Below, in pieces: positions 1 to 64,000 of a DNA stretch of 64,000 nt (the first letter of the stretch is position 1; the number at the start of each line of letters is the position of its first letter). Below the pieces are notes generated by a model. The model was given only the letters and a program-made list of their open reading frames with translations, made no database searches and was not told the DNA's origin. This DNA comes from Vicinamibacterales bacterium (GTDB taxonomy: Bacteria; Acidobacteriota; Vicinamibacteria; Vicinamibacterales; UBA8438). The stretch is taken from positions 154,664 through 218,663 of the forward strand of contig CBDAUL010000004.1 in assembly GCA_965200475.1 (NCBI GenBank), given 5' to 3'. The position numbers and the translations under genes were made by a program.

Positions 1-2
1 GC

Positions 3-731
3 CAGGTGCGCGACGACCGCAGCGTCCTCGACCTGCTGCGCGCGGACTACACCTTCCTGAACGAGCGCCTCGCGCGCCACTACGGGGTTGCGAACGTCTA
101 CGGCAATCATTTCCGGCGGGTGAACGTCGCGGGACGGCGGCGCGGCGGGCTGCTGGGCCAGGGCAGCGTCCTGACCGCCACCTCGTATCCGAACCGGACC
201 TCGCCGACCAAGCGCGGGCTGTGGGTGCTGGAGAGCCTCCTCGGCGCCCCGCCCCCGCCGGCGCCGCCTGAGGTGCCGGGGCTGCCCGACGCGGACCATC
301 CCCGGCGGGACCGCCGCCTCTCGATGCGCGAGCGGATGGAGATCCACCGCATCAGCCCCGTGTGCGCGAGCTGCCACGTGCTGATGGACCCGCTGGGCTT
401 CGCGCTCGAGAACTACGACGGCATCGGAGCCTGGCGGACGACCGAGGACGGGGCGCCGATCGACGTGGCGAGCCGGCTGCCGGACGGCTCCCGGTTCGCG
501 GGCCCGCACGGCCTGCGCGACATCCTGCTCGGCGCCGAAGAACGCTTCGTCGAGACCGTGGCCGAGAAGCTCCTGACCTACGCGCTGGGCCGCGGCATCG
601 AGCACCACGACGCGCCGGCCGTCCGCGGCGTCGCGCGCCGCGCGGCGGCGGGCGACTACCGCTGGTCGTCGCTGGTCCTCGGTGTCGTCGAGAGCACGCC
701 TTTTCAGATGAGGAGATCGCGAGAGCCATGA
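3..731 (+). CDS. DUF1592/DUF1588/DUF1585-type heme-motif protein (planctomycete PSD/PSCyt-domain family), C-terminal fragment; 5' end outside window
   Basis: Reading frame is open to the window edge. It is colinear with the C-terminus of the full-length paralog 19430..21856 (DYTFLNERLA.HYG, TSY..RTSP, CASCH...DP(L/V)GFALEN, VES.PFQMRRS). Its stop overlaps the next start (ATGA at 728-731). Confidence 0.85.
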   Translation, partial: QVRDDRSVLDLLRADYTFLNERLARHYGVANVYGNHFRRVNVAGRRRGGLLGQGSVLTATSYPNRTSPTKRGLWVLESLLGAPPPPAPPEVPGLPDADHPRRDRRLSMRERMEIHRISPVCASCHVLMDPLGFALENYDGIGAWRTTEDGAPIDVASRLPDGSRFAGPHGLRDILLGAEERFVETVAEKLLTYALGRGIEHHDAPAVRGVARRAAAGDYRWSSLVLGVVESTPFQMRRSREP

Positions 732-2077
732 TGGTCACCAGGAAGCACCTCCCGCGTCGCACGTTCCTCCGCGGCCTCGGCGTGACCCTGGCGCTGCCGA
801 TGCTGGACAGCATGGTGCCCGCGTTCGGCCTGCGCGCCGGCGCCGCCCAGCCCGTCCGGCGCCTCGGGATCGTGTACGTGCCCAACGGCATGTTCATGCC
901 GAACTGGACCCCGCCCGGCGGCAGCGGCGCCCTCGCCGTCACCGAGACGCTGCGGCCGCTGGCCGCGCACCGCGGGCAAATGCTCATGGTCAGCGGGCTG
1001 TGCGCCGAGGAAGGCATTGCCCGTCCCGGCGAAGGCGCGGGCGACCATGCGCGCGCCGCCGGCGCCTTCCTCACCGGCGTGCATCCGAAGAAGACCGAAG
1101 GGCACGACATCCGCGCCGGCGTCTCGATGGATCAGATCGCGGCCCGCGTGCTGGGACAGGAGACGCAGCTCGCCTCGCTCGAGCTCTCGCTCGAGTCGGC
1201 CGATCGGGCCGGCTCGTGCGACCCGGGCTACAGTTGCGTCTACGCCAACACCCTGTGCTGGAGCAGCCCCACCACCCCGCTGCCGATGGCGAGCGACCCG
1301 CGCGCCGTCTTCGAGCGGCTGTTCGGCAGCGGCGGGACGACCGACCCTGCCGCGTGGCTGGCCGCGCGCCGGCACGACCGCTCGCTGCTCGACATGGTGA
1401 CCGCCAAGGTGGCCCGGCTGAAGAACGAGCTGGGGCCCCGCGACCAGGTGAAGCTGAACGAGTACCTGGACGCGGTGCGCGACGCGGAGCGGCGCATCCA
1501 GATGGCCGAGCGGCAGACGGCGCGCGAGCTGCCGGCGATGGACCAGCCCGCGGGCGTGCCCGACAGCTTCGAGGCGCACGCGAAGCTGATGTTCGATCTG
1601 CAGGTGCTCGCCTGGCAGGCCGACCTGACGCGGGTCATCACGTTCATGCTGGGACACGAGACGAGCAACCGCGCCTATCCGGAGATCGGGGTGCCCGACG
1701 CCCACCACGCGCTGTCGCACCACGGCGGCGACGAGGCGCTCATCGCGAAGCTGAAGAAGGTCGACCGCCATCTCACCGAGATGTTCGCCTACTACGTCGA
1801 CCGGCTGGCGTCGACGCCGGACGGCGAGGGCACCCTGCTCGACTCCGCGCTGGTGCTCTACGGCAGCGGCCTCAGCGACGGCAACCGGCACAACCACCAC
1901 GACCTCCCGACACTGCTGGTGGGCGGCGCCGGCGGGCGGCTCGCGGGCGGGCGGCACGTGCGGGTCGCCGCGGACACGCCGAACACCAACCTGTTCCTGG
2001 CCATGCTGGACAAGCTGGGCGTGCCGATCGAGACGCTGGGCGACAGCACCGGCCGGGTGAACGCGCTCGCGGTGTAA
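728..2077 (+). CDS. DUF1552 (HxxSHH-motif) family protein with twin-arginine-like signal
   Basis: Internal in-frame ATG at 728 of ORF 362..2077. N-terminus is MMVTRKHLPRRTFLRGLGVTLALP. Contains the HHALSHH motif. Paralog of 21853..23196. Confidence 0.85.
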   Translation: MMVTRKHLPRRTFLRGLGVTLALPMLDSMVPAFGLRAGAAQPVRRLGIVYVPNGMFMPNWTPPGGSGALAVTETLRPLAAHRGQMLMVSGLCAEEGIARPGEGAGDHARAAGAFLTGVHPKKTEGHDIRAGVSMDQIAARVLGQETQLASLELSLESADRAGSCDPGYSCVYANTLCWSSPTTPLPMASDPRAVFERLFGSGGTTDPAAWLAARRHDRSLLDMVTAKVARLKNELGPRDQVKLNEYLDAVRDAERRIQMAERQTARELPAMDQPAGVPDSFEAHAKLMFDLQVLAWQADLTRVITFMLGHETSNRAYPEIGVPDAHHALSHHGGDEALIAKLKKVDRHLTEMFAYYVDRLASTPDGEGTLLDSALVLYGSGLSDGNRHNHHDLPTLLVGGAGGRLAGGRHVRVAADTPNTNLFLAMLDKLGVPIETLGDSTGRVNALAV

Positions 2078-2164
2078 CGGCCCGTGGCGAGAGGCCCCGC
2101 TGCACTCGACGGGCGGTGCATCCCGCCAGGGACGGCGCTGGACCATTTCTCAGTCGGGTCGACT

Positions 2165-3691
2165 ATGACCAATAGGCTCCCTCGTCACGCCTTGCCCGGG
2201 CCGTGCGCGGAACTGTCACGACCGCATCCCCGTGCAACACGCTCGTGGGCGCCAGCCATCGGGCTAGCGGCGGCGCTGGCGGTCCTGCCCGGCAGCGCCG
2301 GAGCGGGCGCGGAGGACGCGCCGCTCGCCGACGCGGCCGAGCGGCGCGATCGACGGGCGGTGCGGGCGCTGCTGGCGGAGTCGGCGGCCGTCGATGCCCG
2401 GCAGCCCGACGGGGCCACCGCCCTGCACTGGGCCGCGCACTGGAACGACGTGGACACCGCCCGGCTGCTGATCGCGGCCGGGGCCGACGCGAACGCGGCG
2501 AACGATCTCGGCGTGACGCCGCTGGCGCTGGCGGCCCTCAACGCCGGCGCCGAAATGGCGCAGGCCCTGCTGCGCGCCGGCGCTGATCCCGACGCCTCGC
2601 GCGCCGGCGGCGAGACCGTCCTGATGACCGCCGCCCGCACCGGCAGCGCGGCTCTCGTGCGGTCGCTGCTGGCGGCCGGCGCCCGCGTGGGCGGGACCAC
2701 CCACTTCAGAGGCCAGACCGCGCTGATGTGGGCGGCGTCGGAAGGCCACGCGGATGTCGCACGCGCGTTGCTCGAGGCCGGAGCCGACGTGCACGCGCGG
2801 TCCGTGCACGGCACCACCGCCCTGCTGCTCGCGGCCCGCAGCGGCGACGTCGAGACGGCGCGGGTCCTGCTGGACGGCGGCGCCGACGTGAATGCGGCCG
2901 AGCCGTACCTGCCCCTCGACGCACGCGTCGACGTCGAGGAATCGCAGACCTCCGGCCGCACGCCGCTGCTGGTGGCGAGCGCCAGCCTCGTGGCCACCAG
3001 CGGCTGGGAGTACCGCCTCGACGTCGAGCCGAGCACCCACGAGGCGCTCGCGCTGTTCCTCCTCGAGCGCGGCGCCGACCCCGACGTGCCGGACAGCGTC
3101 GGGCGGACGGCCCTGCACGCCGCCGTCGAGACCGGCAAGGCCGACCTGGTCCGGGCGCTGCTCGCGCACGGCGCCGACCCCAACGCCAGGCTCACCCGGG
3201 CCCCGCTCGTCTACAAGGGCGACTTCCTGTCGTACGACGCCTACGTCGGCGCGACCCCGCTCTGGCTGGCGGCCGCGGCGCGCGTGCCCGACCCCGACAT
3301 CCTGCGGGCGCTCGCGGCGGCCGGCGGCAACCCGGGCCTGCCTGCCGACGGCGGCACCACCCCGCTGATGGCGGCCGTCGGCATGGTGCAGAACGAGGCG
3401 CGCCAGGCCACCGACAGCCAGTCGCTGGAGCTGGTGACCCTGCTGCTCGGGATGAACGTCGACGTCAACGCGATCGACCGGCGCGGGCGCACCGCGATGC
3501 ACGGCGCGGCCCGTCTGGCCCGGAACGCGATCATCGAGCTGCTGGCCGCGAACGGCGCGCGCGTGGACATCGCGGACGACCGCGGCCAGACCCCGCTCGA
3601 CGTCGGCACCCTGTCCCGGCCGCTGCACCCCGACACCGCCCGCCTGCTGCGCAGCCTCGGCGCCACGAGCGGCGCGGACCGTCTCCGGTAG
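2165..3691 (+). CDS. Secreted ankyrin-repeat protein
   Basis: Many repeats of the G.T(A/P)LH.AA...(D/N)......LL.AGAD.NA type. N-terminus looks like a signal peptide (AIGLAAALAVLPGSAGAGA). The start could also be 2084. Paralog at 23234..24826. Confidence 0.8.
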   Translation: MTNRLPRHALPGPCAELSRPHPRATRSWAPAIGLAAALAVLPGSAGAGAEDAPLADAAERRDRRAVRALLAESAAVDARQPDGATALHWAAHWNDVDTARLLIAAGADANAANDLGVTPLALAALNAGAEMAQALLRAGADPDASRAGGETVLMTAARTGSAALVRSLLAAGARVGGTTHFRGQTALMWAASEGHADVARALLEAGADVHARSVHGTTALLLAARSGDVETARVLLDGGADVNAAEPYLPLDARVDVEESQTSGRTPLLVASASLVATSGWEYRLDVEPSTHEALALFLLERGADPDVPDSVGRTALHAAVETGKADLVRALLAHGADPNARLTRAPLVYKGDFLSYDAYVGATPLWLAAAARVPDPDILRALAAAGGNPGLPADGGTTPLMAAVGMVQNEARQATDSQSLELVTLLLGMNVDVNAIDRRGRTAMHGAARLARNAIIELLAANGARVDIADDRGQTPLDVGTLSRPLHPDTARLLRSLGATSGADRLR

Positions 3692-3874
3692 GCGTTCTCG
3701 CGTTTCCGTCGTCGCCTGGCTCGCCGGGGCGTTCGCCACGGTCGGCGCTCAGGCGCCGCTACTTCTTCGGCAACCGTTCCAACAACAGCTCATGGAGTCG
3801 GTCGATCCGTGCCGTCAGCGTGCCTGTGGTCATAGGCGGAACACCATGGATGATCCTGCGTCGTTTCGATCTTG

Positions 3875-4447
3875 CTACTCGAAGACGTCTTCGACCGTCA
3901 GCTCGAACCCCGGCAGCACATCCTCGCCGGTGACTACCTCCCCGGGGGCCAGCGACAGGGGCTCACCGCGGTCGCGATGGACCTGCACCATGGGCGCGGC
4001 GGGGTCGATCACCCACACCAGACGGACGCCGGCCGCGAAGTACTCGCGGAGCTTGCGCTGCACCGGGTCCGACCGATCCGTCGGGGACAGGATCTCGACG
4101 ATCAGCTCGGGCGCGACGTCGAGGAAGCCCTGCGGCCGGCTCCGACGCGCATCCCGTTCGTGGGACAGGTAGAGGACGTCTGCCGCCCGCACGGTATCCG
4201 GGTTCCGGCCGGTGAAAACACCCACCTCGCCGACCATGACGACGCCCAGATTCTGCGTACTCACGAACCGCTTGAGCGCGGCGGCCACGTTAGCGTTAGC
4301 CTCGATCCGTCCGTGGGTGGGGTTGGTCGGCGTCATGCGCACGATGCGGCCGGCAACGAGCTCGCACGGATCGAGCCCGGGCATGCGGAGCAGCTCATCG
4401 CCCGTCACCGGCGGGGTCGACTCACGCGAAGAAGTAGCAGGTTCCAT
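3875..4447 (-). CDS. Uma2 family endonuclease (DUF820-type)
   Basis: C-terminal 190 aa of ORF 3875..5191; the rest of that ORF overlaps the permease gene. GGAG lies 8 nt upstream of the ATG at 4447. PELIVEILSP and VWVIDP motifs are typical of the family. An alternative start is at 4468. Confidence 0.7.
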   Translation of the reverse strand: MEPATSSRESTPPVTGDELLRMPGLDPCELVAGRIVRMTPTNPTHGRIEANANVAAALKRFVSTQNLGVVMVGEVGVFTGRNPDTVRAADVLYLSHERDARRSRPQGFLDVAPELIVEILSPTDRSDPVQRKLREYFAAGVRLVWVIDPAAPMVQVHRDRGEPLSLAPGEVVTGEDVLPGFELTVEDVFE

Positions 4448-4479
4448 ACCAGGATCTCCGGCTCCCATGGTAGCAGCTG

Positions 4480-5955
4480 TCAACCTCGGGATCGCCATGC
4501 AGGGATCGGGCCGGGCCGCAGTCCGGCACCGGCGCGGAACAGGTGCAGCTGGTCGCCGAGAATCAGCCGCGCCTGCCGGCCGGGGGCCATGGCCGCGGTG
4601 CGGCGGCGCACGCCGACGGCCAGCCCTGCGCCCAGCCCGGTCCAGAGCAGGACGATCAGCCACTCCTCCGGCCACGCCAGGGCCGACGGGCTGCCCGGCA
4701 GGTACAGCAGGAGGAAGAACACCGTGGCCGCTACCGCGAGCCAGCCGACAACCCCGGGGGCCGGGACCCGGTAGGGGCGGGGCAGGCCCGGATGCCGGCG
4801 CCGTATGACCAGGAACGAGACCGCCACAAGGAGATAGGCCACGACCGTGGCCAGCGATCCGGCGTCCACCAGCCAGACGAGCGCGGGGCGGCCGAAGAAC
4901 GGCGCGACGGCCGTGATCGCCGTCAGCAGCACCACGACCGCGGCCGGCGACCCGTAGCGCGGGTGGAGGCGCGCGAACGCCGCCGGCAGCATCCCGCCGC
5001 GGGCCATCGCGAACAGCAGGCGCGACGCGCCGAGGAAGAACGCGTTCCAGCTCGTCAGGATGCCCACGGCGCCGCCGACGACGAGCACGCGCCCGCCCCA
5101 CGGGCTGCCGTAGATCGCGCTCATGGCGTCGGCGGTGGGCAGGGCCCGCCCGGCCAGGGTGTCCGGCGGCAACGTCAGACCCACGGTCCACTGCACGAGC
5201 GCGTACCAGCCGAGGGCCATCGCGATCGACAGCACGATGATGCGGCCGATGGTCCGCAACGGCAGGGCGATCTCTTCGGCGAGCTGCGGGATCACGTCGA
5301 AGCCGACGTAGAGGAACGGGGTCATGACGAGGACGCGCAGCACGCCCTCCCAGCCCGTGACGGCCGGGGCCAGATTCGCCAGCTCGCCGCGCGCGGCGCC
5401 GGGCACGAAGAACGCCAGGCCCACCAGGAGCAGGCCGCCGACGGCGAGCCGCTGGGCAAAGGCCGCGAACCGGACGCCGCGGTAGTTGACGGCGCCGATG
5501 ACGAGCGCGCCGGCCACCCCGGCGGCCACCCAGCCGGGCCGCACGTCCCAGCCCGCCACCGTGTAGAGCGGTTCGCCGGTCGAGAACGCGGGCGACAGGT
5601 AGCCGACGACGGTGGGCAGGGCGACCGCCTCGAACGCGCAGACCGCCGCGTAGGCGAGCACCAGCGTCCAGCCGCAGACGAAGGCGCCGCTGGGCCCCAG
5701 CGCGAGGAACGTGAAGCTCAGCTCGCCGCCGGCGCGGGACAGCGCGGCCGCCAGCTCGGCGTAGGTGAGCCCTACGAGCCAGACCATGACGGCGCCGGCG
5801 CCGAAGGCCAGGATCGAGCCGACAGCGCCAGCCTGCAGGATCATCTCCCCCGCCAGCACCACCCAGCTCCAGCCCACCATCGCGCCGAACGCGACGGCCA
5901 GCACGTCGCCGCGGCCCAGGAACCGGCGGAGGTGAACCGGCGCCTCGGACATCAC
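4480..5955 (-). CDS. APC-superfamily amino acid/polyamine permease
   Basis: 491 aa, hydrophobic throughout with about 12 segments. N-terminal GAMVGWSWVVLAG ... TYAELAAA pattern is typical of APC transporters. Confidence 0.8.
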   Translation of the reverse strand: MMSEAPVHLRRFLGRGDVLAVAFGAMVGWSWVVLAGEMILQAGAVGSILAFGAGAVMVWLVGLTYAELAAALSRAGGELSFTFLALGPSGAFVCGWTLVLAYAAVCAFEAVALPTVVGYLSPAFSTGEPLYTVAGWDVRPGWVAAGVAGALVIGAVNYRGVRFAAFAQRLAVGGLLLVGLAFFVPGAARGELANLAPAVTGWEGVLRVLVMTPFLYVGFDVIPQLAEEIALPLRTIGRIIVLSIAMALGWYALVQWTVGLTLPPDTLAGRALPTADAMSAIYGSPWGGRVLVVGGAVGILTSWNAFFLGASRLLFAMARGGMLPAAFARLHPRYGSPAAVVVLLTAITAVAPFFGRPALVWLVDAGSLATVVAYLLVAVSFLVIRRRHPGLPRPYRVPAPGVVGWLAVAATVFFLLLYLPGSPSALAWPEEWLIVLLWTGLGAGLAVGVRRRTAAMAPGRQARLILGDQLHLFRAGAGLRPGPIPAWRSRG

Positions 5956-5997
5956 CGGGAAGCGGGAACGCGACCGAGCGGAAGCAACAAGGGCATG

Positions 5998-6017
5998 GTC
6001 CTTGCTATGGTAAGGAC
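5998..6017. promoter_or_regulatory. Inverted repeat GTCCTT-N8-AAGGAC abutting the vapB start; candidate TA autoregulatory operator
   Basis: Perfect 6-bp arms read directly from the sequence, ending 1 nt before the ATG at 6018. Confidence 0.2.
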
Positions 6018-6305
6018 ATGGCCAAGGTCACCAGCAAGCTCCAGGTCACCGTGCCGAAGGCGCTCGCGATCCAGCTCGGCCTGCGGCCCGGCGACGACGT
6101 CGACTGGACGATCAGCGGCAACAGCCTGCACGTGACGCCCTCGAGAGATCGCCGGCAGGCTCTCGACCTCGAAACGCGCCTCCGCCTCTTCCACCAGGCG
6201 ACAGACCGCCAGCGCCGCCGCCAACGGGAAGCCCCGGTGACGCAGGCGGACGTCGACCGGGGATGGACACGCGAGGATCTGTATGAGCGCGGCGGCACTC
6301 GTTGA
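6018..6305 (+). CDS. vapB: AbrB/SpoVT-fold type II antitoxin (VapB-like)
   Basis: MAKVTSKLQVTVPKALAIQLGLRPGDDVDW is a typical SpoVT/AbrB swapped-hairpin N-terminus. Overlaps the downstream PIN gene by 23 nt. Confidence 0.8.
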   Translation: MAKVTSKLQVTVPKALAIQLGLRPGDDVDWTISGNSLHVTPSRDRRQALDLETRLRLFHQATDRQRRRQREAPVTQADVDRGWTREDLYERGGTR

Positions 6306-6729
6306 CACGAACATCCTCGTTTATCGGTTCGATCCGCGCTTCCCGGACAAGCAGCGTCGAGCGACGGCGGCATTGTACAGGGGGCTGGCGGACGAGGTCG
6401 TACGAGTCCCGCATCAGGCGGTCATCGAGTTCGTGGCGGCCGTGACGCGGCCGCGGCGCTCTGGTGGACCCTTGCTGTCCGTCTCCGACGCCCTGTACGA
6501 AGCGGAGCAGATCATGACGCAGTTTCCCGTGATCTATCCGAACGAAGCCGTCTTGCGTCTCGCGCTGCGCGGAGCGGCGGCGTATCGGCTGTCGTGGTTC
6601 GACGCGCATCTGTGGGCGTACGCCGAACACTTCCGGTTGGCCGAGTTGTGGTCGGAGGACTTCCAGCACGACCGCATGTACGGCACCGTGCGGTCAGTCA
6701 ATCCGCTGCTCGACCCCGGCAGGCCGTGA
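6283..6729 (+). CDS. vapC: PIN-domain ribonuclease toxin VapC
   Basis: N-terminal LVDTNILVY (catalytic Asp context) and C-terminal WFDAHLWAYAE...SED motifs. Lies directly downstream of the AbrB-type antitoxin. Confidence 0.8.
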   Translation: MSAAALVDTNILVYRFDPRFPDKQRRATAALYRGLADEVVRVPHQAVIEFVAAVTRPRRSGGPLLSVSDALYEAEQIMTQFPVIYPNEAVLRLALRGAAAYRLSWFDAHLWAYAEHFRLAELWSEDFQHDRMYGTVRSVNPLLDPGRP

Positions 6730-6774
6730 ATGGCGGAATGCGGTCCGGTAGAATCCGGCGAGAGGAGGACTGCC

Positions 6775-8331
6775 ATGATCCGCAGCCAGCGTTTGCTCGT
6801 GAACGGTGCAGTCGCCGCCGGCCTGGCCGTCGCGGCCGCGTGCGCGACCCCCGCCGCGGAACCCGAGAGCCCCTGCGCCGCGCTGACGGCCCTGGAGCTC
6901 GTCGACCTGCGGATCGGCTCGGCGGAGCACCTGCCGGAAACGGAGGGCGTGCCGGCCCACTGCCGCGTGACGGGGGTCGTCGAGACCGAGATCAACTTCG
7001 AGCTGCTGCTGCCCGACGACTGGAACGGCCGCTTCCTGATGGGCGGCGGGGGCGGCTTCGTCGGCAGCGTGCAGAACCAGGCCCGCTCGCTCTACGCCCA
7101 CGGCGGGAGCCCGCTCGAGCGCGGCTACGCCACGGCGGGGACCGACACCGGCCACACCGGCAGCGGCATCGAGGCCGGCTGGGCGCTCGACAATCCCGAG
7201 CGGCAGGAGAACTTCGGCCACCGCGCCGTGCACCTGACGGCCGAGACCTCGAAGTCGATCATCGCGCACTACTACGCGCGGCCCGCGGACTACGCCTACT
7301 TCGTGGGCTGCTCGCGGGGCGGCGGCCAGGCCATGATGGAGTCGCAGCGCTATCCGGACGACTTCGACGGCATCGTGGCGGCCGCGCCGGCCTACCACTG
7401 GACCGGGATCACGGCCGGGTTCGTGCAGAACCAGCAGGCGATCTACCCGGACGGCGACCTCGACGCGCCGGTGCTCACTGCGGCGACGCTCGAGCTGCTC
7501 GGATCGAGCATCCTCGCCGCGTGCGACGCGGACGACGGGGTCGAGGACGGCATGCTGGCCGATCCGCGGCAGTGCGGCTTCGACCCGGCCGACCTCCCGC
7601 GCTGCGCCGCCGGCCGCCCGGGCGACGACTGCGTCACCGACGCGCAGCTCGCGGCGATCGAAACCGTCTACGGCGGCCCGCTGTCGAACGGCGAGCCCAT
7701 CTACCACGGCTTCAACTACGGCGGCGAGCATGAGGCCGGCGGCTGGGACGCGTGGGTGGTCGGCTCGGAGCAGCGCCGGGCCCCCGGGATTCCCAACGCG
7801 CAGTACGGCTTCGGCACCGAGCTCTTCAAGTACTTCGTCTTCGGCGACCCCGACTGGGACTACACACGCTACGACTTCGCGACCTGGCGGGACGACGTCG
7901 CGGAGACGGCCGCGATCCTCAACGCGACGGACACCGACCTGAGCCGGTTCCGGGACGCCGGCGGGAAGATCATCTACTGGACCGGCTGGTCCGACCTCGC
8001 CCTCGCGCCGCTCGGCACCATCGACTACTACGAGCGGCTCGCGGCGGGCGACCCGTCGGCCCGCGACTACGCGCGCCTCTACATGCTGCCGGGCGTGCTC
8101 CACTGCGCGGGCGGCCCCGGTCCAGACCGCGTCGACTGGGTGGAGGCTATCCGCGCCTGGGTGGAGGAGGAACGCGCGCCCGAGCGCCTGCTGGCGGCGA
8201 AGGTGGGCGAGGACGGCCGCGTCACGATGACGCGCCCCGCCTGCCCGTATCCGCAGGCGGCCGTCTACGACGGCAGCGGCGACCCCCGCGACGCCGCCAG
8301 CTTCACCTGCGCGGCGCCGCCGCACGAATAG
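6775..8331 (+). CDS. Tannase/feruloyl-esterase family alpha/beta hydrolase, lipoprotein-type signal
   Basis: GAGGAGGA RBS lies before the ATG at 6775. Signal ends in AVAAAC. Contains LLLPDDWNGRF.MGGGGGF.G and the GCSRGGGQAMMESQRYPDDFDGI.A.AP nucleophile-elbow context typical of the family. Confidence 0.8.
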   Translation: MIRSQRLLVNGAVAAGLAVAAACATPAAEPESPCAALTALELVDLRIGSAEHLPETEGVPAHCRVTGVVETEINFELLLPDDWNGRFLMGGGGGFVGSVQNQARSLYAHGGSPLERGYATAGTDTGHTGSGIEAGWALDNPERQENFGHRAVHLTAETSKSIIAHYYARPADYAYFVGCSRGGGQAMMESQRYPDDFDGIVAAAPAYHWTGITAGFVQNQQAIYPDGDLDAPVLTAATLELLGSSILAACDADDGVEDGMLADPRQCGFDPADLPRCAAGRPGDDCVTDAQLAAIETVYGGPLSNGEPIYHGFNYGGEHEAGGWDAWVVGSEQRRAPGIPNAQYGFGTELFKYFVFGDPDWDYTRYDFATWRDDVAETAAILNATDTDLSRFRDAGGKIIYWTGWSDLALAPLGTIDYYERLAAGDPSARDYARLYMLPGVLHCAGGPGPDRVDWVEAIRAWVEEERAPERLLAAKVGEDGRVTMTRPACPYPQAAVYDGSGDPRDAASFTCAAPPHE

Positions 8332-8337
8332 GGAATC

Positions 8338-8436
8338 TGCACCGAAGCCCAAGGCGCGCCTCGGCGGTAGCGGCGCGGGGCGAAGGGGTCCCCGCAAGCG
8401 GACGGCGGGGGCTCGGGGCGCAGCCCCGTCTGATGG
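8338..8436 (+). repeat. REP-like intergenic repeat, copy R1, with CGGGGC-GCA-GCCCCG hairpin
   Basis: Its reverse complement aligns with 24836..24929 and 24930..25023. A 28-nt core (GGGGGCTCGGGGCGCAGCCCCGTCTGA) is identical to 28537..28563. Fills a convergent-gene gap. Confidence 0.75.
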
Positions 8437-8439
8437 AAG

Positions 8440-9411
8440 CTACTCCACGACGAAGGTGATGTCCTCGTGGGCCGACAGGCCTCCGTCGTGCGCCAGCGAG
8501 CGGAGGATGAACGTCCCCGGCCGGCCGAACGTGGCCCGGGCCACCCACTTGCCGTCGGGGGGCGCGGGCGGCGTCTCGAAGCCGTAGCCCCACGGCGAGT
8601 TCGAGTTCGGCCGGGTATCCTCCCACACCTTGGTCTGCGGCGGGTCGAAGGTGACGTCGTGCCCCGGTCCGCGATACACGAACCACGACAGCCGCAGCCC
8701 GGTCGCCGTGACCGGCACCGTGTTGTTGCCCGACCGCGACGGGTCCAGCGGCCGCAACGGCCTCTGCTCCGGCACGCCGTCGTCGCTGGCGAACGCGGTC
8801 AGCGTGACGGCCTCTCCCACCCGCGCCGTCCTGGTGCGCTCGCCCTCGACCTCCAGCACCGGCGGCGTATTGGGGTTCACCACGTCGCGGGTGCGGAGTC
8901 CGCTGTTCCGCTGGACGACGAAGTCGTCGATGAAGTAGTCGGGCTTCAGCGTGGCGTAGGCCCGGTACGTCTTGCCGTTCGGGCTGTTGAGCGTCCAGAC
9001 GATCTCCCGGTCGCCGAAGTCGGCCGGCACGGGGATGCGGAACATGAACCGGTTGCGCCGCGGCAGGAACCAGGTCGGCTGGCCCCGGTCGGGCCCGCCC
9101 GGCGCGATGTGGTTGTCCGGCCCGATCGGGATGTGGAACGTCTCCTCCCAGTTCCGGTTCATCGTGCCGAACACCAGGTTGAACGACCCGTCGGGGTTCC
9201 GCTCCCAGCCTTCGTACGCGGGCAGCACCTCCTGTCCGGTCGCGCGGTAGTGCTGCTGCGCCGCGCCGTCGGGCTGCAACGCGCCGACGGCCAGCAGAAC
9301 GGCGACGCCCAGGAGTCCGCGCCGTAGAACGGCGCAGACTCCTGGCAGCGTTGGTCGGGCGGCAATCGGAGCCGCAGGCGACGATTCCCGGGCCGTTGCC
9401 GCGCGTCTCAC
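8440..9411 (-). CDS. Family B secreted protein, copy 1 (unrecognised N-terminal domain + Ig-like C-terminal domain)
   Basis: Full-length alignment with 36215..37129, 41701..42642 and 63163..>64000 (YEGW..NPDGS, NRNWEE, GP.N, GQPT.F.PRR, VPADFG). The signal h-region is GLLGVAVLLAVGAL. The start is uncertain. The only standard start upstream of the signal is GTG 9411, which overlaps the A1 stop. Confidence 0.7.
   Translation of the reverse strand: MRRAATARESSPAAPIAARPTLPGVCAVLRRGLLGVAVLLAVGALQPDGAAQQHYRATGQEVLPAYEGWERNPDGSFNLVFGTMNRNWEETFHIPIGPDNHIAPGGPDRGQPTWFLPRRNRFMFRIPVPADFGDREIVWTLNSPNGKTYRAYATLKPDYFIDDFVVQRNSGLRTRDVVNPNTPPVLEVEGERTRTARVGEAVTLTAFASDDGVPEQRPLRPLDPSRSGNNTVPVTATGLRLSWFVYRGPGHDVTFDPPQTKVWEDTRPNSNSPWGYGFETPPAPPDGKWVARATFGRPGTFILRSLAHDGGLSAHEDITFVVE
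9311..9400 (+). repeat. About 90-nt repeat element, copy L1, beginning with a 14-bp (1 mismatch) hairpin
   Basis: Aligns by eye at roughly 85% with 38731..38820. The hairpin is AGGAGTCCGCGCCG-TAGAA-CGGCGCAGACTCCT. Confidence 0.7.
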
Positions 9412-10826
9412 TGCTGCTGCCCCTCGGCCAGGTCCGGGATCTCGACGTCGCCGCAGAGCGGGCAGCCGACGGCGGTCTCGCCGGGCATCAGGTTGAGCGC
9501 CTCGCGCCGCTGCGCCATCTCCTCGGCGAACTCCTCGTCCGTCAGATAGACGCCGCGCATGATGTTGATGAACATCTGGTCGACCGACCGGTTGCCGCCG
9601 CCCGACCAGTTCCGGGGATCGGCGACGTTCGGATTCGACGGCGAGTTGTTGAAGTAGCCCGTCAGGCGCAGGATGGTGCCCTTGGGCAGCAGCGGCGCGG
9701 CGTCGTCCTCGTACGTGTAGACGCGGACCCAACTGTGGTCGTACCCGGCGCAGTTGAGCGTCTCGATCGAGGTGCCGAGGATGGCGTCCAGGCACATGCG
9801 CACGCCGGGTGCGTGCAGGTGGGGCTCGTAGACGCTGATCTTCGTGTGCTCGGGCAGCGTGAAGAACGCCTCCATCCGCTGATCGGGATCCATCGGCTCG
9901 ATGTCCAGATCGACGGTGTTGCCGAACGAGATCCCCCGCACCTGCCGCGTCGGCTCGTAGCCGCGCGGATGGAACTTGAAGCCGACGTCCACGCGGGCGC
10001 GGGTATCGGCGCCGTTCGCGTGCAGGTGGATGTTCTCGAAGAAGACCGTCGATCCGGCCGCGATCAGCTTGCCGGCCTCGGGATCGAAGAAGTCGGCGTT
10101 GCGCCCGACCTCGTGCACCGGCCAGCGGGATTCCGGCGAGTCGTCATCCTCCCCGTCCGGCACGACGATGTCCATCACCAGGTGATGCACGATGAACAGC
10201 CCCCCGACCGTGGCGCGGCGCTCGCCGACGCTCGACTCGGTCACTTCCTTGAACTCGAGCGCCGAGACGTAGCGGTCCTCGGTCAGCCCCGTCGGCGTCT
10301 CCCCGATGTGGCCCCACCAGTCGGGCGATTCGCCGGGCAGCTCCACGCTCGGCGACGACACGACCAGATCGGGCTGGCCGATCTCCCACTCGTCCACGTC
10401 GATGAACGCCACCGGCGGCGGCAGGTCGGCCGGATTGCCCTCCGGTGCGCCGTTGTCGACCCACTTCGCAATCAGCGCGATCTCCTCGTCGCTCAGGGAC
10501 GGATCCTCCTTGAACGACTGGATGCCGACGTCCTTCTCGATGTACCACGGCGGCATCACGCCCGGCTTGTCGCGGAGCGCCGTGCGGTTCCTGATGGCCC
10601 GCGCCCAGGGCCGGACCTCGTCGTAGTCGATGAGCGACATCGGCGCCAGCGAGTCGGGCCGGTGGCACTTCTGGCAGCTCCGCTGCAGGATGGGCGCGAT
10701 GTCCTTGCTGAAGGTGACCTCGCCGGTCGCGGGCTGTCCCGCGGCCGTCGCCGGCAGTGCGATGAGCGCCGCGAACGCCGCCGCCAGGAACGGACGCCAT
10801 GCCCGCCGCTGTTGCATCGTCGTCAT
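9408..10826 (-). CDS. Family A secreted protein, copy 1: CxxCH heme-c motif domain fused to PHM/DBH-like copper monooxygenase-like domain
   Basis: GAGGAGG RBS lies before the ATG at 10826. Signal peptide is present. Motifs are FSKDIAPILQRSCQKCHRP, then IVHH, HLHANG, PHLHAPGVRMC and VDQM. Paralogs at 37151..38554, 42668..44032 and 61783..63105. Confidence 0.8.
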   Translation of the reverse strand: MTTMQQRRAWRPFLAAAFAALIALPATAAGQPATGEVTFSKDIAPILQRSCQKCHRPDSLAPMSLIDYDEVRPWARAIRNRTALRDKPGVMPPWYIEKDVGIQSFKEDPSLSDEEIALIAKWVDNGAPEGNPADLPPPVAFIDVDEWEIGQPDLVVSSPSVELPGESPDWWGHIGETPTGLTEDRYVSALEFKEVTESSVGERRATVGGLFIVHHLVMDIVVPDGEDDDSPESRWPVHEVGRNADFFDPEAGKLIAAGSTVFFENIHLHANGADTRARVDVGFKFHPRGYEPTRQVRGISFGNTVDLDIEPMDPDQRMEAFFTLPEHTKISVYEPHLHAPGVRMCLDAILGTSIETLNCAGYDHSWVRVYTYEDDAAPLLPKGTILRLTGYFNNSPSNPNVADPRNWSGGGNRSVDQMFINIMRGVYLTDEEFAEEMAQRREALNLMPGETAVGCPLCGDVEIPDLAEGQQQ

Positions 10827-11042
10827 TGTGCCGCCTCCTCTGGTTCCCGACCCGCCGTCACCCCGATGCGTGCAGTCTACTCCCGCGGCGTGCAGTTTTC
10901 CACCCGCACGCGGCCGCGACGGGTCGCGAACCGGCACGTCCCGGACCGGTCGAGCGGAGGATGGTGTCGAAAGGGGTTGGATGCGCGGCGGGGAACGCGC
11001 TCGCGGTCACGAGGCAATCGTAGCGTCAGGCGCTGCCCGGCG

Positions 11043-12674
11043 TCACCGGGGGATTCTGTCGGAAATCAGGCCGGTCAGCTCCCGGCGGGCCGCCGCGTTG
11101 TCCGGGTCGAGCGCGAGCGCCTGCTGATAGGCGGCCGCCGCGCGGTCGAGCTCGCGCCGGGCGCGGTGCGCGCGCGCCTTGCCCAGCCAGGCCGCGGTCG
11201 AGGCCGGATCGGTCTCCACCGCCAGCGACAGGGCGTCGACGGCGAGCCACAACTGCCCCGCCCCGGCCGCCGCGCTCCCCAGCCGCGTCAACGCGGCGGC
11301 GTCCCGTTCGGCCAGCGCCAGCGCGGCCTGCAGGCTGGCGAACCCCTGCCCCGGCTGTCCCGACCGCAGGCGCGCCAGGCCGAGATGGAACTGCGCCAGC
11401 GGATTGGCGGGCGCGCGGCTCACCGCCTGCTCCAGCGCCTCGCGCGCCTGCTCCGCGTCCCCCAGCTCCAGCGCCGCGACGCCCAGCCGGTAGAGCGGCT
11501 GCGCGCTGCCCGGCCGGCGGGCGGCCAGCCTGCGGTAGTGTGCGATGGCCTGCTCCAGGTCGCCCGCCCGGGCCGCCGAGCGCGCCGCCAACTCCAGGTC
11601 GGCCTCGAACAGCCCCTCGTCGTGCAGCGACTGCAGCAGCGCGTCGAGGTCGGCCTCGGTGATCGCGCCCCGGAACTGCCGCCGCAGGCGGCCCCGGGCG
11701 TCGAAGACGTAGGTCGAGGGCAGCGCGGCCGCGTCGGCGCCGCCGAAGAACCGCTCCATCAGCGGCGCGGCGGCCAGGAACTGCGGATACGGCACGCCGA
11801 GGTCGCGGATCATTCCGCGGACCGAGTCCAGATCGTCCACCTCGACGCTGACCCCGGCGAAGTCGACGCGGCCCCCGTAGCGCCCCGCCAGCGCCACGAG
11901 CTGCGGCAGCTCCACGTTGCACGGCGCGCACCAGGGGGCCCAGAAGTTGACCACCGCGGGCCGCCCGCCGGACGCCAGCGGCCCGCTGCCGCCGGTCAGG
12001 CGGGGCACGTCCACCGCCGTCGACGGCGGACCGGCGGGCCTGGGCCGCGTGCCGTCCGGCCAGCGCGGCAGCGCATCGACCACCACCTCCCGCCGGCCCT
12101 CCACCACGCGCAGCAGCCGGTCCGCCGGCAGGTCGGTCCACGCCTCGCGGGCGCCCGACGGCCATGCGACGGTGAGCCGCTCGACGCGCTCGGCGCCGCC
12201 GAGGCCGAAGTGCAGGTCGAGCGGCACCTGCGTCTGGAACCCTTCGGTGATCCGCACGTAGTCGCGGCGGGCGATGCCGCCCGCCTCCAGCGTCACCACG
12301 GCGCCCAGCGCGGGGGCCGCCGAGCGCGTGGCGGCCAGCCGGACGCGCGCGTAGCGGCGGTCCTCGGGCGGCGCCTGCTCGTCCGACGTGTTTTCGAACA
12401 GCCGCAGGCCCTGCAGGGTCAGCAGGGCGAGATCGACGTCGCCGTCGCCGTCGACGTCCACCGGCGCGGCGGCGCGGCCGTCGTGGTCGCCGTCGAGGCC
12501 GAAGACGTACGCGCTCCCGACCAGCGCCCCGCCCGCGTTGTAGAACAGCCGGTCGCGCTCGTAGCCGCTGAACGAGCCGCGGAAGGCGCGCCGCTCCCCC
12601 GCCGCCACCGGCGCAAAGGGGCTCGCCCGCTCGATGGCCTCGGCGTCGGCGACAACCTGTCGCCAGAAGAACGG
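11043..12674 (-). CDS. C-terminal portion of a CRTAC1-like protein: ASPIC/UnbV-like + TlpA-like thioredoxin (WCAPC) + TPR; in frame with 12675..14498 across one TGA
   Basis: HFGLG....V..L.V.WPSG UnbV-like segment. VVNFWAPWCAPC redoxin motif. C-terminal Ala/Leu-rich TPR-like repeats. The 22 codons between the TGA and the first GTG (12608) are open. Confidence 0.65.
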   Translation of the reverse strand, partial: PFFWRQVVADAEAIERASPFAPVAAGERRAFRGSFSGYERDRLFYNAGGALVGSAYVFGLDGDHDGRAAAPVDVDGDGDVDLALLTLQGLRLFENTSDEQAPPEDRRYARVRLAATRSAAPALGAVVTLEAGGIARRDYVRITEGFQTQVPLDLHFGLGGAERVERLTVAWPSGAREAWTDLPADRLLRVVEGRREVVVDALPRWPDGTRPRPAGPPSTAVDVPRLTGGSGPLASGGRPAVVNFWAPWCAPCNVELPQLVALAGRYGGRVDFAGVSVEVDDLDSVRGMIRDLGVPYPQFLAAAPLMERFFGGADAAALPSTYVFDARGRLRRQFRGAITEADLDALLQSLHDEGLFEADLELAARSAARAGDLEQAIAHYRRLAARRPGSAQPLYRLGVAALELGDAEQAREALEQAVSRAPANPLAQFHLGLARLRSGQPGQGFASLQAALALAERDAAALTRLGSAAAGAGQLWLAVDALSLAVETDPASTAAWLGKARAHRARRELDRAAAAYQQALALDPDNAAARRELTGLISDRIPR

Positions 12675-14498
12675 TCAGTAGTCGGGCGCCGCGGGGTCGC
12701 GGTGGCTCGTGTTGCCGTTCGTGACGAACAGCTCGCGGTCGCCGTCGTTGTCGAGATCGTAGAAGAGCGACGCCCACGCCCAGCCCGCGTCGCTCACGCC
12801 CAGCGCCGCGGCGCGGTCGTCCCAGCCGTCCGGCCCCTGGACGAACAACTGGTTGCCGCCGGCGAGCCGGCCGAGACGGTCGTGCATGGCGCCGCCGAGG
12901 GTCTCCGCCAGACGGACCACGCGCTGCCCGGCGTGCGAGTACATGTTCGACAGGTGCAGGCTCCAGCGGCCGCTGTTGTCCCAGTCGGCGACCGCGACGC
13001 CCATCGTGTTGCCGGCGCCGCCGGCCACCGGATGGTCCGGCAGCGCCGCGAACGTGCCGTCGCCCCGGTTGTCCCACAGGGCGTTGGCCCCGTAGTCGTT
13101 CCCCTCGAACAGGTCGAGGTCGCCGTCGCCGTCGAAGTCGAAGAGGTGCGCGGCGTAGGTGTAGCGCGTGCCGGAGATGCCGCGCGCGCCCGACTCCTCG
13201 CTGAACCGCAGATCGCCGCGGTTGATGAACAGCAGCGTATCCGCGCCGTCGCGCGCGTCCACCCGGTTGAACCGCTCCGGATCCCGCGAGCGGTCCGTCT
13301 CGTAGCCGGCCACCACGATGTCGATCAGCCCGTCGCCGTTCACGTCGCCGGCCGTCAGCGGCTGGGCGTCCGTACGGTGCGCGCCGGACGGGTTGTCGAA
13401 CTCGAGCGCGTTCGGGAGAAACTGCCAGCGGCCGCCGCGGCGCGTGTACAGGCCGATCGAGCCGCGCCCGGCGCTGTAGAGCACCCGGTTGCCGACCAGC
13501 TCCTCCAGACCGTCGCCGTCGAGGTCGACGAAGAGGGTCTGCGAGGGAATCAGGCGCGCATCGTCGTAGGGCGGCGCCGCGCGCACGAAGCCGCCCCGGC
13601 CGTCGTTGAGGAACAGCACCGCCTGGTTCATCGACTCGGTCGCCAGCAGGTCCCAGAATCCGTCCGCGTTCCAGTCGACGACGCTCAGCCCGGAGTCGAC
13701 GAGGCTGGAGCGCGTGTCCACGATCGCCTGCCGCAGCTCGCGGTTGGCTTCCGAGCGGTTGAAGTGGAACCCGGCGGCATCCGTGATCTCGCGGAACGGC
13801 GGATGCGGGTTGCGGACCGCCGTCGCCTCCACCACGTCGAACCGCTCGACGTGCCAGCGGCCGGACGGCGCCCGGCTCACGCGCGCGTGCACGGTGGCGT
13901 CGAGGACCGCACGCGCGCCGGCGGGGTCCGGCCCCCCGATCTGCAGGTGCGCCTTGACGAACGCCCGGTCGCGCGCCGGCTCGAGCAGGAACTCGAAGGC
14001 GTGCCAGGAGGCCCGCTCCACCGCGGTCCAGCCGGCGGCGTGGCGGCGCAGCACCGCCAGGAACGAGGCGCCGTCGAGCGGCTCCGACGCCGCCGGCCCG
14101 TAGCGGCGAACGGCGAGCCGGTCATCCGCGACGACGCGGCCGGCGTCCGGCTCCGGGAAGCGCCCCCGGAACCCCGCGGACAACCCGCGGGCGGCCGCCG
14201 CCCAATCGAAAACGCGCAGGCCGGCGATCAGGGTGTCGTCGAGGCTCCGCTGCACCGCCTCGAGCGCGGCCTCGGACTCGGTGACGTCGGAGACGAACCG
14301 CGCGGGAGCCGGAGCCAGATCGGACTCGGGCCGAGCCGTCTGCGCGCCGGCAGGCGCAACGGCGGAAGACAGCGCCAGCCATCCGGCAACGCCGAGCATG
14401 CCGCCCGCGAGGAAGGGTCGCACCGGTCTGCCGGCAGTATACAGGCCCCGGCGCCGCGCCCGGCGGCCAGACCCCCGGGGCGCTATGATACGAGCCAT
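12675..14498 (-). CDS. FG-GAP/VCBS-repeat (CRTAC1-like) N-terminal portion, ending at in-frame TGA 12675..12677
   Basis: Repeated DxDxDG motifs (DWNADGFWD, DLDGDGLEE, DVNGDGLID, DFDGDGDLD, DLDNDGDRE). Signal-like N-terminus. The start is uncertain (14498 or the internal Met at MLGVAGW). Confidence 0.7.
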   Translation of the reverse strand: MARIIAPRGSGRRARRRGLYTAGRPVRPFLAGGMLGVAGWLALSSAVAPAGAQTARPESDLAPAPARFVSDVTESEAALEAVQRSLDDTLIAGLRVFDWAAAARGLSAGFRGRFPEPDAGRVVADDRLAVRRYGPAASEPLDGASFLAVLRRHAAGWTAVERASWHAFEFLLEPARDRAFVKAHLQIGGPDPAGARAVLDATVHARVSRAPSGRWHVERFDVVEATAVRNPHPPFREITDAAGFHFNRSEANRELRQAIVDTRSSLVDSGLSVVDWNADGFWDLLATESMNQAVLFLNDGRGGFVRAAPPYDDARLIPSQTLFVDLDGDGLEELVGNRVLYSAGRGSIGLYTRRGGRWQFLPNALEFDNPSGAHRTDAQPLTAGDVNGDGLIDIVVAGYETDRSRDPERFNRVDARDGADTLLFINRGDLRFSEESGARGISGTRYTYAAHLFDFDGDGDLDLFEGNDYGANALWDNRGDGTFAALPDHPVAGGAGNTMGVAVADWDNSGRWSLHLSNMYSHAGQRVVRLAETLGGAMHDRLGRLAGGNQLFVQGPDGWDDRAAALGVSDAGWAWASLFYDLDNDGDRELFVTNGNTSHRDPAAPDY

Positions 14499-16497
14499 GC
14501 AGCGTGCCGCGCTCGTCATCCTGTTGCTGGCGCTCGGCCTCGGTCTCCCGGCGGCAGCCGCCTCCGCCCAGGATTGGCGCCCGCTCACCACCGCGAACGG
14601 CGAGTGGCCCAGCTACGGCGGCGACACCGGGCACACGCGCTACTCGCCGCTGGACCAGATCGACGCGTCCAACTTCGGCGAGCTCGAGATCGCCTGGCGC
14701 TTCAAGACCGACAACCTCGGCCCGGCGCCCGAGTTCAAGCTCGAGGGCACGCCGCTCATGGCCGGCGGCGTGCTGTACGCGACCGGCGGCACCCGGCGGG
14801 CGGTCGTGGCGCTCGACGCCGCCAGCGGCGAGCTGCTGTGGATGCACAGCGAGCACGAGGGCGAGCGGGCGGCGCGGGCGCCGCGCCTGCTGTCGGGGCG
14901 CGGCCTGGCGTACTGGACCGACGGCACCGCGGCCCGCATCCTGTACGTCACGCTCGGGTTCCGCCTGGTGGCGCTGGACGCCGCCACCGGCATCCGGGAC
15001 CCCGGCTTCGGCGACGGCGGGATCGTCGACCTCAAGGCGGCGGCCGTCGTCGGCGACGGCCGGCCGATCGACCTCGTCAGCGGGGAGATAGGCCTGCACG
15101 CCACGCCCACCGTGGCGCGGGACGTCGTCATCGTGGGGGGCACGTTCGCCGACGCCCCGGCGCCGCGGACGCACAACAACACCAAGGGCCTGGTGCAGGC
15201 GTTCGACATCCGCACCGGCCGGCGCCTGTGGGTCTTCAACACCGTCCCCCGCCCCGGCGAGTTCGGCGCCGACACCTGGCTCAACGACTCGTGGGGCACC
15301 AACGGCAACAACGGCGTCTGGACGCAGATCTCGGCCGATGCCGACCTCGGCATCGTCTATCTGCCGGTCGAGACGCCGTCCGGCGACTACTACGGCGGAC
15401 ACCGGCCGGGCGACAACCTCTTCGGCGAGAGCCTCGTGGCGGTCGACCTGCTGAGCGGCGAGCGGCTGTGGCACTTCCAGCTCGTGCACCACCCGATCTG
15501 GGGCTTCGACATGGCCAGCCCCCCGATTCTGGCGGACATCACCGTCGACGGGCGGCCGATCAAGGCGGTCGCGCAGCCCGGCAAGCAGGCGTTCCTGTAC
15601 GTCTTCGACCGGGTCACCGGCGAGCCGGTCTGGCCGATCGAGGAACGGCCGGTGCCGCAGGGCGACGTGCCCGGCGAGTGGTACTCCCCGACCCAGCCCT
15701 TCCCCACGAGGCCGCCGGCCTACGACCGGCAGGGCGCGTCCATCGACGACCTGATCGACTTCACGCCCGAGCTGCGCGCCGAGGCCGTCGAGCTGGTGTC
15801 GCGCTATCGACTCGGGCCGCTCTTCACGCCGCCGGTCGTCAGCCGCGAGGACGGCCCCATCGCCACGCTGGGGCTGGGCGCCGGCAGCGGCGGCACGAAC
15901 TGGCCCGGCGGCGGCTACGACCCCGAGACCCACATCCTGTACGTCCCGTCGCGGACCGGGTTCTACTCCTGGGAGCTGATCCCCACGCCGGGGCCGGACG
16001 TCTCGGACATGCGCTACGTGAAGGGCACGACGAAGTACGGCGTCGGTCACGGCGGGCTGCGCGACCTCAACGTGCGCGGGCTGCCGCTGGTCAAGCCGCC
16101 CTACGGGCGCCTGTCCGCCATCGACCTCGACCGCGGCGACATCCTGTGGCAGACGCCGCACGGCGACACGCCCGACCGCGTTCGGCACCACCCGGCGCTC
16201 CGGAACCTGGAGATTCCGCGCACCGGCGAGCGGTGCATCCACCTGATCGGCCCGCTCGTCACCCGCACGCTGGTCGTGATGGGCGAGTGCGGCTACCACC
16301 GGACCGAGGCGGGGCGGGGCGCCATGCTGCGGGCCTACGACAAGGCGACGGGCCGGGAGGTGGGCGCGGTCTTCATGCCGGCGCCGCAGTCGGGGTCGCC
16401 GATGACCTACCTGGCCGGCGGGCGGCAGTACATCGTGCTCGCCGTCAGCGGACGCACCTACTCGGGCGAGTACCTCGCCTTCCGGCTGCCGGGGTAA
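14485..16497 (+). CDS. PQQ-dependent (quinoprotein) dehydrogenase, secreted
   Basis: Signal peptide followed by W.SYGGD..HTRYSPLDQI..SN...L..AW and GTPL...GVLY...... . The repeated propeller W-motif pattern is typical of quinoprotein dehydrogenases. The start is 14485 or 14497. Confidence 0.8.
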   Translation: MIRAMQRAALVILLLALGLGLPAAAASAQDWRPLTTANGEWPSYGGDTGHTRYSPLDQIDASNFGELEIAWRFKTDNLGPAPEFKLEGTPLMAGGVLYATGGTRRAVVALDAASGELLWMHSEHEGERAARAPRLLSGRGLAYWTDGTAARILYVTLGFRLVALDAATGIRDPGFGDGGIVDLKAAAVVGDGRPIDLVSGEIGLHATPTVARDVVIVGGTFADAPAPRTHNNTKGLVQAFDIRTGRRLWVFNTVPRPGEFGADTWLNDSWGTNGNNGVWTQISADADLGIVYLPVETPSGDYYGGHRPGDNLFGESLVAVDLLSGERLWHFQLVHHPIWGFDMASPPILADITVDGRPIKAVAQPGKQAFLYVFDRVTGEPVWPIEERPVPQGDVPGEWYSPTQPFPTRPPAYDRQGASIDDLIDFTPELRAEAVELVSRYRLGPLFTPPVVSREDGPIATLGLGAGSGGTNWPGGGYDPETHILYVPSRTGFYSWELIPTPGPDVSDMRYVKGTTKYGVGHGGLRDLNVRGLPLVKPPYGRLSAIDLDRGDILWQTPHGDTPDRVRHHPALRNLEIPRTGERCIHLIGPLVTRTLVVMGECGYHRTEAGRGAMLRAYDKATGREVGAVFMPAPQSGSPMTYLAGGRQYIVLAVSGRTYSGEYLAFRLPG

Positions 16498-17003
16498 GGA
16501 GTGGCTGGCGCCGTGCCGGCCACCTGGCGCTCGAGGGCGAGGAGCGCCTGCTTGACCGGCAGGCCGCCGCCGTAGCCGGTGAGGGTGCCGTCGGCGCCGA
16601 TCACGCGGTGGCACGGCACCACGATGGCGAGCGGGTTTCTGCCGTTGGCCGCGCCTACCGCGCGCGACGCCGTTGGCCGATCGATGCGGCGCGCCAGCTC
16701 GCCGTAGGAGATGGTCTCGCCGTAGGCGATGCGGCGGAGCTCGTCCCAGACCCGGCGCTGGAACGTCGTGCCGTCCGGAGCGAGCGGCAGATCGAAGTCG
16801 CGGCGGGCCCCGTCGAAGTACTCCGCGAGCTGGCGCTTCGCCGCGTCCAGCGCCCCGGGCAGCGCCCGGCGTGTCTCGCGCCACGCCGCATCGGGCGTGC
16901 GAGCCGCCGCGTTGGGCAGGTCCACGCGCTCGAGGTGCCGCTCGTCGCCCACCAGGCGCAGGATGCCGATGGGCGTCTCGAAGTCGTGGTAGGAGCTGGG
17001 CAT
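16458..17003 (-). CDS. ogt: Methylated-DNA--protein-cysteine S-methyltransferase
   Basis: Active-site PCHRV motif in the context GETISYGELA......RAVG.A...NP..I.VPCHRVI..DG.L.GY.GG. Confidence 0.85.
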   Translation of the reverse strand: MPSSYHDFETPIGILRLVGDERHLERVDLPNAAARTPDAAWRETRRALPGALDAAKRQLAEYFDGARRDFDLPLAPDGTTFQRRVWDELRRIAYGETISYGELARRIDRPTASRAVGAANGRNPLAIVVPCHRVIGADGTLTGYGGGLPVKQALLALERQVAGTAPATPYPGSRKARYSPE

Positions 17004-17172
17004 CTCGGTCTCCCGGCAGTCGGACGCCGCTATCCTGCCAGAGTAGCATGGCCCTCTGCGACCGGTCGCGCGGCGCCGCCCCCCCAAGGCGGGGCCGGGC
17101 AGCTTGGGGCCTGGTCGAACGGGATGCTATGATTTTCGCCAGCTTCTCACACAAACGGAGAAAAACGGCCGG

Positions 17173-17766
17173 ATGTCGCGGCGCGTACACGAGGCGGACG
17201 ATCGCTACTTCCAGATGTACGGCCTCACCGCCCAGGCGCCGCAGGCGCTGAACGCGGCGCTGCAGCAGGCGATCGCGAGCTTGCGCCGCACGCTCCATGC
17301 ACCGTCCGTCAGTGAGCTCACGGCGCCGGAGCTCGCGCTGCTCCGGCAGGCCGGCGTCGACGTGGACGAACACCCGGACCGCGACGACCCGCTGGCGAGC
17401 TACGTCACCGCCTTCGGCGCCATCCTGGCCACGTGTCTCACGCCGGCACAGGCTGCCGCGCGCCTCGGAGGCATCACCCAGGTCAGGGTCCGCCAGATGA
17501 TCCGCGAGGGCGCGCTGTACGCCGTCCGGATCGAGAACCGCTGGAAGATCCCCATCTTTCAGCTCGACCGCGACGGACTTGTCCCGAACGTCGGCCTGGT
17601 GAACGCGGCCGTGCCGCGCACCCTCGACCCCGTTTCGGTGCTGCGTTGGTACACGACCCCGGATCCGCAGCTCGAGACGGCGGACGGGCGCGCGCTCAGC
17701 CCGCTCCAATGGCTCAAGGCCGGCCTGCCGCCGCAGCCCGTCATCGAGATCGCGCGCGACCTGTGA
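17173..17766 (+). CDS. Putative antitoxin with excisionase-type HTH domain, partner of the RES toxin
   Basis: LTPAQAAARLGGITQVRVRQMIREGALYAVRIENRWKIP matches the excisionase/HTH_17-type pattern. Lies 7 nt upstream of the RES-domain gene. Confidence 0.6.
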   Translation: MSRRVHEADDRYFQMYGLTAQAPQALNAALQQAIASLRRTLHAPSVSELTAPELALLRQAGVDVDEHPDRDDPLASYVTAFGAILATCLTPAQAAARLGGITQVRVRQMIREGALYAVRIENRWKIPIFQLDRDGLVPNVGLVNAAVPRTLDPVSVLRWYTTPDPQLETADGRALSPLQWLKAGLPPQPVIEIARDL

Positions 17767-17773
17767 CCCGCGC

Positions 17774-18406
17774 ATGCCGAAGGTCCCGCGGACGCCGCCG
17801 CCCGATCGGCTCGACGCGCTGCCGCCGGACGTTCACGTCCTGTCGGCCGGATCGACCGTCTGGCGGATCTATTTTCGCGGGGGGCGGCATCCCACGCGGT
17901 GGAACCGCTTCAGGCGGGTCGGACCCACCGACGCCCGCTTCGATCATCAGCTCGCACGACCGGGGAAGGACCGGGAACGGGCGGTCCTCTACGCGGCCGG
18001 CGACCCGGTGACCTGCTTCGCCGAGGTCTTCCAGAGGACCCGCCTCGTCAACCGCCGGCACAACGAGCCGTGGCTCGTCGGGTTCGAGACCGCCGTACCC
18101 GCCCCCCTGCTCGACCTGACTGGCGCCTTCGCCACGCGCGCCGGGGCGTCGATGGCCCTGATGACCGCCGCGCGGTCCGTGTCCCGGAGCTGGGCGCGCG
18201 CGTTCTACCAAGCCTATCCGGCCACCCACGGTCTCTACTACCCCTCGTCGATGCACGCCAATCGCCCGGCGATGGTCCTGACGGACCGCGCCGAGGCCGC
18301 CGGCGTCATGCCGGCGCGTCCGCGCTTCCATCGAGGGCTCTGCGACCCGGCACTGCTCTCCGTTCTGAAGAACATCGCGCGTGGAATCGGGTACGCCCTG
18401 CGCTGA
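17774..18406 (+). CDS. RES-domain toxin
   Basis: Ordered R...E...S signature contexts (GPTDARFD, TCFAEVF, LYYPSSM), with size and position typical of RES-Xre-type pairs. Confidence 0.65.
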   Translation: MPKVPRTPPPDRLDALPPDVHVLSAGSTVWRIYFRGGRHPTRWNRFRRVGPTDARFDHQLARPGKDRERAVLYAAGDPVTCFAEVFQRTRLVNRRHNEPWLVGFETAVPAPLLDLTGAFATRAGASMALMTAARSVSRSWARAFYQAYPATHGLYYPSSMHANRPAMVLTDRAEAAGVMPARPRFHRGLCDPALLSVLKNIARGIGYALR

Positions 18407-18542
18407 CCGCCGCGTTCGGAGGCCGCGGCGGTCCCCGGGGCGCCGGGCGTCCCGACGGCCGTCCCGGGCCGGCCCGAACCGCCCTCCTTTCGTCCCTGTG
18501 GCATGATGGACCCTGAGCCGCAGCCTGGAGACAGTGCCGCAC

Positions 18543-19268
18543 ATGGCTGAACCCGAGGTCAAGTCACCGTTCGGGACGTCCGGCCCCGCCCAACCGCTCA
18601 GCGCGGCGGCGACGACCACGCTGGAAAACGGCGACCGGCTCACGCGATGTGAGTTCGAGCGCCGCTACGCCCTGCGGCCGGATCTGAAGAAGGCGCAACT
18701 TGTCGAAGGAATCGTCTACATGCCGTCGCCCGTCAGCGTGGCCCATGCGGAACCGCACGCGATGATTCAAGCCGCCCTGCTGGTGTACGCCGCATCCACC
18801 CCGGGCGTCCACGGCTACGACAACGCCACGCTCCGTCTCGATCTCGATAACGAGCCGCAGCCCGACGTGCTGCTCCGCCTCGCCCCCGAGGCGGGCGGCC
18901 GGTCCCGCGTGAGCGACGACGGCTACCTGGAAGGCGCGCCGGAGTTGATCGTCGAGATCGCCGCCACTAGCGCGTCGATCGACCTCCACGACAAGCTCGG
19001 AGCCTACCGCCGCAACGGCGTGCAGGAGTACGTCGTCTGGCGCACCCAGGAACAACGCATCGACTGGTTCGAGCTGACGGACGGCGATTACCGCCCCCTG
19101 CCCGCCGACGAGGCCGGCGTCGTCCGCAGCCGCGTTTTCCCCGGCCTGCGCCTGGCCGTCCCTGCGCTGCTGGACAGCGACCTCGCCGCGGCGCTCCGGG
19201 AGCTGCAGGCCGGCATCGACTCCGACGAACGTCGCCGGTTCGCCGCCCGCCTGACGGAGCCGTCCTGA
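18543..19268 (+). CDS. Uma2 family endonuclease (DUF820-type)
   Basis: GAPELIVEIA.TS...D...K...Y...GV.EY.V motifs. Second Uma2 paralog in the window. GTG 18534 is an alternative start. Confidence 0.7.
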   Translation: MAEPEVKSPFGTSGPAQPLSAAATTTLENGDRLTRCEFERRYALRPDLKKAQLVEGIVYMPSPVSVAHAEPHAMIQAALLVYAASTPGVHGYDNATLRLDLDNEPQPDVLLRLAPEAGGRSRVSDDGYLEGAPELIVEIAATSASIDLHDKLGAYRRNGVQEYVVWRTQEQRIDWFELTDGDYRPLPADEAGVVRSRVFPGLRLAVPALLDSDLAAALRELQAGIDSDERRRFAARLTEPS

Positions 19269-19394
19269 ACCGAACGGGCTGGCGAGCTCGCGTCCCCGCG
19301 GTCCGGATTCGACGAGGGCCCGCGCGAGGGCGCCCGTGCCGCGCGTTTGCGGCGTGCCGGTAGGGCACCGAGCGTCAATCGAGCAACTTCGGTC

Positions 19395-19423
19395 TTGGAT
19401 TCCTGCGGGCCGGTGCCTACAAT
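19395..19423 (+). promoter_or_regulatory. Sigma70-like promoter TTGGAT-N17-TACAAT, 6 nt before ATG 19430 (possible leaderless mRNA)
   Basis: Hexamers and spacing read directly from the sequence. No RBS fits between the -10 and the ATG. Confidence 0.35.
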
Positions 19424-19429
19424 GGCGGG

Positions 19430-21856
19430 ATGAAACAGAGGATGCACGAATCCGTCCTCGGGATCGGAGTCGTGCGCGCGGGCGTGGCCCTGACCGTGCT
19501 CGTCGGCCTGCCCGCCGCATCGTCCGCGCAGCAGCCGGCGGCACATGCGGAAGCGTCGCCTGCGGCGGCCGCTGCCGCGCCAACCCCGTCGGCGGCGGCC
19601 GGCCGCCGCCTGCTGGATCGCTATTGCCTGACCTGCCACAACGAGCGGCTCGAGACGGCCGGCCTGAGCCTCGAGGCCCTCGACCTCGCCCACGTCGCCG
19701 CCGACGCCGCGGTGTGGGAGCAGGTGGTGCAGAAGCTGCGCACGGGCACGATGCCGCCGTCCAACCGGCCTCAGCCGCCCGCGGGCGAGCGCCAGGCCAT
19801 GCTCGCCTGGCTGGAAACGTCGCTCGACGCCGCCGCGGACGCGCACCCGAATCCGGGCCGCACGGAAACGTTGCGGCGGCTCAACCGGACCGAGTACCGC
19901 AACGCCATCCGCGACCTGCTGGCGCTCGACATCGATGCCGAGGCCCTGCTGCCGCCGGACGAGAGCGGCCACGGCTTCGACAACGTCACCGTGGGCGATC
20001 TGCCCCCGGCGCTGCTGGACCGCTACATCTCGGCGGCGCGCAGCATCAGCCGGCTGGCAGTCGGCGCCGCGCGCTCGTCGGTCGACAGCACCGTCGTCCG
20101 CGTGCCGCCGGACGTGACCCAGGAAGCCCACGTCCCCGGACTGCCCATCGGCACCCGCGGCGGCGCGCTCGTCTCGCACACGTTCCCGCAGGACGGCGAG
20201 TACGACATCCAGGTGCGCCTCGCGCGCAATCGCAGCGGCAACATCGGGGGCCTGCGCGATCCGCGGCCGCACACGCTGGAGCTGCTGCTCGACCGCGTGC
20301 CGGTCGCGAGCTTCACGGTGGCCAGGCCGCCCGGCGGCGACGACACGCTGCTCGACCGCGACCTGAAGGTGCGAGTGCCGGTCGCCGCCGGACCGCACGC
20401 GCTCGGCGTCACGTTCCCCAGGGACGGCGGCTCGTTGATCGAGACCGAGCGCCAGCCGCTCCAGTCGCACTTCAACGAGCAGCGTCACCCGCGGCAGACG
20501 CCGGCGATCTACCAGGTGACCATCACCGGACCCTATGCGCCGCAGGGCGCCGGCGACACGCCGAGCCGCAAGCGGCTCTTCGTGTGCCGGCCGGACGTGC
20601 CGGCCGACGAGGAAGCGTGCGCGGCGGAGATCCTCTCGAAGCTGGCGCGCCGCGCCTACCGCCGCCCCGTATCGGCTGCGGACATCGACGGACCGCTGGC
20701 GTTCTATCGGGACGGACGGGCCGCGGGCAGCTTCGACGACGGGATCGAGAGAGCGCTGGCCGCGGTGCTCATCAACCCCGAGTTCCTGTTCCGCGTGGAG
20801 CTGGATCCCGAGGGGGCGACCGCGGGCGAAGCCTACCGCGTCAGCGATCTGGAGTTGGCCTCCCGCCTGTCGTTCTTCCTCTGGAGCAGCGTGCCCGACG
20901 ACGAGCTGCTCGACGCGGCCGAGCGCGGCGTGCTGAGCCAGCCGGAGGAGCTGGAGCGGCAGGCGCGCCGGATGCTGGCCGACCCGCGCTCGTACAACCT
21001 CGCGCGCAACTTCGCCGGGCAGTGGCTGCAGCTCCGGAACCTGGCGTCGCTCAGCCCGAACACGCGCCTGTTTCCGGACTTCGACGACAACCTGCGGCAG
21101 GCCTTCCGCGAGGAGACCGAGCGCTTCTTCGACAGCGTCGTGCGCGAAGGCGGCGGCGTGCTCGACCTGCTGAGCACCGACTACACCTTCCTGAACGAGC
21201 GGCTGGCGAAGCACTACGGCATCCCGAACGTCTACGGCACGCGCTTCCGGCGGGTGGAGCTCGACGCCGCCAGCCGGCGCGGCGGCCTGCTGCGCCACGG
21301 CAGCATCCTGTCGATCACGTCCTACGCGACGCGGACATCGCCCGTGATTCGCGGGGTGTGGGTGCTCTCGAACATCTTCGGCGCCCCGCCGCCGCCGCCG
21401 CTGCCGAACGTGCCGACGCTGGAGGAGGCCGCCGTGGCCGCCGACCTCCCGATGCGGGAGCGTCTGGCCGCGCATCGCGGCAACCCGGCCTGCGCGAGCT
21501 GCCACCGCACCATCGACCCGGTCGGGTTCGCGCTCGAGAACTTCGACGCCCTCGGCCGCTGGCGCGATCACGAGGGCGACATTGCCTCGATCGACGTGTC
21601 CGGACGGCTGCCCCTCGTGGGCGAGTTCGACGGCGTGGACGGCCTCGAGGCGGGCCTGATGAGCCGGCCGGACCTGTTCGCCGGCACCATCACCGAGAAG
21701 CTGCTGACGTTCGCGCTCGGGCGCGGCGTCGAGCACTACGACGCGCCGGCCGTCCGCCGGATTCTGCGCGCCGCCGAGGCGGACGGCTACCGCCTGTCGT
21801 CGCTCATCGTGGGAATCGTCGAGAGTGTCCCGTTTCAGATGAGGAGATCGTCATGA
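19430..21856 (+). CDS. DUF1592/DUF1588/DUF1585-type protein with CxxCH motifs (planctomycete PSD/PSCyt-domain family), full length
   Basis: 808 aa with a signal peptide. N-terminal YCLTCHN and C-terminal ACASCH...DPVGFALENFD motifs. The stop overlaps the DUF1552 start (ATGA). Confidence 0.85.
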   Translation: MKQRMHESVLGIGVVRAGVALTVLVGLPAASSAQQPAAHAEASPAAAAAAPTPSAAAGRRLLDRYCLTCHNERLETAGLSLEALDLAHVAADAAVWEQVVQKLRTGTMPPSNRPQPPAGERQAMLAWLETSLDAAADAHPNPGRTETLRRLNRTEYRNAIRDLLALDIDAEALLPPDESGHGFDNVTVGDLPPALLDRYISAARSISRLAVGAARSSVDSTVVRVPPDVTQEAHVPGLPIGTRGGALVSHTFPQDGEYDIQVRLARNRSGNIGGLRDPRPHTLELLLDRVPVASFTVARPPGGDDTLLDRDLKVRVPVAAGPHALGVTFPRDGGSLIETERQPLQSHFNEQRHPRQTPAIYQVTITGPYAPQGAGDTPSRKRLFVCRPDVPADEEACAAEILSKLARRAYRRPVSAADIDGPLAFYRDGRAAGSFDDGIERALAAVLINPEFLFRVELDPEGATAGEAYRVSDLELASRLSFFLWSSVPDDELLDAAERGVLSQPEELERQARRMLADPRSYNLARNFAGQWLQLRNLASLSPNTRLFPDFDDNLRQAFREETERFFDSVVREGGGVLDLLSTDYTFLNERLAKHYGIPNVYGTRFRRVELDAASRRGGLLRHGSILSITSYATRTSPVIRGVWVLSNIFGAPPPPPLPNVPTLEEAAVAADLPMRERLAAHRGNPACASCHRTIDPVGFALENFDALGRWRDHEGDIASIDVSGRLPLVGEFDGVDGLEAGLMSRPDLFAGTITEKLLTFALGRGVEHYDAPAVRRILRAAEADGYRLSSLIVGIVESVPFQMRRSS

Positions 21857-23196
21857 TCATCACGAAGAAGGCCCTTCCCCGGCGCACGTTCCTGAAGGGG
21901 ATGCAGGCCACCCTCGCGCTGCCCCTGCTCGACGCGATGATTCCCGCGGCGACGGCGCTGGCGAAGACGCCGGCCAGGCCGGTGTCCCGACTTGGCTTCG
22001 TGTTCATTCCGATGGGCTGCGACCACGGCCGCTGGACGCCGGCGGACGCGGACCGGCTCGGCGCGCTGCCGCCGATCCTGAGCCCCCTCGAGCCGGTCAA
22101 GGAACAGCTCACGGTGGTGACCAACCTCGAGCTGGAGCTCTCCTATCCGGGCACCCACGACACGTCGAATTCGGGGTTCCTCAGCGCGGCCTACGCCAAG
22201 CACACCGAGAGCTCCGACTACCACCTGGGCACGACGGTCGACCAGATCGCGGCCGGCAAGATCGGACAGGACACGCAGTTGCCGTCGCTGCAACTGTCGA
22301 TGGACCTGAGCCCCCTCGCCGGCGTGTGCAACAACGGCTACGCCTGCGTCTACCAGAACTGCCTGTCGTGGTCCTCGCCGACGACGCCGCTGCCCGCCGA
22401 GGCGCATCCGCGCATCGTCTTCGAGCGCCTCTTCGGCGAGGGCGGCACGGCCGCCGAGCGGCAGGCCGCGCTGCACAGCCGCGGCAGCCTGCTCGACGCG
22501 TTCAGCGCCGACATCGCGCGCCTCAAGCGCGCGGTGGGCGCGACCGACCGGGCCCGCGTCGACCAGTACCTGGACAGCATCCGGGAGGTCGAGCGCCAGA
22601 TCCGGCGGGCCGAAGACGGCGCCGCCGACAACCTGCTGCCCGACGTGGACCGCCCGGTAGGCGTCCCGGCGGCGTTCGCGGACCACGCGAAGCTCATGTT
22701 CGACCTGCAGTTCCTGGCCTTCCAGGCGGACATCACGCGGGTCGTCAGCTTCCAGCTCACGCGCGAGCTCAGCAACCGGACCTATCCCGAGATTGGCGTG
22801 CCCGACCCGCACCACCCGACCAGCCACCACGGGAACGACCCGGAGAAGCTGCTCAAGATCTCCAAGATCAACACGTTCCATGTGTCGCTGTTCGCGGAGT
22901 TCCTCGAGAAGCTGAAGACCACGCCGGACGGCGACGGCTCGCTGCTCGACAACACCGTCTACCTGTACGGCAGCGGGATGGGCAACTCCAGCCTGCACGA
23001 CCACGAGAACCTGCCGATCCTGGTCGCCGGGGGCGCCGCGTGCGGCCTGCGCGGCGGACGGCACGTCCGCTACGACACGGGCACGCCGCTCGCCAACCTG
23101 CACCTGACGCTGCTCGACCGCGTCGGGGTCCGACTGGATTCGTTCGGCGACAGCACCGGGCGGATCGAGACCCTGGTCGACGCCGTGCCCGTGTAA
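21853..23196 (+). CDS. DUF1552 (HxxSHH-motif) family protein with twin-arginine-like signal
   Basis: MIITKKALPRRTFLKGMQATLALP N-terminus. HHPTSHH motif. Colinear with 728..2077. Confidence 0.85.
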   Translation: MIITKKALPRRTFLKGMQATLALPLLDAMIPAATALAKTPARPVSRLGFVFIPMGCDHGRWTPADADRLGALPPILSPLEPVKEQLTVVTNLELELSYPGTHDTSNSGFLSAAYAKHTESSDYHLGTTVDQIAAGKIGQDTQLPSLQLSMDLSPLAGVCNNGYACVYQNCLSWSSPTTPLPAEAHPRIVFERLFGEGGTAAERQAALHSRGSLLDAFSADIARLKRAVGATDRARVDQYLDSIREVERQIRRAEDGAADNLLPDVDRPVGVPAAFADHAKLMFDLQFLAFQADITRVVSFQLTRELSNRTYPEIGVPDPHHPTSHHGNDPEKLLKISKINTFHVSLFAEFLEKLKTTPDGDGSLLDNTVYLYGSGMGNSSLHDHENLPILVAGGAACGLRGGRHVRYDTGTPLANLHLTLLDRVGVRLDSFGDSTGRIETLVDAVPV

Positions 23197-23233
23197 ACAG
23201 GTCCGGCCAGGAGTCTGCACCAGGAGACGACCC

Positions 23234-24826
23234 ATGGATTGGCGACGAATCGCTGCACTCTCCATCCTGGCGCTCGCCGCGGCGAGCGCCGCCGCGGCCG
23301 CCGAAGACGCGGAGCTGGCCGACGCCGCCGAGCGGCAGCAGGATGCGCTCGTCCGCACGCTGCTCGCCGGGGGCGCGGACGTGAACGCCGCGCAGGTCGA
23401 CGGCACGACGGCCCTGCACTGGGCGGCGTACCACGACGACCTGGAGACGGCACGCCGGCTGCTCGCCGCGGGCGCGGCCGCCGACGCGCTGAACCGCTAC
23501 GGCGTGCCGGCGCTGTCGCTCGCCGCCGGCAACGGCAACGCCGCGCTCGTGCGGCTCCTGCTCGAGGCCGGCGCCGATCCGAACGCCGCGCTGCTGGGAG
23601 GCGAGACCGTGCTGATGACGGCCGCCCGGACGGGCAGTCTGGCGGCCGTGAAGGCCCTGCTGGCCGGCGGCGCCAACCCGGACGCGCGGGAGCGCCGCGA
23701 GCAGACCGCGCTGATGTGGGCGGCGGCCGAGGGCCACGCGGGGATCGTCGACGCCCTCATCGCGGCCGGGGCCGACGTGCACGCCTCGCTGGAATCCGGC
23801 TTCAACCCGCTGCTCTTCGCCGTGCGCGGGGGCCGCATCGACGTCGTGCACCGGCTGCTCGCCGCCGGCGTCGACGTGAACGCGGCCATCGAGCGGACGG
23901 CGGAGCAGCCGACCGAGCTGGTCAACAACGCCAGCTACCGGCCGGTGGACGAGGGCATGAGCCCGCTGGCGCTCGCCGTCCGCAACGGCCACTTCGAGCT
24001 CGCCGTGGCGCTGATCGACGCCGGGGCCGATCCGAACGACCAGCGCACGGGCTTCGCCCCGCTGCACACGATGTCGTGGGTGCGCAAGCCCGACGCTAGC
24101 GACCGCGGCGACCCGCCGCCCATCGGCTCCGGAAAGCTCACGGGCCTCGAGTTCGTCCGCGAGCTCGTGGCGCGCGGCTCCGACGTGAACGGCCGCCTGC
24201 AGACCGCCGGCGTCCGTCCGCCCCACACCGCGTCGGAATTGGAGATGGAAGGGGCCACGGCCTTCCTCATGGCCGCGGACCGGGCGGACGTCCCGCTGAT
24301 GCGCGTGTTGCTCGAGCTCGGCGCCGACCCGCTGCTGCCGAACGCCGCCGGCTCCACGCCGCTGATGGCGGCGGCCGGGCTCGGCACGCGGGCTCCGGAG
24401 GAAGAGGCCGGCTCGGAGCCGGAGGCCCGCGACGCCGTGCAGTTCCTGCTCGACCTGGGCGCCGACATCGACGCCGTGGACGAGATCGGCAATACGGCCA
24501 TGCACGGCGCGGCGTACGGCAGCTTCCCGACCGTGGTGCAGCTGCTGGCGGACAACGGCGCGGACATCCGCGTCTGGAACAAGCCGGAGGCGAACGGCCG
24601 CACGCCGCTGTTCATCGCGGAGGGCTACCGCGACGGCTTGCCCCGTCCATCGCGTCCGACGATGGAGGCCATCGCGACCCTCATGGTCGGCGCGGGCATC
24701 CCGACGGACGGACCGCGACCGGAGTTCATCGACCAGTACTCGCGGCCGGCCCCGCCGCCGCCCGCGACGCCGGAGAAACGGGAGAAGTCCGAGCAGTCGG
24801 TGCAGGCGAAGCCGCAGGTGCAGTAG
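23234..24826 (+). CDS. Secreted ankyrin-repeat protein
   Basis: Signal peptide (IAALSILALAAASAAAAA) followed by many ankyrin repeats (TALHWAAYHDDLETARRLLAAGAA...). Paralog of 2165..3691 in the same position after DUF1552. Confidence 0.85.
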   Translation: MDWRRIAALSILALAAASAAAAAEDAELADAAERQQDALVRTLLAGGADVNAAQVDGTTALHWAAYHDDLETARRLLAAGAAADALNRYGVPALSLAAGNGNAALVRLLLEAGADPNAALLGGETVLMTAARTGSLAAVKALLAGGANPDARERREQTALMWAAAEGHAGIVDALIAAGADVHASLESGFNPLLFAVRGGRIDVVHRLLAAGVDVNAAIERTAEQPTELVNNASYRPVDEGMSPLALAVRNGHFELAVALIDAGADPNDQRTGFAPLHTMSWVRKPDASDRGDPPPIGSGKLTGLEFVRELVARGSDVNGRLQTAGVRPPHTASELEMEGATAFLMAADRADVPLMRVLLELGADPLLPNAAGSTPLMAAAGLGTRAPEEEAGSEPEARDAVQFLLDLGADIDAVDEIGNTAMHGAAYGSFPTVVQLLADNGADIRVWNKPEANGRTPLFIAEGYRDGLPRPSRPTMEAIATLMVGAGIPTDGPRPEFIDQYSRPAPPPPATPEKREKSEQSVQAKPQVQ

Positions 24827-24835
24827 TAGTTGCAA

Positions 24836-25023
24836 TCAGACGGGGCTGCGCCCCGAACCCCCCGGCGTCCGCTTGCGGGCAGCCCTGCGCCCCGCGACGC
24901 TACCGACGGGGCGCGCTGTGCGCAGCTTCAATCCGCCGGGGCTTTGCCCCGAACCCCCGGCGTTCGCTTGCCGGGACCCCACAGCGACGCTACCGCCGAG
25001 GCGCGCTGTACGCGCCTTGCCAG
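24836..25023 (-). repeat. Two tandem REP-like repeat copies (R2 24836..24929, R3 24930..25023)
   Basis: The two copies align with each other and with the reverse complement of 8338..8436. Each carries a GGGGC..GCCCC hairpin core. They fill a convergent-gene gap. Confidence 0.75.
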
Positions 25024-25048
25024 AGTTTGCACCGTTGTAGCCGGCGCG

Positions 25049-26170
25049 TCACCGCGCGTGGACGAAGCGCTGGACTCGGCGGCCGTCGAGCGTGTCCCCC
25101 ACGTACAGGTTGCCCCGCGAGTCGAGCGCCAGGCTGTGCGGCGACTCGAACTGGCCGGCCCAGCGGCCGCGGCGGCCGAACGACGCCACGGCCTCGAGCG
25201 TGTCGCGGTCGAGCGTGTGCACGCGGTGCGAGCGCCCGTCGGCCACGACCAGCAGGCTCTGCTCGGCGTCGGTCGACAGCCCGATGTCCCACGGGTAGCC
25301 GCCCACCTGCCCGCCGCGCAGCGGCGCCTCGACGAGCGCCTCCTTGACGAACGCCCCGTCGCTGTCGAACACCTGGATGCGCTGGTTGCCGCGGTCGCAG
25401 ACGTAGACCATGCCGTCGCTGGCGCCGGCGACGCAGTGCGGCGTGTCGAACTGCGGGGGCGGCGGGTCGCCCCGGCTGAACCCGCCGGCCGCCGCGTCGT
25501 CGGGCGGGTTGCCGTACGCGCCCCAGTGCCGCTTGTAGTCGCCCGTCGCGGCGTCGAAGACGATCACGCGGCGGTTCGTGTAGCCGTCGCTGATGAACAC
25601 CTCGTTGGCCCCGGCGTCGACCCAGATGTCGGTGGGCTGACCGAGGAACGTCGTGCTGTTGCTCCCCTCGGTGCCCATCCCGAAGTCGCCGATCTGCAGC
25701 AGGCAGTCCCCCGCCGGCGTCAGCTTCACGACCAGTGCGTTGTCGGTCGTCGCCCGCGAGGAGAGGTCGTAGGGCAGGCCGCCCCCGAAGCCCACCCAGA
25801 CGTTGTCCTCGTGGTCGACGTAGATGCCGTGCGTCTGCGTCCCCCAGTCGCAGTCGCCGCCCGGGTCGCCCCAACTGTGGACCACGGCGCCGTCCTGGCC
25901 GAACGCGATGACCGGGGGCGTGTCCTCGCCGCCGCGCTGGCTGTTCGGGCGGTGGATGATCCACACGTTGTCGCCCGAGTCGACGGCCACGCCCACGACG
26001 TTGCCCAGGAGCCAGTCGCCCGGGAGGTCCTGCGGCCAGTGGGGATCGACCTGGAACGTCCCGTCGGACGGACGCGGAGGAGCCTGCGAGGCCACTGCGC
26101 CGTGGACGGCAAGGACGAAGGCGAGCGCCAGGACCGCCGCGGCGCAACCGATGCTCGATACCGGTCTCAT
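25049..26170 (-). CDS. Secreted NHL-repeat six-bladed beta-propeller protein (peptidyl-alpha-hydroxyglycine lyase-like family by motif)
   Basis: GAGGAG RBS and signal peptide. Repeated blades occur (VAVDSGDNVWIIHR, GIYVDHEDNVWVG, DIWVDAGANEVFISDGYTNRRVIVFD, GMVYVCDRGNQRIQVFD, GNLYVGDTLDGRRVQRF). Confidence 0.7.
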   Translation of the reverse strand: MRPVSSIGCAAAVLALAFVLAVHGAVASQAPPRPSDGTFQVDPHWPQDLPGDWLLGNVVGVAVDSGDNVWIIHRPNSQRGGEDTPPVIAFGQDGAVVHSWGDPGGDCDWGTQTHGIYVDHEDNVWVGFGGGLPYDLSSRATTDNALVVKLTPAGDCLLQIGDFGMGTEGSNSTTFLGQPTDIWVDAGANEVFISDGYTNRRVIVFDAATGDYKRHWGAYGNPPDDAAAGGFSRGDPPPPQFDTPHCVAGASDGMVYVCDRGNQRIQVFDSDGAFVKEALVEAPLRGGQVGGYPWDIGLSTDAEQSLLVVADGRSHRVHTLDRDTLEAVASFGRRGRWAGQFESPHSLALDSRGNLYVGDTLDGRRVQRFVHAR

Positions 26171-26241
26171 GCTGTGCTCCTCACTCGCGCGACCGCGCCC
26201 GGAACGCCGCGCCGACCGCGCGGCGCCACGCGCGCCGCCGC

Positions 26242-27234
26242 CTACTGCGTGTCCTCGCTCTGGGCGTCGTAGCGCTGCGCGCGCTCGACCATGTCGTCGT
26301 TGCGGATCAGCGCCCGGCGGCGATCCGGATCGAGCGCGAGGTCGCCGGTCGCCCCCATCTGACCGTCGCGGGCCAGCTCCCCGAGGGCGCGGTCGACCGC
26401 CCCCGCGGCCACCAGGTTGATGCCGCCGAAGAACGCGACGCCCACGCCGTTGTCGCGCGCCGCCTGCACGGAGGGCACCGACGCGAGCATCGGCGCGCCC
26501 GCCATCTCGACCGCCCGGGCGCACTGGTCCAGCGGTATCTGGGGAATGAAGATCAGATCGCCGCCCGCCTGGACGTAGCGCGTCATGCGCTCGAGCGCCT
26601 CGTCGAGCGGGCCGCCGCCGGCAACGACGTCGCAGCGGGTCATCAGCACCGTGTCGCCGCGGCGGGCGTCGGCGGCCGCGTGGATCTTGTCGACCATGGC
26701 GTCGGCGGCCAGGATCTTGCCCTCGCTGAGCCCCTGCAGGTGCTTGGCGCCGTACAGGTCCTCGATCATGATGCAGGCGGCGCCGGCGCGCTCGTAGCGC
26801 TGAACCGCGCGATAGACGTTGAGCGGATTCCCGCCGCCGTCGTCCGCGTCCGCGATGATCGGCAGATCGATCGCGTCGGCCGCGCGGGTGCAGAACTCGA
26901 TCAGGTCGTCCATCGTGATCATGCCGTAGTCGCCGAGCCCGAACTTGCTCAGCGACAGCGCGCTGCCGCCCGTCATCGCGATCTCGAAGCCGTGCATCTC
27001 GACGAGCCGGGCCGACGCGACGTCGCCGCAGTTGACGCAGCGGCTCGGCTCGGACCGCGCCAGCAGCTCGCGGAACCGGCCGCCCGGGCTCGAGGCCGCC
27101 GGGGCCTGCGCCGCCGCGCCGCCGGCCGCACCCAGCGCGTGGGCGGCAACCCCTCCGGCCGCCGCGGCCGTGCCCTGGATGAAACGCCGCCGTGACGGCC
27201 CGTCGGGCCGATCTGATCTCACCCGCATGCTCAT
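26242..27234 (-). CDS. Isocitrate lyase/PEP mutase superfamily enzyme with Tat signal peptide
   Basis: SRRRFIQGTAAAAGGVAAHALGA twin-arginine signal. Core motifs are PIIADADDGGGNP and GAACIMIEDL..AK. Confidence 0.7.
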   Translation of the reverse strand: MSMRVRSDRPDGPSRRRFIQGTAAAAGGVAAHALGAAGGAAAQAPAASSPGGRFRELLARSEPSRCVNCGDVASARLVEMHGFEIAMTGGSALSLSKFGLGDYGMITMDDLIEFCTRAADAIDLPIIADADDGGGNPLNVYRAVQRYERAGAACIMIEDLYGAKHLQGLSEGKILAADAMVDKIHAAADARRGDTVLMTRCDVVAGGGPLDEALERMTRYVQAGGDLIFIPQIPLDQCARAVEMAGAPMLASVPSVQAARDNGVGVAFFGGINLVAAGAVDRALGELARDGQMGATGDLALDPDRRRALIRNDDMVERAQRYDAQSEDTQ

Positions 27235-27367
27235 CGTGTCCTCCTTGCGATATGCAGAGCGTACCCCAACGGTGCCGAAAGCTGTCCAACGATCTGTTCG
27301 TCGGCAGTACCCGTTGGTCGGAGGCGGCTCGGACCATGATAGTCTTGTAGTGGGTCAGGATCCTGAC

Positions 27368-27841
27368 ATGTTGAAGGTCAACATCGCGGACGCAAAGGCC
27401 CATCTCTCGAGCTACCTGGACCGCGTCGCGCAAGGCGAGACTATCCTGCTCTGCCGGCGCAACGTGCCGGTGGCGGAAATCCGTCCGCTGGCGCAACGAC
27501 GGACGGAACAGCGGCCCGTCGGCAGCGACCCTGGCCTGGTGGTCCCGGACAGCTTCTTCGAGCCGCTCCCGGAAGATCTGCTTCGCGCGTTCGAAGGCGG
27601 CGCGACCGACGAGCTGGATGAGACGGGCGGGCGAGTCGAGACCGACCCGGTCGTGCAGTTGCGGCGCCAATGGGAGGCTCGGCTCGAGGCCTTCTTCGCA
27701 CAGAAGAAGCACTTGTCGTTCCGGGACGAAGCGCCTCGCAGCCTGAGCGAGGTTACGGCGCGCCTGCAGTCGCCCCGGGTGCTGGACCGGACCGCGCTCG
27801 CGACCTCGGCCGAGCGGTTGCTGCTTTCGAACCCGCGGTAG
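27368..27841 (+). CDS. Phd/YefM-family type II antitoxin (extended C-terminus)
   Basis: MLKVNIADAKAHLSSYLDRVAQGETILLCRRNVPVAEIRPL is a typical Phd/YefM N-terminal domain. Confidence 0.7.
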   Translation: MLKVNIADAKAHLSSYLDRVAQGETILLCRRNVPVAEIRPLAQRRTEQRPVGSDPGLVVPDSFFEPLPEDLLRAFEGGATDELDETGGRVETDPVVQLRRQWEARLEAFFAQKKHLSFRDEAPRSLSEVTARLQSPRVLDRTALATSAERLLLSNPR

Positions 27842-27852
27842 GGGCTGGGCGG

Positions 27853-28527
27853 ATGGATCGGAAGTTGGCCGACCTCGCCCTGTTTCGCGCCGGGTGGGGC
27901 CACAATTCGCTCGCTCTGGACGACGACCTGACGACGGAGCCGGCGGATGCCCTCGACGCCCTGCCACGGCTGATCCGCGTCAGGTGCACCCCCGCACTGG
28001 CCGATTTCCTTGCCTGGCCGGATCGTTCCGGTTGCGCTCTGCAGTGCCTCTATCAGATTGAGCCGGTCGGCCGCCGCGGACCGACGCGGCTGATGGCCGC
28101 CGAAGCCGTCGGCCGGGCGACCAGCGCCGGCGTGTGCGAGCTCGAGCTGGTCGACGGATGGCGCGGGGAGCCGTATTTCTGGGGCAACCGCCCACTGCGC
28201 GAGGAGGAGATCGAGGCCGCCGTTCATGGTTCGAACGACGTCTACCTCAGCGCCCTTTCAGCTTGGGAAATCGGGATCAAGTATCGCAGCGGCCGGTTGC
28301 CCCTTCCGGAGACGCCCGACCGATTCGTCACGAGCCGACGCGAGCGACTCGGGATCGAGCCCCTGCCGTTCGACGAGCGGCATGCGGCGCATGACGTGCT
28401 GCTGCCTGCCCACCACCGCGATCCGTTCGACCGCGGCCTGGTCTCGCAGGCCATCCTCCACGGGATGACGATCGTGACCCCCGACGCCGCGATCGCGAGG
28501 TATCCGGCGCCCATCCTCTGGCGGTGA
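27853..28527 (+). CDS. PIN-domain toxin (VapC-like) with about 80-aa N-terminal extension; start uncertain (27853 or 28093)
   Basis: The C-terminal 140 aa carry VYLSALSAWEIGIKYRSGRL and HRDPFDR.LV.QA PIN motifs. ATG 27853 lies 11 nt after the antitoxin stop. Confidence 0.6.
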   Translation: MDRKLADLALFRAGWGHNSLALDDDLTTEPADALDALPRLIRVRCTPALADFLAWPDRSGCALQCLYQIEPVGRRGPTRLMAAEAVGRATSAGVCELELVDGWRGEPYFWGNRPLREEEIEAAVHGSNDVYLSALSAWEIGIKYRSGRLPLPETPDRFVTSRRERLGIEPLPFDERHAAHDVLLPAHHRDPFDRGLVSQAILHGMTIVTPDAAIARYPAPILWR

Positions 28528-28530
28528 CGT

Positions 28531-28570
28531 ACGCCGGGGGCTCGGGGCGCAGCCCCGTCTGACGGAAGCC
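28531..28570 (+). repeat. Partial REP-like repeat copy R4 (hairpin core only)
   Basis: The GGGGGCTCGGGGCGCAGCCCCGTCTGA core is identical to the core in R1. Lies in a convergent-gene gap. Confidence 0.7.
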
Positions 28571-28585
28571 CAGTCCCGTCCGAGC

Positions 28586-29623
28586 TCAGAACATCGCGAT
28601 CGGATTGGCCGGGCTGCCGGTGCCGTTCTTCACGTTGAGCGGCAGGGCCATGAACATGAACTCGTGGCGTCCCTCCTCGGCGCAGGCGTCGGCCAGCGGC
28701 TCGAGCAGCGCGTTGTCCAGCAGGGCCACGCCGTAGAACGTCAGCACGCCGTGCACCGGGTAGGCCAGCCCGTAGTCGTTGGGCCGCGCGTCCATCATGT
28801 CCCACCCCAGCAGCGCGACGTCGCGGTCGCGAATGAACTTCGCGCACGAGGCGTGCAGGCCGGGACGGGCGCCCCCGCCGATCGCGCCGCCGGCGCGCTG
28901 GAACGCCTCCCGCCCGCTGTGAACGAGCAGCGCGTCGCCCGGCCCCACCTCGACCCCCTGGGCCGCCGCGATCTCCTCGAGCTCCCAGCCGTGCACAGGC
29001 CGGTCCGCCGTCACGTGGGGCTCGCCGCGATGACGGGGCACGTCGAGCAGCACGCCGCGCGTGATGATGCCGTTGCTCCAGGCCGTGATGGCGCCGAACC
29101 TGGCCCCGTGCGTGTCCACCGCGGCATCCGGATCGCGGCCCTGCCACACGCCGTCCGTGTTCTCCCACACGTGGCACAGCGCATCGATGTGGGTGATCGT
29201 CTGGCCGTGATAGATGAATCCGTAGTAGTCGATGAACGAGCCCGCGCCGCCGCCCCGGTCGTTCTTGCGGACGAAGTGCTGCGTCGGCTCGAAGAGCCGG
29301 CTCGTCGAGACGGTGCGTCCGTTGCGCACGAGCGCCGCGGCGGCCTGGCGCTTCTCGGCGGTGATCAGGTTGACCGCGCCGACCTCGTCGTCGGCGCCCC
29401 ACCGGCCCCAGTTGCGCTGATCCTTGTACCATCCCTCGACCTCGGCCTGCGTCGGCAGCGCCCGGCCGCCCTGCACCGCCGCCGCGGGCGGCCTGACCGC
29501 CGCCGCCGGCCGCGGACTCGACGAACGGCCGACCGGAGCCGACCACGCGCCGGCCCGCTGCCCGAGGGCCACGCCGCCGACCGCCACCGCGCTCTTCAGG
29601 AAACGTCGTCGTGATGCAGACAT
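28586..29623 (-). CDS. Putative cyclase/kynurenine-formamidase-like family protein with Tat signal
   Basis: MSASRRRFLKSAVAVGG twin-arginine signal. THIDALCH and GVLLD.P motifs are typical of the cyclase family. GGAGAAAGGA RBS. Confidence 0.65.
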   Translation of the reverse strand: MSASRRRFLKSAVAVGGVALGQRAGAWSAPVGRSSSPRPAAAVRPPAAAVQGGRALPTQAEVEGWYKDQRNWGRWGADDEVGAVNLITAEKRQAAAALVRNGRTVSTSRLFEPTQHFVRKNDRGGGAGSFIDYYGFIYHGQTITHIDALCHVWENTDGVWQGRDPDAAVDTHGARFGAITAWSNGIITRGVLLDVPRHRGEPHVTADRPVHGWELEEIAAAQGVEVGPGDALLVHSGREAFQRAGGAIGGGARPGLHASCAKFIRDRDVALLGWDMMDARPNDYGLAYPVHGVLTFYGVALLDNALLEPLADACAEEGRHEFMFMALPLNVKNGTGSPANPIAMF

Positions 29624-29625
29624 CG

Positions 29626-30156
29626 TCAGTCCTTTCTCCAGGCCAGTCGCAATGCGCAACCGGCAATGACGACGGCCACCAGCGCCATGACGGCGAACTT
29701 GGCGCCGGTCAGCACCGGGAGTGCCGCGCTGATGGACGATTCCGCCGGATACAGCCGGGCCGCACGGGCCAGCACGTAGTCCTCCGCCACCTCGGTCAGC
29801 AGGAACAGGACGGGCGCGAACGGGAGCCACGCGACGGGTCCCGTCGTAGTGCCTCCGCGCCCGAGCAGCCAGGCTATCAGGAGCATCGCCGCGCCCCCGA
29901 GCAGCAGCGGCGTCAGGATGTCCAGGCGCTGGAACATGACGTAGGCGGCCCGTCCCTCGGGACCGATGGCGCCCAGGAACGCGTACAGCTCTTCCGCACC
30001 GTGGCCGAGCTGCTCCTCGGGCAGCACCCCTGCGGGGGCCAGCGACCGCACCGCCGGAAACGGGCCCGTCCCGAAGAGCAGGCCGGTGCCCGCGAGCGCG
30101 GTCGCGGCCGCGGCGAGCACGCGCCGGCCGGTCGCGACCCGCTGGATCCACGGCAT
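29626..30156 (-). CDS. Hypothetical integral membrane protein
   Basis: C-terminal 176 aa of ORF 29626..31305. About 4 hydrophobic segments. Its stop lies 2 nt from the cyclase start, so the two genes are probably co-transcribed. Confidence 0.5.
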   Translation of the reverse strand: MPWIQRVATGRRVLAAAATALAGTGLLFGTGPFPAVRSLAPAGVLPEEQLGHGAEELYAFLGAIGPEGRAAYVMFQRLDILTPLLLGGAAMLLIAWLLGRGGTTTGPVAWLPFAPVLFLLTEVAEDYVLARAARLYPAESSISAALPVLTGAKFAVMALVAVVIAGCALRLAWRKD

Positions 30157-30197
30157 TGCAAGGCAGAGGGTAACCCAAACGCGGGGGCTGCGGAAGT

Positions 30198-31181
30198 CTA
30201 CGATTCGGGGCGGACGGCGATGGCGATCTTGCCGCGCGCGTGCCCGGCCTCGAGCCCGCGCACGGCGTCCGGGACCTCGTGCAGCGGACAGGTGCGGCCG
30301 ACGACCGGCACGACCTTGCCGGCTTCGAGCAGCTCCCGCAGGCGATCGAGATCCGCCGCGACCACCGTGGAGAACAGCGAGCCGAGCGTCTGGCGCACGA
30401 ACGGCGACAGCAGCGACGCCCGAAGCTGGCGATCCGTGCCGCCGAGCAGCGGCCCGCCGCCTTCCCCGCCGATGATGACCAGCGTGCCGGCCGGCGCGAG
30501 CGCGCGCCGGAGACGCGCGAGCGAACGATTTCCCGCCGTATCGAGGATGACGTCGTGGCGCAGCCGGCCGGCCGCGAAGTCCTCCCGCGCGTAGTCGATG
30601 ACGTGGCGGGCGCCGAGCGCGCGCACCAGATCCATCTTCCCCGCGCTGCACACGCCCGTGACTTCCGCGCCGAGCGCCCGGGCGATCTGCACCGCGAACG
30701 TCCCGACGCCCCCGCCGGCGCCGATTACCAGCACGCTCTGCCCCGCCTCGACTTGCGCCGTGTCGCGCAGGGCCTGCAGGGCGGTGGCGCCGGACGTGGG
30801 GACGACCGCCGCCTGCTCGAACGTGAGGTTGACCGGCTTCGGCGCGAGCGTGTCCTCGGACCCGCGGGCGTATTCGGCGAAGGCGCCGCTGCAGGTGCCG
30901 AACACCTCGTCGCCGGGACGCAGCCGGGCCACGCCCGACCCGACCGCCGCGACCCGCCCGGCGACGTCCTGCCCCGGCACGCGGTCCTTCGGCCGCCGCA
31001 GCCCGAAGCCCATGAGCCGCACGAGGTAGGGCCGCCCGGTCATCAGATGCCAGACGCCCGGGTCGAGGCCGGCCGCGTGAACCTGCACCAGCACGTCGCG
31101 CTCGCCGATCGGCGGCCGGTCGATGTCCCGGAGCTGCAGCACGTCGGCCGAGCCGTATTCGTCCTGGACGATTGCCTGCAT
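30198..31181 (-). CDS. MDR-superfamily NAD(P)H:quinone oxidoreductase / zinc-type alcohol dehydrogenase-like protein
   Basis: MQAIVQDEYG....L.L.D...P..G..DVLV.V.AAG..P.. followed by the VLVIGAGGGVGTFAVQIA Rossmann motif. Confidence 0.8.
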   Translation of the reverse strand: MQAIVQDEYGSADVLQLRDIDRPPIGERDVLVQVHAAGLDPGVWHLMTGRPYLVRLMGFGLRRPKDRVPGQDVAGRVAAVGSGVARLRPGDEVFGTCSGAFAEYARGSEDTLAPKPVNLTFEQAAVVPTSGATALQALRDTAQVEAGQSVLVIGAGGGVGTFAVQIARALGAEVTGVCSAGKMDLVRALGARHVIDYAREDFAAGRLRHDVILDTAGNRSLARLRRALAPAGTLVIIGGEGGGPLLGGTDRQLRASLLSPFVRQTLGSLFSTVVAADLDRLRELLEAGKVVPVVGRTCPLHEVPDAVRGLEAGHARGKIAIAVRPES

Positions 31182-31525
31182 GGTGTGAGTTCGAGTACGC
31201 AGGCGGGGCACGCCGCAAGTCCGTCCCCGTCGTTGCCGTCACCATCCGCAGATGAGGCGGCTGCGTGAACCACTGCCTGGCGCTACCGGGCGAGAGCCGG
31301 TTCACACATCGACGTCCGGATCCACCGACATCTCGAGGTCACGACGAAATCCTGCCATGTCGACAGGCGGCGCAGTGGCCGCCGCTTGCGCAACGGCGCT
31401 GCGCGGCACGAACCGGCGTGGCGGATGGCCGAAGTGTTCGTTCCGTGGCTCCCGCTGCGTGATCTTGCGCACTCTTGAGATCGTAGCAATTGTCGCCTTA
31501 CCTGGCGAGTGAACCCGCATCCGCT

Positions 31526-32047
31526 CTACACGCGAAAGAGATTCCGGAACCAGTCGACGAAAACCCCGGATTCGGGTCTGGACGGGTTCAGAACTCTGTG
31601 ATCCACGGCTTCGTGGAGTCGAGCGCCCGGCGGGTCCTGCCACGCGAGCCACGTGTGAAGCTCCGCCTTTCTGGTGTGGACGTCCCTGAACGAGGCACCA
31701 TGGCGTCGCGACTCGGCAACGCAACGCCGGGCCGCCTCGTACAAATTGCGGGACTCGGGCGGAACCAGCTGAACGAGGAAGTCCTCCAACATCCCGGTGA
31801 AACGATTGTCGGGCATGATCCAGATGCCGAAGCGCGGACCGCCGGAGTGGACTACATTCAGCCCGTCTACGGGAATCCGATCTGGCAACCCGTCAAATTC
31901 GCTTCTGCACCACGTCCGGAGCTGATTCCAGCGGGTCTCAGCATCACCATCCGCATCAACGATGACGCCCAACGCTTCGAGCCCCGAAGCCCTCAATTCA
32001 GCCTCAATGACTGCCGGTTTCAGGAGCTTCCTCGGGTGAACAGCCAA
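31526..32047 (-). CDS. Small DxD-motif protein resembling DUF3226-type (TOPRIM-like) partners of ABC-type ATPases
   Basis: TTG start lies 1 nt after the ATPase stop. Motifs are LGVIVDADGD, FGIWIMPDN..G.LEDF and HTWLAWQDPPG. The family assignment is from memory only. Confidence 0.5.
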   Translation of the reverse strand: MAVHPRKLLKPAVIEAELRASGLEALGVIVDADGDAETRWNQLRTWCRSEFDGLPDRIPVDGLNVVHSGGPRFGIWIMPDNRFTGMLEDFLVQLVPPESRNLYEAARRCVAESRRHGASFRDVHTRKAELHTWLAWQDPPGARLHEAVDHRVLNPSRPESGVFVDWFRNLFRV

Positions 32048-32048
32048 C

Positions 32049-33164
32049 TCATCTGACCTCTATGCTCCGCTCAGCGGCAGCAACAATGGCCTGCGTGCTG
32101 AACCCGACCGCCTCCGTGCGACTTCGGTCGATCCTCTGAATCGTGACGTCGCCCACCTGGGATTTCGCAATCGCAGCCAGACTCTCGTAACAGTCGCGGC
32201 TGTGAGTCGTGGCGAACACCTGGACCGACAGAGCAGCAGCCCGCTCGCTGACCATGCGCCACATGTTCTCCATTACCGAGTAGTGAAGACCAGTGTCGAT
32301 CTCATCCACGAGCAGCACGCCGCCGCCAGCGTTCGAAATGGACAGTGCCAACCCCAGCATCCGCCACATGCCGTCGCCGGTGCTTCCAATCGGGACACGG
32401 TCTGCAACCCCCCGCAGCTTGAGAACCACCCCTCCTGGGGCATCGCGATAGAGCCGGCTACGGTCGTCTGCGACGGGTGCAATGCGCTCGATGGCCGGCT
32501 CGACGATACGAAGCGCTTGTGTAATCGCCTCTTCCTTCGGTGTCAGCACGAACTTGCTGAACGTTCGAACTACGTCCGCGGCCGTTACACCGCTTGTCCT
32601 GACGAACTGCACGGCCTGCCTCGGGTCGTTTCGCCCGCGAGTCGGCCAGCGAGGCCCTAACAACAATCCGTCACGGGTAACGAAGGCTCTGTAGTCGTTA
32701 TCCGCGTCCGACCACTTGACGTGAAGGACGAGGCGCCCATTCCCGTCGTCGCCCTCCAATTCAGTATCTCGCTCATCGTGCTCGGAATCGGACGGCTCCT
32801 CGATGTACACCGTCACCTTCTTGTTCTGACCGGCAGCAGGCGCTTCGCCGCCGCAGTCCGCCTCGACATGTATCGCACCTCTCAACTCGTGATTCGGGAA
32901 CAGGTGCGACACATCGAGGGGTTCCGGACGCATCGCGAGAGACGCTCGGGCATCCCCGTCGCTCGAGGAACCCCATTCGCCCCGCCGGCCGACAATGGAC
33001 GACAGCACCTGCGGATTGCCCGCGGACCGGAGCAACTCGATACACTCCAGGATTGACGTCTTGCCGCAGTTGTTCGTCCCGACCAGCAGGTTCACGCGGC
33101 CGAGCCCGTGCATCTTGAACGAGTCGAGCCCGCGGTAGCCTCGAATCCGTATCGATGAATACAC
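32049..33164 (-). CDS. ABC/AAA_21-type ATPase (OLD/AbiL/PARIS-like ATPase class)
   Basis: GTG start preceded by GGAGAG. Walker A GTNNCGKTS, signature-like GDGMWRMLGLAL, Walker B VLLVDEIDTGLH and H-loop ATTHS. Confidence 0.75.
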   Translation of the reverse strand: MYSSIRIRGYRGLDSFKMHGLGRVNLLVGTNNCGKTSILECIELLRSAGNPQVLSSIVGRRGEWGSSSDGDARASLAMRPEPLDVSHLFPNHELRGAIHVEADCGGEAPAAGQNKKVTVYIEEPSDSEHDERDTELEGDDGNGRLVLHVKWSDADNDYRAFVTRDGLLLGPRWPTRGRNDPRQAVQFVRTSGVTAADVVRTFSKFVLTPKEEAITQALRIVEPAIERIAPVADDRSRLYRDAPGGVVLKLRGVADRVPIGSTGDGMWRMLGLALSISNAGGGVLLVDEIDTGLHYSVMENMWRMVSERAAALSVQVFATTHSRDCYESLAAIAKSQVGDVTIQRIDRSRTEAVGFSTQAIVAAAERSIEVR

Positions 33165-33473
33165 CGCACTCTCCGTGAACTACGTGCGCCTCAGCATGGC
33201 ACGCGCGGTCGTGCCGCTATCGGTCGCGACCGCGACTGCCGGCAGCAGTCCGGCCTCCGGCCAGACGACGCATGCCTTGGCCGGGAACTCCCGCTGCACG
33301 CCCGCCTTCCGTACGTTCAGCCACACCAGATCGAATCGACGTCGCGCGAGGAGTCGTGCGCTGCATGCGTACTCCACCGGATACTCTACGATCTCATCCT
33401 CACCGAAGCGAATCGCGGGGTGGCGCCGTCGGCGCTGACCCGCACGATACGCGTCTGGTACCATCGAGTCCCC

Positions 33474-34016
33474 ATGTCGTCCATGCCGCGACCGGAGATG
33501 CTGCTCGACCTGGAATCCTGCGCCGTGCGCTCGTTCCGCGCGACGGACGCCGCCGAGCTGGCCAGGCAGGCCGACAATCGCAAGGTGTGGCTGCAACTCC
33601 GCGACCGGTTCCCGCATCCGTATTCGGTCGACAATGCGCGCCAGTTCATCGCGTTCGCCCGCGGCGGAGAGCCCGAGACGGCGTTCGCGATCACCGTCGA
33701 CGATCGGCCGGTAGGGTCGATCGGAGTGGTGCTCCGGGACGACGTGGAGCGCTGCTCGGCGGAGGTCGGCTACTGGCTCGGCGAGCCGTACTGGGGCCGG
33801 GGCATCGCGACGCGCGCGCTCGTCGGATTCACGCGCTTCGCCTTCGCCGCGTACGACGTGGAACGCCTCTACGCGCTGCCCCTGGCGGCGAACGAGCCCT
33901 CCTGCCGCGTCCTCGAGAAGGCGGGGTACGAGCTCGAGGGCCGCCTGCGCCGGAGCGCCGTCAAGGACGGCAAGGTGCAGGATCAGATGCTGTACGCCAT
34001 CCTGCGCGCCGACTGA
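33474..34016 (+). CDS. GNAT-family N-acetyltransferase (RimJ/RimL-like)
   Basis: VGYWLGEPYWGRGIATRAL acetyl-CoA binding motif, and RVLEKAGY.LEG. Confidence 0.8.
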   Translation: MSSMPRPEMLLDLESCAVRSFRATDAAELARQADNRKVWLQLRDRFPHPYSVDNARQFIAFARGGEPETAFAITVDDRPVGSIGVVLRDDVERCSAEVGYWLGEPYWGRGIATRALVGFTRFAFAAYDVERLYALPLAANEPSCRVLEKAGYELEGRLRRSAVKDGKVQDQMLYAILRAD

Positions 34017-36011
34017 CTACCAGGCGCTGCTGCGCGCCTCGGCCGCGGCAACGATACGCTCGACGTCCTCCGCGAGCAGCAGCCCGTCGTCGTGCAGGTT
34101 GCGCGCGGAGCGCGCGACGGCCGCGACGTAGGCGGCGGCGGTGGGGTAGCGCTCCTCGATCGACCGGCGCGGGTCGCCCTGCGCCAGCCGCTCGGCCTTC
34201 GTCCGCGGCAGGGCGAGCCGCTGCCCCGCGGCGTCGCACAGGTCGTTGCCGGCGTACTCCGCGGCGCGGACGGCCCAGCCGGTGTGCGTCGCGAGCGGGG
34301 CCTGGACGGCCGGCACGCGGACGCCAGCCACGTCGTGCCCGTCCGCGTCGGTCCGGGGCACGAGCGCCGGGTAGGGCGACGTGACCGCGGGCGGCAGCAC
34401 GCTGAGAATGCCCTTGCCGGCGCGTGGGCCGAACTCGAGCAGGTCGCCGGTGCTCATCAGCCCGTCGAAGTGCACGCCCGGAATCTTCGGCAGCCCCAGC
34501 TCCGCCCGCGGCAGGGCGGCCACCAGCGTCCCGTCCCGGCGGCGCGGCACGCGGCTCGCGGGCGGCGCCTTCCCGGCCGAGACCCAGCCGTCGAGGGCGA
34601 CCAGCAGGGCGCGCAGCACCGGCTCGGCCGCCGCCGTGTTGCGCGGCTGCTGGCAGATGCCCCGCCCCTGCTGGCGGCTGCCGCCGCTGTGCGGGAAGCT
34701 GGAGAACAGGTACAGGCGCACGTCCCGCGGGTCGGGAATGTCGTTGCCCAGCGTGTCGGTGTGCAGCAGCGACGAGGCCTTGACCCAGTACTCGTTCGAC
34801 GAGTTCGCTTCGAGAATGCGGGGACACGTGCCGCTGTCCAGGCAGCGGCGCAGGCGCCCGTCGGTCCGGCCGGTCACCGGATCGTGCAGCACGTTGTAGG
34901 CGAACGGGAACTGCCGCTCCGGAAACCAGCGCGCGATGTGTTGCCGCTGCGTGCGGTGGGGCTGGGCGAAGCGGTAGTTGAAGAAGCCGCCGCTCGCCCC
35001 GCCGATCCAGTTCAGCACGCCGTCGAAGACCCGGCCGCCCGCCTCGTCCCGGTTGAAGCCGAGGTGGACGAAATCGCGCATGAACCGCGCCGGCTGCGAG
35101 ATGGCGAAGGAATAGGCGTAGCGAATCTGCCCGGCCAGGGGATTGGCCGTCCCGTCCGCGTCGACCGCGGCGCCGCGCAGAAACGCGGCGACGTCCCGAA
35201 TGGCCGCGAACCCGAGGCCCGCCACCAGCGGCTCGGTGGCCGGATAGACGAGGTGGTAGAGACTGCCCTGCCGGAACGCCGTCCCGGCGGGCAGCAGCCG
35301 GATGGTGCGAGCGTCGACGTACTCCCAGGCGTCCGGGCCCAGCGGCTCGGGCTCGTCGCCGTAGCGGGTGCGCACGGTCAGGCTGGCCTGCGCTGTGTCC
35401 AGCGTGGCCGCGGGGTACGACAGCCGGCCGGCCGTGGTCGTGGCGTTGTCGATGACCAGCTCCTCGAGCGCGGGACCGACGATGCGCGAGCCGTCCGGGT
35501 TGACCGCCACGGGCAGCGTGATGTTCAGGCGCCCGTCCGCGGAGGAGGCCGTCGCGTCCCAGCCGGCCGACACGAACGTGTAGCCCTGGCGCATCAGGAA
35601 GCCGTTGCCCGCATCGGCGGCCGAGGTCGGATCGTTCGCGACGGCCGCCGCCTCGTTCAGCCGGTTCAGCGACAGCAGCCGCCCGCGGTTGTTCACCTCG
35701 AAGAACAGCCTGCCGTTGGCGCGCGACCGGTCAACCGGCCTGAGGATGATCAGATCGGCCGCGTACTCGACCCTGCCGCGCGCGTTGCGCGGCGCCCGCT
35801 CGATGTCGGCGATGACCGCGTTGTCCGGGGACTCCGGGTCCACCTCGCCGTACACGCGGCCGACGAGCTTCTCGTACGGCCCGACATCGCCGAACGAGCG
35901 CCCCTCGAAGGTGGGCGACTCGATGCGTTCGATCTCGACGCGCGTCACGCGCGCGTCCGTTGCGGCCGGCGCGATCAGCAGGGCGGCGACGACGATCAGG
36001 AGAACAGGCAT
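34017..36011 (-). CDS. Conserved secreted hypothetical protein (alpha/beta-hydrolase-domain-like family by recollection)
   Basis: 664 aa with signal peptide MPVLLIVVAALLIAPAA. The composition is protein-like throughout. No catalytic motif was confidently recognised. Confidence 0.55.
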   Translation of the reverse strand: MPVLLIVVAALLIAPAATDARVTRVEIERIESPTFEGRSFGDVGPYEKLVGRVYGEVDPESPDNAVIADIERAPRNARGRVEYAADLIILRPVDRSRANGRLFFEVNNRGRLLSLNRLNEAAAVANDPTSAADAGNGFLMRQGYTFVSAGWDATASSADGRLNITLPVAVNPDGSRIVGPALEELVIDNATTTAGRLSYPAATLDTAQASLTVRTRYGDEPEPLGPDAWEYVDARTIRLLPAGTAFRQGSLYHLVYPATEPLVAGLGFAAIRDVAAFLRGAAVDADGTANPLAGQIRYAYSFAISQPARFMRDFVHLGFNRDEAGGRVFDGVLNWIGGASGGFFNYRFAQPHRTQRQHIARWFPERQFPFAYNVLHDPVTGRTDGRLRRCLDSGTCPRILEANSSNEYWVKASSLLHTDTLGNDIPDPRDVRLYLFSSFPHSGGSRQQGRGICQQPRNTAAAEPVLRALLVALDGWVSAGKAPPASRVPRRRDGTLVAALPRAELGLPKIPGVHFDGLMSTGDLLEFGPRAGKGILSVLPPAVTSPYPALVPRTDADGHDVAGVRVPAVQAPLATHTGWAVRAAEYAGNDLCDAAGQRLALPRTKAERLAQGDPRRSIEERYPTAAAYVAAVARSARNLHDDGLLLAEDVERIVAAAEARSSAW

Positions 36012-36138
36012 CGGCCGGACTATCTCACGGGATTCGGCGGGACGCAAGGCGTGCAGGGGCACGGCGCCGCGCCGATCCCTGGCTGTGGGCGACAGGGCGC
36101 CGCGGCAGGCTGACGAACGGAACCGGCGTACAGACGAC

Positions 36139-36169
36139 GGCCGGCGCGCCCGGGCGGGGCGCGCCGGCC
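36139..36169. terminator. Perfect 13-bp GC hairpin (GGCCGGCGCGCCC-GGGCG-GGGCGCGCCGGCC) downstream of the A2-B2 operon
   Basis: Arms read directly from the sequence. Located 46 nt after the B2 stop. There is no U-tract, so terminator function is inferred only. Confidence 0.35.
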
Positions 36170-36214
36170 AGGAATAGTACGCGCAGCCGACGCGGGGCGG
36201 CCAGACCGCCAGCG

Positions 36215-37129
36215 TCAGCGGTTCACGTTGATCGTGACGTCCTCATAGTCGATCAGGCCGCCGTCGTGGGCCAGCGCGCGCAGCACGTAGGTGCCGGGCT
36301 CGCTGAAGGTGGCCTGCACGGTCCAGCGGTTGTCCTCGGGCACGCGCGGCGTCTCCCAGCCCGTCGACCACGGCGAGTTGCCGCCGTCGCGGTGGTCCTG
36401 CCACACCTTCGTCTGGGGCGGATCGAACACGACCTCGCCCGGCCCCCGGTAGCGGAACCACGACAGGCGCAGCCCGGTGGCCGAGTTGGGAACGAAGTGG
36501 CTCGTGCCGATCAGCGCCACCGGAATCGAGCGCGGCGCCGGCTTGCCGTCGTCGGCGGCGACCGCGCTCAGCGTGACCGGCTCGCCGGCGCTCACGGTCA
36601 TCGTCGGGGGCGTCTCGAGCGTCAGGTCCGGGGCCATGTTGCCGATCATGTCCGGGTGGAACCCGGTCTGCCCCCCGGCGCCGAAGTTGGCCATCATGAC
36701 CGTCTCGTCGACCATGTACTCCGGCCGCAGCGTGGCGTACGCGTTCTCGGTCACGCCGTTGCTCGTTAGCGACCAGACGATCTCGTCGTCGCCGAAGTCG
36801 GCCGGCACCGTGACCTTGAAGACGAACTGGCTGCGCCGCGGGAAGAAGTGGGTCGGCTGGCCGAGGTCGGGACCACCCGGATCCATGTGGTTGTCCGGGC
36901 CGACCGGCACGTCGATCTCCTCCTCCCAGTTGCGGTTGTAGTAGCCGAACCAGAGGTCGATGGAACCGTCGTCGTGCCGCCAGAAGCCCTCGTAGACCGG
37001 GGCGATGTTCTGGCCCCGGGCCGGGGCCTGCGCGCCGGTCGCGAGCGGCGCCGCCAGCACGACGGCGACGCCGAGCGCGAGCGCCGCGGCGGAGACCCTG
37101 AGCAGCCGCGAGGAAGGCGTCGTCTGCAT
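36215..37129 (-). CDS. Family B secreted protein, copy 2
   Basis: ATG with GAGGAAGGG RBS, 21 nt after the A2 stop. Signal peptide is present. Contains the YEGFW..DDGS, NRNWEE, GQPTHFFPRR and VPADFG motifs and an Ig-like C-terminus (VTLSAVAADDG, LRLSWFRYRGPG, PGTYVLRALAHDGG). Confidence 0.8.
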   Translation of the reverse strand: MQTTPSSRLLRVSAAALALGVAVVLAAPLATGAQAPARGQNIAPVYEGFWRHDDGSIDLWFGYYNRNWEEEIDVPVGPDNHMDPGGPDLGQPTHFFPRRSQFVFKVTVPADFGDDEIVWSLTSNGVTENAYATLRPEYMVDETVMMANFGAGGQTGFHPDMIGNMAPDLTLETPPTMTVSAGEPVTLSAVAADDGKPAPRSIPVALIGTSHFVPNSATGLRLSWFRYRGPGEVVFDPPQTKVWQDHRDGGNSPWSTGWETPRVPEDNRWTVQATFSEPGTYVLRALAHDGGLIDYEDVTINVNR

Positions 37130-37150
37130 CGTCAGCTCACCCTTCCTCGA

Positions 37151-38554
37151 CTACTGGTTCTGTCCCAGCCAGGCCAGTCCCGGCTCCGGATTCTCGAAGC
37201 CGCACAGCGGACAGCCGATGGCCGACTCGCCCTCGGCCAGATCCAGCCGCTCGCGGCGCGTGGCCATCTCCTCCGCGAACTGCTCGTCGGTCAGCACGAT
37301 GGGGCTGGCGATGAGGATCGCCATGTTGTCGATCGAGCGGTGGCCGAGCCCGCCCCAGTTGCGCGGGTCCACGACGTTCTTGTTGCTGGGCGTGTTGTCG
37401 AAGTGGGCGGTGATGTGGATCAGCGTGCCCTTCGGCAGCAGCGGCGCCGAGTCGTCCGTGTAGCGGTACACCTTCACCCAGTTGTGGTCGTACCCGGCGC
37501 AGTTGAGCACCTCGGTGCGGCCGCCCCAGATGGCCTCCATGCACATCCGGACGCCGGACGCGTGCATGTGCGGCTCGAAGGTGGTGAGCTTGATGTGCTC
37601 GTCCAGCGTCCTGTACATGTGCACCTGCTGCCCGGCCGTCATGCCGCGCAGGTCGATCTCGCCGTTGCCGAACGTGAGATCGCCGAGCCGCCGCTGCGGC
37701 TCGTAGCCCCGCGGATGGAACTTGTAGCCGACGCGCAGGTGCGCGGTCGTGTCCTCGCCGTTGGCATGCATGTGGACCGACGGGAACACGAGCTGCGAGC
37801 CCGCCTTCAGCAGGCGGCCGGCCAGCGCGTCGAAGACCTCGGCGTTGCGGCCGACCTCGTGGGGGCCGCCGATGGTCTGCGACGGGCGCCCCTCGCCGTC
37901 GAGCATCGCGTGCACGGCGTGGTGGAAGATGAACTTCCCGCCGATGCCGCCCTGCACGTCGCTGACCTCCTTGAACTGCACGGCCGAGACGTAGCGATCC
38001 TCCTCGAGGCCGGTCGGCGTCGGCGCGAGCGCGCCCCACCAGTCCGGGGCCTCGGCCGCCATCGTGATCGACGGCGAATCGACGATGAGATCGGGCTCGC
38101 CGATGTCCCATTCGTCCGCGGCGGCGAAGACGCGCGCCGGCGGCAGGTCGGCGGGGTTCCCGCGGGGCGCGCCGTTGTCGACCCACGCGGCGATCGCCTC
38201 GATCTCCGCCTCGCTGAGCGAGATGTCGTCCTTGAACGCCTGGATGCCGACGTCCTTCTCGATGAACCAGGGCGGCATGACGCCCATGGTGTTCCTGAGC
38301 CCGGTCCGCTGCTTGATGCTGCGCGCCCACGGCCGCACCTCTTCGTAGGTGATGAGCGACATCGGCGCGACGGAGTTCGGCCGGTGGCAGCTCTGGCAGC
38401 TCCGCTGCAGGATCGGCGCGATGTCCCTGCTGAAGGTCACCTCGCCGGCGGACTGCTCCGCCGCCGCCGGCACGGCGAGCATCGCGGCCGCCAGCACCAG
38501 CGCCGACGCGACCGCGCCGGCCGTTCTCGAAACCGTGTTGCAGTCTGTTGTCAT
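37151..38554 (-). CDS. Family A secreted protein, copy 2: CxxCH heme-c motif + PHM/DBH-like copper monooxygenase-like domain
   Basis: GGAGGG RBS and signal peptide. Motifs are SCQSCHRP, FHH, VHMHANG, PHMHASGVRMC and IDNM, with a C-terminal GCPLCG. Confidence 0.8.
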   Translation of the reverse strand: MTTDCNTVSRTAGAVASALVLAAAMLAVPAAAEQSAGEVTFSRDIAPILQRSCQSCHRPNSVAPMSLITYEEVRPWARSIKQRTGLRNTMGVMPPWFIEKDVGIQAFKDDISLSEAEIEAIAAWVDNGAPRGNPADLPPARVFAAADEWDIGEPDLIVDSPSITMAAEAPDWWGALAPTPTGLEEDRYVSAVQFKEVSDVQGGIGGKFIFHHAVHAMLDGEGRPSQTIGGPHEVGRNAEVFDALAGRLLKAGSQLVFPSVHMHANGEDTTAHLRVGYKFHPRGYEPQRRLGDLTFGNGEIDLRGMTAGQQVHMYRTLDEHIKLTTFEPHMHASGVRMCMEAIWGGRTEVLNCAGYDHNWVKVYRYTDDSAPLLPKGTLIHITAHFDNTPSNKNVVDPRNWGGLGHRSIDNMAILIASPIVLTDEQFAEEMATRRERLDLAEGESAIGCPLCGFENPEPGLAWLGQNQ

Positions 38555-38730
38555 CGGGACGAACCCTCCACGAATTCAGGATGCCGCGGCGCGTCAGGCG
38601 CCAGCGGACGCAAGCAGACTCGTCATTGTATACGAGCGTGCGGCCCGGCGGGTTCCCTCCACCGCCTGGCGCGGGCGTCAGCCGGGAACCGCCGCCCCGC
38701 CGCCGGCGTCCAATTCGAGTGTAAGCTGCT

Positions 38731-38820
38731 AGGAGTCTGCGCCGTGGAACGGCGCAGACTTCCAGTGAGGGTTGGTTGGGCGGCAACCGGAGCCGGAGGC
38801 GACGATTGCCGGGCCAGGAT
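38731..38820 (+). repeat. About 90-nt repeat element, copy L2, beginning with a perfect 11-bp hairpin (38734..38760)
   Basis: The hairpin is AGTCTGCGCCG-TGGAA-CGGCGCAGACT. The element aligns with 9311..9400. It lies in the divergent region between A2 and gene 38843. Confidence 0.7.
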
Positions 38821-38842
38821 CCACCAGGGAGGAAACGAGGTA

Positions 38843-39829
38843 ATGACGATGAGGAATGCCACCCCGCTCGCCATCTGCGCCGGGGTTGCCGTGATCGTGT
38901 CGGCGGCCACCGCGGGCGTTGCCGGCCAGCAGAACGCCGAGCCGTACACGCCGCCCACCACCGCCTGGGGCGACCCCGACCTGCAGGGCGTCTGGAACAA
39001 CAACACCGTCGTGCCGCTGCAGCGCCCCGACCAGGTGGGCGACCGGGAGACGCTGAGCGACGAGGAGGTGGCGCAGCGACGCCAGGCGAGCTCGGACCTG
39101 CTCTTCTCCGAGCGCGAGGGCGACACCGGCTTCTACAACGAGTTCTGGTTCGAGTACGGCCTCGACAGCAACCGCACGTCGCTCATCACGCAGCCCGCCG
39201 ACGGCAAGCTCCCGGCGCTGACGCCGAGCGCTCAGGAGCGGGCCAACGAGCTCATGGCGGTGCGCGCGCGCTCGACGGTCGCGCCCGACCACTACCTCGA
39301 GCTGAGCGCCTACGACCGCTGCATCTCGCGCGGCCTGCCGGGCGCCATGATGCCGGGCTTCTACAACCACAACTACCACATCCTGCAGACGCCCGACTAC
39401 GTCGCGCTGGTGGTCGAGATGATCCACGACGCGCGCATCATTCCGCTCGACGGGCGCGGGCACGCCCCGGCCGGCATCCAGCAGTGGCTGGGCGACTCGC
39501 GCGGCCGCTGGGAGGGCAACACGCTCGTGGTCGAGACCACCAACTTCACGGACAAGGTGGACGAGCGCGGCCTGTTCATCCCGACCGTCTTCGCCACGGG
39601 CGAGAACCTGCGGCTGGTCGAGCGCTTCACGCGCGTCAGCGAGGACGTGATCGACTACCGCTTCACGGTGGAGGATCCCACGGTGTTCACCGGCGAGTGG
39701 ACCGCCGCGATCCCGTTCAACCGCTTCGACGGCACGCTGTTCGAGTACGCCTGCCACGAAGGCAATTACGCGCTGCCGAACATGCTCGCCGGCGCCCGCG
39801 TCGCCGAGACCGAGGCCAACCCCGACTAG
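38843..39829 (+). CDS. Secreted conserved hypothetical protein
   Basis: RBS GGGAGGAAACGAGG and signal peptide. The composition is protein-like (GDPDLQGVWNN, EMIHDARIIPLDGR, RWEGNTLVVETTNF, YACHEGNY). No family name was recalled. Confidence 0.65.
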   Translation: MTMRNATPLAICAGVAVIVSAATAGVAGQQNAEPYTPPTTAWGDPDLQGVWNNNTVVPLQRPDQVGDRETLSDEEVAQRRQASSDLLFSEREGDTGFYNEFWFEYGLDSNRTSLITQPADGKLPALTPSAQERANELMAVRARSTVAPDHYLELSAYDRCISRGLPGAMMPGFYNHNYHILQTPDYVALVVEMIHDARIIPLDGRGHAPAGIQQWLGDSRGRWEGNTLVVETTNFTDKVDERGLFIPTVFATGENLRLVERFTRVSEDVIDYRFTVEDPTVFTGEWTAAIPFNRFDGTLFEYACHEGNYALPNMLAGARVAETEANPD

Positions 39830-39887
39830 TCGTCAATCCCGCGTCCGGTCCGGCACCCGCCCCCGGGGGTCGGACCGGCGCGCTTCT

Positions 39888-40601
39888 TCAGCGGGCCAGA
39901 GCCGCCTGCAGGCGCGCGAGGAAGGCCCGGATGCGGTTGGCGTTCGCGCCCAGATCGCCGACCCCCACGCGGGAGATCGAGCGGACGTCCACTACCGCGC
40001 CCCCGCTCTCCCCCGGCCGGATCCGGACGGCGACGTCGTCCTTGAAGCCGAACCAGAAGGTGGTGGCCGTCGCCTCGATTACGCCCCGCGCCGGATCCAC
40101 CGTCACGATCTCCCACCCGTGGTCCGTCGCGACCGACCGCGCCGCCTCCAGGGCCGCGCTCGGCGACGCGCCGACGGTCAGCGGCAGCACGTCCGGGTAG
40201 GCCGCCCGTTGCGTGGCGGCGAGCTGCGGCCCGCCGTACTCGAGCGGGTTCGGCGCGCCTGCGCGCAGCGGCACGACCGCCTCGAACCGCGGCGGATCGT
40301 CCGGGTCCGTCGTGATGTCGTGGATCGGCGGGGCGCCCAGCGCGGGCAGGATGTTGGCCAGCGGCACGCCGAGCGCGCCCGCCGACAGCAGGCCGGCCGC
40401 CAGCGCCCGGCGGTTGCCGAACCCCGTCCCGCGGCGGCGCAACGCCGCGATCACCCGCACCGCCAGCCACGCGAGGGTCGTCAGGATGCCCGCCAGCAGG
40501 AGCAGCAGCGCGGCGCCCAGGGGCAACAGGCCGGCCCGATGGCCGAGCGGTCCGGCCGCAATGGCCACGAACGCGGCGACAGGGATCGCGACTCGTCTCA
40601 T
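39888..40601 (-). CDS. DUF1499-type membrane-anchored protein
   Basis: C-terminal 237 aa of ORF 39888..41375. Two N-terminal hydrophobic segments. The FKDDVAVRI.P......VDVRS.SRVG..D.G.N..R pattern is typical of DUF1499. Confidence 0.65.
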   Translation of the reverse strand: MRRVAIPVAAFVAIAAGPLGHRAGLLPLGAALLLLLAGILTTLAWLAVRVIAALRRRGTGFGNRRALAAGLLSAGALGVPLANILPALGAPPIHDITTDPDDPPRFEAVVPLRAGAPNPLEYGGPQLAATQRAAYPDVLPLTVGASPSAALEAARSVATDHGWEIVTVDPARGVIEATATTFWFGFKDDVAVRIRPGESGGAVVDVRSISRVGVGDLGANANRIRAFLARLQAALAR

Positions 40602-40638
40602 CAGCGGTCTCCGCACGGCAGGGTGACCGGGCCGGCCG

Positions 40639-41637
40639 TCACGCTTCGATCGCGACGTGCGGCGCCGCATCGCGGCGCGCCGGCGCCTGGCCGCGCGCCG
40701 CCGGCTCCACCCGCTCGAGCTCGCGGCCGAGATAGGCGGCCACGGCGTGCATGCCGCGCAGCTCCACCGCGGCATCGGCCTCCGCCTGACTGTTGTAGTT
40801 GGTGTTCGTGTTGACGTCGTAGGTGTAGGCCACGCCGTTGCGGTCCGTGATGAACTCGACGCCCGCGACATGGATGCCGTTGGCAGCCAGGAAGCGCTCG
40901 TAGGCGCCGACCAGCTCGTGCCGGAAGCCGTCCACGATGGTGAACAGCGAGGCCGGCGACTCGCCCGCCGGACAGAAGGCGTCGTCCACGCGGCACGCGT
41001 CCGCGGGACACAGCTCGAAGCCCTGGCTGGTGTCGACGCGCACGGCGTAGAGGAGCTCGCCGCCCACGAACTCCACGCGCGTGATGTACGGCTCGCCGGC
41101 CTCGACGTATTCCTGGATGAGCGTGATGCCGTCGACCGACTGCTCGAACTCCGCGCTCCCGACGTAGCGCTCCAGCGCAGCGGCGTCGTGGAACAGCCGC
41201 ACCCCGAGCCCCTTGCCGGCGCGGTTGTGCTTGGTGATGAAGGGCGGGTCGAACGCGCGCCCGACCTCCACGATCGCGTCGCGTCCGACGGCCGCCACCG
41301 TGCGCGGCGTCCGGATGCCGTGCGCCTCGAGCGCGGCGTACTGCGCGACCTTGCTGACCTCGAGCTGCAGCGCACGGGAGCCGTTGGCGACCCGCCGCCC
41401 GTGCCGCTCCAGCCAGGCCAGCACGGCCGCCGTGTGCTCCGGCGCGTAGCGGTGGCCGCGCGTATGCGACGATGCGCTCATGCGGTTGTAGAAGACGCCC
41501 GCGGGGGGCGGCTGCGTCAGGTCGAGGCGCCCGGCGCCGAGAAACCACTCCTCGAACGGCAGCCGCAGCTCCTCGAACGCGGCGCGCAACGGCTCGACCC
41601 AGGCGTCGTTCTCGTGGATGACGTAGATGCGGGACAT
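40639..41637 (-). CDS. ATP-grasp domain protein (RimK/glutamate-ligase-like)
   Basis: 332 aa. Contains FITKHNRAGKG.GV, LIQEY and E.N.N.N ATP-grasp-type motifs. Confidence 0.7.
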   Translation of the reverse strand: MSRIYVIHENDAWVEPLRAAFEELRLPFEEWFLGAGRLDLTQPPPAGVFYNRMSASSHTRGHRYAPEHTAAVLAWLERHGRRVANGSRALQLEVSKVAQYAALEAHGIRTPRTVAAVGRDAIVEVGRAFDPPFITKHNRAGKGLGVRLFHDAAALERYVGSAEFEQSVDGITLIQEYVEAGEPYITRVEFVGGELLYAVRVDTSQGFELCPADACRVDDAFCPAGESPASLFTIVDGFRHELVGAYERFLAANGIHVAGVEFITDRNGVAYTYDVNTNTNYNSQAEADAAVELRGMHAVAAYLGRELERVEPAARGQAPARRDAAPHVAIEA

Positions 41638-41700
41638 TCCGCCCGCATTATAGGGCAGCGCGCCCGGGGACGGCCGTCCGCGGGCGGACGACCGTCGCGG

Positions 41701-42642
41701 CTACTCCGCGGACGCAACAGTGACGGTGATGTCGGCCGGCGTCAGGTAGCTGCTGTCGTCGGCGGCGGCGCGGATGACGTACTCCCCCGGCTCGGAGAAG
41801 CGCGCGGCGGCCGTCACCTGGCCGCCCTCGCGGGGCAGCGGCGTGACCCGCGGGTCGAAGGCCACGTCGGCCGGGCCGCGGTGCACGACCCAGGTGACCG
41901 CCAGGCCGGTGTCGTATGCGTCGAGCGGACTCACCCGGTTCTGATCCACCGGGCCGCCGCCCCCGCCGCCGCGCGGCCCGCCGATGATCGGCAGGTCGTT
42001 CGGCAGCGGATCGACCGGCGGACGCGGGCGGCGCGGGATCTCGCGCGGCCCGGGCTGGCCGTCGTCGGCCACGGCCACCGTGACGGAAACCGGCTCGCCC
42101 ACCATCGCCGAGATCGAGGTGCTGCCCACGATGCTGGCCGCCGGCGGCTGGTTGGTCAGCTCCTCGCCGGCGTACCGCCCGCGCAGGTCGGAGCCGCGGT
42201 TGGCCCGCCACACGCCCTCGTCGACCACCCAGGTGGCCCACAGCGAGCCGATCGCGGTGCGGGTCTGCCCGTGGGCGGTCACCGTCCAGACCAGGTCCCG
42301 GTCCTGGCCCCAGTCGGCCGGCACCTCGACGCCGAAGACGAAGAACTGGCGGCGCGGATAGAAGAAGGTCGGCTGGCCGCGGTCTTCCGGGCCGGAGTCG
42401 AGGTAGTTGGCGGGGCCGACCGGGATGTGCGGCTGCTCCTCGTAGTTGCGGTTCATGTAGCCGAACCACATGGTGTAGGTGCCGTCCGGATTCGGGCTCC
42501 AGCCCTCGTAGACAGGCTGGACCGACTGGCCCGAGCGGTGGAGGGTCTGCGCCGCGCCGAGGCCGCCCGCACCGAGAGCGAGCCCGAGCAGCAGCGCCGC
42601 CGCGGCCGCCGCACGCCACACGTTCCGACTGCGGGCACTCAT
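41701..42642 (-). CDS. Family B secreted protein, copy 3
   Basis: GGGGAGGGG RBS, 25 nt after the A3 stop. Signal peptide is present. Contains YEGWSPNPDGT, NRNYEE, GQPTFFYPRR and VPADWG, plus an Ig-like C-terminus. Confidence 0.8.
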   Translation of the reverse strand: MSARSRNVWRAAAAAALLLGLALGAGGLGAAQTLHRSGQSVQPVYEGWSPNPDGTYTMWFGYMNRNYEEQPHIPVGPANYLDSGPEDRGQPTFFYPRRQFFVFGVEVPADWGQDRDLVWTVTAHGQTRTAIGSLWATWVVDEGVWRANRGSDLRGRYAGEELTNQPPAASIVGSTSISAMVGEPVSVTVAVADDGQPGPREIPRRPRPPVDPLPNDLPIIGGPRGGGGGGPVDQNRVSPLDAYDTGLAVTWVVHRGPADVAFDPRVTPLPREGGQVTAAARFSEPGEYVIRAAADDSSYLTPADITVTVASAE

Positions 42643-42667
42643 GGTCGCCCCTCCCCGCCGTGGACTG

Positions 42668-44032
42668 CTAGTTGTCGTTGTTGTTGTTCGTGGTCCGGGC
42701 CGCCAGGCGCTTGTCGAGCTCCGCCGCGTACTCCTCGTCGGTCAGCTCGTACCAGTTCATGTGGGCCAGCGCCATGTCGTCGGTCGAGCGGTTGCCCCAC
42801 CCCACCCAGTTGCGCGGGTCGGAGGCCCACTTGTTGGCCTGCGAGTTGTCGTGCCAGCTCGTCACGTGGAGCATCGTCCCCTTGGGCAGCAGCGGCGCGG
42901 CGTGGTCGGCGTAGTTGTAGGCGATGTGCCAGCCGAAGTCCCAGTCGGCGCAGCTCAGCGGCTGCACCCGGCCGTCCTGGTAGACCGCCTCGAGGCACTG
43001 CCGCTTGCCGAGGTTGTGGAGGTGCGGCTGGTAGACCGTCAGCTTGATGTTCGACTTCAGGAAATAGTAGCCGTCATGCCGGATGTTGTTCTCCCCCGGC
43101 GGGAAGTCCAGGTCGTGCAGGCCGGCCACGGACCGCCACTTCACCTGCTGCTCGGGCTCGTAGCCCCGCGGGTAGAACCAGAACGCGATGGCGGTGCGGT
43201 CGTAGGTGTCCTCGCCGCTCGGGTTGGCCGAGTAGTGCATGCTCCAGCGCAACTGCGAGCCGGCCTCGAACAGCCGGGCGGTCCCGTCCGGATGGATGTC
43301 GCCCGTCTTGCCGAGGGCATACTCGCTGAGGAGCTCCGGCGATTCGTCCACCTCGCCCGGATGGAACAGGTAGGTCACGGCGTGGTGCACGACCGGGTAG
43401 CCCTCCACCGACGGCTTGGTCTCGTACGCCTTGATCCAGCGATCCTCGTCCACCCCGGGGTCGGTCACCATCTCGACCCACCAGTTCGGGCTGTCCGCCG
43501 GCATGAAGAAGGGCTCCGGGATGGGCACGACCAGATCGGGCTCGCGGCCCATCTCGTCCTCCATCGTCCAGCGCGAGAGCGTGGCGGGCAGCGTCAGCGG
43601 CGGCGGCATGTCGGCCGGGTTGCCGCGCCGCGCCCCGCCGTCGACCCACGCGGCGATGGTGGCGATCTCCGCGTCGGTCAGCGAGCGGTCGTCCTTGAAC
43701 TCCTGCACGCCCACCGTCTTGTCGATGAACCAGGGCGGCATCTTGCGGGTGACCACCCGGTCGCGGATGGACCGCGCCCACGGCCGCGAGTCCTCGTAGG
43801 TGATGAGCGACATCGGCGCGATGGCCCCCGGGCGATGGCACGTCTGGCAGGCGCGCTGGAAGATCGGCGCCACGTCCCGGGTGAAGGTCACCTCGTCGCC
43901 GGCCGTCTGCCCTGCCGCGATGGCGGGCGCGACCGCCAGCGCCGCGAGGACGGCCAGCCCGAGCGCGCGAGACGACATCGATCCGACCCGCCGACCGCCA
44001 CCCGCCACGAGCATCCCGGTGGCCATGTGCAT
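42668..44032 (-). CDS. Family A secreted protein, copy 3
   Basis: C-terminal part of ORF 42668..47215. GAGGGAGGG lies before the ATG at 44032 (alternative starts 44014 and 43978). Motifs are ACQTCHRP, VHH, MHYSAN, PHLHNLGKRQC and TDDM. Confidence 0.8.
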   Translation of the reverse strand: MHMATGMLVAGGGRRVGSMSSRALGLAVLAALAVAPAIAAGQTAGDEVTFTRDVAPIFQRACQTCHRPGAIAPMSLITYEDSRPWARSIRDRVVTRKMPPWFIDKTVGVQEFKDDRSLTDAEIATIAAWVDGGARRGNPADMPPPLTLPATLSRWTMEDEMGREPDLVVPIPEPFFMPADSPNWWVEMVTDPGVDEDRWIKAYETKPSVEGYPVVHHAVTYLFHPGEVDESPELLSEYALGKTGDIHPDGTARLFEAGSQLRWSMHYSANPSGEDTYDRTAIAFWFYPRGYEPEQQVKWRSVAGLHDLDFPPGENNIRHDGYYFLKSNIKLTVYQPHLHNLGKRQCLEAVYQDGRVQPLSCADWDFGWHIAYNYADHAAPLLPKGTMLHVTSWHDNSQANKWASDPRNWVGWGNRSTDDMALAHMNWYELTDEEYAAELDKRLAARTTNNNNDN

Positions 44033-44106
44033 GGCACCCTCCCTCATCAGTCTCGAATGGACGACGCGATAGCGGCAGGATACAACATCCGGACCATGAA
44101 TCCGGA

Positions 44107-47100
44107 TCAGAAGTCGAGCTGAAACGCGAACTTCGCGAGCCGGCCCGGCATGAACGAGCGGGGCGACAACCAGCCCGCGCCGACGCCGGTCGACGCGCCG
44201 AAGCCGACGTTCTCGATCGTGATCGTGTTGGCGTTGAACAGGTTGTAGAGGTCGAACATCGCGCGGAACTGGCCGAAGTTCCCCAGGGTGAAGATCTTCG
44301 TCACGCGAATGTCGAGCTGGTTGTACCGGTCGCCGTACCACGATCCCGGCTCGACCACGTTCAGCTCCACCCGGCTCGGCGTCAGCACGAGCTGCCCCCC
44401 CGAGACCGCGCTCTGGGCGAACTGGACGTTCGCCTGGCGCTCCGGCCCCGGCTGGTTCTGCAGCGTCGCCGCGAACTGCACGTCGCCCGGGAAGGTGTAC
44501 GACCCGAGAAACTTGACGTACGACAGCCAGTTCTCGGTCCGGCTGCAGAACTCCAGCGGCACCGTGTCCCCCTCCGGGGCCCGCTGCGGGATCGCAGCCA
44601 CTGAACCCCGGCTCCGCGCCGCGGCCGACTCGGGCAGCCGGCCCAGGATGTCGCAGAAGTCGTACGCGTGGCGCCCCGTGCTCAGGCCGCCCTGCAGCAG
44701 CACGTCGCCGGCGCGGGCGTCGATGGTGAAGTCGAAACCCTGCCACGATTCCCGCTCGCCGCCGAACGCCTCGGAGCTGAGCCGCAGCTCGTTCTGCGGC
44801 TTGGCAGCAGACTCCGGCTTCAGGTCGTAGAAGGTGAGCACCTGGCCGCCGTTCGGCAGCCCGACCCCTTCGGGGACCGTCACGCTCAGCGTGTTGAAGT
44901 CCTCCGGCACGAGGTTGGTGTCGTCGAGCACGCTGTGGTGGACCCAGTTGCGCCGGAAGTAGCCGACGTCGAGCGACACGCCGGACACCAGCTCCTGCTG
45001 GACGCTCGCCGCGTACTCCCAGTTCGAGAACCGGTTGCCCCAGCCCGAGTCCCAGCTCCCGTCGTAGAAGATCGACCGCACCGGCTGGCCGAAGAGCGGG
45101 TTGCGGTTGGGACTGCTCAACTCGCCGTTCGGCGCGAAGTTGGTCGGGTCGCCCTGCACGATGCCGTCGCCCGCGATGCACGTGCCGGCCGGCGTGCCGT
45201 CCCAGTTCCTGAACGGCGCAGCGGTGGCGATGCAGCCCGAGTCGCTCCACGACCGGTCCATGCGGCGGTTGCTGAGCGCCGGATTGATCCGCTGCGCCCA
45301 GTCGGTCGAGTCGCGCCGGCCGTAGCGGCTGACGGAGAACTTGAGCGCGGTGCGGCCGTCGCCGCGCAGGTCGTACGCCGCCCCGAGCCGCGGCTGGATG
45401 TCGGACCACCTCACCGCGGTCAGGCCTGAAATGTCGAACTGTTGCGGCACCCATTGGTTGGCGGGGCGGGTCTGGTCCGGGTAGCTGGCGGTGATGTGGT
45501 CGTAGCGGAGGCCGGCGTTGACGGTCAGCCGGTCGATGGTCCACTGCTCCTGAGCGTAGATCCCGATGCTGTTCGCCTCGTCGGTCGAGCTCGACGTCCC
45601 CCAGAACGTCGCCCGGAACGGGCGCCCCCGGAGCGTCGTGATGTGGCTCCAGTGGAAGATGCCGTCGGCGTCGTTGACCTGTTGCGTGTGCGTCCACTGC
45701 GGGTTGACGCTGAAGCCCACCTTGAGGTTGTGGCTGCCGGTGACGTACGACACCGATCCCCGGTAGTAGTCGACCTGCTTCGGCGTGTAGCGGAAGTGCG
45801 GCCCGCTCAGCCAGCCCGCCATGTTCCGGAACGCCGTCACCGGGGCGACCTCGAGCACGCCCGGGACGTCGGTACGGGCGCCGGGCGCCCGGTCGAGCCG
45901 GAACTTGATCGGCTCGTGCGACATGCCGAACTCGAACAGCAGCCGGTTGGTGTGGGGGCGCGTCCAGTTGAGCTGGTAGCCGTTCGACCTGACGTAGCGC
46001 TTCAGGGCGGCTTCGGGCGTCAGGAAGATCGACCCCAGCGTCTGACCCTGCAGCGAATGGGGCGCGTCGACGTTGCTGTTCGTCCAGTAGGCCTTGACCT
46101 TGTCCCTCGACGTTACCTGCCAGGTGACGTTGAGCGACTGCTCGCGCGCGGTCGTCGCATCGACCCCGGGCCGGCTCTCGTCGGGCATGAACGTGAAGAT
46201 CCCGGCGAGCTCCCTGGTCGGGAGATCCTGGAACGCCTGCGTGGGGTGGAAGACGCCGGCCGTCTGCAGGAAGGCGATGTTGGAGCTGTGGGTCACGAAG
46301 AACCAGAGCCGGTCCTCGATAATCGGCCCGCCGAACGAAGGGGCAATCGTGTAGTTCTTGTCGACAAGCGTGGGGGAGGTGAGGCCTCCTGCAATCAGGT
46401 CCTCGTCGAGGTTGTTGGCGTGCAGGGCAGGGCTGCTGAACGTGGTGAAGATCGACCCGCCGAACTGGTTCGCGCCCTCCCGCGGGATCATGTCGATGTT
46501 GACGCCGCCCGTCTCGATCTCGGCGGAGTTCGCCGAGTAGTTGAAGGCGATCTCCTCGAAGTTCGTATCCGGGAAGTACGACAGGTTGGCCCCCTGCGTG
46601 AACGGGTTCGCGACATCCATCCCGTTGATGGTGATGACCTGGTCCTCCCGCTCGCCGCCGTGGATCGACATGCGCTGCGAGGTCTGCGACGTCAGCCCGC
46701 CCGAGTCCTGCGCGAGGGCCGTGCCGTACGACTCGGCGCCGACCATCCCGGGAATCAGCAGGCCGTAGTTGATCAGCCCCTTGCCGGTCGGAATGCTGTC
46801 GATGATCTCCCGGTCCATCACCTGCCGCTGCTCGACGTTCTGGATGTCGACCACCGGGCTGGCGCCCGAGACCGTGACGGTCTCCTCGATGTCGCCGACC
46901 GACAACTGCACGTCGACGTTGGCGGTGAAGCCGGTGCTCAGCTCGATGCCCTCCCGGATCAGGGTGCCGAAGCCCGGCAGGCTGTAGGTAACCGCGTAGG
47001 TCCCCGGCTCGAGGGCCACGATGAGGTACTGCCCGCTGCTGTCCGTGACGGCGGTTCGCACGCCCTCGATGATCGACGGGCTGCGCGCCTCCACCGTCAC

Positions 47101-47232
47101 GCCGGGCAGCACGCCCCCGGTGGCGTCGGTCACCGTTCCGCCGATCTGCTGGGCGTGGGCCGCCCCGGAGGCGACCAGGAGCGAAGCCGCAGCCGCGAAG
47201 GCCACGAACGGACATCTGCAGAACGCGTGCAT
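44107..47232 (-). CDS. TonB-dependent receptor-like outer-membrane protein with N-terminal CarboxypepD_reg-like domain
   Basis: Signal peptide. GGTVTDATGGVLPGVTVEA...G.Y....L.PG.Y.V.. segment. About 1000 aa, barrel-sized. C-terminal ...FAFQLDF. AAGGAGG RBS. Confidence 0.8.
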   Translation of the reverse strand: MHAFCRCPFVAFAAAASLLVASGAAHAQQIGGTVTDATGGVLPGVTVEARSPSIIEGVRTAVTDSSGQYLIVALEPGTYAVTYSLPGFGTLIREGIELSTGFTANVDVQLSVGDIEETVTVSGASPVVDIQNVEQRQVMDREIIDSIPTGKGLINYGLLIPGMVGAESYGTALAQDSGGLTSQTSQRMSIHGGEREDQVITINGMDVANPFTQGANLSYFPDTNFEEIAFNYSANSAEIETGGVNIDMIPREGANQFGGSIFTTFSSPALHANNLDEDLIAGGLTSPTLVDKNYTIAPSFGGPIIEDRLWFFVTHSSNIAFLQTAGVFHPTQAFQDLPTRELAGIFTFMPDESRPGVDATTAREQSLNVTWQVTSRDKVKAYWTNSNVDAPHSLQGQTLGSIFLTPEAALKRYVRSNGYQLNWTRPHTNRLLFEFGMSHEPIKFRLDRAPGARTDVPGVLEVAPVTAFRNMAGWLSGPHFRYTPKQVDYYRGSVSYVTGSHNLKVGFSVNPQWTHTQQVNDADGIFHWSHITTLRGRPFRATFWGTSSSTDEANSIGIYAQEQWTIDRLTVNAGLRYDHITASYPDQTRPANQWVPQQFDISGLTAVRWSDIQPRLGAAYDLRGDGRTALKFSVSRYGRRDSTDWAQRINPALSNRRMDRSWSDSGCIATAAPFRNWDGTPAGTCIAGDGIVQGDPTNFAPNGELSSPNRNPLFGQPVRSIFYDGSWDSGWGNRFSNWEYAASVQQELVSGVSLDVGYFRRNWVHHSVLDDTNLVPEDFNTLSVTVPEGVGLPNGGQVLTFYDLKPESAAKPQNELRLSSEAFGGERESWQGFDFTIDARAGDVLLQGGLSTGRHAYDFCDILGRLPESAAARSRGSVAAIPQRAPEGDTVPLEFCSRTENWLSYVKFLGSYTFPGDVQFAATLQNQPGPERQANVQFAQSAVSGGQLVLTPSRVELNVVEPGSWYGDRYNQLDIRVTKIFTLGNFGQFRAMFDLYNLFNANTITIENVGFGASTGVGAGWLSPRSFMPGRLAKFAFQLDF

Positions 47233-47407
47233 GGGCGCCTCCTTGTCATTACCGGAGCGACCTGGAGGCGGGACACCGCACGCGACCGTCGCGGGATGCC
47301 AGCCTCCGACGACTGCAATCCGGCGCGGCGACGACGACGATAGAGGGCTTATAGCACAGGATCCTGCCGGGGCTTCAAGACAAACTGCGGCACGGTCGAG
47401 GCGGGCG

Positions 47408-48739
47408 TCACTCGTAGTCCGCGGCGGCCAGCGACGCCCGCATCAGCTCCCGGTCGTTGCGCGCGTGGATGTGCCGGTTGGCGTACGCGGGATGCGACCA
47501 GTTCACGTGGCGCAGCTCGCGGCGGTTGCCCGGCCGCGTGGTGGGCTCGATGAGCTGCGTCCGGCTCACCTCGTCGTAGCCCTCCGGGGTCAGGCGGGCG
47601 ATGATCAGCTCGCCGCGATCGTTGTTGATGAAGAAGCGGTCGCCGTGCTGCACGATGAAGCCCGACGCCCACCGGGCGCGCTCGCGGGTCACCGCCTGCG
47701 TCTCCCAGATGCGCTCGCCGGTCGCGGCGTCGAGCGCGCGCAACTGGCCGTAGCTGCAGATGCCGTAGACGTAGCCGTCGCGCACCACCGGCGTGTTGAC
47801 GACGGCGTGCAGGGCCTCGGTCAGGATTTCGCTCTCGCTGTTGCTCCGCCACGACACGCTGGCGTCGGGCCGGTCGGCGCTGAGGCCCAGCATGAGCGAT
47901 CCGTTGTAGAACGACGAGACGAACAACTGCCGGCCGCTGTGGACGGGCGTCGCGACGCTCATCCCCGCGCCCGCCCGCACGGGCTGCTCCCAGTGCACCG
48001 CGCCGGTCTCGGGGTCCAGGGCGGCGACCGCCTCGGGGTGCCAGATGATGAGCTGCCGCGCGCCCCCCGCGTCGATGATGATGGGCGCGGAGTACCCGGG
48101 CTCGGAGTCGGACGACAGCGCCCGCCAGATCTCCTCGCCGGTCAGCTTGTCGAACGCCACCACCTTGGCGTCGGGCTGCCCGCCCACCAGGGCAATGAGC
48201 CGGTCGCCGTCCACCAGCGGCGCCCCGGCCAGGCCCCAGGTGGGTATCTCCGTGTCGTACTCGTCGACGTAGCTGCGCGTCCACAGCAGCTCGCCGGTCT
48301 CGACGCTCAGGGCGTGCAGCATGCCGGTGGCGCCCAGGGCGTACACCCGGTCGCCGTCCACGGTCGGCGTCGCGCGCGGCCCGGTCGCCCAGGTGGTGGA
48401 GAGCCCCGTGTAGTTCGCCTCCCACTCGTAGGTCCAGAGAACCTCGCCGCTCAGCTCGTCGACGCAAACGATGCGCTCGACGACGTCGAAGACCCCGAGG
48501 TGGCGGGCGTCGGTGACGAACACCCGGCCGTCGGCCACCGCCGGTCCGGCGTAGCCCTCGTGGATCGGCACGCGCCAGTCCACCTGCAGGCCGGCCTCCG
48601 GAAACGTCTCCACGATGCCGGTCTCGGTCCAGACGCCCCGCCGGTCGTCCCCCCGCCACTGGGGCCAGTCCTCGGCGCGCGCCTCGAGGCCGCCGCCCGC
48701 CAGAATCGCCAGGCACACCAACACTGCTTTCGGTCGCAT
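47408..48739 (-). CDS. Secreted PQQ-like beta-propeller repeat protein
   Basis: Signal peptide then DWPQWRGD..R.G. Repeated A..DG.V(F/Y)V and G..LW motifs. Confidence 0.75.
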   Translation of the reverse strand: MRPKAVLVCLAILAGGGLEARAEDWPQWRGDDRRGVWTETGIVETFPEAGLQVDWRVPIHEGYAGPAVADGRVFVTDARHLGVFDVVERIVCVDELSGEVLWTYEWEANYTGLSTTWATGPRATPTVDGDRVYALGATGMLHALSVETGELLWTRSYVDEYDTEIPTWGLAGAPLVDGDRLIALVGGQPDAKVVAFDKLTGEEIWRALSSDSEPGYSAPIIIDAGGARQLIIWHPEAVAALDPETGAVHWEQPVRAGAGMSVATPVHSGRQLFVSSFYNGSLMLGLSADRPDASVSWRSNSESEILTEALHAVVNTPVVRDGYVYGICSYGQLRALDAATGERIWETQAVTRERARWASGFIVQHGDRFFINNDRGELIIARLTPEGYDEVSRTQLIEPTTRPGNRRELRHVNWSHPAYANRHIHARNDRELMRASLAAADYE

Positions 48740-48785
48740 GCTCGAAATGATAGTCCCTGCGATCCCTTGCGCGCGACCGCGGCCG

Positions 48786-51700
48786 TCAGAAGTCGAGCTG
48801 CAAGCCGAACTTCGCGAAGCGGCCGGGCAGGATGGTGAACGGGTTCTGCCAGCGCGAGCCGTACGTATTGTTGAAGGTGATCGTCGGATTCAGGTTGAAC
48901 AGGTTGTACAGATCCATGATCACCTTGAGGTTGTAGCGGTCCATGCGGATCGACTTCGACACGCGGAAGTCCACCTGGTTCAGCCGATCGCCGTAGAGCG
49001 TCCCCGGCTCGATCAGGGGCAGGGTGACGCGCGCCCCCGTACCGGCCGCGAACGTCCGGAACGGCATGGCCGTGGGCTGGCCGCCGCTCGCCCAGACGGC
49101 GTTGGCCGCGGCGGGCAGCGTCGTCCAGTTGGCGCCGATCTCGGATCCGGGCGAGTTCTGGATCGTCGCGCTGAACTCGATGTCCCACCAGGGCAGCGGG
49201 TACGCCGCCGAGAGCTTAAGGTCGGTGAGGAACGGCGGCGTCACCGCGCAGAAGCGCGCCTCCGGGCTGTCGGGCCGTACGGCGCAGTCGTTCGTCGCGG
49301 TGCGTCCGATGTTGACGCCGCCCGCGATGAACGCACCGTCCGCCAGCCGCGCGTTGACGGTGACATCGAAGCCGTTGTAGACCTCGGTCTGCTCCCCGAA
49401 GTGGCTGGCGAACGTGTTCAGGTTGTCCACTTGGCCGAAAAACGCCGGCTGGATGTCGTACAGCCCGCAGATCAGCTCGCCGCCGCCGCCCGGCAGCCGC
49501 GAGTCCAGCGGCCCCGTGAGGCAATACTCGTCGTAGCTCGCGTTGGTGACCGCCCGGTTGTCGAGCGTCAGGAAGTTGCCGTACCAGCGGCGGAAGTAGA
49601 CCACGTCGAGCGCGACGCCGGGCGCCAGCTCGTGCTGGACCCCGGCGGTGATCTCCCAGTTGTCGTCCCGCTTGTGCCAGCCGAACAGCGTGGCCTCGTC
49701 CTGGAACGTCGAGCGCCCGAGAAAGTCGCCGAACTGGACGTTCGAGATCGCGCCGCACTCGCCATTGGCGCCCGGAATGCCGGCGATGCCGCCGAACGTC
49801 CCCTTGGCGTGCAGCACGCAGTCCGGTTCGAAGTTGCCGTTCAGGTCGTTCCAGGTCCGCCGCGCGTTCTCCGCGACGAACACCTGCGGGTTCTCGCGGT
49901 TGATCACGTCGCCGGCATGCCCGATCAGATAGCGGGCGAAGGTGGCCTTGAGCGCCGTCCGGCCACTGCCGAACAGGTCGTAGGCGAAGCCGACGCGCGG
50001 CGTCAGGTCGTGCCACGAGACGATGTCGTCCACCCGCTGGTAGTTGCGCTGCGGGACGAACGGACCGGCCGGCAGGGACACGTCCGGCACGAAGCCATCG
50101 AAGTGGGTGTAGCGGATGCCCAGGTTGAGGGTCAGCCGGTCGATGGTCCACTGGTCGCTGGCGTAGAGCGCAACCTCGTTCACCCGGTTCAGCAGGCTCT
50201 GCGGCGTCGCGCGCATGATGACCGCCGACGGCGCGAGGGTGCCGGCGGCGTCGGGCGAGAACTCGTAGTTGAGCCCGCGATTCGACTCCCAGTCGGTGGT
50301 GGGACGCCCGTGCAGGTAGCTGCCGCCCACCATGAGCGTGTGCGAGCCGGTGACGTAGCTGACGGCGACGTTCGAATGGTAGGTGCTCGAGTTGTACCCC
50401 TTCGCCTGGTCCCGGCCGTTGTAGCGGTCCGTCGCGCGCGTGCGGAAGCCGGTGTCGGTGTCCAGGACCGAGACGATGTCGTCGGACGCGATCGGATTCG
50501 GCCCGCTGTTCCAGTTCATCTTGTTCGACGACGTCCCGGCCTGGATCAGCAGCCGGCTCGACGCGGTGTAGGTCCACTTGGCCTGCCAGTAGTGGCTCCG
50601 GTCGCGGGCCAGCCAGGTCGCCTCGGGAGAGGCGTTGCGGAAGTCGATGCCGAAGTAGCAGAGGCAACGCCGCTGGCGCGTCCCCGCGACGGCGATCTTG
50701 TTGTTGTCGCTGACCTGCATCGTGATGATGCCGTTCAGGTCCCACGACAGGTTCTGGTCGTAGGCCTGCGTCGTCGCGTCGCGGATGGCGTTCGGGTTGT
50801 AGTTTCCGTGCAGCCCGTAGCGCGCCGCCGCGCTCCCGGCGAGGGGCAGCGACGGCCAGCCCACCGGGTTGTCGTAGAAGAACCGCGTGGGCTGGTACGA
50901 CTCGGTGCCCCAGCGGCGGTAGGCGCCGTGGAACCAGATCCGGTCGCGGATGATCGGGCCGCCGATGCCGCCGTTGACATCGAAGATGTTCTTGATGCGG
51001 GGCGGGTTGACGCCGGCGCCGCGCAGCTCGTCCGTCAGGTTGTCGGCCTGCAGGTCGCCGTTCGTGCCGTTGAACAGAACGGTGCCGGAGAGCGTGTTCC
51101 CGCCCTCCTTTGGGATCACATTGATCAGCACGCCGCCACTGTCGTTGGTGATCGACTGCTGGCCGGTCTCCAGGCTGATCTCCGCGATGGCCGCCGGATT
51201 GAAGTAGATCGACTGCGCACCGCCCCCGCCGGTCGACGCGGCGCTCGCGTTGATGTTGTTGGTGCGCTGGCCATTGTAGTAGACGTGCTGGTCGGCGGCG
51301 CGGCTGCCATGGATGGAGGTACCGATCGGCCGGTCGCCGGTCGTCCCCCCAACGTCGGCGTTGGCGTAGGTCACGCCCACCTTGAGCCCCGGCACGACCG
51401 CCACGAAGCTCGCCAGCGACTTGGCGATCGGCAGCGTGTCCAGGGTCTCGGCCGTGAGCACCTCCTGCTGCACGACGTTCTGCACGTCCACCACCGGGCT
51501 AGCGCCGGTCACGGTGACGGTCTCCTCCACGCCGCCCACCGACAGCTCGACGTCGACGGTTGCCGTAAAGCCGGCGTTCAGCGTGATTCCCTCGCGGATG
51601 ATGGTCGCGAAGCCGGGCAGCGTGAAGGTGACGGTGTACTCGCCGGGCCGCAGGTCAATGATGTTGTACAGTCCCCCGCCGTCGGTGAAGACCGTCCGGG

Positions 51701-51869
51701 ACCCCTCGATCAGCGCCGGGCTGGCCGCCTCGACGGTCACGCCGGGGAGTACGCCCCCGGTGGTATCCGACACCTGCCCGGCGATGCCCTGCGCCGCTGC
51801 CGGTGTCGTGGAGATGAGAAGGAGGAAGACGAGCAGACCGCCGAACGCCGCCAGCGACCGTCGTGGCAT
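48786..51869 (-). CDS. TonB-dependent receptor-like outer-membrane protein with N-terminal CarboxypepD_reg-like domain (paralog of 44107..47232)
   Basis: Signal peptide. GQVSDTTGGVLPGVTVEA...G.Y....L.PGEYTVTF segment. C-terminal ...FGLQLDF. Confidence 0.8.
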   Translation of the reverse strand: MPRRSLAAFGGLLVFLLLISTTPAAAQGIAGQVSDTTGGVLPGVTVEAASPALIEGSRTVFTDGGGLYNIIDLRPGEYTVTFTLPGFATIIREGITLNAGFTATVDVELSVGGVEETVTVTGASPVVDVQNVVQQEVLTAETLDTLPIAKSLASFVAVVPGLKVGVTYANADVGGTTGDRPIGTSIHGSRAADQHVYYNGQRTNNINASAASTGGGGAQSIYFNPAAIAEISLETGQQSITNDSGGVLINVIPKEGGNTLSGTVLFNGTNGDLQADNLTDELRGAGVNPPRIKNIFDVNGGIGGPIIRDRIWFHGAYRRWGTESYQPTRFFYDNPVGWPSLPLAGSAAARYGLHGNYNPNAIRDATTQAYDQNLSWDLNGIITMQVSDNNKIAVAGTRQRRCLCYFGIDFRNASPEATWLARDRSHYWQAKWTYTASSRLLIQAGTSSNKMNWNSGPNPIASDDIVSVLDTDTGFRTRATDRYNGRDQAKGYNSSTYHSNVAVSYVTGSHTLMVGGSYLHGRPTTDWESNRGLNYEFSPDAAGTLAPSAVIMRATPQSLLNRVNEVALYASDQWTIDRLTLNLGIRYTHFDGFVPDVSLPAGPFVPQRNYQRVDDIVSWHDLTPRVGFAYDLFGSGRTALKATFARYLIGHAGDVINRENPQVFVAENARRTWNDLNGNFEPDCVLHAKGTFGGIAGIPGANGECGAISNVQFGDFLGRSTFQDEATLFGWHKRDDNWEITAGVQHELAPGVALDVVYFRRWYGNFLTLDNRAVTNASYDEYCLTGPLDSRLPGGGGELICGLYDIQPAFFGQVDNLNTFASHFGEQTEVYNGFDVTVNARLADGAFIAGGVNIGRTATNDCAVRPDSPEARFCAVTPPFLTDLKLSAAYPLPWWDIEFSATIQNSPGSEIGANWTTLPAAANAVWASGGQPTAMPFRTFAAGTGARVTLPLIEPGTLYGDRLNQVDFRVSKSIRMDRYNLKVIMDLYNLFNLNPTITFNNTYGSRWQNPFTILPGRFAKFGLQLDF

Positions 51870-51920
51870 CGAGGCCTCCTGACCAGTCCTGACTCGACAG
51901 CGAACGTCTGTATGACGCCC

Positions 51921-51949
51921 TTAGTAACACGTGGCCGGTCAACCGTCAA
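51921..51949 (-). promoter_or_regulatory. Sigma70-like promoter TTGACG-N17-TACTAA upstream of TBDR gene 48786..51869
   Basis: Hexamers read on the minus strand. Overlaps the last codons of the upstream membrane-protein gene. Confidence 0.3.
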
Positions 51950-52793
51950 GCCTGTTGCGCGCGGCCGCGGAGGCGCCACGCCGCCGATACAGCTCCACCA
52001 GCATCGCCGCCGGGCCCACCAGGAAGAGCGCGTAGAAAGGCGCGTAGACGACCTCGGCCAGGCGGAGTGCGGCCTCGACCAGCGCCACCGCCAGCACGAC
52101 CACGCACTGCGCCCGCCCGGAGCGCACGGTCGTCCGCGGGTCGGTGATCATGAAGAAGACGAACAGTTGGTACATCGGCCCGGTGATGGGCGCCGCCTCC
52201 GCCAGCCACGGGCCGTCTCCGATCCAGCTCCGGGCGAACGACAACGCGAGAAACGCGGCGACGTAGGTGGCGCAGATGTGCAGGCGCCCGACGCGCCAGA
52301 CCGCCACCGCGCCCAGCACCCAGATGATCGCCATGGGCCACAGCGTGTTGCCCCACTGGATGCTCAGTACGGCGACGGTCGACGGGGCGAGCCAGAGCAT
52401 CGCGCACACCCCGAAGTTCGAGGGGTTCCAGACGTGGCGCCCCCGCACCCGCAGGACGTACTTGGAGGCGATGGAGAGCAGGCTGCAGGCGGCGTAGGGC
52501 CACGCGAGCGGCGAGCGGATCAGGATGCCGACGCTGATGCCGGTGATGTACGCGCTGGCCAGGTGCGGCCAGCGCCCGTAGGTCAGACGGCCCAGGACGG
52601 CCTCGGCGAGCAGACTCGCGGCGATGGCGAGCAGCGTCCGCTCGTAGCTCTCGAGAATCCCGAACGAGAGGTGTCCGCCCAGGAGGATCGCGGTGATCAA
52701 CGCCGGCGCCAGGAAGCGGTTCGCGTCCCAGTTCCGCGCCCCCGGGGTGCCGGCGGCTGCGACCGGCCGCGGCGCGTCGGGAACCCGGATCAT
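51939..52793 (-). CDS. Polytopic membrane protein with RnfD/NqrB-like FFMxTDP motif
   Basis: C-terminal 284 aa of ORF 51939..53999. Eight or more hydrophobic segments. Contains LFVFFMITDPRTT. The ATG overlaps the upstream stop (ATGA 52790-52793). Confidence 0.6.
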   Translation of the reverse strand: MIRVPDAPRPVAAAGTPGARNWDANRFLAPALITAILLGGHLSFGILESYERTLLAIAASLLAEAVLGRLTYGRWPHLASAYITGISVGILIRSPLAWPYAACSLLSIASKYVLRVRGRHVWNPSNFGVCAMLWLAPSTVAVLSIQWGNTLWPMAIIWVLGAVAVWRVGRLHICATYVAAFLALSFARSWIGDGPWLAEAAPITGPMYQLFVFFMITDPRTTVRSGRAQCVVVLAVALVEAALRLAEVVYAPFYALFLVGPAAMLVELYRRRGASAAARNRLDG

Positions 52794-54610
52794 CGCGGCT
52801 CGGAAATCACGTGCACGCGGTCGACGCCGGGCGCCGCTATGACCTGCCGCCGGCCGGACGGCCAGCGGATGACCAGCTCCTCGACGGTTGCGTGCGCTCC
52901 CAGGCCGTAGTGCAGCCGCCGCTGATTCTGCGCGCTGAATCCGCTCCCGCCGCTCACCACCTGACGCTGGCGCACGCCGTTCCACACGAGCTCGACGACC
53001 GCGCCGATGGCGCCCGCGTTGCCGGCCGTGCCGCGCAGCTCCACGCCGAGCCAGTGCCGATCGGGACTGACGGTGTTGCGGTACACGAGCAGCGGACCCC
53101 GCTGGTTCGCGACAATCACGTCGAGCGCGCCGCGGTTCCACAGGTCGGCCAGCGCCACGGCCCGCCCGTCGTGGCGGTCCCTCGCGCCGACCACCTGGCC
53201 GACCTCGACGAAGCGACCGCTTCCGTCGTTCAGCCAGACGCGCGGCGGCTGGAATCCGGACAGGCTGCGCCCGCGCATCGGCGGCCAGTTCCGGGCGTCG
53301 GCAATGATGGCGCTGTGCCCCACCGCGATACGCGAGAAGTCGTACCAGTAGCTCGCGGGGTCCTCGCCCGACACGTTGCCGTTCACCAGGTACAGGTCGA
53401 GCGTGCCGTCGTTGTTCAGGTCGCCGAACTGCGCCCCCCAGCTCCAGCCCCCGAGGTCGACGCCCAGGCTCGACGCCAGGTTGTCGTAGACCAGCTCCCC
53501 GGGCGCGCCCCCCGCCCGCGGCACCCAGAGGTTGTTGGCCTGGATCAGGATCCCCGGTTCGGAGATGTTGGTCTCGTAGATCGCCAGCCGCCCGTCGTTG
53601 AACACGTCGCCGAACGCGGCGTTCATTCCGCTCTTCGGCGCCCGTCCGACGCCCGTCGGCCGGGCCGCATCGACGAACCGTCCGTCCCCCTGGTTCAGGT
53701 AGAGCTGCGACACGCCGTAGTCGTTCGCGAGAAACAGGTCCGGGTAGCCGTTGGCCGACACGTCCGCGGCGGCGGCCGCCAGCGTCCAGCGCCGCGTGTC
53801 GATGCCCGCTGCCCGCGTCACGTCCTCGAACGCGCCGCGGCCGTCGTTGCGGAGGAGATACTTGCGCCCGCCGTTCTCCGCGTACTCGAAGCTCTCGGGC
53901 ATGATGCGCGTCGTCTCGAGCCGCCAGAGATCCACCGCCTCGGACCAGTAGCCGGCGAGCAGCAGGTCCAGCCAGCCGTCGCGGTCGTAGTCGAGCCAAA
54001 TCGCCGCGTTGGCGTTCACCCAGGCGGGCAGCCCCGCCTCGTCGGTCACGCGCCGGAACGCAGCACCCTCCACGTTCCGAAACAGCTCCGGCCGCCCATA
54101 CTTGTAGACGAACAGATCCTCGAAACCGTCGTTGTCGTAGTCGCCCCAGACCGCGCCCATCGAGACGCCGGCTCCCGGCCGGTTCACGTCGGCCACCCCG
54201 GCGCGATCGGCCACGTCCTCGAACGTGCCGTCGGCCCGGTTGCGGTACAGCCGGTTGCGGGCCCCGTGCCGGCTGTTGGTGACGTAGAAGTCCTGCCAGC
54301 CGTCGCGATCGAAGTCCGCGACGGCGACGGCCGCCCCGACCGACGCCACGTTGGGCATGATGTGCGCGAGCCGCGCATCGAACGTCGGCGCTTGGTGCAG
54401 GAAGTCGATGCCGGCGGCCCGCGACACCTCGTCCAGCCGGAACCCGTAGCGGGCCATCGCGGTCGGCTCGTCAGACCGCCCGCCGGCCGCGCCGCCGCCG
54501 GCACGGTTCAGCACGGCGACCCCGCCGAGGAGGGCGACGAAGCCGCACGTGACGATCGCCCGCAGCACGCGGGGACGCGTGAGCGCGGTCGGCGGCGGCC
54601 CGGGGGTCAT
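52790..54610 (-). CDS. CRTAC1-family protein (FG-GAP/VCBS repeats + ASPIC/UnbV domain)
   Basis: DFDRDGWQD, DYDNDGFED, DYDRDGWLD and DLNNDGTLD motifs. C-terminal AIGAVVEL......Q.V.SGGSGFSAQN..RLHYGLG......L.IRWPSG. ATGA overlap at 54607-54610. Confidence 0.85.
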   Translation of the reverse strand: MTPGPPPTALTRPRVLRAIVTCGFVALLGGVAVLNRAGGGAAGGRSDEPTAMARYGFRLDEVSRAAGIDFLHQAPTFDARLAHIMPNVASVGAAVAVADFDRDGWQDFYVTNSRHGARNRLYRNRADGTFEDVADRAGVADVNRPGAGVSMGAVWGDYDNDGFEDLFVYKYGRPELFRNVEGAAFRRVTDEAGLPAWVNANAAIWLDYDRDGWLDLLLAGYWSEAVDLWRLETTRIMPESFEYAENGGRKYLLRNDGRGAFEDVTRAAGIDTRRWTLAAAAADVSANGYPDLFLANDYGVSQLYLNQGDGRFVDAARPTGVGRAPKSGMNAAFGDVFNDGRLAIYETNISEPGILIQANNLWVPRAGGAPGELVYDNLASSLGVDLGGWSWGAQFGDLNNDGTLDLYLVNGNVSGEDPASYWYDFSRIAVGHSAIIADARNWPPMRGRSLSGFQPPRVWLNDGSGRFVEVGQVVGARDRHDGRAVALADLWNRGALDVIVANQRGPLLVYRNTVSPDRHWLGVELRGTAGNAGAIGAVVELVWNGVRQRQVVSGGSGFSAQNQRRLHYGLGAHATVEELVIRWPSGRRQVIAAPGVDRVHVISEPR

Positions 54611-57600
54611 GGCAACTCGGCCGCCGGGCCGCCCAGGAACCGATCGGGCGTCACGAAGCGCGTGTGGTACCTCTGCCAGTCGTCCGGATGGCGGCGGTAC
54701 ACGGGATCGTCCTCCAGCGGGGGCACGCCCGCCGCTGCGCCGTACGCCGGCCGGTCGTGCGACGGCAGGGGCCGCACCGTCCGCGAGAAGGTCGTGTTGT
54801 AGTCCCCGTCCTTCACCCAGCCGTCGCCGATGAGGACGAAGTGGCGGGCGTAGCCGTCGGGGGGCGCCGGCGGCGCGGGGAACCGGAGCTGCAACTCGTC
54901 GCCGGCGTTCATGATGACGTAGCGATCGTCGACGCGCGCGAGCAGCTCGCGCACGTCGCCGAAGCGGGTGTGGTACCCGACCAGGTCGCGCCACCGCTGC
55001 GCGACGTTCGCCAGTCGGTCGTAGTGCGGCAGCTCCAGGCGCCGCGGTCCTTCGAACCTCGTGCGCGAGAAGCCCCGGTAGCGCAGCTCCGCGGTCGCGG
55101 GATCCAGCCGCATCGTGTCGAGCGCCGTTGCGGGGACGCCGGCGGCGTACGCCAGCCAGTCCCAGTACACCTCGAGATTGGTGCGCAGGCGCAGGCGTGG
55201 ATTGCCGGCGGCCACGAGCGCGGGGCGCAGATCGACCACGATCGTCTTGTTCTTGCCGGCAGGAAACCCCAGGTCGGGATAGACGACCCGCCACTTGCCG
55301 GACGGCTCCCGAACGTCCAGGGCCAGCCCCTGCGGCACGGGGCGACCGCGCTGGCCCAGCGCGACGTTGATGCTGCTGTCGGTCGGATAGACCCAGCCGT
55401 TGCCGATCAGCCACAGCGGGCCGTCTGCCGGGAACGGTTCGCCCAGGCTGAACTCGACGAAGTGGTCGCCCGCCACGCCCTGGTAGGCGCCCCGCTCGAA
55501 CGTGGCGAGGTAGCGGCCGTCGCGGCGGCTGACGATCTCCGTCACGTCCAGGCCGGCGTCGTCCCGGGCCCGGGACACTGGGCGCGGCGGCTTGGTCGCC
55601 CTGACTTCCAGCACCGGAGCCTCCCGCGAGAAGCGCTCGTCGACGAACACCTCCACGTCGCGGGGGCGATCGACCACCAGCAGGGCGACGTGGTCGAGGA
55701 AGTGGGTCTCCCACAGCTCCGCGGTGATCCGCACGTCGTAGGCGCCGTCGCGCGCCGCGAGCTGATCGCCGCGGATCTTCACCCAGTCCTCGGTCTGGGA
55801 CACCTCGGCCGTGTCCTGCGCGTTGATGCGCAGGCCGAGCGGTGAGCGCCAGATGAAGTCGGTCACGAAGCGGTAGCCCTCGCCGTCGTGGGTGAACACC
55901 CACGGACAGGAGCCCTTCAGCCGCTGCTCGGCCACGAGGACGCCGTCCGCCCGCGGGTCGAACTCGGCCTGCACGACTCCGTTGGGCCACACGATCCGCA
56001 CCACGTCCGCGGCGGCGCGCGCACCGAGGCCGAAGTGCACCGGCGCGCCGGTGAGCACCTGCTTCTGCACCAGCAGGCCGGCGCGGATCTCCACCTCCCC
56101 GCCGACGCCGAACGAGTTGATGCGCTGGTCGCCGGCCTCGACCTGGGCCCGCGGGCGCACCACCTGCCAGTGGTAGGCGCGCCGGCCGCGGCCGTGCAGC
56201 CAGACAGGCCGGCCGGCGTCGAGGCCGAGCAGATCGAGTCGCCCGTCGCCGTTCGCGTCGGCGACGCCGAAGATCTCCGCGTTGGGCGCGGCCGGCAACG
56301 GCTGCAGCACGCGGTGCTCGTCGGCCAGCCAGATGCCGGTTCCGGAGGGTCCCGAGCCGACGAGATCCAGGGCCCCGTTGTTGTCCAGATCGGCCAGCAG
56401 GAGTCGCCGGCTCCCCGGTTCGCCGCCGCCGGCCGCGCCCGGCCACTCGACGAGCGGCTCTCGCTGCCACGCGGTCTCCCCGGCCGAGACGCGCCAGATG
56501 CCGCCGGCCGACGCCAGCGCCACAAGATCGAGCCGTCCGTCGGCATCGACGTCACCCAACGTGATCGCGTGCACTGCCGGCAAACCGTCGGGTGCCTGCC
56601 AGCGCCGGAATTGTCCCGCCTGGCGGTTGGCGAACAGATGCAGGCTGCCGGCCGCGTCCAGCAGGGCGGCGTCGGGGTCGCCGTCGCGATCCAGATCGCC
56701 CCAGGCGAAGTCGCGGACGCCGACAACGCTCCCGAACGGCTGCGTGCGAAGCCAGGTCCCGTCCCCGGCGTTCCGCAGGACGACCACGCTGCCGTCGTCG
56801 ACGCCGGCCACGATGTCGAGGTCGCCATCCATCTCGACATCGGCGGCCCACGCGCCGGAGCAAGCGACGCCGGCCAGCTCCCCAACCTCCGGCCCATCAG
56901 TCCCCGCCGGGGCGAACACGCCGTCCGGACCCTGCAGCAGCAGCCGCAGCCCGCCCGCACCGGCCAGCACGAGATCGGTCCGGAAGTCGTGGTTCCAGTC
57001 GAGCGCCAGCAGTCCGCGGCCGGCCGGCGGCAAGCCGCGCGCACCGCCCGGAAACGGGAGCGCCGCTTCCCGCGCTCCGGGCCGCCAAGCCTCCCGGCCG
57101 GTGGCCGCGAACGCGGTCGCCGTACCGCCGTCGTCCGGCGGTAGAACCAGCAGCGCGCTCGGCGGCGGCGCCCCGCCGGACTCGAGCGGCTCCGAGGCGA
57201 ACGTCAACGCGACGTCCGGCGGCGCCGCGGCCGGGCTGGCCGCCGGCAGCGCCAGGAAACGGTCGAACGGTTCCCCGATCAGCTCCGGCGGGACCTGGAC
57301 GGCCGCGAGGCTGGTCCGAAACGCCGCGACGCGCACCAGGACGTTGCGCAGCACGGCCAGGGTCGTCGCGGCCCGCCGGAAATCGCCCGCGTCGGCCGCC
57401 CCCTGCAGCACGCGGTGCTGCTCGGCGGCCAGCGGCGGCCAGCCGTCCGCCAGCGCCGCGAGACGGCCCGCCGCGGTCCGCAGCGCGGGTCCGTCAGCCC
57501 GCTTGGCAGCCAGCCGGGCCTGCTCGATACGGACCGCCAAGTTTTCGCGCTGGAGCAGGATCGCGTCGAGCTGCTGCTGCGCGCGCCGGTCCGCGTCGGG

Positions 57601-58107
57601 TCCGCCGGCCCGCTCGGCCGCCGCGGCGAGCGCGAAGCGCGCCCGCGCGCCGTCCGGTTGCAGGTCGACCGCCCGGCGCAGATGGACGAGGCCCTCCTCG
57701 ACACGACCCTCCGCTCCGGCCAGCAGGCCCTGCAGAAGGGCGATCGCGGCGCTCGCCGGGGCCAGCTCCTGCGCGCGGGCGAGCGGACCCGCCGCCTCGC
57801 CGGCCGCGCCCTGCCGCGCACGGGTCAGACCGAGGTTGGCCCAGGCGGCCGGCTCCGCGGGAGCGAGCTCCGTTGCCCGGGTGAACTCGGCCGCCGCGTC
57901 GTCGAGCAACCCGACGTCGAGGGCCGCCAGGCCGCGGTAGAAGCGGCGGGCGGTCTCGCGGTACGTCCTGGAATCGGGGTGGGGTAGCCCGTCGTCACGC
58001 AGGTGCAGGAGGTAGCTGCCGACGCCGGCCGCGGCCAGCGCCACCGCCAACGCGGCGCCAACAACGATCGCCCGCGCCGGTCGTCCGGGTTTCGGCGTCT
58101 CGTGCAA
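54607..58107 (-). CDS. Large TPR + FG-GAP/VCBS + UnbV-like protein with about 480-aa C-terminal domain of unknown function
   Basis: TTG start. N-terminal TM segment and TPR-like region. DVEMDGDLD, DLDRDGDPD, DVDADGRLD, DLDNNGALD and DANGDGRLD motifs. INSFGVGGEVEIRAG...HFGLG....VRIVWPNG. Confidence 0.8.
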   Translation of the reverse strand: MHETPKPGRPARAIVVGAALAVALAAAGVGSYLLHLRDDGLPHPDSRTYRETARRFYRGLAALDVGLLDDAAAEFTRATELAPAEPAAWANLGLTRARQGAAGEAAGPLARAQELAPASAAIALLQGLLAGAEGRVEEGLVHLRRAVDLQPDGARARFALAAAAERAGGPDADRRAQQQLDAILLQRENLAVRIEQARLAAKRADGPALRTAAGRLAALADGWPPLAAEQHRVLQGAADAGDFRRAATTLAVLRNVLVRVAAFRTSLAAVQVPPELIGEPFDRFLALPAASPAAAPPDVALTFASEPLESGGAPPPSALLVLPPDDGGTATAFAATGREAWRPGAREAALPFPGGARGLPPAGRGLLALDWNHDFRTDLVLAGAGGLRLLLQGPDGVFAPAGTDGPEVGELAGVACSGAWAADVEMDGDLDIVAGVDDGSVVVLRNAGDGTWLRTQPFGSVVGVRDFAWGDLDRDGDPDAALLDAAGSLHLFANRQAGQFRRWQAPDGLPAVHAITLGDVDADGRLDLVALASAGGIWRVSAGETAWQREPLVEWPGAAGGGEPGSRRLLLADLDNNGALDLVGSGPSGTGIWLADEHRVLQPLPAAPNAEIFGVADANGDGRLDLLGLDAGRPVWLHGRGRRAYHWQVVRPRAQVEAGDQRINSFGVGGEVEIRAGLLVQKQVLTGAPVHFGLGARAAADVVRIVWPNGVVQAEFDPRADGVLVAEQRLKGSCPWVFTHDGEGYRFVTDFIWRSPLGLRINAQDTAEVSQTEDWVKIRGDQLAARDGAYDVRITAELWETHFLDHVALLVVDRPRDVEVFVDERFSREAPVLEVRATKPPRPVSRARDDAGLDVTEIVSRRDGRYLATFERGAYQGVAGDHFVEFSLGEPFPADGPLWLIGNGWVYPTDSSINVALGQRGRPVPQGLALDVREPSGKWRVVYPDLGFPAGKNKTIVVDLRPALVAAGNPRLRLRTNLEVYWDWLAYAAGVPATALDTMRLDPATAELRYRGFSRTRFEGPRRLELPHYDRLANVAQRWRDLVGYHTRFGDVRELLARVDDRYVIMNAGDELQLRFPAPPAPPDGYARHFVLIGDGWVKDGDYNTTFSRTVRPLPSHDRPAYGAAAGVPPLEDDPVYRRHPDDWQRYHTRFVTPDRFLGGPAAELP

Positions 58108-58250
58108 TCGCGAAGGGCAGGCCGCAAGCCGTTGTCGTGCCCGTCCCGGCGATTGTCAACGCCGGGCCGGGTGCACGTCAAGATCGCATGCCGAATCGGG
58201 CCAGGGACGGCTCGGCGCGCTCGCGGCGGCGCTGCGTCGCCAGATGACGC

Positions 58251-59822
58251 TCAGGGCATGGCGCGCTCGGTCCATGGCGTGCGGCTCGGCTGCCCGCCCT
58301 CATACAACGCGAGGTTGTCGGCCATGCCGTCCAGGTCCGCCCCGCCTGCGGCGCGCGCCGCCTCCAGCACCCGGCGCTGGAGCGCCGCCGCCTCGTCGTG
58401 GCGCCCGACCTCGGCCAGCGCCATCGCCCGCGTCTCGTCCCGCTCGACGGACTCCCCCGGCGCAAGCCCCGCCAGGAGGGCGAGCGCCCGGGGACCGTCG
58501 CGCACCGCGTCGTCGGGCGCCGCCGCGAGCAGGCGCGCGGCGGCCAGCGGGAACAGCTCGTCGGCCGGGTGCGCACGCGCTCCGGCGTCCAGCTCGGCTA
58601 GCGCCTCGCCGTAGCGCCCGAGCTGCACCAGCGCCATCGCGCCGCCGAACTGCGCCTCGGCGATGCCCGGGGCAAGCCGCGCAACGCGCGCGTAGTGCGC
58701 GAGCGCATCGCGCGGCCTGCCGCTGTGCCGCAGCATGTCGGCCAGCACGAGACGCGCCTCCACGTGCGCCGGGTCGTGGCGGACCGCCGCGGTGAAGCGC
58801 GCCAGCGCGGCGTCGAAGCGGCCAGCCGACGCCATCAGCACGCCCAGGCTGAAATGCGCCTGCGCGAACGACGGCGAGAGCCGAATCGCCGCCTGGAACT
58901 GCTCCTGCGCGGCCCGCGGGTCACCCAGGACGAACAGCGCGGTGCCGAGCCGGTGGCGGGGCGACGGGTCGTCCGGCGCCAGCGCGATGGCCTCGCGGAA
59001 GTAGCCCGCGGCGGCCTCCCACTGCTCGCGCTCGAGCGCCCGGACGCCGCTCGCCTCGTACGCGCTCGCGCTCCGCAGCACGGCCGCGAGCTCCCGCATC
59101 AGCGGATCGGCCAGGACGACCTCGCGATCGCCGCGCCGCGCCAGATGCGCCCGCGCGCGCTCGAGGTCGCCGAGCCCCCGGTACGCCATGGCCAGCGAAT
59201 ACTCCGCGACCGTCGCCTCGGGCTCCGCCGCCAGCACCCCCTCCAGCCGCTCCACGGCCCGCTCGTAGTCCCCCTGCGCGAGCGCGGCGCGCCCGACGCC
59301 CCACAGCCCCGCGACCAGCCCGGGCTGCAGCGCCAGGGCCCGCTCGAACGACCGCTCCGCGTCCGCCGCCCGGCCCTGGGCCAGATGCGCCTCGCCGAGC
59401 CAGACGAGCGTCGGAACGTCGTCCGACGCCAACGCCAGGGCCGCCTCGAAGGCGCGCGCCGACGCCGCGTGGTCGGCCCGGTCCTTGTAGAGGTGGCCGA
59501 GGTAGTACGGCCAGCGGCGTTCCCCCGACGCCGCCGCGCGCGCGGCCAGCAGGCACGCCTCCGCGGCGTCGAGATACTCGGCGGCCAGGAGCAGCTTGCC
59601 CAGCTCGCCGTACGCCGCCCCGGCGTCCGTTCCCGGCGCGCCGGACAGCGCCGCGGCATGCTGAGCCTCGAGCTGGCCCCGGACAGATGCCGCGGCCTCG
59701 GACAGATCGGGCAGGGCGCAGTCGGGCGCCGCAGTCGCCGGCTCCCGGGCGGGAACGGCCGGCGGGAACGACGCAAGCCAGGCCGCGAGCGCGAGCGCCG
59801 CTCCAGCGCGCGGTCGCGTCAT
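58251..59822 (-). CDS. Secreted tetratricopeptide-repeat protein
   Basis: C-terminal 523 aa of ORF 58251..60092. Signal peptide. Repeated A...(F/Y)..A(L/I)...P....A...LG TPR patterns. ATGA overlap at 59819-59822. Confidence 0.8.
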   Translation of the reverse strand: MTRPRAGAALALAAWLASFPPAVPAREPATAAPDCALPDLSEAAASVRGQLEAQHAAALSGAPGTDAGAAYGELGKLLLAAEYLDAAEACLLAARAAASGERRWPYYLGHLYKDRADHAASARAFEAALALASDDVPTLVWLGEAHLAQGRAADAERSFERALALQPGLVAGLWGVGRAALAQGDYERAVERLEGVLAAEPEATVAEYSLAMAYRGLGDLERARAHLARRGDREVVLADPLMRELAAVLRSASAYEASGVRALEREQWEAAAGYFREAIALAPDDPSPRHRLGTALFVLGDPRAAQEQFQAAIRLSPSFAQAHFSLGVLMASAGRFDAALARFTAAVRHDPAHVEARLVLADMLRHSGRPRDALAHYARVARLAPGIAEAQFGGAMALVQLGRYGEALAELDAGARAHPADELFPLAAARLLAAAPDDAVRDGPRALALLAGLAPGESVERDETRAMALAEVGRHDEAAALQRRVLEAARAAGGADLDGMADNLALYEGGQPSRTPWTERAMP

Positions 59823-61615
59823 CGGCTGCCGCCTTCGGTCAGGGTCACCCAGCCGCCCGTCGGCAGCCCGGTCCACACGTCGCTGCCGCCGCCCGGCCAC
59901 TCCACTCGCACGTCCACCCGTGCGGCGCTGCCGCCGAGACCGACGAGAACGCGCGGATCGTTGGCGGACGCGTAGCTGCCGTCCGCCCGCGCCCGCCGGA
60001 CGAGCGGCGGGCCGTCGGGCCGGGTCACGGTCACGCGCGCGCCCAGCATGTCGCGGGGCGCCGCGGCGCCCACCAGCCGCAGCCCGATCCACCGCCGCTG
60101 CTGGCCGATCCGGTTGACGAGCAGCCGCGCCGGCCCGTTGTTGTTGCCCACCAGGACGTCGAGGTCGCCGTCGTTGTCGACGTCGCCGAACGCCGCGCCC
60201 CGGCTCACCTCGACCAACCCGAAGACGTCGCCGGCGCGGCCGGTGACGTCCTCGAACCGGCCGTTGCCGAGATTGCGGAGCAGCAGGTTCGGCTCGCCGT
60301 AAGGAAAGCGTCGGTCCGGGGCGCCCTCGACACGGATGATCGCGCCGTTGGCGGCCAGCACGTCGAGCCAGCCGTCGTTGTCGAAGTCGAACCAGGTCGT
60401 ACCGAACCCCGTCAGCCCCAGGCTCGGGAGGCCCAACCCCGAGGGCATGCTGCGGTCCTCGAACAATCCCGACCCGTCGTTGACGTACAGGTTGTTCCCC
60501 TCCCGCGGCAGATGGGTCATGAACAGGTCCTCGTCCCCGTCGTTGTCGAAGTCGCCCGCGTCCACGCCCATGCTGCCCTCGGCGTCGCCGTGCGCGCTGA
60601 GGGCAGTGCCCGACAACAGCCCCAGGTCCTCGAACGTCCCGTCCCGCCGGTTCATCCAGAGCTGGTTTTCCGCGCCGTCGTTCGCCACGTACACGTCGAT
60701 CCAGCCGTCGCCGTCGAAATCGGCCGCCGTCACGCCCAGCGCCGGCCCGAAGTCGCCGCCCGTCAGGGCCGCGGCCGACACGTCGGCGAACGTGCCGTCG
60801 CCCTGATTGCGGTACAGCACGTCGGGCTGCGGGCGGAAAACCTGCGGGCTGCAGTAGTCGCGCTCACCCGCGGCGTTGCGGCAGACCATGTCCGTCTCGG
60901 GCGTGTAATGCAGGTAGTTGCCCACGAAAAGGTCCAGCCACCCGTCCCGGTCGTAGTCGAGGAACGCCGCCGACACGGCCCACCCGCCGTCGTCCGTGCC
61001 GCTCGCCCGCGACACGTCGGTAAAGGCGCCGTCGCAGGTGTTGCGAAAGAGCTGGTTGCGTCCCAGGCTCGTGACGTACAGGTCGACGCAGCCGTCGTTA
61101 TCGTAGTCGCCCGTCGCCGCGCCCATGCCGTAGCCGTCCACCTCGATGCCGCTCGCGGCGGTGACGTCCTCGAAGCGCAGCTCGCCTGACCCGCCTACGC
61201 CGATGCGCAGGTCGTTGCGGTAGAGCCGGCTCACCGGCGGCAGGCCGTCCGGAGGCGGGAAGACGGCGTCCGCGAGGGTCTTGCCGGCCCCCAGCATCCG
61301 GCCCTGCACGAGGAAGGCGTCGAGGTCGCCGTCGCGGTCGTAGTCCAGCAGAGCGCAGCCAGGAGGCAGGATCTCGGGTATGTAGAACTCGCCCGACATG
61401 CCGTTGAAGTGGGCGAAGGCGAGGCCGGCGCCCGCGGCACCGTCGACGAACCAGTCGCCGGCGCCCGACTGCTCCGGGGCGGTCGCCTCCCGCGCAGCCG
61501 TGTCGCATCCCGACACCAAGGCGCAGGCGGCCAGGAGCGCCGCCGCGAGCCTGCCGCCCGCAACTCGACGCGGGTGGAGAACGACGGCCTGCGCACCGGC
61601 GCCCATCGATCGCAT
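59819..61615 (-). CDS. CRTAC1-family lipoprotein (FG-GAP/VCBS repeats + ASPIC/UnbV domain)
   Basis: Lipobox LVSGC. DYDRDGDLD, DYDNDGCVD, DYDRDGWLD, DFDGDGWID, DFDNDGDED, DFDNDGWLD and DVDNDGDLD motifs. C-terminal UnbV-like WIGLRLVG...R.MLGARV. Confidence 0.85.
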   Translation of the reverse strand: MRSMGAGAQAVVLHPRRVAGGRLAAALLAACALVSGCDTAAREATAPEQSGAGDWFVDGAAGAGLAFAHFNGMSGEFYIPEILPPGCALLDYDRDGDLDAFLVQGRMLGAGKTLADAVFPPPDGLPPVSRLYRNDLRIGVGGSGELRFEDVTAASGIEVDGYGMGAATGDYDNDGCVDLYVTSLGRNQLFRNTCDGAFTDVSRASGTDDGGWAVSAAFLDYDRDGWLDLFVGNYLHYTPETDMVCRNAAGERDYCSPQVFRPQPDVLYRNQGDGTFADVSAAALTGGDFGPALGVTAADFDGDGWIDVYVANDGAENQLWMNRRDGTFEDLGLLSGTALSAHGDAEGSMGVDAGDFDNDGDEDLFMTHLPREGNNLYVNDGSGLFEDRSMPSGLGLPSLGLTGFGTTWFDFDNDGWLDVLAANGAIIRVEGAPDRRFPYGEPNLLLRNLGNGRFEDVTGRAGDVFGLVEVSRGAAFGDVDNDGDLDVLVGNNNGPARLLVNRIGQQRRWIGLRLVGAAAPRDMLGARVTVTRPDGPPLVRRARADGSYASANDPRVLVGLGGSAARVDVRVEWPGGGSDVWTGLPTGGWVTLTEGGSR

Positions 61616-61700
61616 CGTGGCTCTTCCGGATTAATCCCGGGTTCGTCGGCCTGCCCCTACTCTGCCAGCGGTTGCCGACGCGCGCAAGCCGCCGCCGGCA

Positions 61701-61729
61701 TTGACCGTCCTGCGCCCGGGAGCGATAAT
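61701..61729 (+). promoter_or_regulatory. Sigma70-like promoter TTGACC-N17-GATAAT upstream of the A4-B4 operon
   Basis: Hexamers and 17-nt spacer read directly from the sequence, about 55 nt upstream of the GGGAGG RBS and GTG 61783. Confidence 0.4.
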
Positions 61730-61782
61730 CGACGGACATCCGCAAGATCGTGAACGGGTTGTTCCTATCCGGGAGGTCCGAC

Positions 61783-63105
61783 GTGCGAATGCTGCAGCCG
61801 CGAGGCGTGGTCATCGGGCTCGGCGTGCTGGCAATCCTGGCGGCGATGCCGGTCCTGGCGGCCGGACAGGAGGCGGCCGGCGAGCGCGGGCTCACCTTCA
61901 CGCGCGACGTCGCGCCGATCATCCACCGCTCCTGCTCCGGGTGCCATCGCCCCGACGAGGTCGCACCCATGTCGCTGATGACCTACGAGGAGGTGCGGCC
62001 CTGGGCCCGGTCGATCAGGAACCGGGTGGCGTCGCGCGAGATGCCGCCCTGGCACCTCGACCGCCGCATCGGGATTCAGCAGTTCAAGAACGATCCGTCG
62101 CTGACCGACGCCGAGATCGCGACCATCGTGGACTGGGTGGACGCGGGCGCGCCGCGCGGGGACCTCGCCGACATGCCGCCGCTGCCCACCTGGGGCAGCG
62201 CCGACGACTGGCAGATCGGTGAGCCGGACCTGATCGTGCAATACCCGAGCTACCTCGTCCCGGCGGCGGGGCCGGACCTGTTCGGCTATCTCTACGCCGA
62301 CTTCGACCTCGAGGAGGATCGCTACATCCGCGCCATCCAGACCAAGCCGGCCGACAAGCGGGCGCGCCTGGTCGTGCATCACACGAACGCCTTCGCCATC
62401 GCCCCCGGCGACACGACCGAAGGCGTGGAGTCGGAACGCCACCTGGTCGAGTACGCGTCCGGCAAGCAGGCCGAGATCTATCCGGAGGACTCGGGCGTGC
62501 TGCTGCAGGCGGGCAGCCGGACCCGGCTCAGCTATCACCTCCACTCGGTCGGTGAGGACATCGACACCGTGGTGGAGCTCGGGATCGTGTTTCACCCCGA
62601 GGGCACGGTGCCGGAGCACGTCCGCTGGACCAAGCAGCTCGCCGGCGCGCACGGCACCATCGCCGGCCTCGTCGACCTGCCGCCGGGGCAGGTGACGCGC
62701 TCTGACGGCTACACGCGCTTCAACAAGGCGGCGCGGATCACCATGTTCCAGCCGCACATGCACATGCTCGGCAAGTACCAGTGCCTCGAGCTGATCTACC
62801 CGACGCAGCCGGTGCGCACCGAGGTGGTCAACTGCGCCCACTTCGACTACAACTGGCACCTGGCGTACAACTACGCCGACGACGCGGCCCCGCTGGTGCC
62901 GGCCGGGACGATCCTGCACGTCGTCAACTGGCACGACAACACGGCGGGCCACCGCGCCAATCCCGACCCGCGCAACTGGACGGGCAGCGGCGGCCGCACG
63001 ATCGACGAGATGGGGTTCGCGTGGATCGGCTGGTACGACCTGACCGACGAGGAGTACGAGGCCGAGCTGACGGCGCGCGAAGCGGCGCGGCGCAAGACCA
63101 ACTGA
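61783..63105 (+). CDS. Family A secreted protein, copy 4
   Basis: GGGAGG lies 6 nt before GTG 61783 (ATG 61789 is an alternative). Signal peptide. CSGCH at 61933..61947, then VHH, YHLHSVG, PHMHMLGKYQC and IDEM. Confidence 0.8.
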   Translation: MRMLQPRGVVIGLGVLAILAAMPVLAAGQEAAGERGLTFTRDVAPIIHRSCSGCHRPDEVAPMSLMTYEEVRPWARSIRNRVASREMPPWHLDRRIGIQQFKNDPSLTDAEIATIVDWVDAGAPRGDLADMPPLPTWGSADDWQIGEPDLIVQYPSYLVPAAGPDLFGYLYADFDLEEDRYIRAIQTKPADKRARLVVHHTNAFAIAPGDTTEGVESERHLVEYASGKQAEIYPEDSGVLLQAGSRTRLSYHLHSVGEDIDTVVELGIVFHPEGTVPEHVRWTKQLAGAHGTIAGLVDLPPGQVTRSDGYTRFNKAARITMFQPHMHMLGKYQCLELIYPTQPVRTEVVNCAHFDYNWHLAYNYADDAAPLVPAGTILHVVNWHDNTAGHRANPDPRNWTGSGGRTIDEMGFAWIGWYDLTDEEYEAELTAREAARRKTN

Positions 63106-63162
63106 GGCCTGCGCACGGAGACGCGGCCGCTGCGCGGACGCCGCGCCGCGGATGAACGAGGC

Positions 63163-64000
63163 ATGCTGAAGTCACGGGCACGTATCCGTCCGATCCTGGG
63201 GCTGGCCCTGACGCTGGGATTCGGACTCCCCGCCGGCGCCGCCGCGCAGGCCGACCCCTTCAACTTCCCGTTCACCTCGGGACAGACCGTCGCGCCGTTC
63301 TTCGACGGCTGGTCGCGGAACCCGGACGGCACGTACGAGATGCACTTCGGGTACATCAACCGCAACTACGTCGAGGAGCTGCACGTGCCGATCGGACCGG
63401 ACAACAGCTTCGGGACGGGCGGCGTCGACCAGGGCCAGCCGACCTTCTTCTACCCGCGCGTCCACCGCAAGGTGTTCAGCGTGACCGTGCCCGCCGACTG
63501 GGGCGAGCGCGAGCTGGTGTGGAGCCTGACCGTCCGCGGCCAGCGCCAGCAGGCCATCGCCTGGCTCGACCCGGTCTGGGAGATCGATCCGATCCTCGGC
63601 GGCCGCGCGCCGACGGCGGAGCAGCGCGTCAACCAGGCGCCGCGACTGTCGGTGACCGCAGACGGACGCACCGTGAGGCTGCCGGACACCCTGGCGCTGA
63701 CCGCCCGCGTGAGCGACGACGGCGTGCCGCGGGCGAGCGGCCCGCGCCGCCGGGCGCGCGGGCAGGAAACGCCGCCGACGCTGCAGCCGGCGGCCGACGA
63801 GCCCCGGGCGCCCGTCAACGTGCCGGTCCTGCGGACAGGGACGCGGCCGAGCGAGGTGGCGGTCGACGACCGCCTGACCATCACCTGGTCGGTGCTGCGC
63901 GGGCCCGCCAGCGTCGCGGTCGAGGCCGACTCGCCCGATGCGGAGGCCGGCGAGCCGGTGCGGATGACGGCCACGTTCTCCGCGCCGGGCGAGTACCTGC
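63163..64000 (+). CDS. Family B secreted protein, copy 4 (3' end outside window)
   Basis: Not in the ORF track because there is no stop before the window end. My own translation from ATG 63163 is open to 64000. It begins MLKSRARIRPILGLALTLGFGLPAGAAAQ and carries FDGWSRNPDGT, NRNYVEE, GQPTFFYPR, VPADWG and then LTARVSDDGVP. Confidence 0.75.
   Translation, partial: MLKSRARIRPILGLALTLGFGLPAGAAAQADPFNFPFTSGQTVAPFFDGWSRNPDGTYEMHFGYINRNYVEELHVPIGPDNSFGTGGVDQGQPTFFYPRVHRKVFSVTVPADWGERELVWSLTVRGQRQQAIAWLDPVWEIDPILGGRAPTAEQRVNQAPRLSVTADGRTVRLPDTLALTARVSDDGVPRASGPRRRARGQETPPTLQPAADEPRAPVNVPVLRTGTRPSEVAVDDRLTITWSVLRGPASVAVEADSPDAEAGEPVRMTATFSAPGEYL

Follow-up and report, generated by a model that had tools for sequence, protein, structure and literature searches.

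The textbook examples of noncoupled binuclear copper monooxygenases are peptidylglycine α-hydroxylating monooxygenase (PHM), dopamine β-hydroxylase (DBH), and tyramine β-monooxygenase. Work on enzymes of this type has been confined almost entirely to animals, in which they draw electrons from ascorbate and yield amidated peptide hormones and noradrenaline. Three-domain NirK (e.g. that of Ralstonia pickettii) is a periplasmic copper enzyme that carries a mono-heme class I cytochrome c as a fused domain. The literature searched, which did not cover most subscription journals, contained no paper on PHM-like proteins of bacteria, and this is consistent with the original prediction, made from the DNA sequence alone, that the fusion described below and its substrate are uncharacterised. 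The window analysed here, i.e. the whole 64,000-nucleotide stretch of DNA, encodes four paralogous proteins (A1–A4) that, on balance and with real reservation, are best read as three-module enzymes in which a heme-c domain is joined to a PHM/DBH-type two-copper monooxygenase, supplied with respiratory electrons and assisted by a partner protein, B. The cofactors, the activity, the export, and the heme attachment are all inferred.

A1 was assigned a layout of a putative signal peptide, a mono-heme cytochrome c domain, and a two-domain PHM/DBH-like core, with the following features.

9408..10826, (−) strand: A1 gene, 472 residues, from the open reading frame and its translation, the AlphaFold2 model with Foldseek, and hhalign to PHM.
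10737..10826, (−) strand: residues 1–30, putative N-terminal export signal MTTMQQRRAWRPFLAAAFAALIALPATAAG, hydrophobic by eye and inferred without a predictor.
10437..10724, (−) strand: residues 35–130, class I-type cytochrome c domain, from Pfam matches in homologs and the modelled secondary structure.
10662..10676, (−) strand: CQKCH (C51, C54, H55), predicted heme-c attachment motif and proximal His, from conservation.
10554..10556, (−) strand: M91 in MPPW, predicted distal axial heme ligand, from conservation.
9957..10379, (−) strand: residues 150–290, N-terminal β-sandwich equivalent to the PHM CuH domain, from the model, Foldseek, and hhalign.
10182..10187, (−) strand: H214-H215, corresponding to the CuH ligands H107-H108 of PHM, from hhalign and conservation.
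10026..10028, (−) strand: H267, corresponding to the third CuH ligand, H172, of PHM, from hhalign and conservation.
9492..9956, (−) strand: residues 291–445, C-terminal β-sandwich equivalent to the PHM CuM domain, with a C-terminal helix, from the model, Foldseek, hhalign, and Cu2_monoox_C matches in homologs.
9813..9821, (−) strand: H336-L-H338, corresponding to the CuM ligands H242-T-H244 of PHM, from hhalign and conservation.
9573..9575, (−) strand: M418 in (D/E)-x-M, corresponding to the CuM thioether ligand, M314, of PHM, from hhalign and conservation.

The AlphaFold2 model of A1 (pLDDT 78.8, pTM 0.77) has as its top 31 Foldseek matches in the PDB exclusively DBH or PHM, with E-values of 4.7e-11 to 3e-5 and a probability of 1.00. 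The best match is human dopamine β-hydroxylase (4ZEL, E 4.7e-11) and 29 entries are rat PHM (E 1e-7 to 3e-5), with generic jelly rolls ranked below them at E > 2e-4. Alignment by hhalign of a 65-sequence family profile with the rat PHM core, the query sequence of which was confirmed to be identical to 1SDW_A, gave a probability of 94.2% and an E-value of 1.1e-7 across 243 columns, and paired H214/H215 with H107/H108, H267 with H172, H336/H338 with H242/H244, and M418 with M314. The sequence identity between A1 and PHM is 12–16% (Foldseek, hhalign), and the motifs H-x-H-x-x-G-K and D-E-M are common to the A-family and PHM consensus sequences. The claims that the A proteins reproduce the copper-ligand order of PHM and that the HxH segments of A3 and A4 (PHLHNLGK and PHMHMLGK) resemble that of PHM therefore held, as did the proposed check of a model against PHM structures by Foldseek.

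The Pfam scan proposed with them was less direct, as copper-domain matches were obtained only in homologs. A1 gave no Pfam copper-domain match at E ≤ 1 in a single-sequence scan; at the same limit, Cu2_monoox_C was matched in 33/65 homologs and Cu2_monooxygen in 14/65, mostly below threshold, with one distant member (P0323) alone exceeding the Cu2_monoox_C cut-off (25.0 bits versus 23). No copper domain was found in A1 by single-sequence NCBIfam and PDB phmmer searches, and a 103-sequence profile had no match among PDB sequences. The relationship to PHM is seen only by structure and profile comparison. For the cytochrome domain, the Pfam Cytochrome_CBB3 match in A1 is below threshold (E 0.009, 16.8 bits versus a cut-off of 27), and 62 of the 65 homologs are matched, the best with E 1.3e-7. 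The model places three helices in this domain, at residues 39–50, 68–83, and 113–124, and its pLDDT falls below 50 in the heme-binding loops 55–64 and 84–93, which is expected of an apo model and is taken as neutral evidence.

The peptide-binding residues of PHM (R240, N316, and Y318) are not conserved: the equivalent positions in A1 (334, 420, and 422) are Glu, Ile, and Ile, and are variable across the family. Consequently, the substrate is unlikely to be a glycine-extended peptide. The likeness of A to PHM is thus one of cofactor ligands and fold, not of substrate, with the copper and heme content inferred in the absence of cofactor data.

Exactly three paralogs of A1 were identified in the window by tblastn, with identities among the four proteins of 41–59%, and were placed by tblastn and alignment as follows.

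37151..38554, (−) strand: A2, 467 residues, 59% identical to A1, with CQSCH at 53, MPPW at 93, FHH at 210, PHMH at 328, and DNM at 409.
42668..43978, (−) strand: A3, 436 residues from an ATG at 43978 (start not certain), with CQTCH at 44, MPPW at 80, VHH at 197, MHYS at 247, PHLH at 318, and DDM at 400.
61789..63105, (+) strand: A4, 438 residues, identical to public protein P0121, with CSGCH at 49, MPPW at 85, VHH at 196, PHMH at 322, and DEM at 406.

In a four-way alignment, CxxCH, HH, H, HxH, and M follow the same order in A1–A4, and every motif quoted in the original prediction is present in all four proteins, as it had claimed. In A1 numbering, the heme motif F(S/T)(K/R)D(I/V)API..R.C..CHRP holds C51, C54, and H55; (V/F)HH corresponds to H214 and H215; HLHANG/HMHANG/MHYSAN/HLHSVG contains H267; PH(L/M)H..G..(M/Q)C contains H336, H338, and C345; and (V/I/T)D(Q/N/D/E)M contains D416 and M418. 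Invariance among A1–A4 is by itself weak evidence, because 113 columns are invariant at these identities. A GCPxCG thiol motif was also observed at the C terminus of the A1/A2 subgroup.

Conservation was assessed in 65 diverse full-length homologs (26–58% identity) and in 12 further modules from fusion proteins. Just nine columns are invariant in the 65 homologs: C51, C54, H55, M91, P92, W122, G130, H214, and H336. The CxxCH motif (C51, C54, H55) and M91 are present in 65/65 homologs and 12/12 modules. The CuH-type ligands H214, H215, and H267 are retained in 65/65, 64/65, and 64/65 homologs, and the CuM-type ligands H336, H338, and M418 in 65/65, 64/65, and 61/65, respectively, all with 12/12 of the modules. 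Among the homologs, the His residues conserved at the 85% level are exactly H55, H214, H215, H267, H336, and H338, the Cys are C51 and C54, and the Met, besides that of the start, are M63, M91, and M418; the fusion modules keep all of the Cys, His, and Met of this level except M63. This residue, an alternative candidate for the distal heme ligand, is Phe in the redoxin-fused branch, and M91 is inferred from its conservation to be the distal axial ligand, the axial role being a prediction. Across homologs and modules, the copper-type ligands, CxxCH, and Met91 are essentially the sole conserved Cys, His, and Met residues. The ligands are therefore near-invariant beyond the window, and the proposed test of their conservation in orthologs was passed. 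Two residues within the quoted motifs, C345 and D416, proved to be subfamily-specific: C345 is kept in 16/65 homologs, C359, its likely disulfide partner, in 15/65, and D416 in 42/65, and these residues were rejected as family-defining features.

The family numbers no fewer than 17,000 clusters at 50% identity, most of them from Acidobacteriota and Gemmatimonadota, and its members carry the public names 'hypothetical protein' or 'cytochrome c', with one named 'peroxiredoxin'. In distant homologs, an AhpC-TSA domain is fused at the N terminus or TPR repeats are present, and the distant branch with the N-terminal redoxin (AhpC-TSA) domain was without B in the one locus examined, which suggests that B is not universally required. 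In the window, each A gene is accompanied by a B gene.

8440..9411, (−) strand: B1, 323 residues with a GTG start, a secreted protein with two Ig-like domains, downstream of A1.
36215..37129, (−) strand: B2, 304 residues, 21 nt downstream of A2.
41701..42642, (−) strand: B3, 313 residues, 25 nt downstream of A3.
63163..64000, (+) strand: B4, partner of A4, truncated by the end of the window.

The stop codon of A1 and the GTG start of B1 overlap (GTGA). B lies directly downstream of A on the same strand in 71/80 loci from four phyla, A–B fusion proteins form two 90%-identity clusters, one of 19 and one of 6 proteins, drawn from independent assemblies, and the pairwise identities among the A paralogs broadly track those among the B paralogs. 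Fold searches with B returned only generic tandem Ig domains (titin, sidekick, basigin), and Pfam only weak PKD/Big_7 matches, which point to no particular function. It is inferred that B is probably a subunit with a part in binding or positioning the substrate.

Directly upstream of A1 is a further gene, identified by Pfam.

11043..12608, (−) strand: gene encoding ASPIC/UnbV, AhpC-TSA/redoxin, and TPR domains.

An accessory role for this gene is possible and is held with little confidence. As a conserved neighbour of A in this subfamily, the redoxin/TPR gene was rejected, as it recurs in 1/80 loci, the orthologous locus L003. A PAL-like NHL propeller near A would mirror the eukaryotic PHM-PAL pair; it was likewise rejected as a component of the system, being near A in 4/80 loci at varying distance and orientation. 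Clustering of open reading frames in the 80 loci revealed no recurrent neighbours beyond A and B, and so gave no hint of the substrate. PQQ dehydrogenases and cytochromes are abundant in the window and in related loci, and a tRNA scan found no tRNA genes in the window.

In the mechanism proposed, the A proteins would be periplasmic or secreted, with heme attached by thioether links to C51 and C54 and axially ligated by H55 and M91, a CuH site formed by H214, H215, and H267, and a CuM site formed by H336, H338, and M418. Both sites are inferred from residue equivalence (hhalign, Foldseek) to the PHM/DBH enzymes, whose two copper sites are about 11 Å apart. Electrons would reach the heme from a periplasmic donor, for which soluble cytochromes c and quinohemoprotein dehydrogenases are candidates, and would go on to the neighbouring CuH site, so that the heme would stand in for the ascorbate of the animal enzymes. 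Electrons would then move from CuH to CuM across the interdomain cleft, where CuM would bind O2 and hydroxylate a C-H bond of a substrate other than a C-terminal-glycine peptide, with B working alongside the enzyme as the dedicated partner of A. The claim that the fused heme is a built-in electron entry point is supported by domain order, because in the model the heme domain immediately precedes the CuH-type domain in the chain; the direction of transfer, from heme to CuH, is assumed by analogy. The fused heme of A suggests that ascorbate is not the donor. The AB module has been duplicated and has diverged many times, which suggests a diversification of substrate range.

The rival explanation that survives best, albeit as an unlikely one, is a reversed electron flow, in which the copper core acts as an oxidase or dehydrogenase on its substrate and heme c passes the electrons to the respiratory chain. 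Fused cytochromes c are often the electron exit of periplasmic enzymes, e.g. the quinohemoprotein alcohol dehydrogenases, PQQ dehydrogenases and cytochromes are plentiful around the A genes as noted above, and none of the evidence here fixes the direction of electrons. Against this, separated His3 and His2Met copper sites are the signature of the O2-activating PHM, DBH, and tyramine β-monooxygenase, this ligand set is strictly conserved in the A family, and to our knowledge no member of the PHM/DBH fold is a dehydrogenase.

It is very unlikely that A handles reactive oxygen or nitrogen species, whether as an H2O2-driven peroxygenase or peroxidase, in the detoxification of superoxide or peroxide, or in the reduction of nitrite or NO. 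This explanation can draw on the peroxiredoxin-type N-terminal domains of the distant branch and the member named 'peroxiredoxin', on PHM crystals with nitrite and azide bound at copper (PDB titles), and on the C-terminal GCPxCG motif of the A1/A2 subgroup. However, the subfamily in this window has no redoxin fusion and a redoxin neighbour is found in only one of the 80 loci, a six-coordinate His/Met heme serves to carry electrons and not to bind peroxide, and varied organic substrates better account for the extensive diversification of paralogs and for a binding-type partner. A cytochrome c attached to a generic, non-catalytic β-sandwich binding module, with its His and Met structural or bound to another metal, would be compatible with the low identity to PHM, with the lack of a Pfam copper-domain match in A1, and with the occurrence of the PHM/PNGase F fold in copper-free proteins, but is all but excluded by the exclusively PHM and DBH top 31 structural matches and by six aligned ligand positions that, down to 26% identity, are the sole conserved His and Met outside the heme site, so that metal binding is hard to avoid.

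Returning to the preferred reading of A as a heme-linked two-copper monooxygenase, a bolder version, which we offer tentatively and would not at present favor, is that A–B constitutes a large, hitherto unnoticed class of enzymes that hydroxylate C-H bonds in the bacterial periplasm, powered by respiratory electrons through cytochrome c and not by ascorbate, diversified as P450s and LPMOs are on recalcitrant organics in abundant soil and marine Acidobacteriota and Gemmatimonadota, and perhaps representing the prokaryotic stock of eukaryotic PHM and DBH. If the preferred reading is correct, the bacterial family would show how PHM/DBH chemistry is powered without ascorbate, and would offer a self-contained system for the debated long-range electron transfer from CuH to CuM, with a heme that can be triggered and tracked spectrally. 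It would also direct attention to C-H oxidation outside the cytoplasm, so far unexplored, in soil and marine phyla that are abundant but poorly cultured. Neither the Ig-like partner B nor the alternative redoxin fusion has a counterpart in the animal enzymes, and both are new components.

Among known systems, PHM (rat PAM core, 1PHM/1SDW) shares with A the fold of two β-sandwiches (Foldseek E ∼1e-7, TM ∼0.5 on the target), the six aligned copper ligands, and the H-x-H-x-x-G-K and D-E-M motifs. It differs in using soluble ascorbate where A has a fused N-terminal heme-c domain, and in having R240, N316, Y318, and disulfides that are missing from A, at an identity of 12–16%; A, in turn, is bacterial, has an obligate-looking Ig-like partner, and has no linked PAL-type lyase. 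DBH (human 4ZEL; with tyramine β-monooxygenase and MOXD1) is the best structural match (E 4.7e-11) and, like A, has an extra N-terminal domain before the catalytic core and extra C-terminal elements. This N-terminal domain in DBH is a DOMON domain, a β-sandwich without covalent heme, whereas that of A is a helical c-type cytochrome domain, and DBH is an ascorbate-dependent, disulfide-linked dimer or tetramer of eukaryotes. Three-domain NirK has the same design of a built-in cytochrome c module for electron entry, but is a cupredoxin trimer with type-1 and type-2 Cu that reduces nitrite and does not activate O2. In the cellobiose dehydrogenase-LPMO system, a heme domain likewise feeds an extracytoplasmic copper monooxygenase and replaces small-molecule reductants; there, in contrast to A, the heme is of type b and on a separate protein, and the copper is a single histidine-brace site in an unrelated fold.

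By computation, the A proteins have the fold of peptidylglycine alpha-hydroxylating monooxygenase (PHM) and dopamine beta-hydroxylase (DBH), with a complete, conserved and aligned ligand set, together with a CxxCH motif and an invariant methionine. A tblastn search with A1, the gene under study, revealed exactly three paralogs in the window, where G+C is ~72%:

9408-10826, minus strand: A1, open reading frame of 472 aa
37151-38554, minus strand: A2, 59-61% identical to A1
42668-43978, minus strand: A3, 46% identical to A1
61789-63105, plus strand: A4, 41% identical to A1

Judged from sequence alone, each protein carries a putative hydrophobic export signal at its N terminus. Public assemblies hold the exact A1, A2 and A4 sequences on a 540,933-bp contig, and the sources name members of the A cluster only "hypothetical protein" and their relatives "cytochrome c".

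A single-sequence search with A1 gave only a weak cytochrome c signal (Cytochrome_CBB3, E 0.009), with no match in NCBIfam or among PDB sequences. An AlphaFold2 model of A1, built on 103 homologs (pLDDT 78.8, pTM 0.77), comprises three helices within residues 39-124 followed by two β-sandwiches at approximately 150-430. In a Foldseek search of the PDB, ranks 1 and 2 were human DBH (4ZEL; E 4.7e-11 and 1.9e-10) and ranks 3-31 were rat PHM entries throughout (E 1e-7 to 2.7e-5, probability 1.00, TM ~0.5 normalised to the target), with unrelated jelly rolls appearing only from E 2.4e-4 onward. The superposition r.m.s. deviation of ≥7 Å is as expected of a flexibly hinged domain pair. This result is decisive for a PHM/DBH-type fold of the predicted model.

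The 65-sequence profile described below was also aligned by hhalign with the rat PHM core (identical to 1SDW chain A, residue 1 being PAM residue 43), giving 94.2% probability and E 1.1e-7 over 243 columns. The ligands of the two PHM copper sites, CuH and CuM, were paired as follows:

Ligand pairs in the hhalign alignment
A1 IVHHLV with PHM TVHHML: H214/H215 = H107/H108
A1 IHLH with PHM VHYG: H267 = H172
A1 PHLHAPG with PHM VHTHHLG: H336/H338 = H242/H244
A1 VDQM with PHM SDEM: M418 = M314

Similarity to PHM extends past the ligands: the family consensus reads PHMHxRGK ... DEM, and PHM has HTHHLGK ... DEM. Pfam agreement with a PHM-type core is weak but recurrent: Cu2_monoox_C weakly matches 33 of the 65 homologs (best E 1.5e-5) and Cu2_monooxygen 14, while Cytochrome_CBB3 matches 62, and a distant member, P0323, scores above the Cu2_monoox_C gathering threshold.

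Since 113 columns are invariant in the A1-A4 alignment, invariance among the four paralogs is weak evidence, and distant relatives were therefore gathered. When 1.84 billion representatives clustered at 50% identity were searched with a profile, 17,380 proteins scored E ≤ 1e-3, of which 3,178 reached E ≤ 1e-30. The diverse alignment of 65 sequences (61 full-length representatives and the four paralogs; 26-58% identity to A1) contains only nine invariant columns: C51, C54, H55, M91, P92, W122, G130, H214, and H336. Retention is 64 of 65 for each of H215, H267, and H338 and 61 of 65 for M418. At ≥85% conservation the histidines are H55, H214, H215, H267, H336, and H338, the cysteines C51 and C54, and the methionines M63, M91, and M418, plus the start Met; these strongly conserved potential metal ligands are thus the predicted cofactor ligands. 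Another twelve modules, taken from fusion proteins, retain the set apart from M63, which is Phe in one branch, so that M91, in the invariant MPPW motif, is the likely distal axial ligand of the heme. C345 (16/65), C359 (15/65), and D416 (42/65) were ruled out as family-wide features and count only as subfamily traits.

The original prediction had placed the ordered copper ligands of PHM behind a heme c site. Its motifs are all present, in the order proposed, in the four-way alignment of A1-A4; in A1 they are FSKDIAPILQRSCQKCHRP (heme motif; C51, C54, H55), IVHH (H214, H215), IHLHANG (H267), PHLHAPGVRMC (H336, H338, C345), and VDQM (D416, M418). The ligand order held, all six copper ligands pairing in hhalign, as did the PHM fold (the top 31 PDB matches) and conservation of the ligands in homologs (the 65 sequences and 12 modules). 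The Cys after PHxH and the Asp of D-x-M, included in its motifs, held only at subfamily level, and the Pfam scan it called for gave only partial support, with weak matches in homologs and one above the gathering score.

For the heme domain, the best PDB sequence similarities of A1 residues 27-56 and 106-126 (10449-10748) are weak (E 0.27-0.56). Weak matches are the C-terminal heme domain of the anammox hydrazine synthase alpha subunit (5C2V_A, 637-665 and 747-767) and Geobacter PccH (4RLR), which have in common with A1 an F..DI.PIL...C..CH start and an L...E...I..W.D.GA helix.

Downstream of each A gene in the window, in the same orientation, lies a gene of ~300 aa that encodes the partner protein B:

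8440-9411, minus strand: B1, downstream of A1
36215-37129, minus strand: B2, downstream of A2
41701-42642, minus strand: B3, downstream of A3
63163-64000, plus strand: B4, downstream of A4, running to the window end

The A1 TGA stop overlaps the B1 GTG start (GTGA), and the other three pairs are separated by 21-57 nt. Scanning one genome per species yielded at least 594 A loci. The best 80 fall in Acidobacteriota (~65, mostly Vicinamibacterales, with 5 more in Bryobacteraceae), Gemmatimonadota (7), Acidimicrobiia (1), and Gammaproteobacteria (2). In 71 of these the gene immediately downstream of A encodes a B homolog; one locus has B immediately upstream, two have it at another place in the locus, and six lack it. 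A and B are also fused, in P0245 (whose 90%-identity cluster has 19 members, of which at least 11 are full length and come from NCBI, JGI, ENA, and Logan) and P0250 (six members), with single examples of a B-A order or split arrangement. Genetic linkage of A and B is thereby established, fusions included. The paralog identity matrices are broadly parallel, the closest pairs being A1-A2 (59-61%) and B1-B2 (57%), consistent with a possible joint duplication of whole A-B modules.

The B proteins themselves make up a very large, uncharacterised family (at least 6,935 homologs). They fall in no Pfam family and share no conserved Cys or Met, and their sole near-invariant His is H271. The B model (pLDDT 83) consists of two Ig-like sandwiches and matched only generic tandem-Ig structures. 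Its N-terminal domain is strongly conserved (YEGW...FGxxNRNxEE...GQPTxFxPRR), and B always occurs paired with or fused to A. B is inferred to be a subunit, perhaps substrate-binding.

In several distant members (P0257, P0346, P0365, P0388, and P0358) the cytochrome-PHM module is preceded by an N-terminal AhpC-TSA/redoxin domain, and P0385 and P0388 contain TPR repeats. Locus L081 (NCBI JBPNMT010000094.1, 4171-15188) holds four redoxin-type modules in tandem, two within one 1251-aa protein, and a fifth, weak A1 match in the next gene; no B homolog was found in this locus. These modules all retain the ligand set, and one source calls a member 'peroxiredoxin'. Directly upstream of A1 lies a gene that echoes these fusions:

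11043-12608, minus strand: ASPIC/UnbV + AhpC-TSA/redoxin + TPR

It was rejected as a conserved neighbour of the A1 subfamily, having recurred in L003 alone, the orthologous locus. Proteins of the A1/A2 subgroup have a conserved GCPxCG tail at the C terminus (A1: 9411-9480, minus strand, and the corresponding stretch of A2; 53/103 aligned sequences). A3 and A4 lack it, and in the diverse set a CxxC of any kind near the C terminus is rare (8/65). The thiols of this tail may handle Cu(I) or be redox-active. The fusions, the upstream gene and the tail together indicate that thiol chemistry is recurrently associated with the A family, conceivably in heme or copper maturation or in peroxide handling.

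Other features of the surroundings are as follows:

362-2077 and 19430-21856, both plus strand: planctomycete-type proteins of unknown function, the pair being a DUF1552 (HXXSHH) protein and a PSCyt1/PSCyt3/PSD2-5 cytochrome protein
2084-3691 and 23234-24826: ankyrin-repeat proteins
6730-8331: tannase/feruloyl esterase
14233-16497: PQQ dehydrogenase
38606-39829, plus strand: secreted-looking protein of ~400 aa between the A2-B2 and A3-B3 modules, no Pfam match at E ≤ 1e-4
44107-51869, minus strand: two large outer-membrane barrels (1041 and 1027 aa; CarboxypepD_reg + OMP_b-brl_4) directly upstream of A3-B3, with a PQQ_2/BamB-like β-propeller (47408-48739) between them

The barrel genes might form an uptake module tied to the A3-B3 copy. 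With three FG-GAP/ASPIC proteins also present, extracytoplasmic proteins of redox and hydrolytic types are unusually abundant in this region. G+C dips locally at 32001-34000 (0.65 versus ~0.72 elsewhere), and no tRNA genes were found in the window. Genes for NHL-repeat six-bladed propellers lie near A in four of the 80 loci (L058 3308-4564, L039 4731-5855, L077 2306-3445, and L051 11347-12426), two of these genes being direct neighbours of A in divergent orientation. The PAL half of eukaryotic PAM has the NHL fold, and animals pair PHM with PAL; the linkage is curious in that light, but it occurs too seldom and too inconsistently to be called a PHM-PAL-like pairing.

In the proposed mechanism, a covalent, His/Met-ligated heme c would be the electron entry point, electrons would pass from heme to CuH and on to CuM, CuM would activate O2 and hydroxylate an unknown substrate, and B would help with the substrate. 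The built-in heme entry point of the original prediction remains an inference, supported by domain order, the heme domain adjoining the CuH-type domain. Reverse electron flow, with A an oxidase feeding the respiratory chain, is considered unlikely, as is action on reactive oxygen or nitrogen species. A non-catalytic sandwich is least credible, being poorly compatible with the conservation of the ligands.

The monooxygenase reading would join two known themes, namely the noncoupled binuclear copper monooxygenase and the cytochrome tethered to a copper enzyme (three-domain NirK, CDH with LPMO). The full-text literature searched, with incomplete coverage, held only animal work and nothing on bacterial members of these Pfam families, consistent with the description of the fusion as uncharacterised. 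The fusion of heme c to a bacterial PHM/DBH-type core appears to be undescribed, as do the dedicated Ig-like partner and the size of the family; some distant members have probably been flagged already in automated databases via Cu2_monoox_C. In PHM, R240, N316, and Y318 hold the glycine-extended peptide. Their equivalents in A1 are residues 334 (E), 420 (I), and 422 (I), which vary across the family, and the A substrate is therefore not bound as in PHM. PHM also has no counterpart of the heme c domain of A, whose position is occupied in DBH by a DOMON β-sandwich.

Follow-up and report, generated by a model that had tools for sequence, protein, structure and literature searches.

A widespread bacterial gene pair encoding a putative PHM/DBH-type copper monooxygenase with a fused cytochrome c domain and a tandem Ig-like partner

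PHM, DBH and tyramine beta-monooxygenase (TBM) are textbook eukaryotic ascorbate-dependent enzymes. The PHM/DBH fold has so far been studied chiefly in the hormone-processing enzymes of animals, and how electrons travel between the distant copper sites of these enzymes is still debated. A further described system is the MbnH/MbnP (MopE/CorA-type) pair, in which MbnH, a heme enzyme, converts a Trp residue of its beta-sandwich partner MbnP and the genes adjoin one coding for a TonB-dependent transporter. The gene pair described here, A followed by B, occurs four times in the window (the whole 64-kb stretch of DNA that was analysed) of a soil/marine acidobacterium. Protein A is bacterial, while PHM and DBH are eukaryotic, and it shares with them a secreted, extracytoplasmic location. 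An N-terminal c-type cytochrome in A replaces soluble ascorbate or the DOMON/cytochrome b561 systems, and A differs further in its obligate tandem-Ig partner, separate or fused, which PHM and DBH lack, and in its massive paralogy, with at least five copies within 66 kb. As in MbnH/MbnP, a gene for a secreted heme protein is followed by one for a secreted beta-sandwich protein, sometimes near a TonB-dependent receptor; A, however, has a single heme and a PHM-type core with putative copper sites, where MbnH has a di-heme peroxidase fold, and B lacks the metal-binding residues expected of a copper-binding partner. Assignment of A and B to an MbnH/MbnP-type pair was rejected on the single CxxCH motif, the PHM fold and the lack of any sequence or fold-specific match. 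Quinohemoprotein (type II) alcohol dehydrogenases, and others that carry a class I cytochrome c fusion, are likewise redox enzymes of the periplasm in which a covalently attached cytochrome c domain with one heme connects the active site with the surrounding electron pool, and PQQ dehydrogenases are frequent neighbours of A-B. The predicted catalytic module of A is, however, copper-dependent and PHM-like rather than a PQQ propeller, and its cytochrome is N-terminal and proposed as the point of electron entry, not exit.

The A-B gene pairs of the window

Translation and alignments show that both genes share a strand in every copy, with A preceding B:

8440-9411, minus strand: B1, 323 aa, GTG start
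9408-10826, minus strand: A1, 472 aa, 60% identity to A2, GCPLCG tail present
36215-37129, minus strand: B2, 304 aa
37151-38554, minus strand: A2, the focal copy, 467 aa (open reading frame and translation)
41701-42642, minus strand: B3, 313 aa
42668-44032, minus strand: A3, 454 aa, 44% identity to A2, without the CPLC tail
61783-63105, plus strand: A4, 440 aa from the GTG at 61783; 438 aa in the public call from the ATG at 61789
63163 to beyond 64000, plus strand: B4, cut by the window end, 305 aa in public contig L081

The first-pass annotation had already placed four such pairs here, all in one order and orientation, and had held that both proteins align over their full length across the copies, which they do at 43-60% (A) and 39-54% (B) identity. 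The GTG start of B1 overlaps the stop of A1 by 4 nt, which suggests translational coupling, an inference from sequence alone, and the two genes are separated by 21 nt in copy 2, where the spacer contains the SD-like GGAAGGGTGAG, by 25 nt in copy 3 and by 57 nt in copy 4. A single outside A query finds four matches in the window (tblastn, E 0 to 1e-97), as does a single outside B query (E 1e-107 to 1e-40), and by this measure of similarity the fourfold recurrence of both is far beyond chance. A fifth A gene (A5, 460 aa, A2-like) lies right after B4, just past the window end, in the order A4-B4-A5 and without a B of its own. Neither this gene nor the A-B fusions and recurrent PAL-like neighbour described below featured in the first-pass annotation.

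Each of the eight N-termini has a basic n-region and, after it, a 12-residue hydrophobic segment (Kyte-Doolittle mean 2.2-3.0) inside the first 45 residues. They are consistent with Sec signal peptides, in agreement with the earlier proposal, as judged by hydropathy without a dedicated predictor. The leaders on all eight proteins argue for an extracytoplasmic location, as does the c-type heme motif of A, c-type heme being attached in the periplasm. The A core and B are left uncovered by sequence matches in Pfam, NCBIfam and the PDB, and both proteins are annotated by NCBI as hypothetical. The pair is widespread and unannotated and no described function was found for it: no curated family, literature report or, by sequence, solved structure matched B or the pair, so that its earlier designation as uncharacterised stands.

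Predicted architecture of proteins A and B

In protein A, a signal peptide precedes a CxxCH cytochrome c domain and a two-lobed core, to which A2 adds a C-terminal GCPLCG tail. The following features were mapped on A2, the codon coordinates of the core residues having been verified; all residues listed are conserved in 84 of 84 paired homologs:

38150-38449, minus strand: cytochrome c domain, approximately residues 36-135
38384-38398, minus strand: heme motif C53-x-x-C56-H57 (CxxCH)
38360-38362, minus strand: M65, candidate axial ligand
38276-38278, minus strand: M93, candidate axial ligand
37235-38107, minus strand: PHM/DBH-like core by fold match, approximately residues 150-440
37919-37924, minus strand: H211 and H212, candidate CuH ligands, lobe 1 strands
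37772-37774, minus strand: H261, candidate CuH ligand, lobe 1 strand
37568-37570, minus strand: H329, candidate CuM ligand, lobe 2 strand
37562-37564, minus strand: H331, candidate CuM ligand, lobe 2 strand
37322-37324, minus strand: M411, candidate CuM ligand, lobe 2 strand

The AlphaFold2 model of A2 (pLDDT 82.8, pTM 0.80) has human DBH (4zel; E 8.5e-10, probability 1.0) as its top Foldseek match in the PDB, along with approximately 30 rat PHM entries (1phm and others; E 2e-8 to 2e-5, probability 1.0). The alignments to DBH and PHM span 290-380 columns, with a target-normalised TM of 0.47-0.59 for PHM, and the two-lobed beta-sandwich fold is predicted to be shared. Like these enzymes, A has an invariant HH..H pattern in lobe 1 and HxH..M in lobe 2; its spacings of 212 to 261 to 329 and 331 to 411 resemble those of PHM, which we take to be 108 to 172 to 242 and 244 to 314, and the D-x-M around its Met resembles what is presumably D-E-M around the Met ligand of PHM. 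Equivalence to the PHM CuH and CuM ligands is an inference that rests on the order of the residues, their spacing and the strands on which they lie in the model, without superposition. Thirteen residues (C53, C56, H57, M65, M93, H211, H212, H261, H329, H331, C338, C352 and M411) are present in all 84 paired A proteins and invariant or nearly so among 115 database homologs, with H211, H212 and H261 found in 115 of 115; C338 and C352 probably form a disulfide. The first-pass description of A as a heme-c and PHM-like protein is therefore supported by the invariant CxxCH, the Foldseek match and the invariant HH..H/HxH..M pattern.

Unlike the fold, sequence profiles reveal no similarity of A to PHM or DBH. 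The Pfam families Cu2_monooxygen (PF01082) and Cu2_monoox_C (PF03712) match neither the whole A proteins at E<=1 nor the isolated lobes of all four A paralogs at E<=10, and a search of PDB sequences with the profile of the A family retrieves neither PHM nor DBH, so that the relation rests on the predicted fold and the motif pattern. The clamp that binds the peptidylglycine carboxylate in PHM, assumed here to comprise R240, N316 and Y318, is also not conserved: the position two residues before HxH, equivalent to R240, is E in 76 proteins, Q in 5, another residue in 3 and never R, and the equivalents of N316 and Y318 (Met+2 and Met+4) are I/L/F and L/I/W/F, indicating that the canonical clamp is absent from A. 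The cytochrome region scores 17-22 bits against Pfam Cytochrome_CBB3/Cytochrom_C, in every case below the gathering cutoff (21-27), and the family profile matches PccH (4rlr) and the heme domain of hydrazine synthase only marginally among PDB sequences. The features of class I c-type cytochromes, namely CxxCH, an invariant Met and an export leader, are present.

Protein B is modelled (B2, AlphaFold2, pLDDT 84.4) as a signal peptide followed by two tandem Ig-like beta-sandwich domains, with only generic tandem-Ig matches in Foldseek. The second domain of B2, alone among the B proteins, scores 18.8 bits against Pfam PKD (cutoff 23.5), its fold being generic Ig-like. Invariant residues include aromatics and arginines, such as W119, F61, R66 and R98. 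As His, Cys and Met are lacking among the 41 columns conserved at >=95%, the protein is probably non-catalytic. The most conserved B motif also recurs in the sevenfold repeated modules of the unrelated surface proteins P0299 and P0365, which may mean that it is conserved for structural reasons and does not mark an interface or binding site. An Ig-like copper chaperone (PCuAC, CopC or YcnI) was rejected as an identity for B, which has no conserved His/Met, variable mature N-termini and no Pfam match.

Conservation of the pair and its genomic neighbours

Synteny was surveyed for 108 A genes from 80 other genomes and the window, counting as a pair any A gene with a same-strand B no more than 600 nt downstream. 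By this measure 84 of the 108 A genes have B directly after them, and 84 of 91 B genes are preceded by A; approximately 20% of A genes, A5 among them, have no adjacent B. Across the 80 loci, A and B are the only conserved genes and the flanks vary. The A and B trees mirror each other and their distance matrices are strongly correlated (Mantel r = 0.887, p = 0.001). The pair extends beyond the source genome, a point that the first-pass annotation had left to a neighbourhood survey, to other Vicinamibacterales, from which the majority of the loci derive, as well as to Bryobacteraceae, Terriglobia and one Gemmatimonadales MAG. The A family numbers more than 7,000 matches among 90%-identity clusters and B 707 diverse representatives (E<=1e-30), and at least 596 loci occur in GTDB species genomes. 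Fusions of the two proteins take three topologies: A-B in P0333 (a 90% cluster of 19, in which 10 of the 15 listed members, from JGI, ENA, Logan and NCBI, are 627-691 aa) and P0342 (a cluster of 6), B-A in P0368, and A inserted between the two B domains in P0324. No internal signal peptide is present in these four fusions, and both A-B fusion lineages were seen repeatedly in independent assemblies. A and B behave as one unit in inheritance and duplication and are fused in some cases, and the earlier contention that they act together is strengthened by the synteny, the mirrored trees and the fusions in several lineages.

Four gene families of the window recur near the pair:

14497-16497, plus strand: PQQ-dependent dehydrogenase, family near A-B in 13 of 80 loci
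25049-26095, minus strand: PAL-like Zn-lyase NHL beta-propeller, adjoining no A-B pair in the window
38843-39829, plus strand: secreted 'C' family protein, approximately 330 aa, divergent from A2, family near A-B in 14 of 80 loci
44107-47232, minus strand: TonB-dependent receptor (CarboxypepD_reg and outer-membrane beta-barrel), on the A3 strand and 74 nt upstream of that gene

The TonB-dependent receptor gene belongs to a co-directional cluster (51869-39888), and such receptors occur in 8 of 80 loci; a PQQ dehydrogenase gene lies directly upstream of fusion P0324. Aligned with rat PAL (3fvz), the profile of the PAL-like family gives one unbroken, end-to-end match (65-367 versus 17-320; E 1.2e-42). 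PAL is a six-bladed NHL propeller with H585, H690 and H786 as Zn ligands and Y654 and R706 as catalytic residues; H585, Y654, H690, R706 and H786 correspond to H89, Y172, H220, R235 and H320 of the window protein, all conserved family positions. Judged by this alignment, the family is genuinely homologous to PAL, which is the second of the two enzymes in eukaryotic PAM. Its genes are found beside A/B in at least eight arrangements, including the orders PAL-A-B (L101, L109, L116 and L131) and A-B-PAL (L077 and L078) and divergent transcription from fusion P0342 (L082 and L083); they adjoin two fusion lineages, and in L084 a gene for a small CxxCH cytochrome, like the PQQ dehydrogenases a possible electron donor, adjoins the PAL-like one. 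The gene is present in 10 of 80 A-centred loci, immediately adjacent in eight of these, and A-B in 5 of 40 PAL-centred loci of at least 8 kb. Tested in either direction, a PAL-like gene is found within 5-10 kb of only approximately 12% of modules, and the four window pairs all lack one at such a distance. PAL-like genes have PQQ dehydrogenases, C and TonB-dependent receptors nearby as often as they have A-B, and the association may be partly due to shared islands of secreted oxidative enzymes. As in the bifunctional PAM of animals and some algae, homologs of both halves are thus present in the region and operonic or adjacent in several lineages. The PHM-like and PAL-like halves were, however, never seen fused together here, their association is partial, the PHM-like half is highly divergent where the PAL-like half is clearly homologous, and the role is presumably catabolic and periplasmic, while PAM serves peptide-hormone maturation.

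Proposed function and its alternatives

It is considered fairly probable that A and B together form a two-subunit PHM/DBH-type copper monooxygenase of the extracytoplasmic space, probably the periplasm, both the activity and the copper being inferred. The N-lobe site (H211, H212, H261) would act as the electron-storing CuH site and the C-lobe site (H329, H331, M411) as the CuM site, activating O2 to hydroxylate a C-H bond. Single electrons would reach CuH from the fused cytochrome c domain in place of ascorbate, with periplasmic donors such as soluble cytochromes c or the PQQ dehydrogenases for which genes often lie nearby. B is envisaged, without a model of the complex, as a non-catalytic subunit stably bound to A, with a possible role in shaping or gating the substrate site or in docking the enzyme. 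Substrates probably differ between the A paralogs. The recurrent adjacent PAL-like Zn lyase implies that at least some members may hydroxylate a carbon next to nitrogen, and the lyase would then cleave the hydroxylated product, resulting in oxidative N-dealkylation or amide release. The extracytoplasmic oxidative function put forward at the outset remains an inference, with which all the evidence is consistent.

A more specific form of the monooxygenase proposal, held only tentatively, is a split bacterial pathway resembling PAM. Here A (with B) would perform the PHM step, a cytochrome-c-powered alpha-carbon hydroxylation of a glycine-terminated or N-alkyl amide substrate, and the PAL-like lyase would free the amide together with glyoxylate or another aldehyde, in the catabolic use of imported peptide-like or amide compounds. 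The retention of every catalytic and Zn residue in the PAL homologs, their flanking positions in separate lineages, in apparent operons and beside A-B fusions, the PAL-like gene within the window and the TonB-dependent receptors upstream of A3 and in other loci all favour it, but a lyase gene is found near so few modules and near none of the window pairs, the carboxylate clamp is missing, with E/Q for R240 and hydrophobic residues for N316 and Y318, and other secreted families are equally common beside the lyase. Slightly more speculative still is the wider conjecture that A-B and the PAL-like lyase constitute a prokaryotic, cytochrome-c-driven counterpart of PAM and possibly its evolutionary source. 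They would catalyse a periplasmic two-step oxidative C-N cleavage by a copper hydroxylase and then a Zn lyase, in many paralogous versions with which the abundant Acidobacteriota of soil and sea would degrade imported peptide-like, N-acyl-glycine and other N-alkyl amides, with B setting the specificity.

The heme of A could also be an electron exit instead of an entry, and A might then not be a monooxygenase but an oxidase or dehydrogenase that transfers electrons by heme and copper. Its copper would oxidise a reductant, metal ion or small molecule, with electrons leaving through the cytochrome c to the respiratory chain, or O2 would be reduced with no oxygen inserted into a product. The data do not fix which way electrons flow, quinohemoprotein dehydrogenases use their fused cytochrome c as an established electron exit, and PHM substrate-binding residues are not conserved in A. 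This account is nevertheless thought unlikely, as the exact His3 plus His2Met mononuclear pair on a PHM fold is, to our knowledge, otherwise confined to O2-activating hydroxylases (PHM, DBH and TBM) and the six ligand residues are invariant across highly divergent paralogs. Somewhat less credible again is a role of B as a protein client, in which A would oxidatively modify a B residue and so generate a cofactor or a site for binding, by analogy with MbnH/MbnP. One-to-one pairing and co-divergence, a beta-sandwich with invariant aromatic and Arg residues and the TonB-dependent receptor adjoining copy 3 would suit such a role. B has, however, no conserved His, Cys or Met for a metal site, A is a single-heme protein of the PHM fold rather than a di-heme peroxidase, fusions in three topologies, including A inside B, better fit a permanent complex, and A-B-A arrangements supply two A genes per B. 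That the adjacency of A and B has no functional meaning, reflecting recent common descent or hitch-hiking in a duplicating island, is very unlikely. Most loci do come from one order and other secreted-enzyme families cluster in the same islands, but gene order persists in paralog pairs that are only approximately 40% identical, A-B is conserved where the flanking genes are not, the pair recurs in Bryobacteraceae, Terriglobia and a Gemmatimonadales MAG, and the two genes have fused independently.

Under the copper monooxygenase reading, A would represent a very large bacterial family with the PHM/DBH fold and ligand set, whose built-in, spectroscopically visible electron entry would be suited to mechanistic studies, and which may supply new catalysts for periplasmic C-H hydroxylation without a need for ascorbate. 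With a PAL homolog recurring beside the pair, one may ask whether the chemistry of peptide amidation has a bacterial origin or a bacterial analogue. As the A core and both B domains lie outside Pfam and NCBIfam, thousands of 'hypothetical' proteins could gain an annotation. Vicinamibacteria and their relatives are abundant in soils and sediments and their genomes are rich in unannotated secreted proteins, and the A-B pair represents a candidate activity in the turnover of organic matter by these bacteria.

The A-B gene pairs and their inheritance as a unit

The four gene pairs that the first-pass annotation had proposed, each coding for A (a secreted protein with a cytochrome c domain and a core resembling the PHM/DBH fold) and B (its secreted partner), were borne out by translation of the four regions. 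The window has a G+C content of 71.7%, so that long spurious open reading frames abound, and real genes were told apart by codon-position G+C (~0.95 at position 3, with position 1 above position 2). The copies align over their full length, as had been claimed, with 43-60% identity among the A proteins and 39-54% among the B proteins, and all eight begin with a basic stretch followed by a Sec-leader-type hydrophobic stretch, consistent with the signal peptides assigned to them.

Genes of the four A-B pairs
9408-10826 (-), A1, 472 aa
8440-9411 (-), B1, 323 aa; the B1 GTG overlaps the A1 stop
37151-38554 (-), A2, 467 aa
36215-37129 (-), B2, 304 aa; A2-B2 gap of 21 nt with the SD-like sequence GGAAGGGTGAG
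42668-44032 (-), A3, 454 aa
41701-42642 (-), B3, 313 aa; A3-B3 gap of 25 nt
61783/61789-63105 (+), A4, 440/438 aa
63163 to beyond the window end (+), B4; A4-B4 gap of 57 nt

The public gene call starts A4 at the ATG at 61789, as opposed to the GTG start. Alignments place copies 1 and 2 in one clade and copies 3 and 4 at a greater distance, for A and B alike. On the public contig L081, which spans the window end, B4 is 305 aa in full and is directly followed by A5 (L081:12346-13728), an A2-like protein of 460 aa with a GCPLCG tail and no B of its own. The order A4-B4-A5 is also kept in another Vicinamibacterales genome (L004), suggesting that one B may serve two A proteins. Scans around copy 2 revealed no sigma-70 promoters or intrinsic terminators, alignment of the four A upstream regions gave no shared regulatory motif beyond SD-like sequences, and Rfam and tRNA scans of the window returned no match. 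Palindromic TCCGGA hexamers occur upstream of A3 (44033-44106) and A4 (61616-61788), in TCCGGATTCATGGTCCGGA and TCCGGATTAATCCCGGG, were not seen upstream of A1 or A2, and may represent a regulator site.

At least 596 A loci were found in a scan of one genome per GTDB species, the best 80 of which derive mostly from Vicinamibacterales, as well as from Bryobacteraceae, Terriglobia and one Gemmatimonadales MAG. The survey is dominated by one order and many loci are orthologous, so that raw counts overstate independence. In the neighbourhood survey proposed by the first-pass annotation, which comprised these best 80 loci and the window (108 A genes and 91 B genes), B lies directly downstream of A on the same strand, within 600 nt, for 84 of the 108 A genes, and A directly precedes 84 of the 91 B genes. 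Among the A genes lacking a downstream B, six lie where the contig ends, and a few are preceded by B. When all flanking open reading frames of the 80 loci were clustered, no gene besides A and B was conserved, the next commonest families occurring in 8-14 loci each. The pairwise distance matrices of A and B are strongly correlated (r = 0.887, Mantel p = 0.001), and the pairs duplicate and diverge as units. Database representatives of 90% clusters also include proteins in which A and B form one polypeptide; three topologies occur, and no internal signal peptide is present in any of them.

Single polypeptides containing A and B
P0333, A-B; 90% cluster of 19, with 10 of the 15 listed members of 627-691 aa, from JGI, ENA, Logan and NCBI assemblies
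P0342, A-B; cluster of 6
P0368, B-A
P0324, A between the first domain of B and the rest of its second domain; on a 4.09-Mb contig

Such fusions constitute classical Rosetta-stone evidence for a physical A-B unit, the interface itself being inferred. Adjacency, co-divergence and fusion thus all agree with the earlier claim that A and B act together, in the absence of direct interaction data; the two behave as a unit in inheritance, duplication and fusion. An adjacent A-B pair is annotated at NCBI as two hypothetical proteins (MEE2635876.1 and MEE2635877.1).

Predicted folds of A and B

Scans of all eight proteins gave only a weak, sub-threshold Pfam match to cytochrome c at the N-terminus of A, and none in Pfam or NCBIfam for its core. 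PDB sequence searches with a single sequence or a 115-sequence profile returned nothing for the C-terminal 330 residues, and the Pfam models of the PHM family (PHM being the hydroxylase half of eukaryotic PAM) did not match the isolated lobes at E<=10. An AlphaFold2 model of A2 built on 115 homologs (pLDDT 82.8, pTM 0.80) comprises a short helical domain (~40-126) and two beta-sandwich lobes (~156-297 and ~309-421). Its best Foldseek match in the PDB is human dopamine beta-hydroxylase (4zel, E 8.5e-10, probability 1.0), followed by ~30 rat PHM entries (E 2e-8 to 2e-5, probability 1.0). The matches span almost the entire PHM core and no other fold comes close.

In A2 numbering, the single c-type heme motif C53-x-x-C56-H57, M65 and M93, H211-H212 and H261 in the first lobe, H329-x-H331 and M411 in the second, and C338 and C352 are all kept in 84 of 84 paired A genes and are invariant or nearly so in the 115-sequence alignment. 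Without coordinate superposition, the order and spacing of the six putative copper ligands, invariant in the paired genes, appear to match those of the PHM sites CuH (His-His...His) and CuM (His-x-His...Met). In the 84 paired A genes, the position two before HxH is Glu or Gln in nearly all and never Arg, in contrast to the Arg of the peptidylglycine carboxylate clamp in PHM, and the positions after the Met are hydrophobic, unlike the corresponding clamp positions. The fold match, the intact ligand set and the absent clamp together indicate a divergent member of the PHM/DBH fold; on the predicted model, and with copper binding inferred, A is a very divergent bacterial, cytochrome-c-fused version of it. 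With its altered clamp positions, it does not count as a strict peptidylglycine hydroxylase. A1, A2 and A5 share a C-terminal G-C-P-L-C-G motif, which is nearly invariant in their subfamily and absent from A3 and A4; in A2 it is encoded at 37202-37213 (C448/C451), and it could serve as a CxxC for handling Cu(I) or form a redox disulfide.

Protein B has no Pfam match above threshold, no NCBIfam match, and no match among PDB sequences with a single sequence or a profile. Its AlphaFold2 model (pLDDT 84.4) consists of two tandem Ig-like beta-sandwiches, for which the Foldseek matches were all generic tandem-Ig proteins (titin, RPTP and intimin among them), without any DOMON, cupredoxin or chaperone fold. 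On these grounds, B as a copper chaperone and B as a DOMON-like heme or sugar domain were both rejected. In the 84 paired B genes, 41 columns are conserved at >=95% (Gly, Pro, Asn, Asp, Arg, Gln, Phe and Trp), none of them His, Cys or Met, indicating that this secreted tandem-Ig protein, devoid of metal ligands, does not form a metal site or act as a copper chaperone. When 1.84 billion representatives were searched exhaustively with a profile, 707 relatives of B were obtained at E<=1e-30. Its first domain is part of a wider, undescribed beta-sandwich module, which occurs seven times in tandem in the surface proteins P0299 (943 aa) and P0365 (983 aa), both with a C-terminal DUF11; the repeats carry the motif FGYxNxN..VPxGxxNxFxPxxxDRGQPTxFxPG and the module is not covered by any Pfam model. 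The profile and structure searches suggested by the first-pass annotation thus lead to the PHM/DBH fold for the A core and to generic tandem Ig for B.

PAL-like and other neighbouring genes

An NHL beta-propeller is encoded near A-B in 10 of the 80 loci. The profile of this family aligns in one stretch with nearly the whole catalytic core of rat PAL, the lyase half of PAM (3fvz, E 1.2e-42), with the PAL Zn ligands H585, H690 and H786, the catalytic Tyr654 and Arg706 matched to conserved residues, and judged by this alignment the propeller is a genuine homolog of PAL. PAL-like genes adjoin A or B in at least eight arrangements.

PAL-like genes in the window and in outside loci (L numbers)
25049-26095 (-), PAL-like NHL propeller (72%-identical copy), ~10 kb from the nearest A-B pair
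A-B-PAL: L077, L078
A-PAL: L020, L023
PAL-A-B, gap ~45 nt: L101, L109, L116, L131
PAL-like divergent from A-B: L065
PAL-like divergent from the fusion P0342, in two samples: L082, L083
PAL-like convergent with A/B: L051, L055, L056, L084

In the reciprocal, PAL-centred search, which yielded 80 metagenome loci with a profile of 4 closer sequences (a 10-sequence profile being too divergent), A-B was present in 5 of the 40 loci of >=8 kb. The association is real but partial, at ~12% in both directions. Genes for the 'C' family (secreted proteins of ~330 aa), PQQ dehydrogenases and TonB-dependent receptors occur near PAL-like genes about as often as A-B, so that some of the signal may come from islands of secreted oxidative enzymes. 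The PAL-like gene of the window codes for a protein that retains every catalytic residue of PAL. Upstream of it on the same strand lies a gene of the PEP-mutase/isocitrate-lyase family (26242-27234, (-)), whose product has a weak TAT signal; it is curious to find an exported enzyme of the ICL superfamily adjoining a putative glyoxylate-releasing lyase. In the other loci compared, this PEP-mutase-like gene was not found again in the neighbourhood of either A-B or PAL-like genes. A possible electron donor is the small secreted CxxCH cytochrome of 142 aa encoded in L084 (L084:7502-7930, (-)), beside the PAL-like gene and not far from an A-B fusion.

The four pairs are further surrounded by genes for TonB-dependent receptors, a PQQ dehydrogenase, CRTAC1-like FG-GAP/ASPIC proteins, TPR proteins and hydrolases, and by DUF1592/DUF1552/ankyrin triads. 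One TonB-dependent receptor gene precedes A3 by 74 nt; both belong to a co-directional cluster that probably forms one or two operons linking uptake to A3-B3.

Other neighbouring genes
39888-51869 (-), cluster of TonB-dependent receptor, PQQ_2 (BamB-like) propeller, TonB-dependent receptor, A3, B3, 332-aa ATP-grasp-like and DUF1499 genes; gaps of 25-175 nt
38843-39829 (+), 'C' gene, secreted protein of ~330 aa, divergent from A2
3-731/728-2077/2360-3691 (+), triad copy 1: DUF1592-type, DUF1552, ankyrin
19472-21856/21853-23196/23234-24826 (+), triad copy 2: DUF1592-type, DUF1552, ankyrin

PQQ dehydrogenases occur near A-B in 13 of the 80 loci and 'C' in 14, sometimes as A-B-C with a 4-nt overlap; 'C' is also found near PAL-like genes in 9 of 40 loci. 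The 'C' proteins, other members of which include L031:7396-8445, L049:7400-8449 and L037:7257-8246, share the motifs PDLQGxW, DPPDGRxP, WEGxTLVVET and EYACHEGNY and two conserved Cys, and 'C' has no match in Pfam, NCBIfam or PDB sequences. Except in orthologous loci, the PEP-mutase-like, cyclase, Abhydrolase_10, 332-aa ATP-grasp-like, DUF1499, PQQ_2 propeller, 284-aa and tannase genes do not recur near A-B. The triads, found near A-B in other genomes too (flanking-gene clusters c5, c13 and c8), comprise a DUF1592-type multi-domain protein with an N-terminal PSCyt cytochrome c, a DUF1552 protein (HXXSHH) and an ankyrin-repeat protein. Several CRTAC1-like FG-GAP/UnbV_ASPIC and TPR genes occupy 11043-14255 (-) and 52790-61615 (-); a frameshift or stop may have separated the gene at 11043-12608 (UnbV_ASPIC, AhpC/TSA redoxin domain and TPRs), as the C-terminal part of a single gene, from 12675-14255.

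Proposed function and comparison with known systems

We favour, with some reserve, the interpretation that A is a non-coupled binuclear copper monooxygenase working with B; copper binding and oxygen chemistry are inferred, as are the A-B interface and the direction in which electrons flow. The cytochrome c domain lies directly N-terminal to the CuH lobe, and it would substitute for ascorbate by delivering electrons one at a time from the periplasmic pool to CuH. O2 activation and hydroxylation of a C-H bond would take place at CuM, and the PQQ dehydrogenases and small cytochromes encoded nearby are plausible donors of the electrons. B would be bound to A permanently as a subunit without a catalytic role, either forming or gating the substrate site or docking the enzyme. 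The large number of paralogs, each accompanied by a B that has diverged with it, points to a variety of substrates, and the nearby TonB-dependent receptors suggest imported compounds. For some members, the PAL-like lyase suggests hydroxylation of a carbon adjacent to nitrogen, with subsequent cleavage of the product.

A more specific version, a 'bacterial split PAM', could draw on that lyase, but the altered clamp and the partial association leave it a tentative proposal that we rather doubt. A heme-copper oxidase with reversed electron flow is considered unlikely. Somewhat less likely still is that B is the protein substrate of A, as in MbnP; this would accommodate the gene pairing, and must be set beside the fusions that join both proteins in one chain. 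That the synteny is meaningless might appeal to the overstated independence of the loci, yet it can scarcely be upheld against co-divergence and fusion.

The monooxygenase interpretation makes the PHM/DBH/TBM family the closest known kind, with which A shares the predicted fold and ligand set, and from which it differs in lacking sequence-profile membership and the PHM substrate clamp. The view that the pair was uncharacterised holds, in that no family in Pfam 2025 or NCBIfam 2026 covers the A core or either B domain and no solved structure matches the A core or B by sequence. In the full-text literature searched, the coverage of which is incomplete, neither a bacterial fusion of cytochrome c with PHM nor a partner of one was described, and PAM reviews discuss PHM and PAL as eukaryotic only. 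If the predicted fold and inferred chemistry are correct, the A-B pair would represent a known catalytic fold in a new architecture, with a heme c entry module and an obligate Ig-like subunit, and would place a PHM/DBH-type fold in another domain of life.
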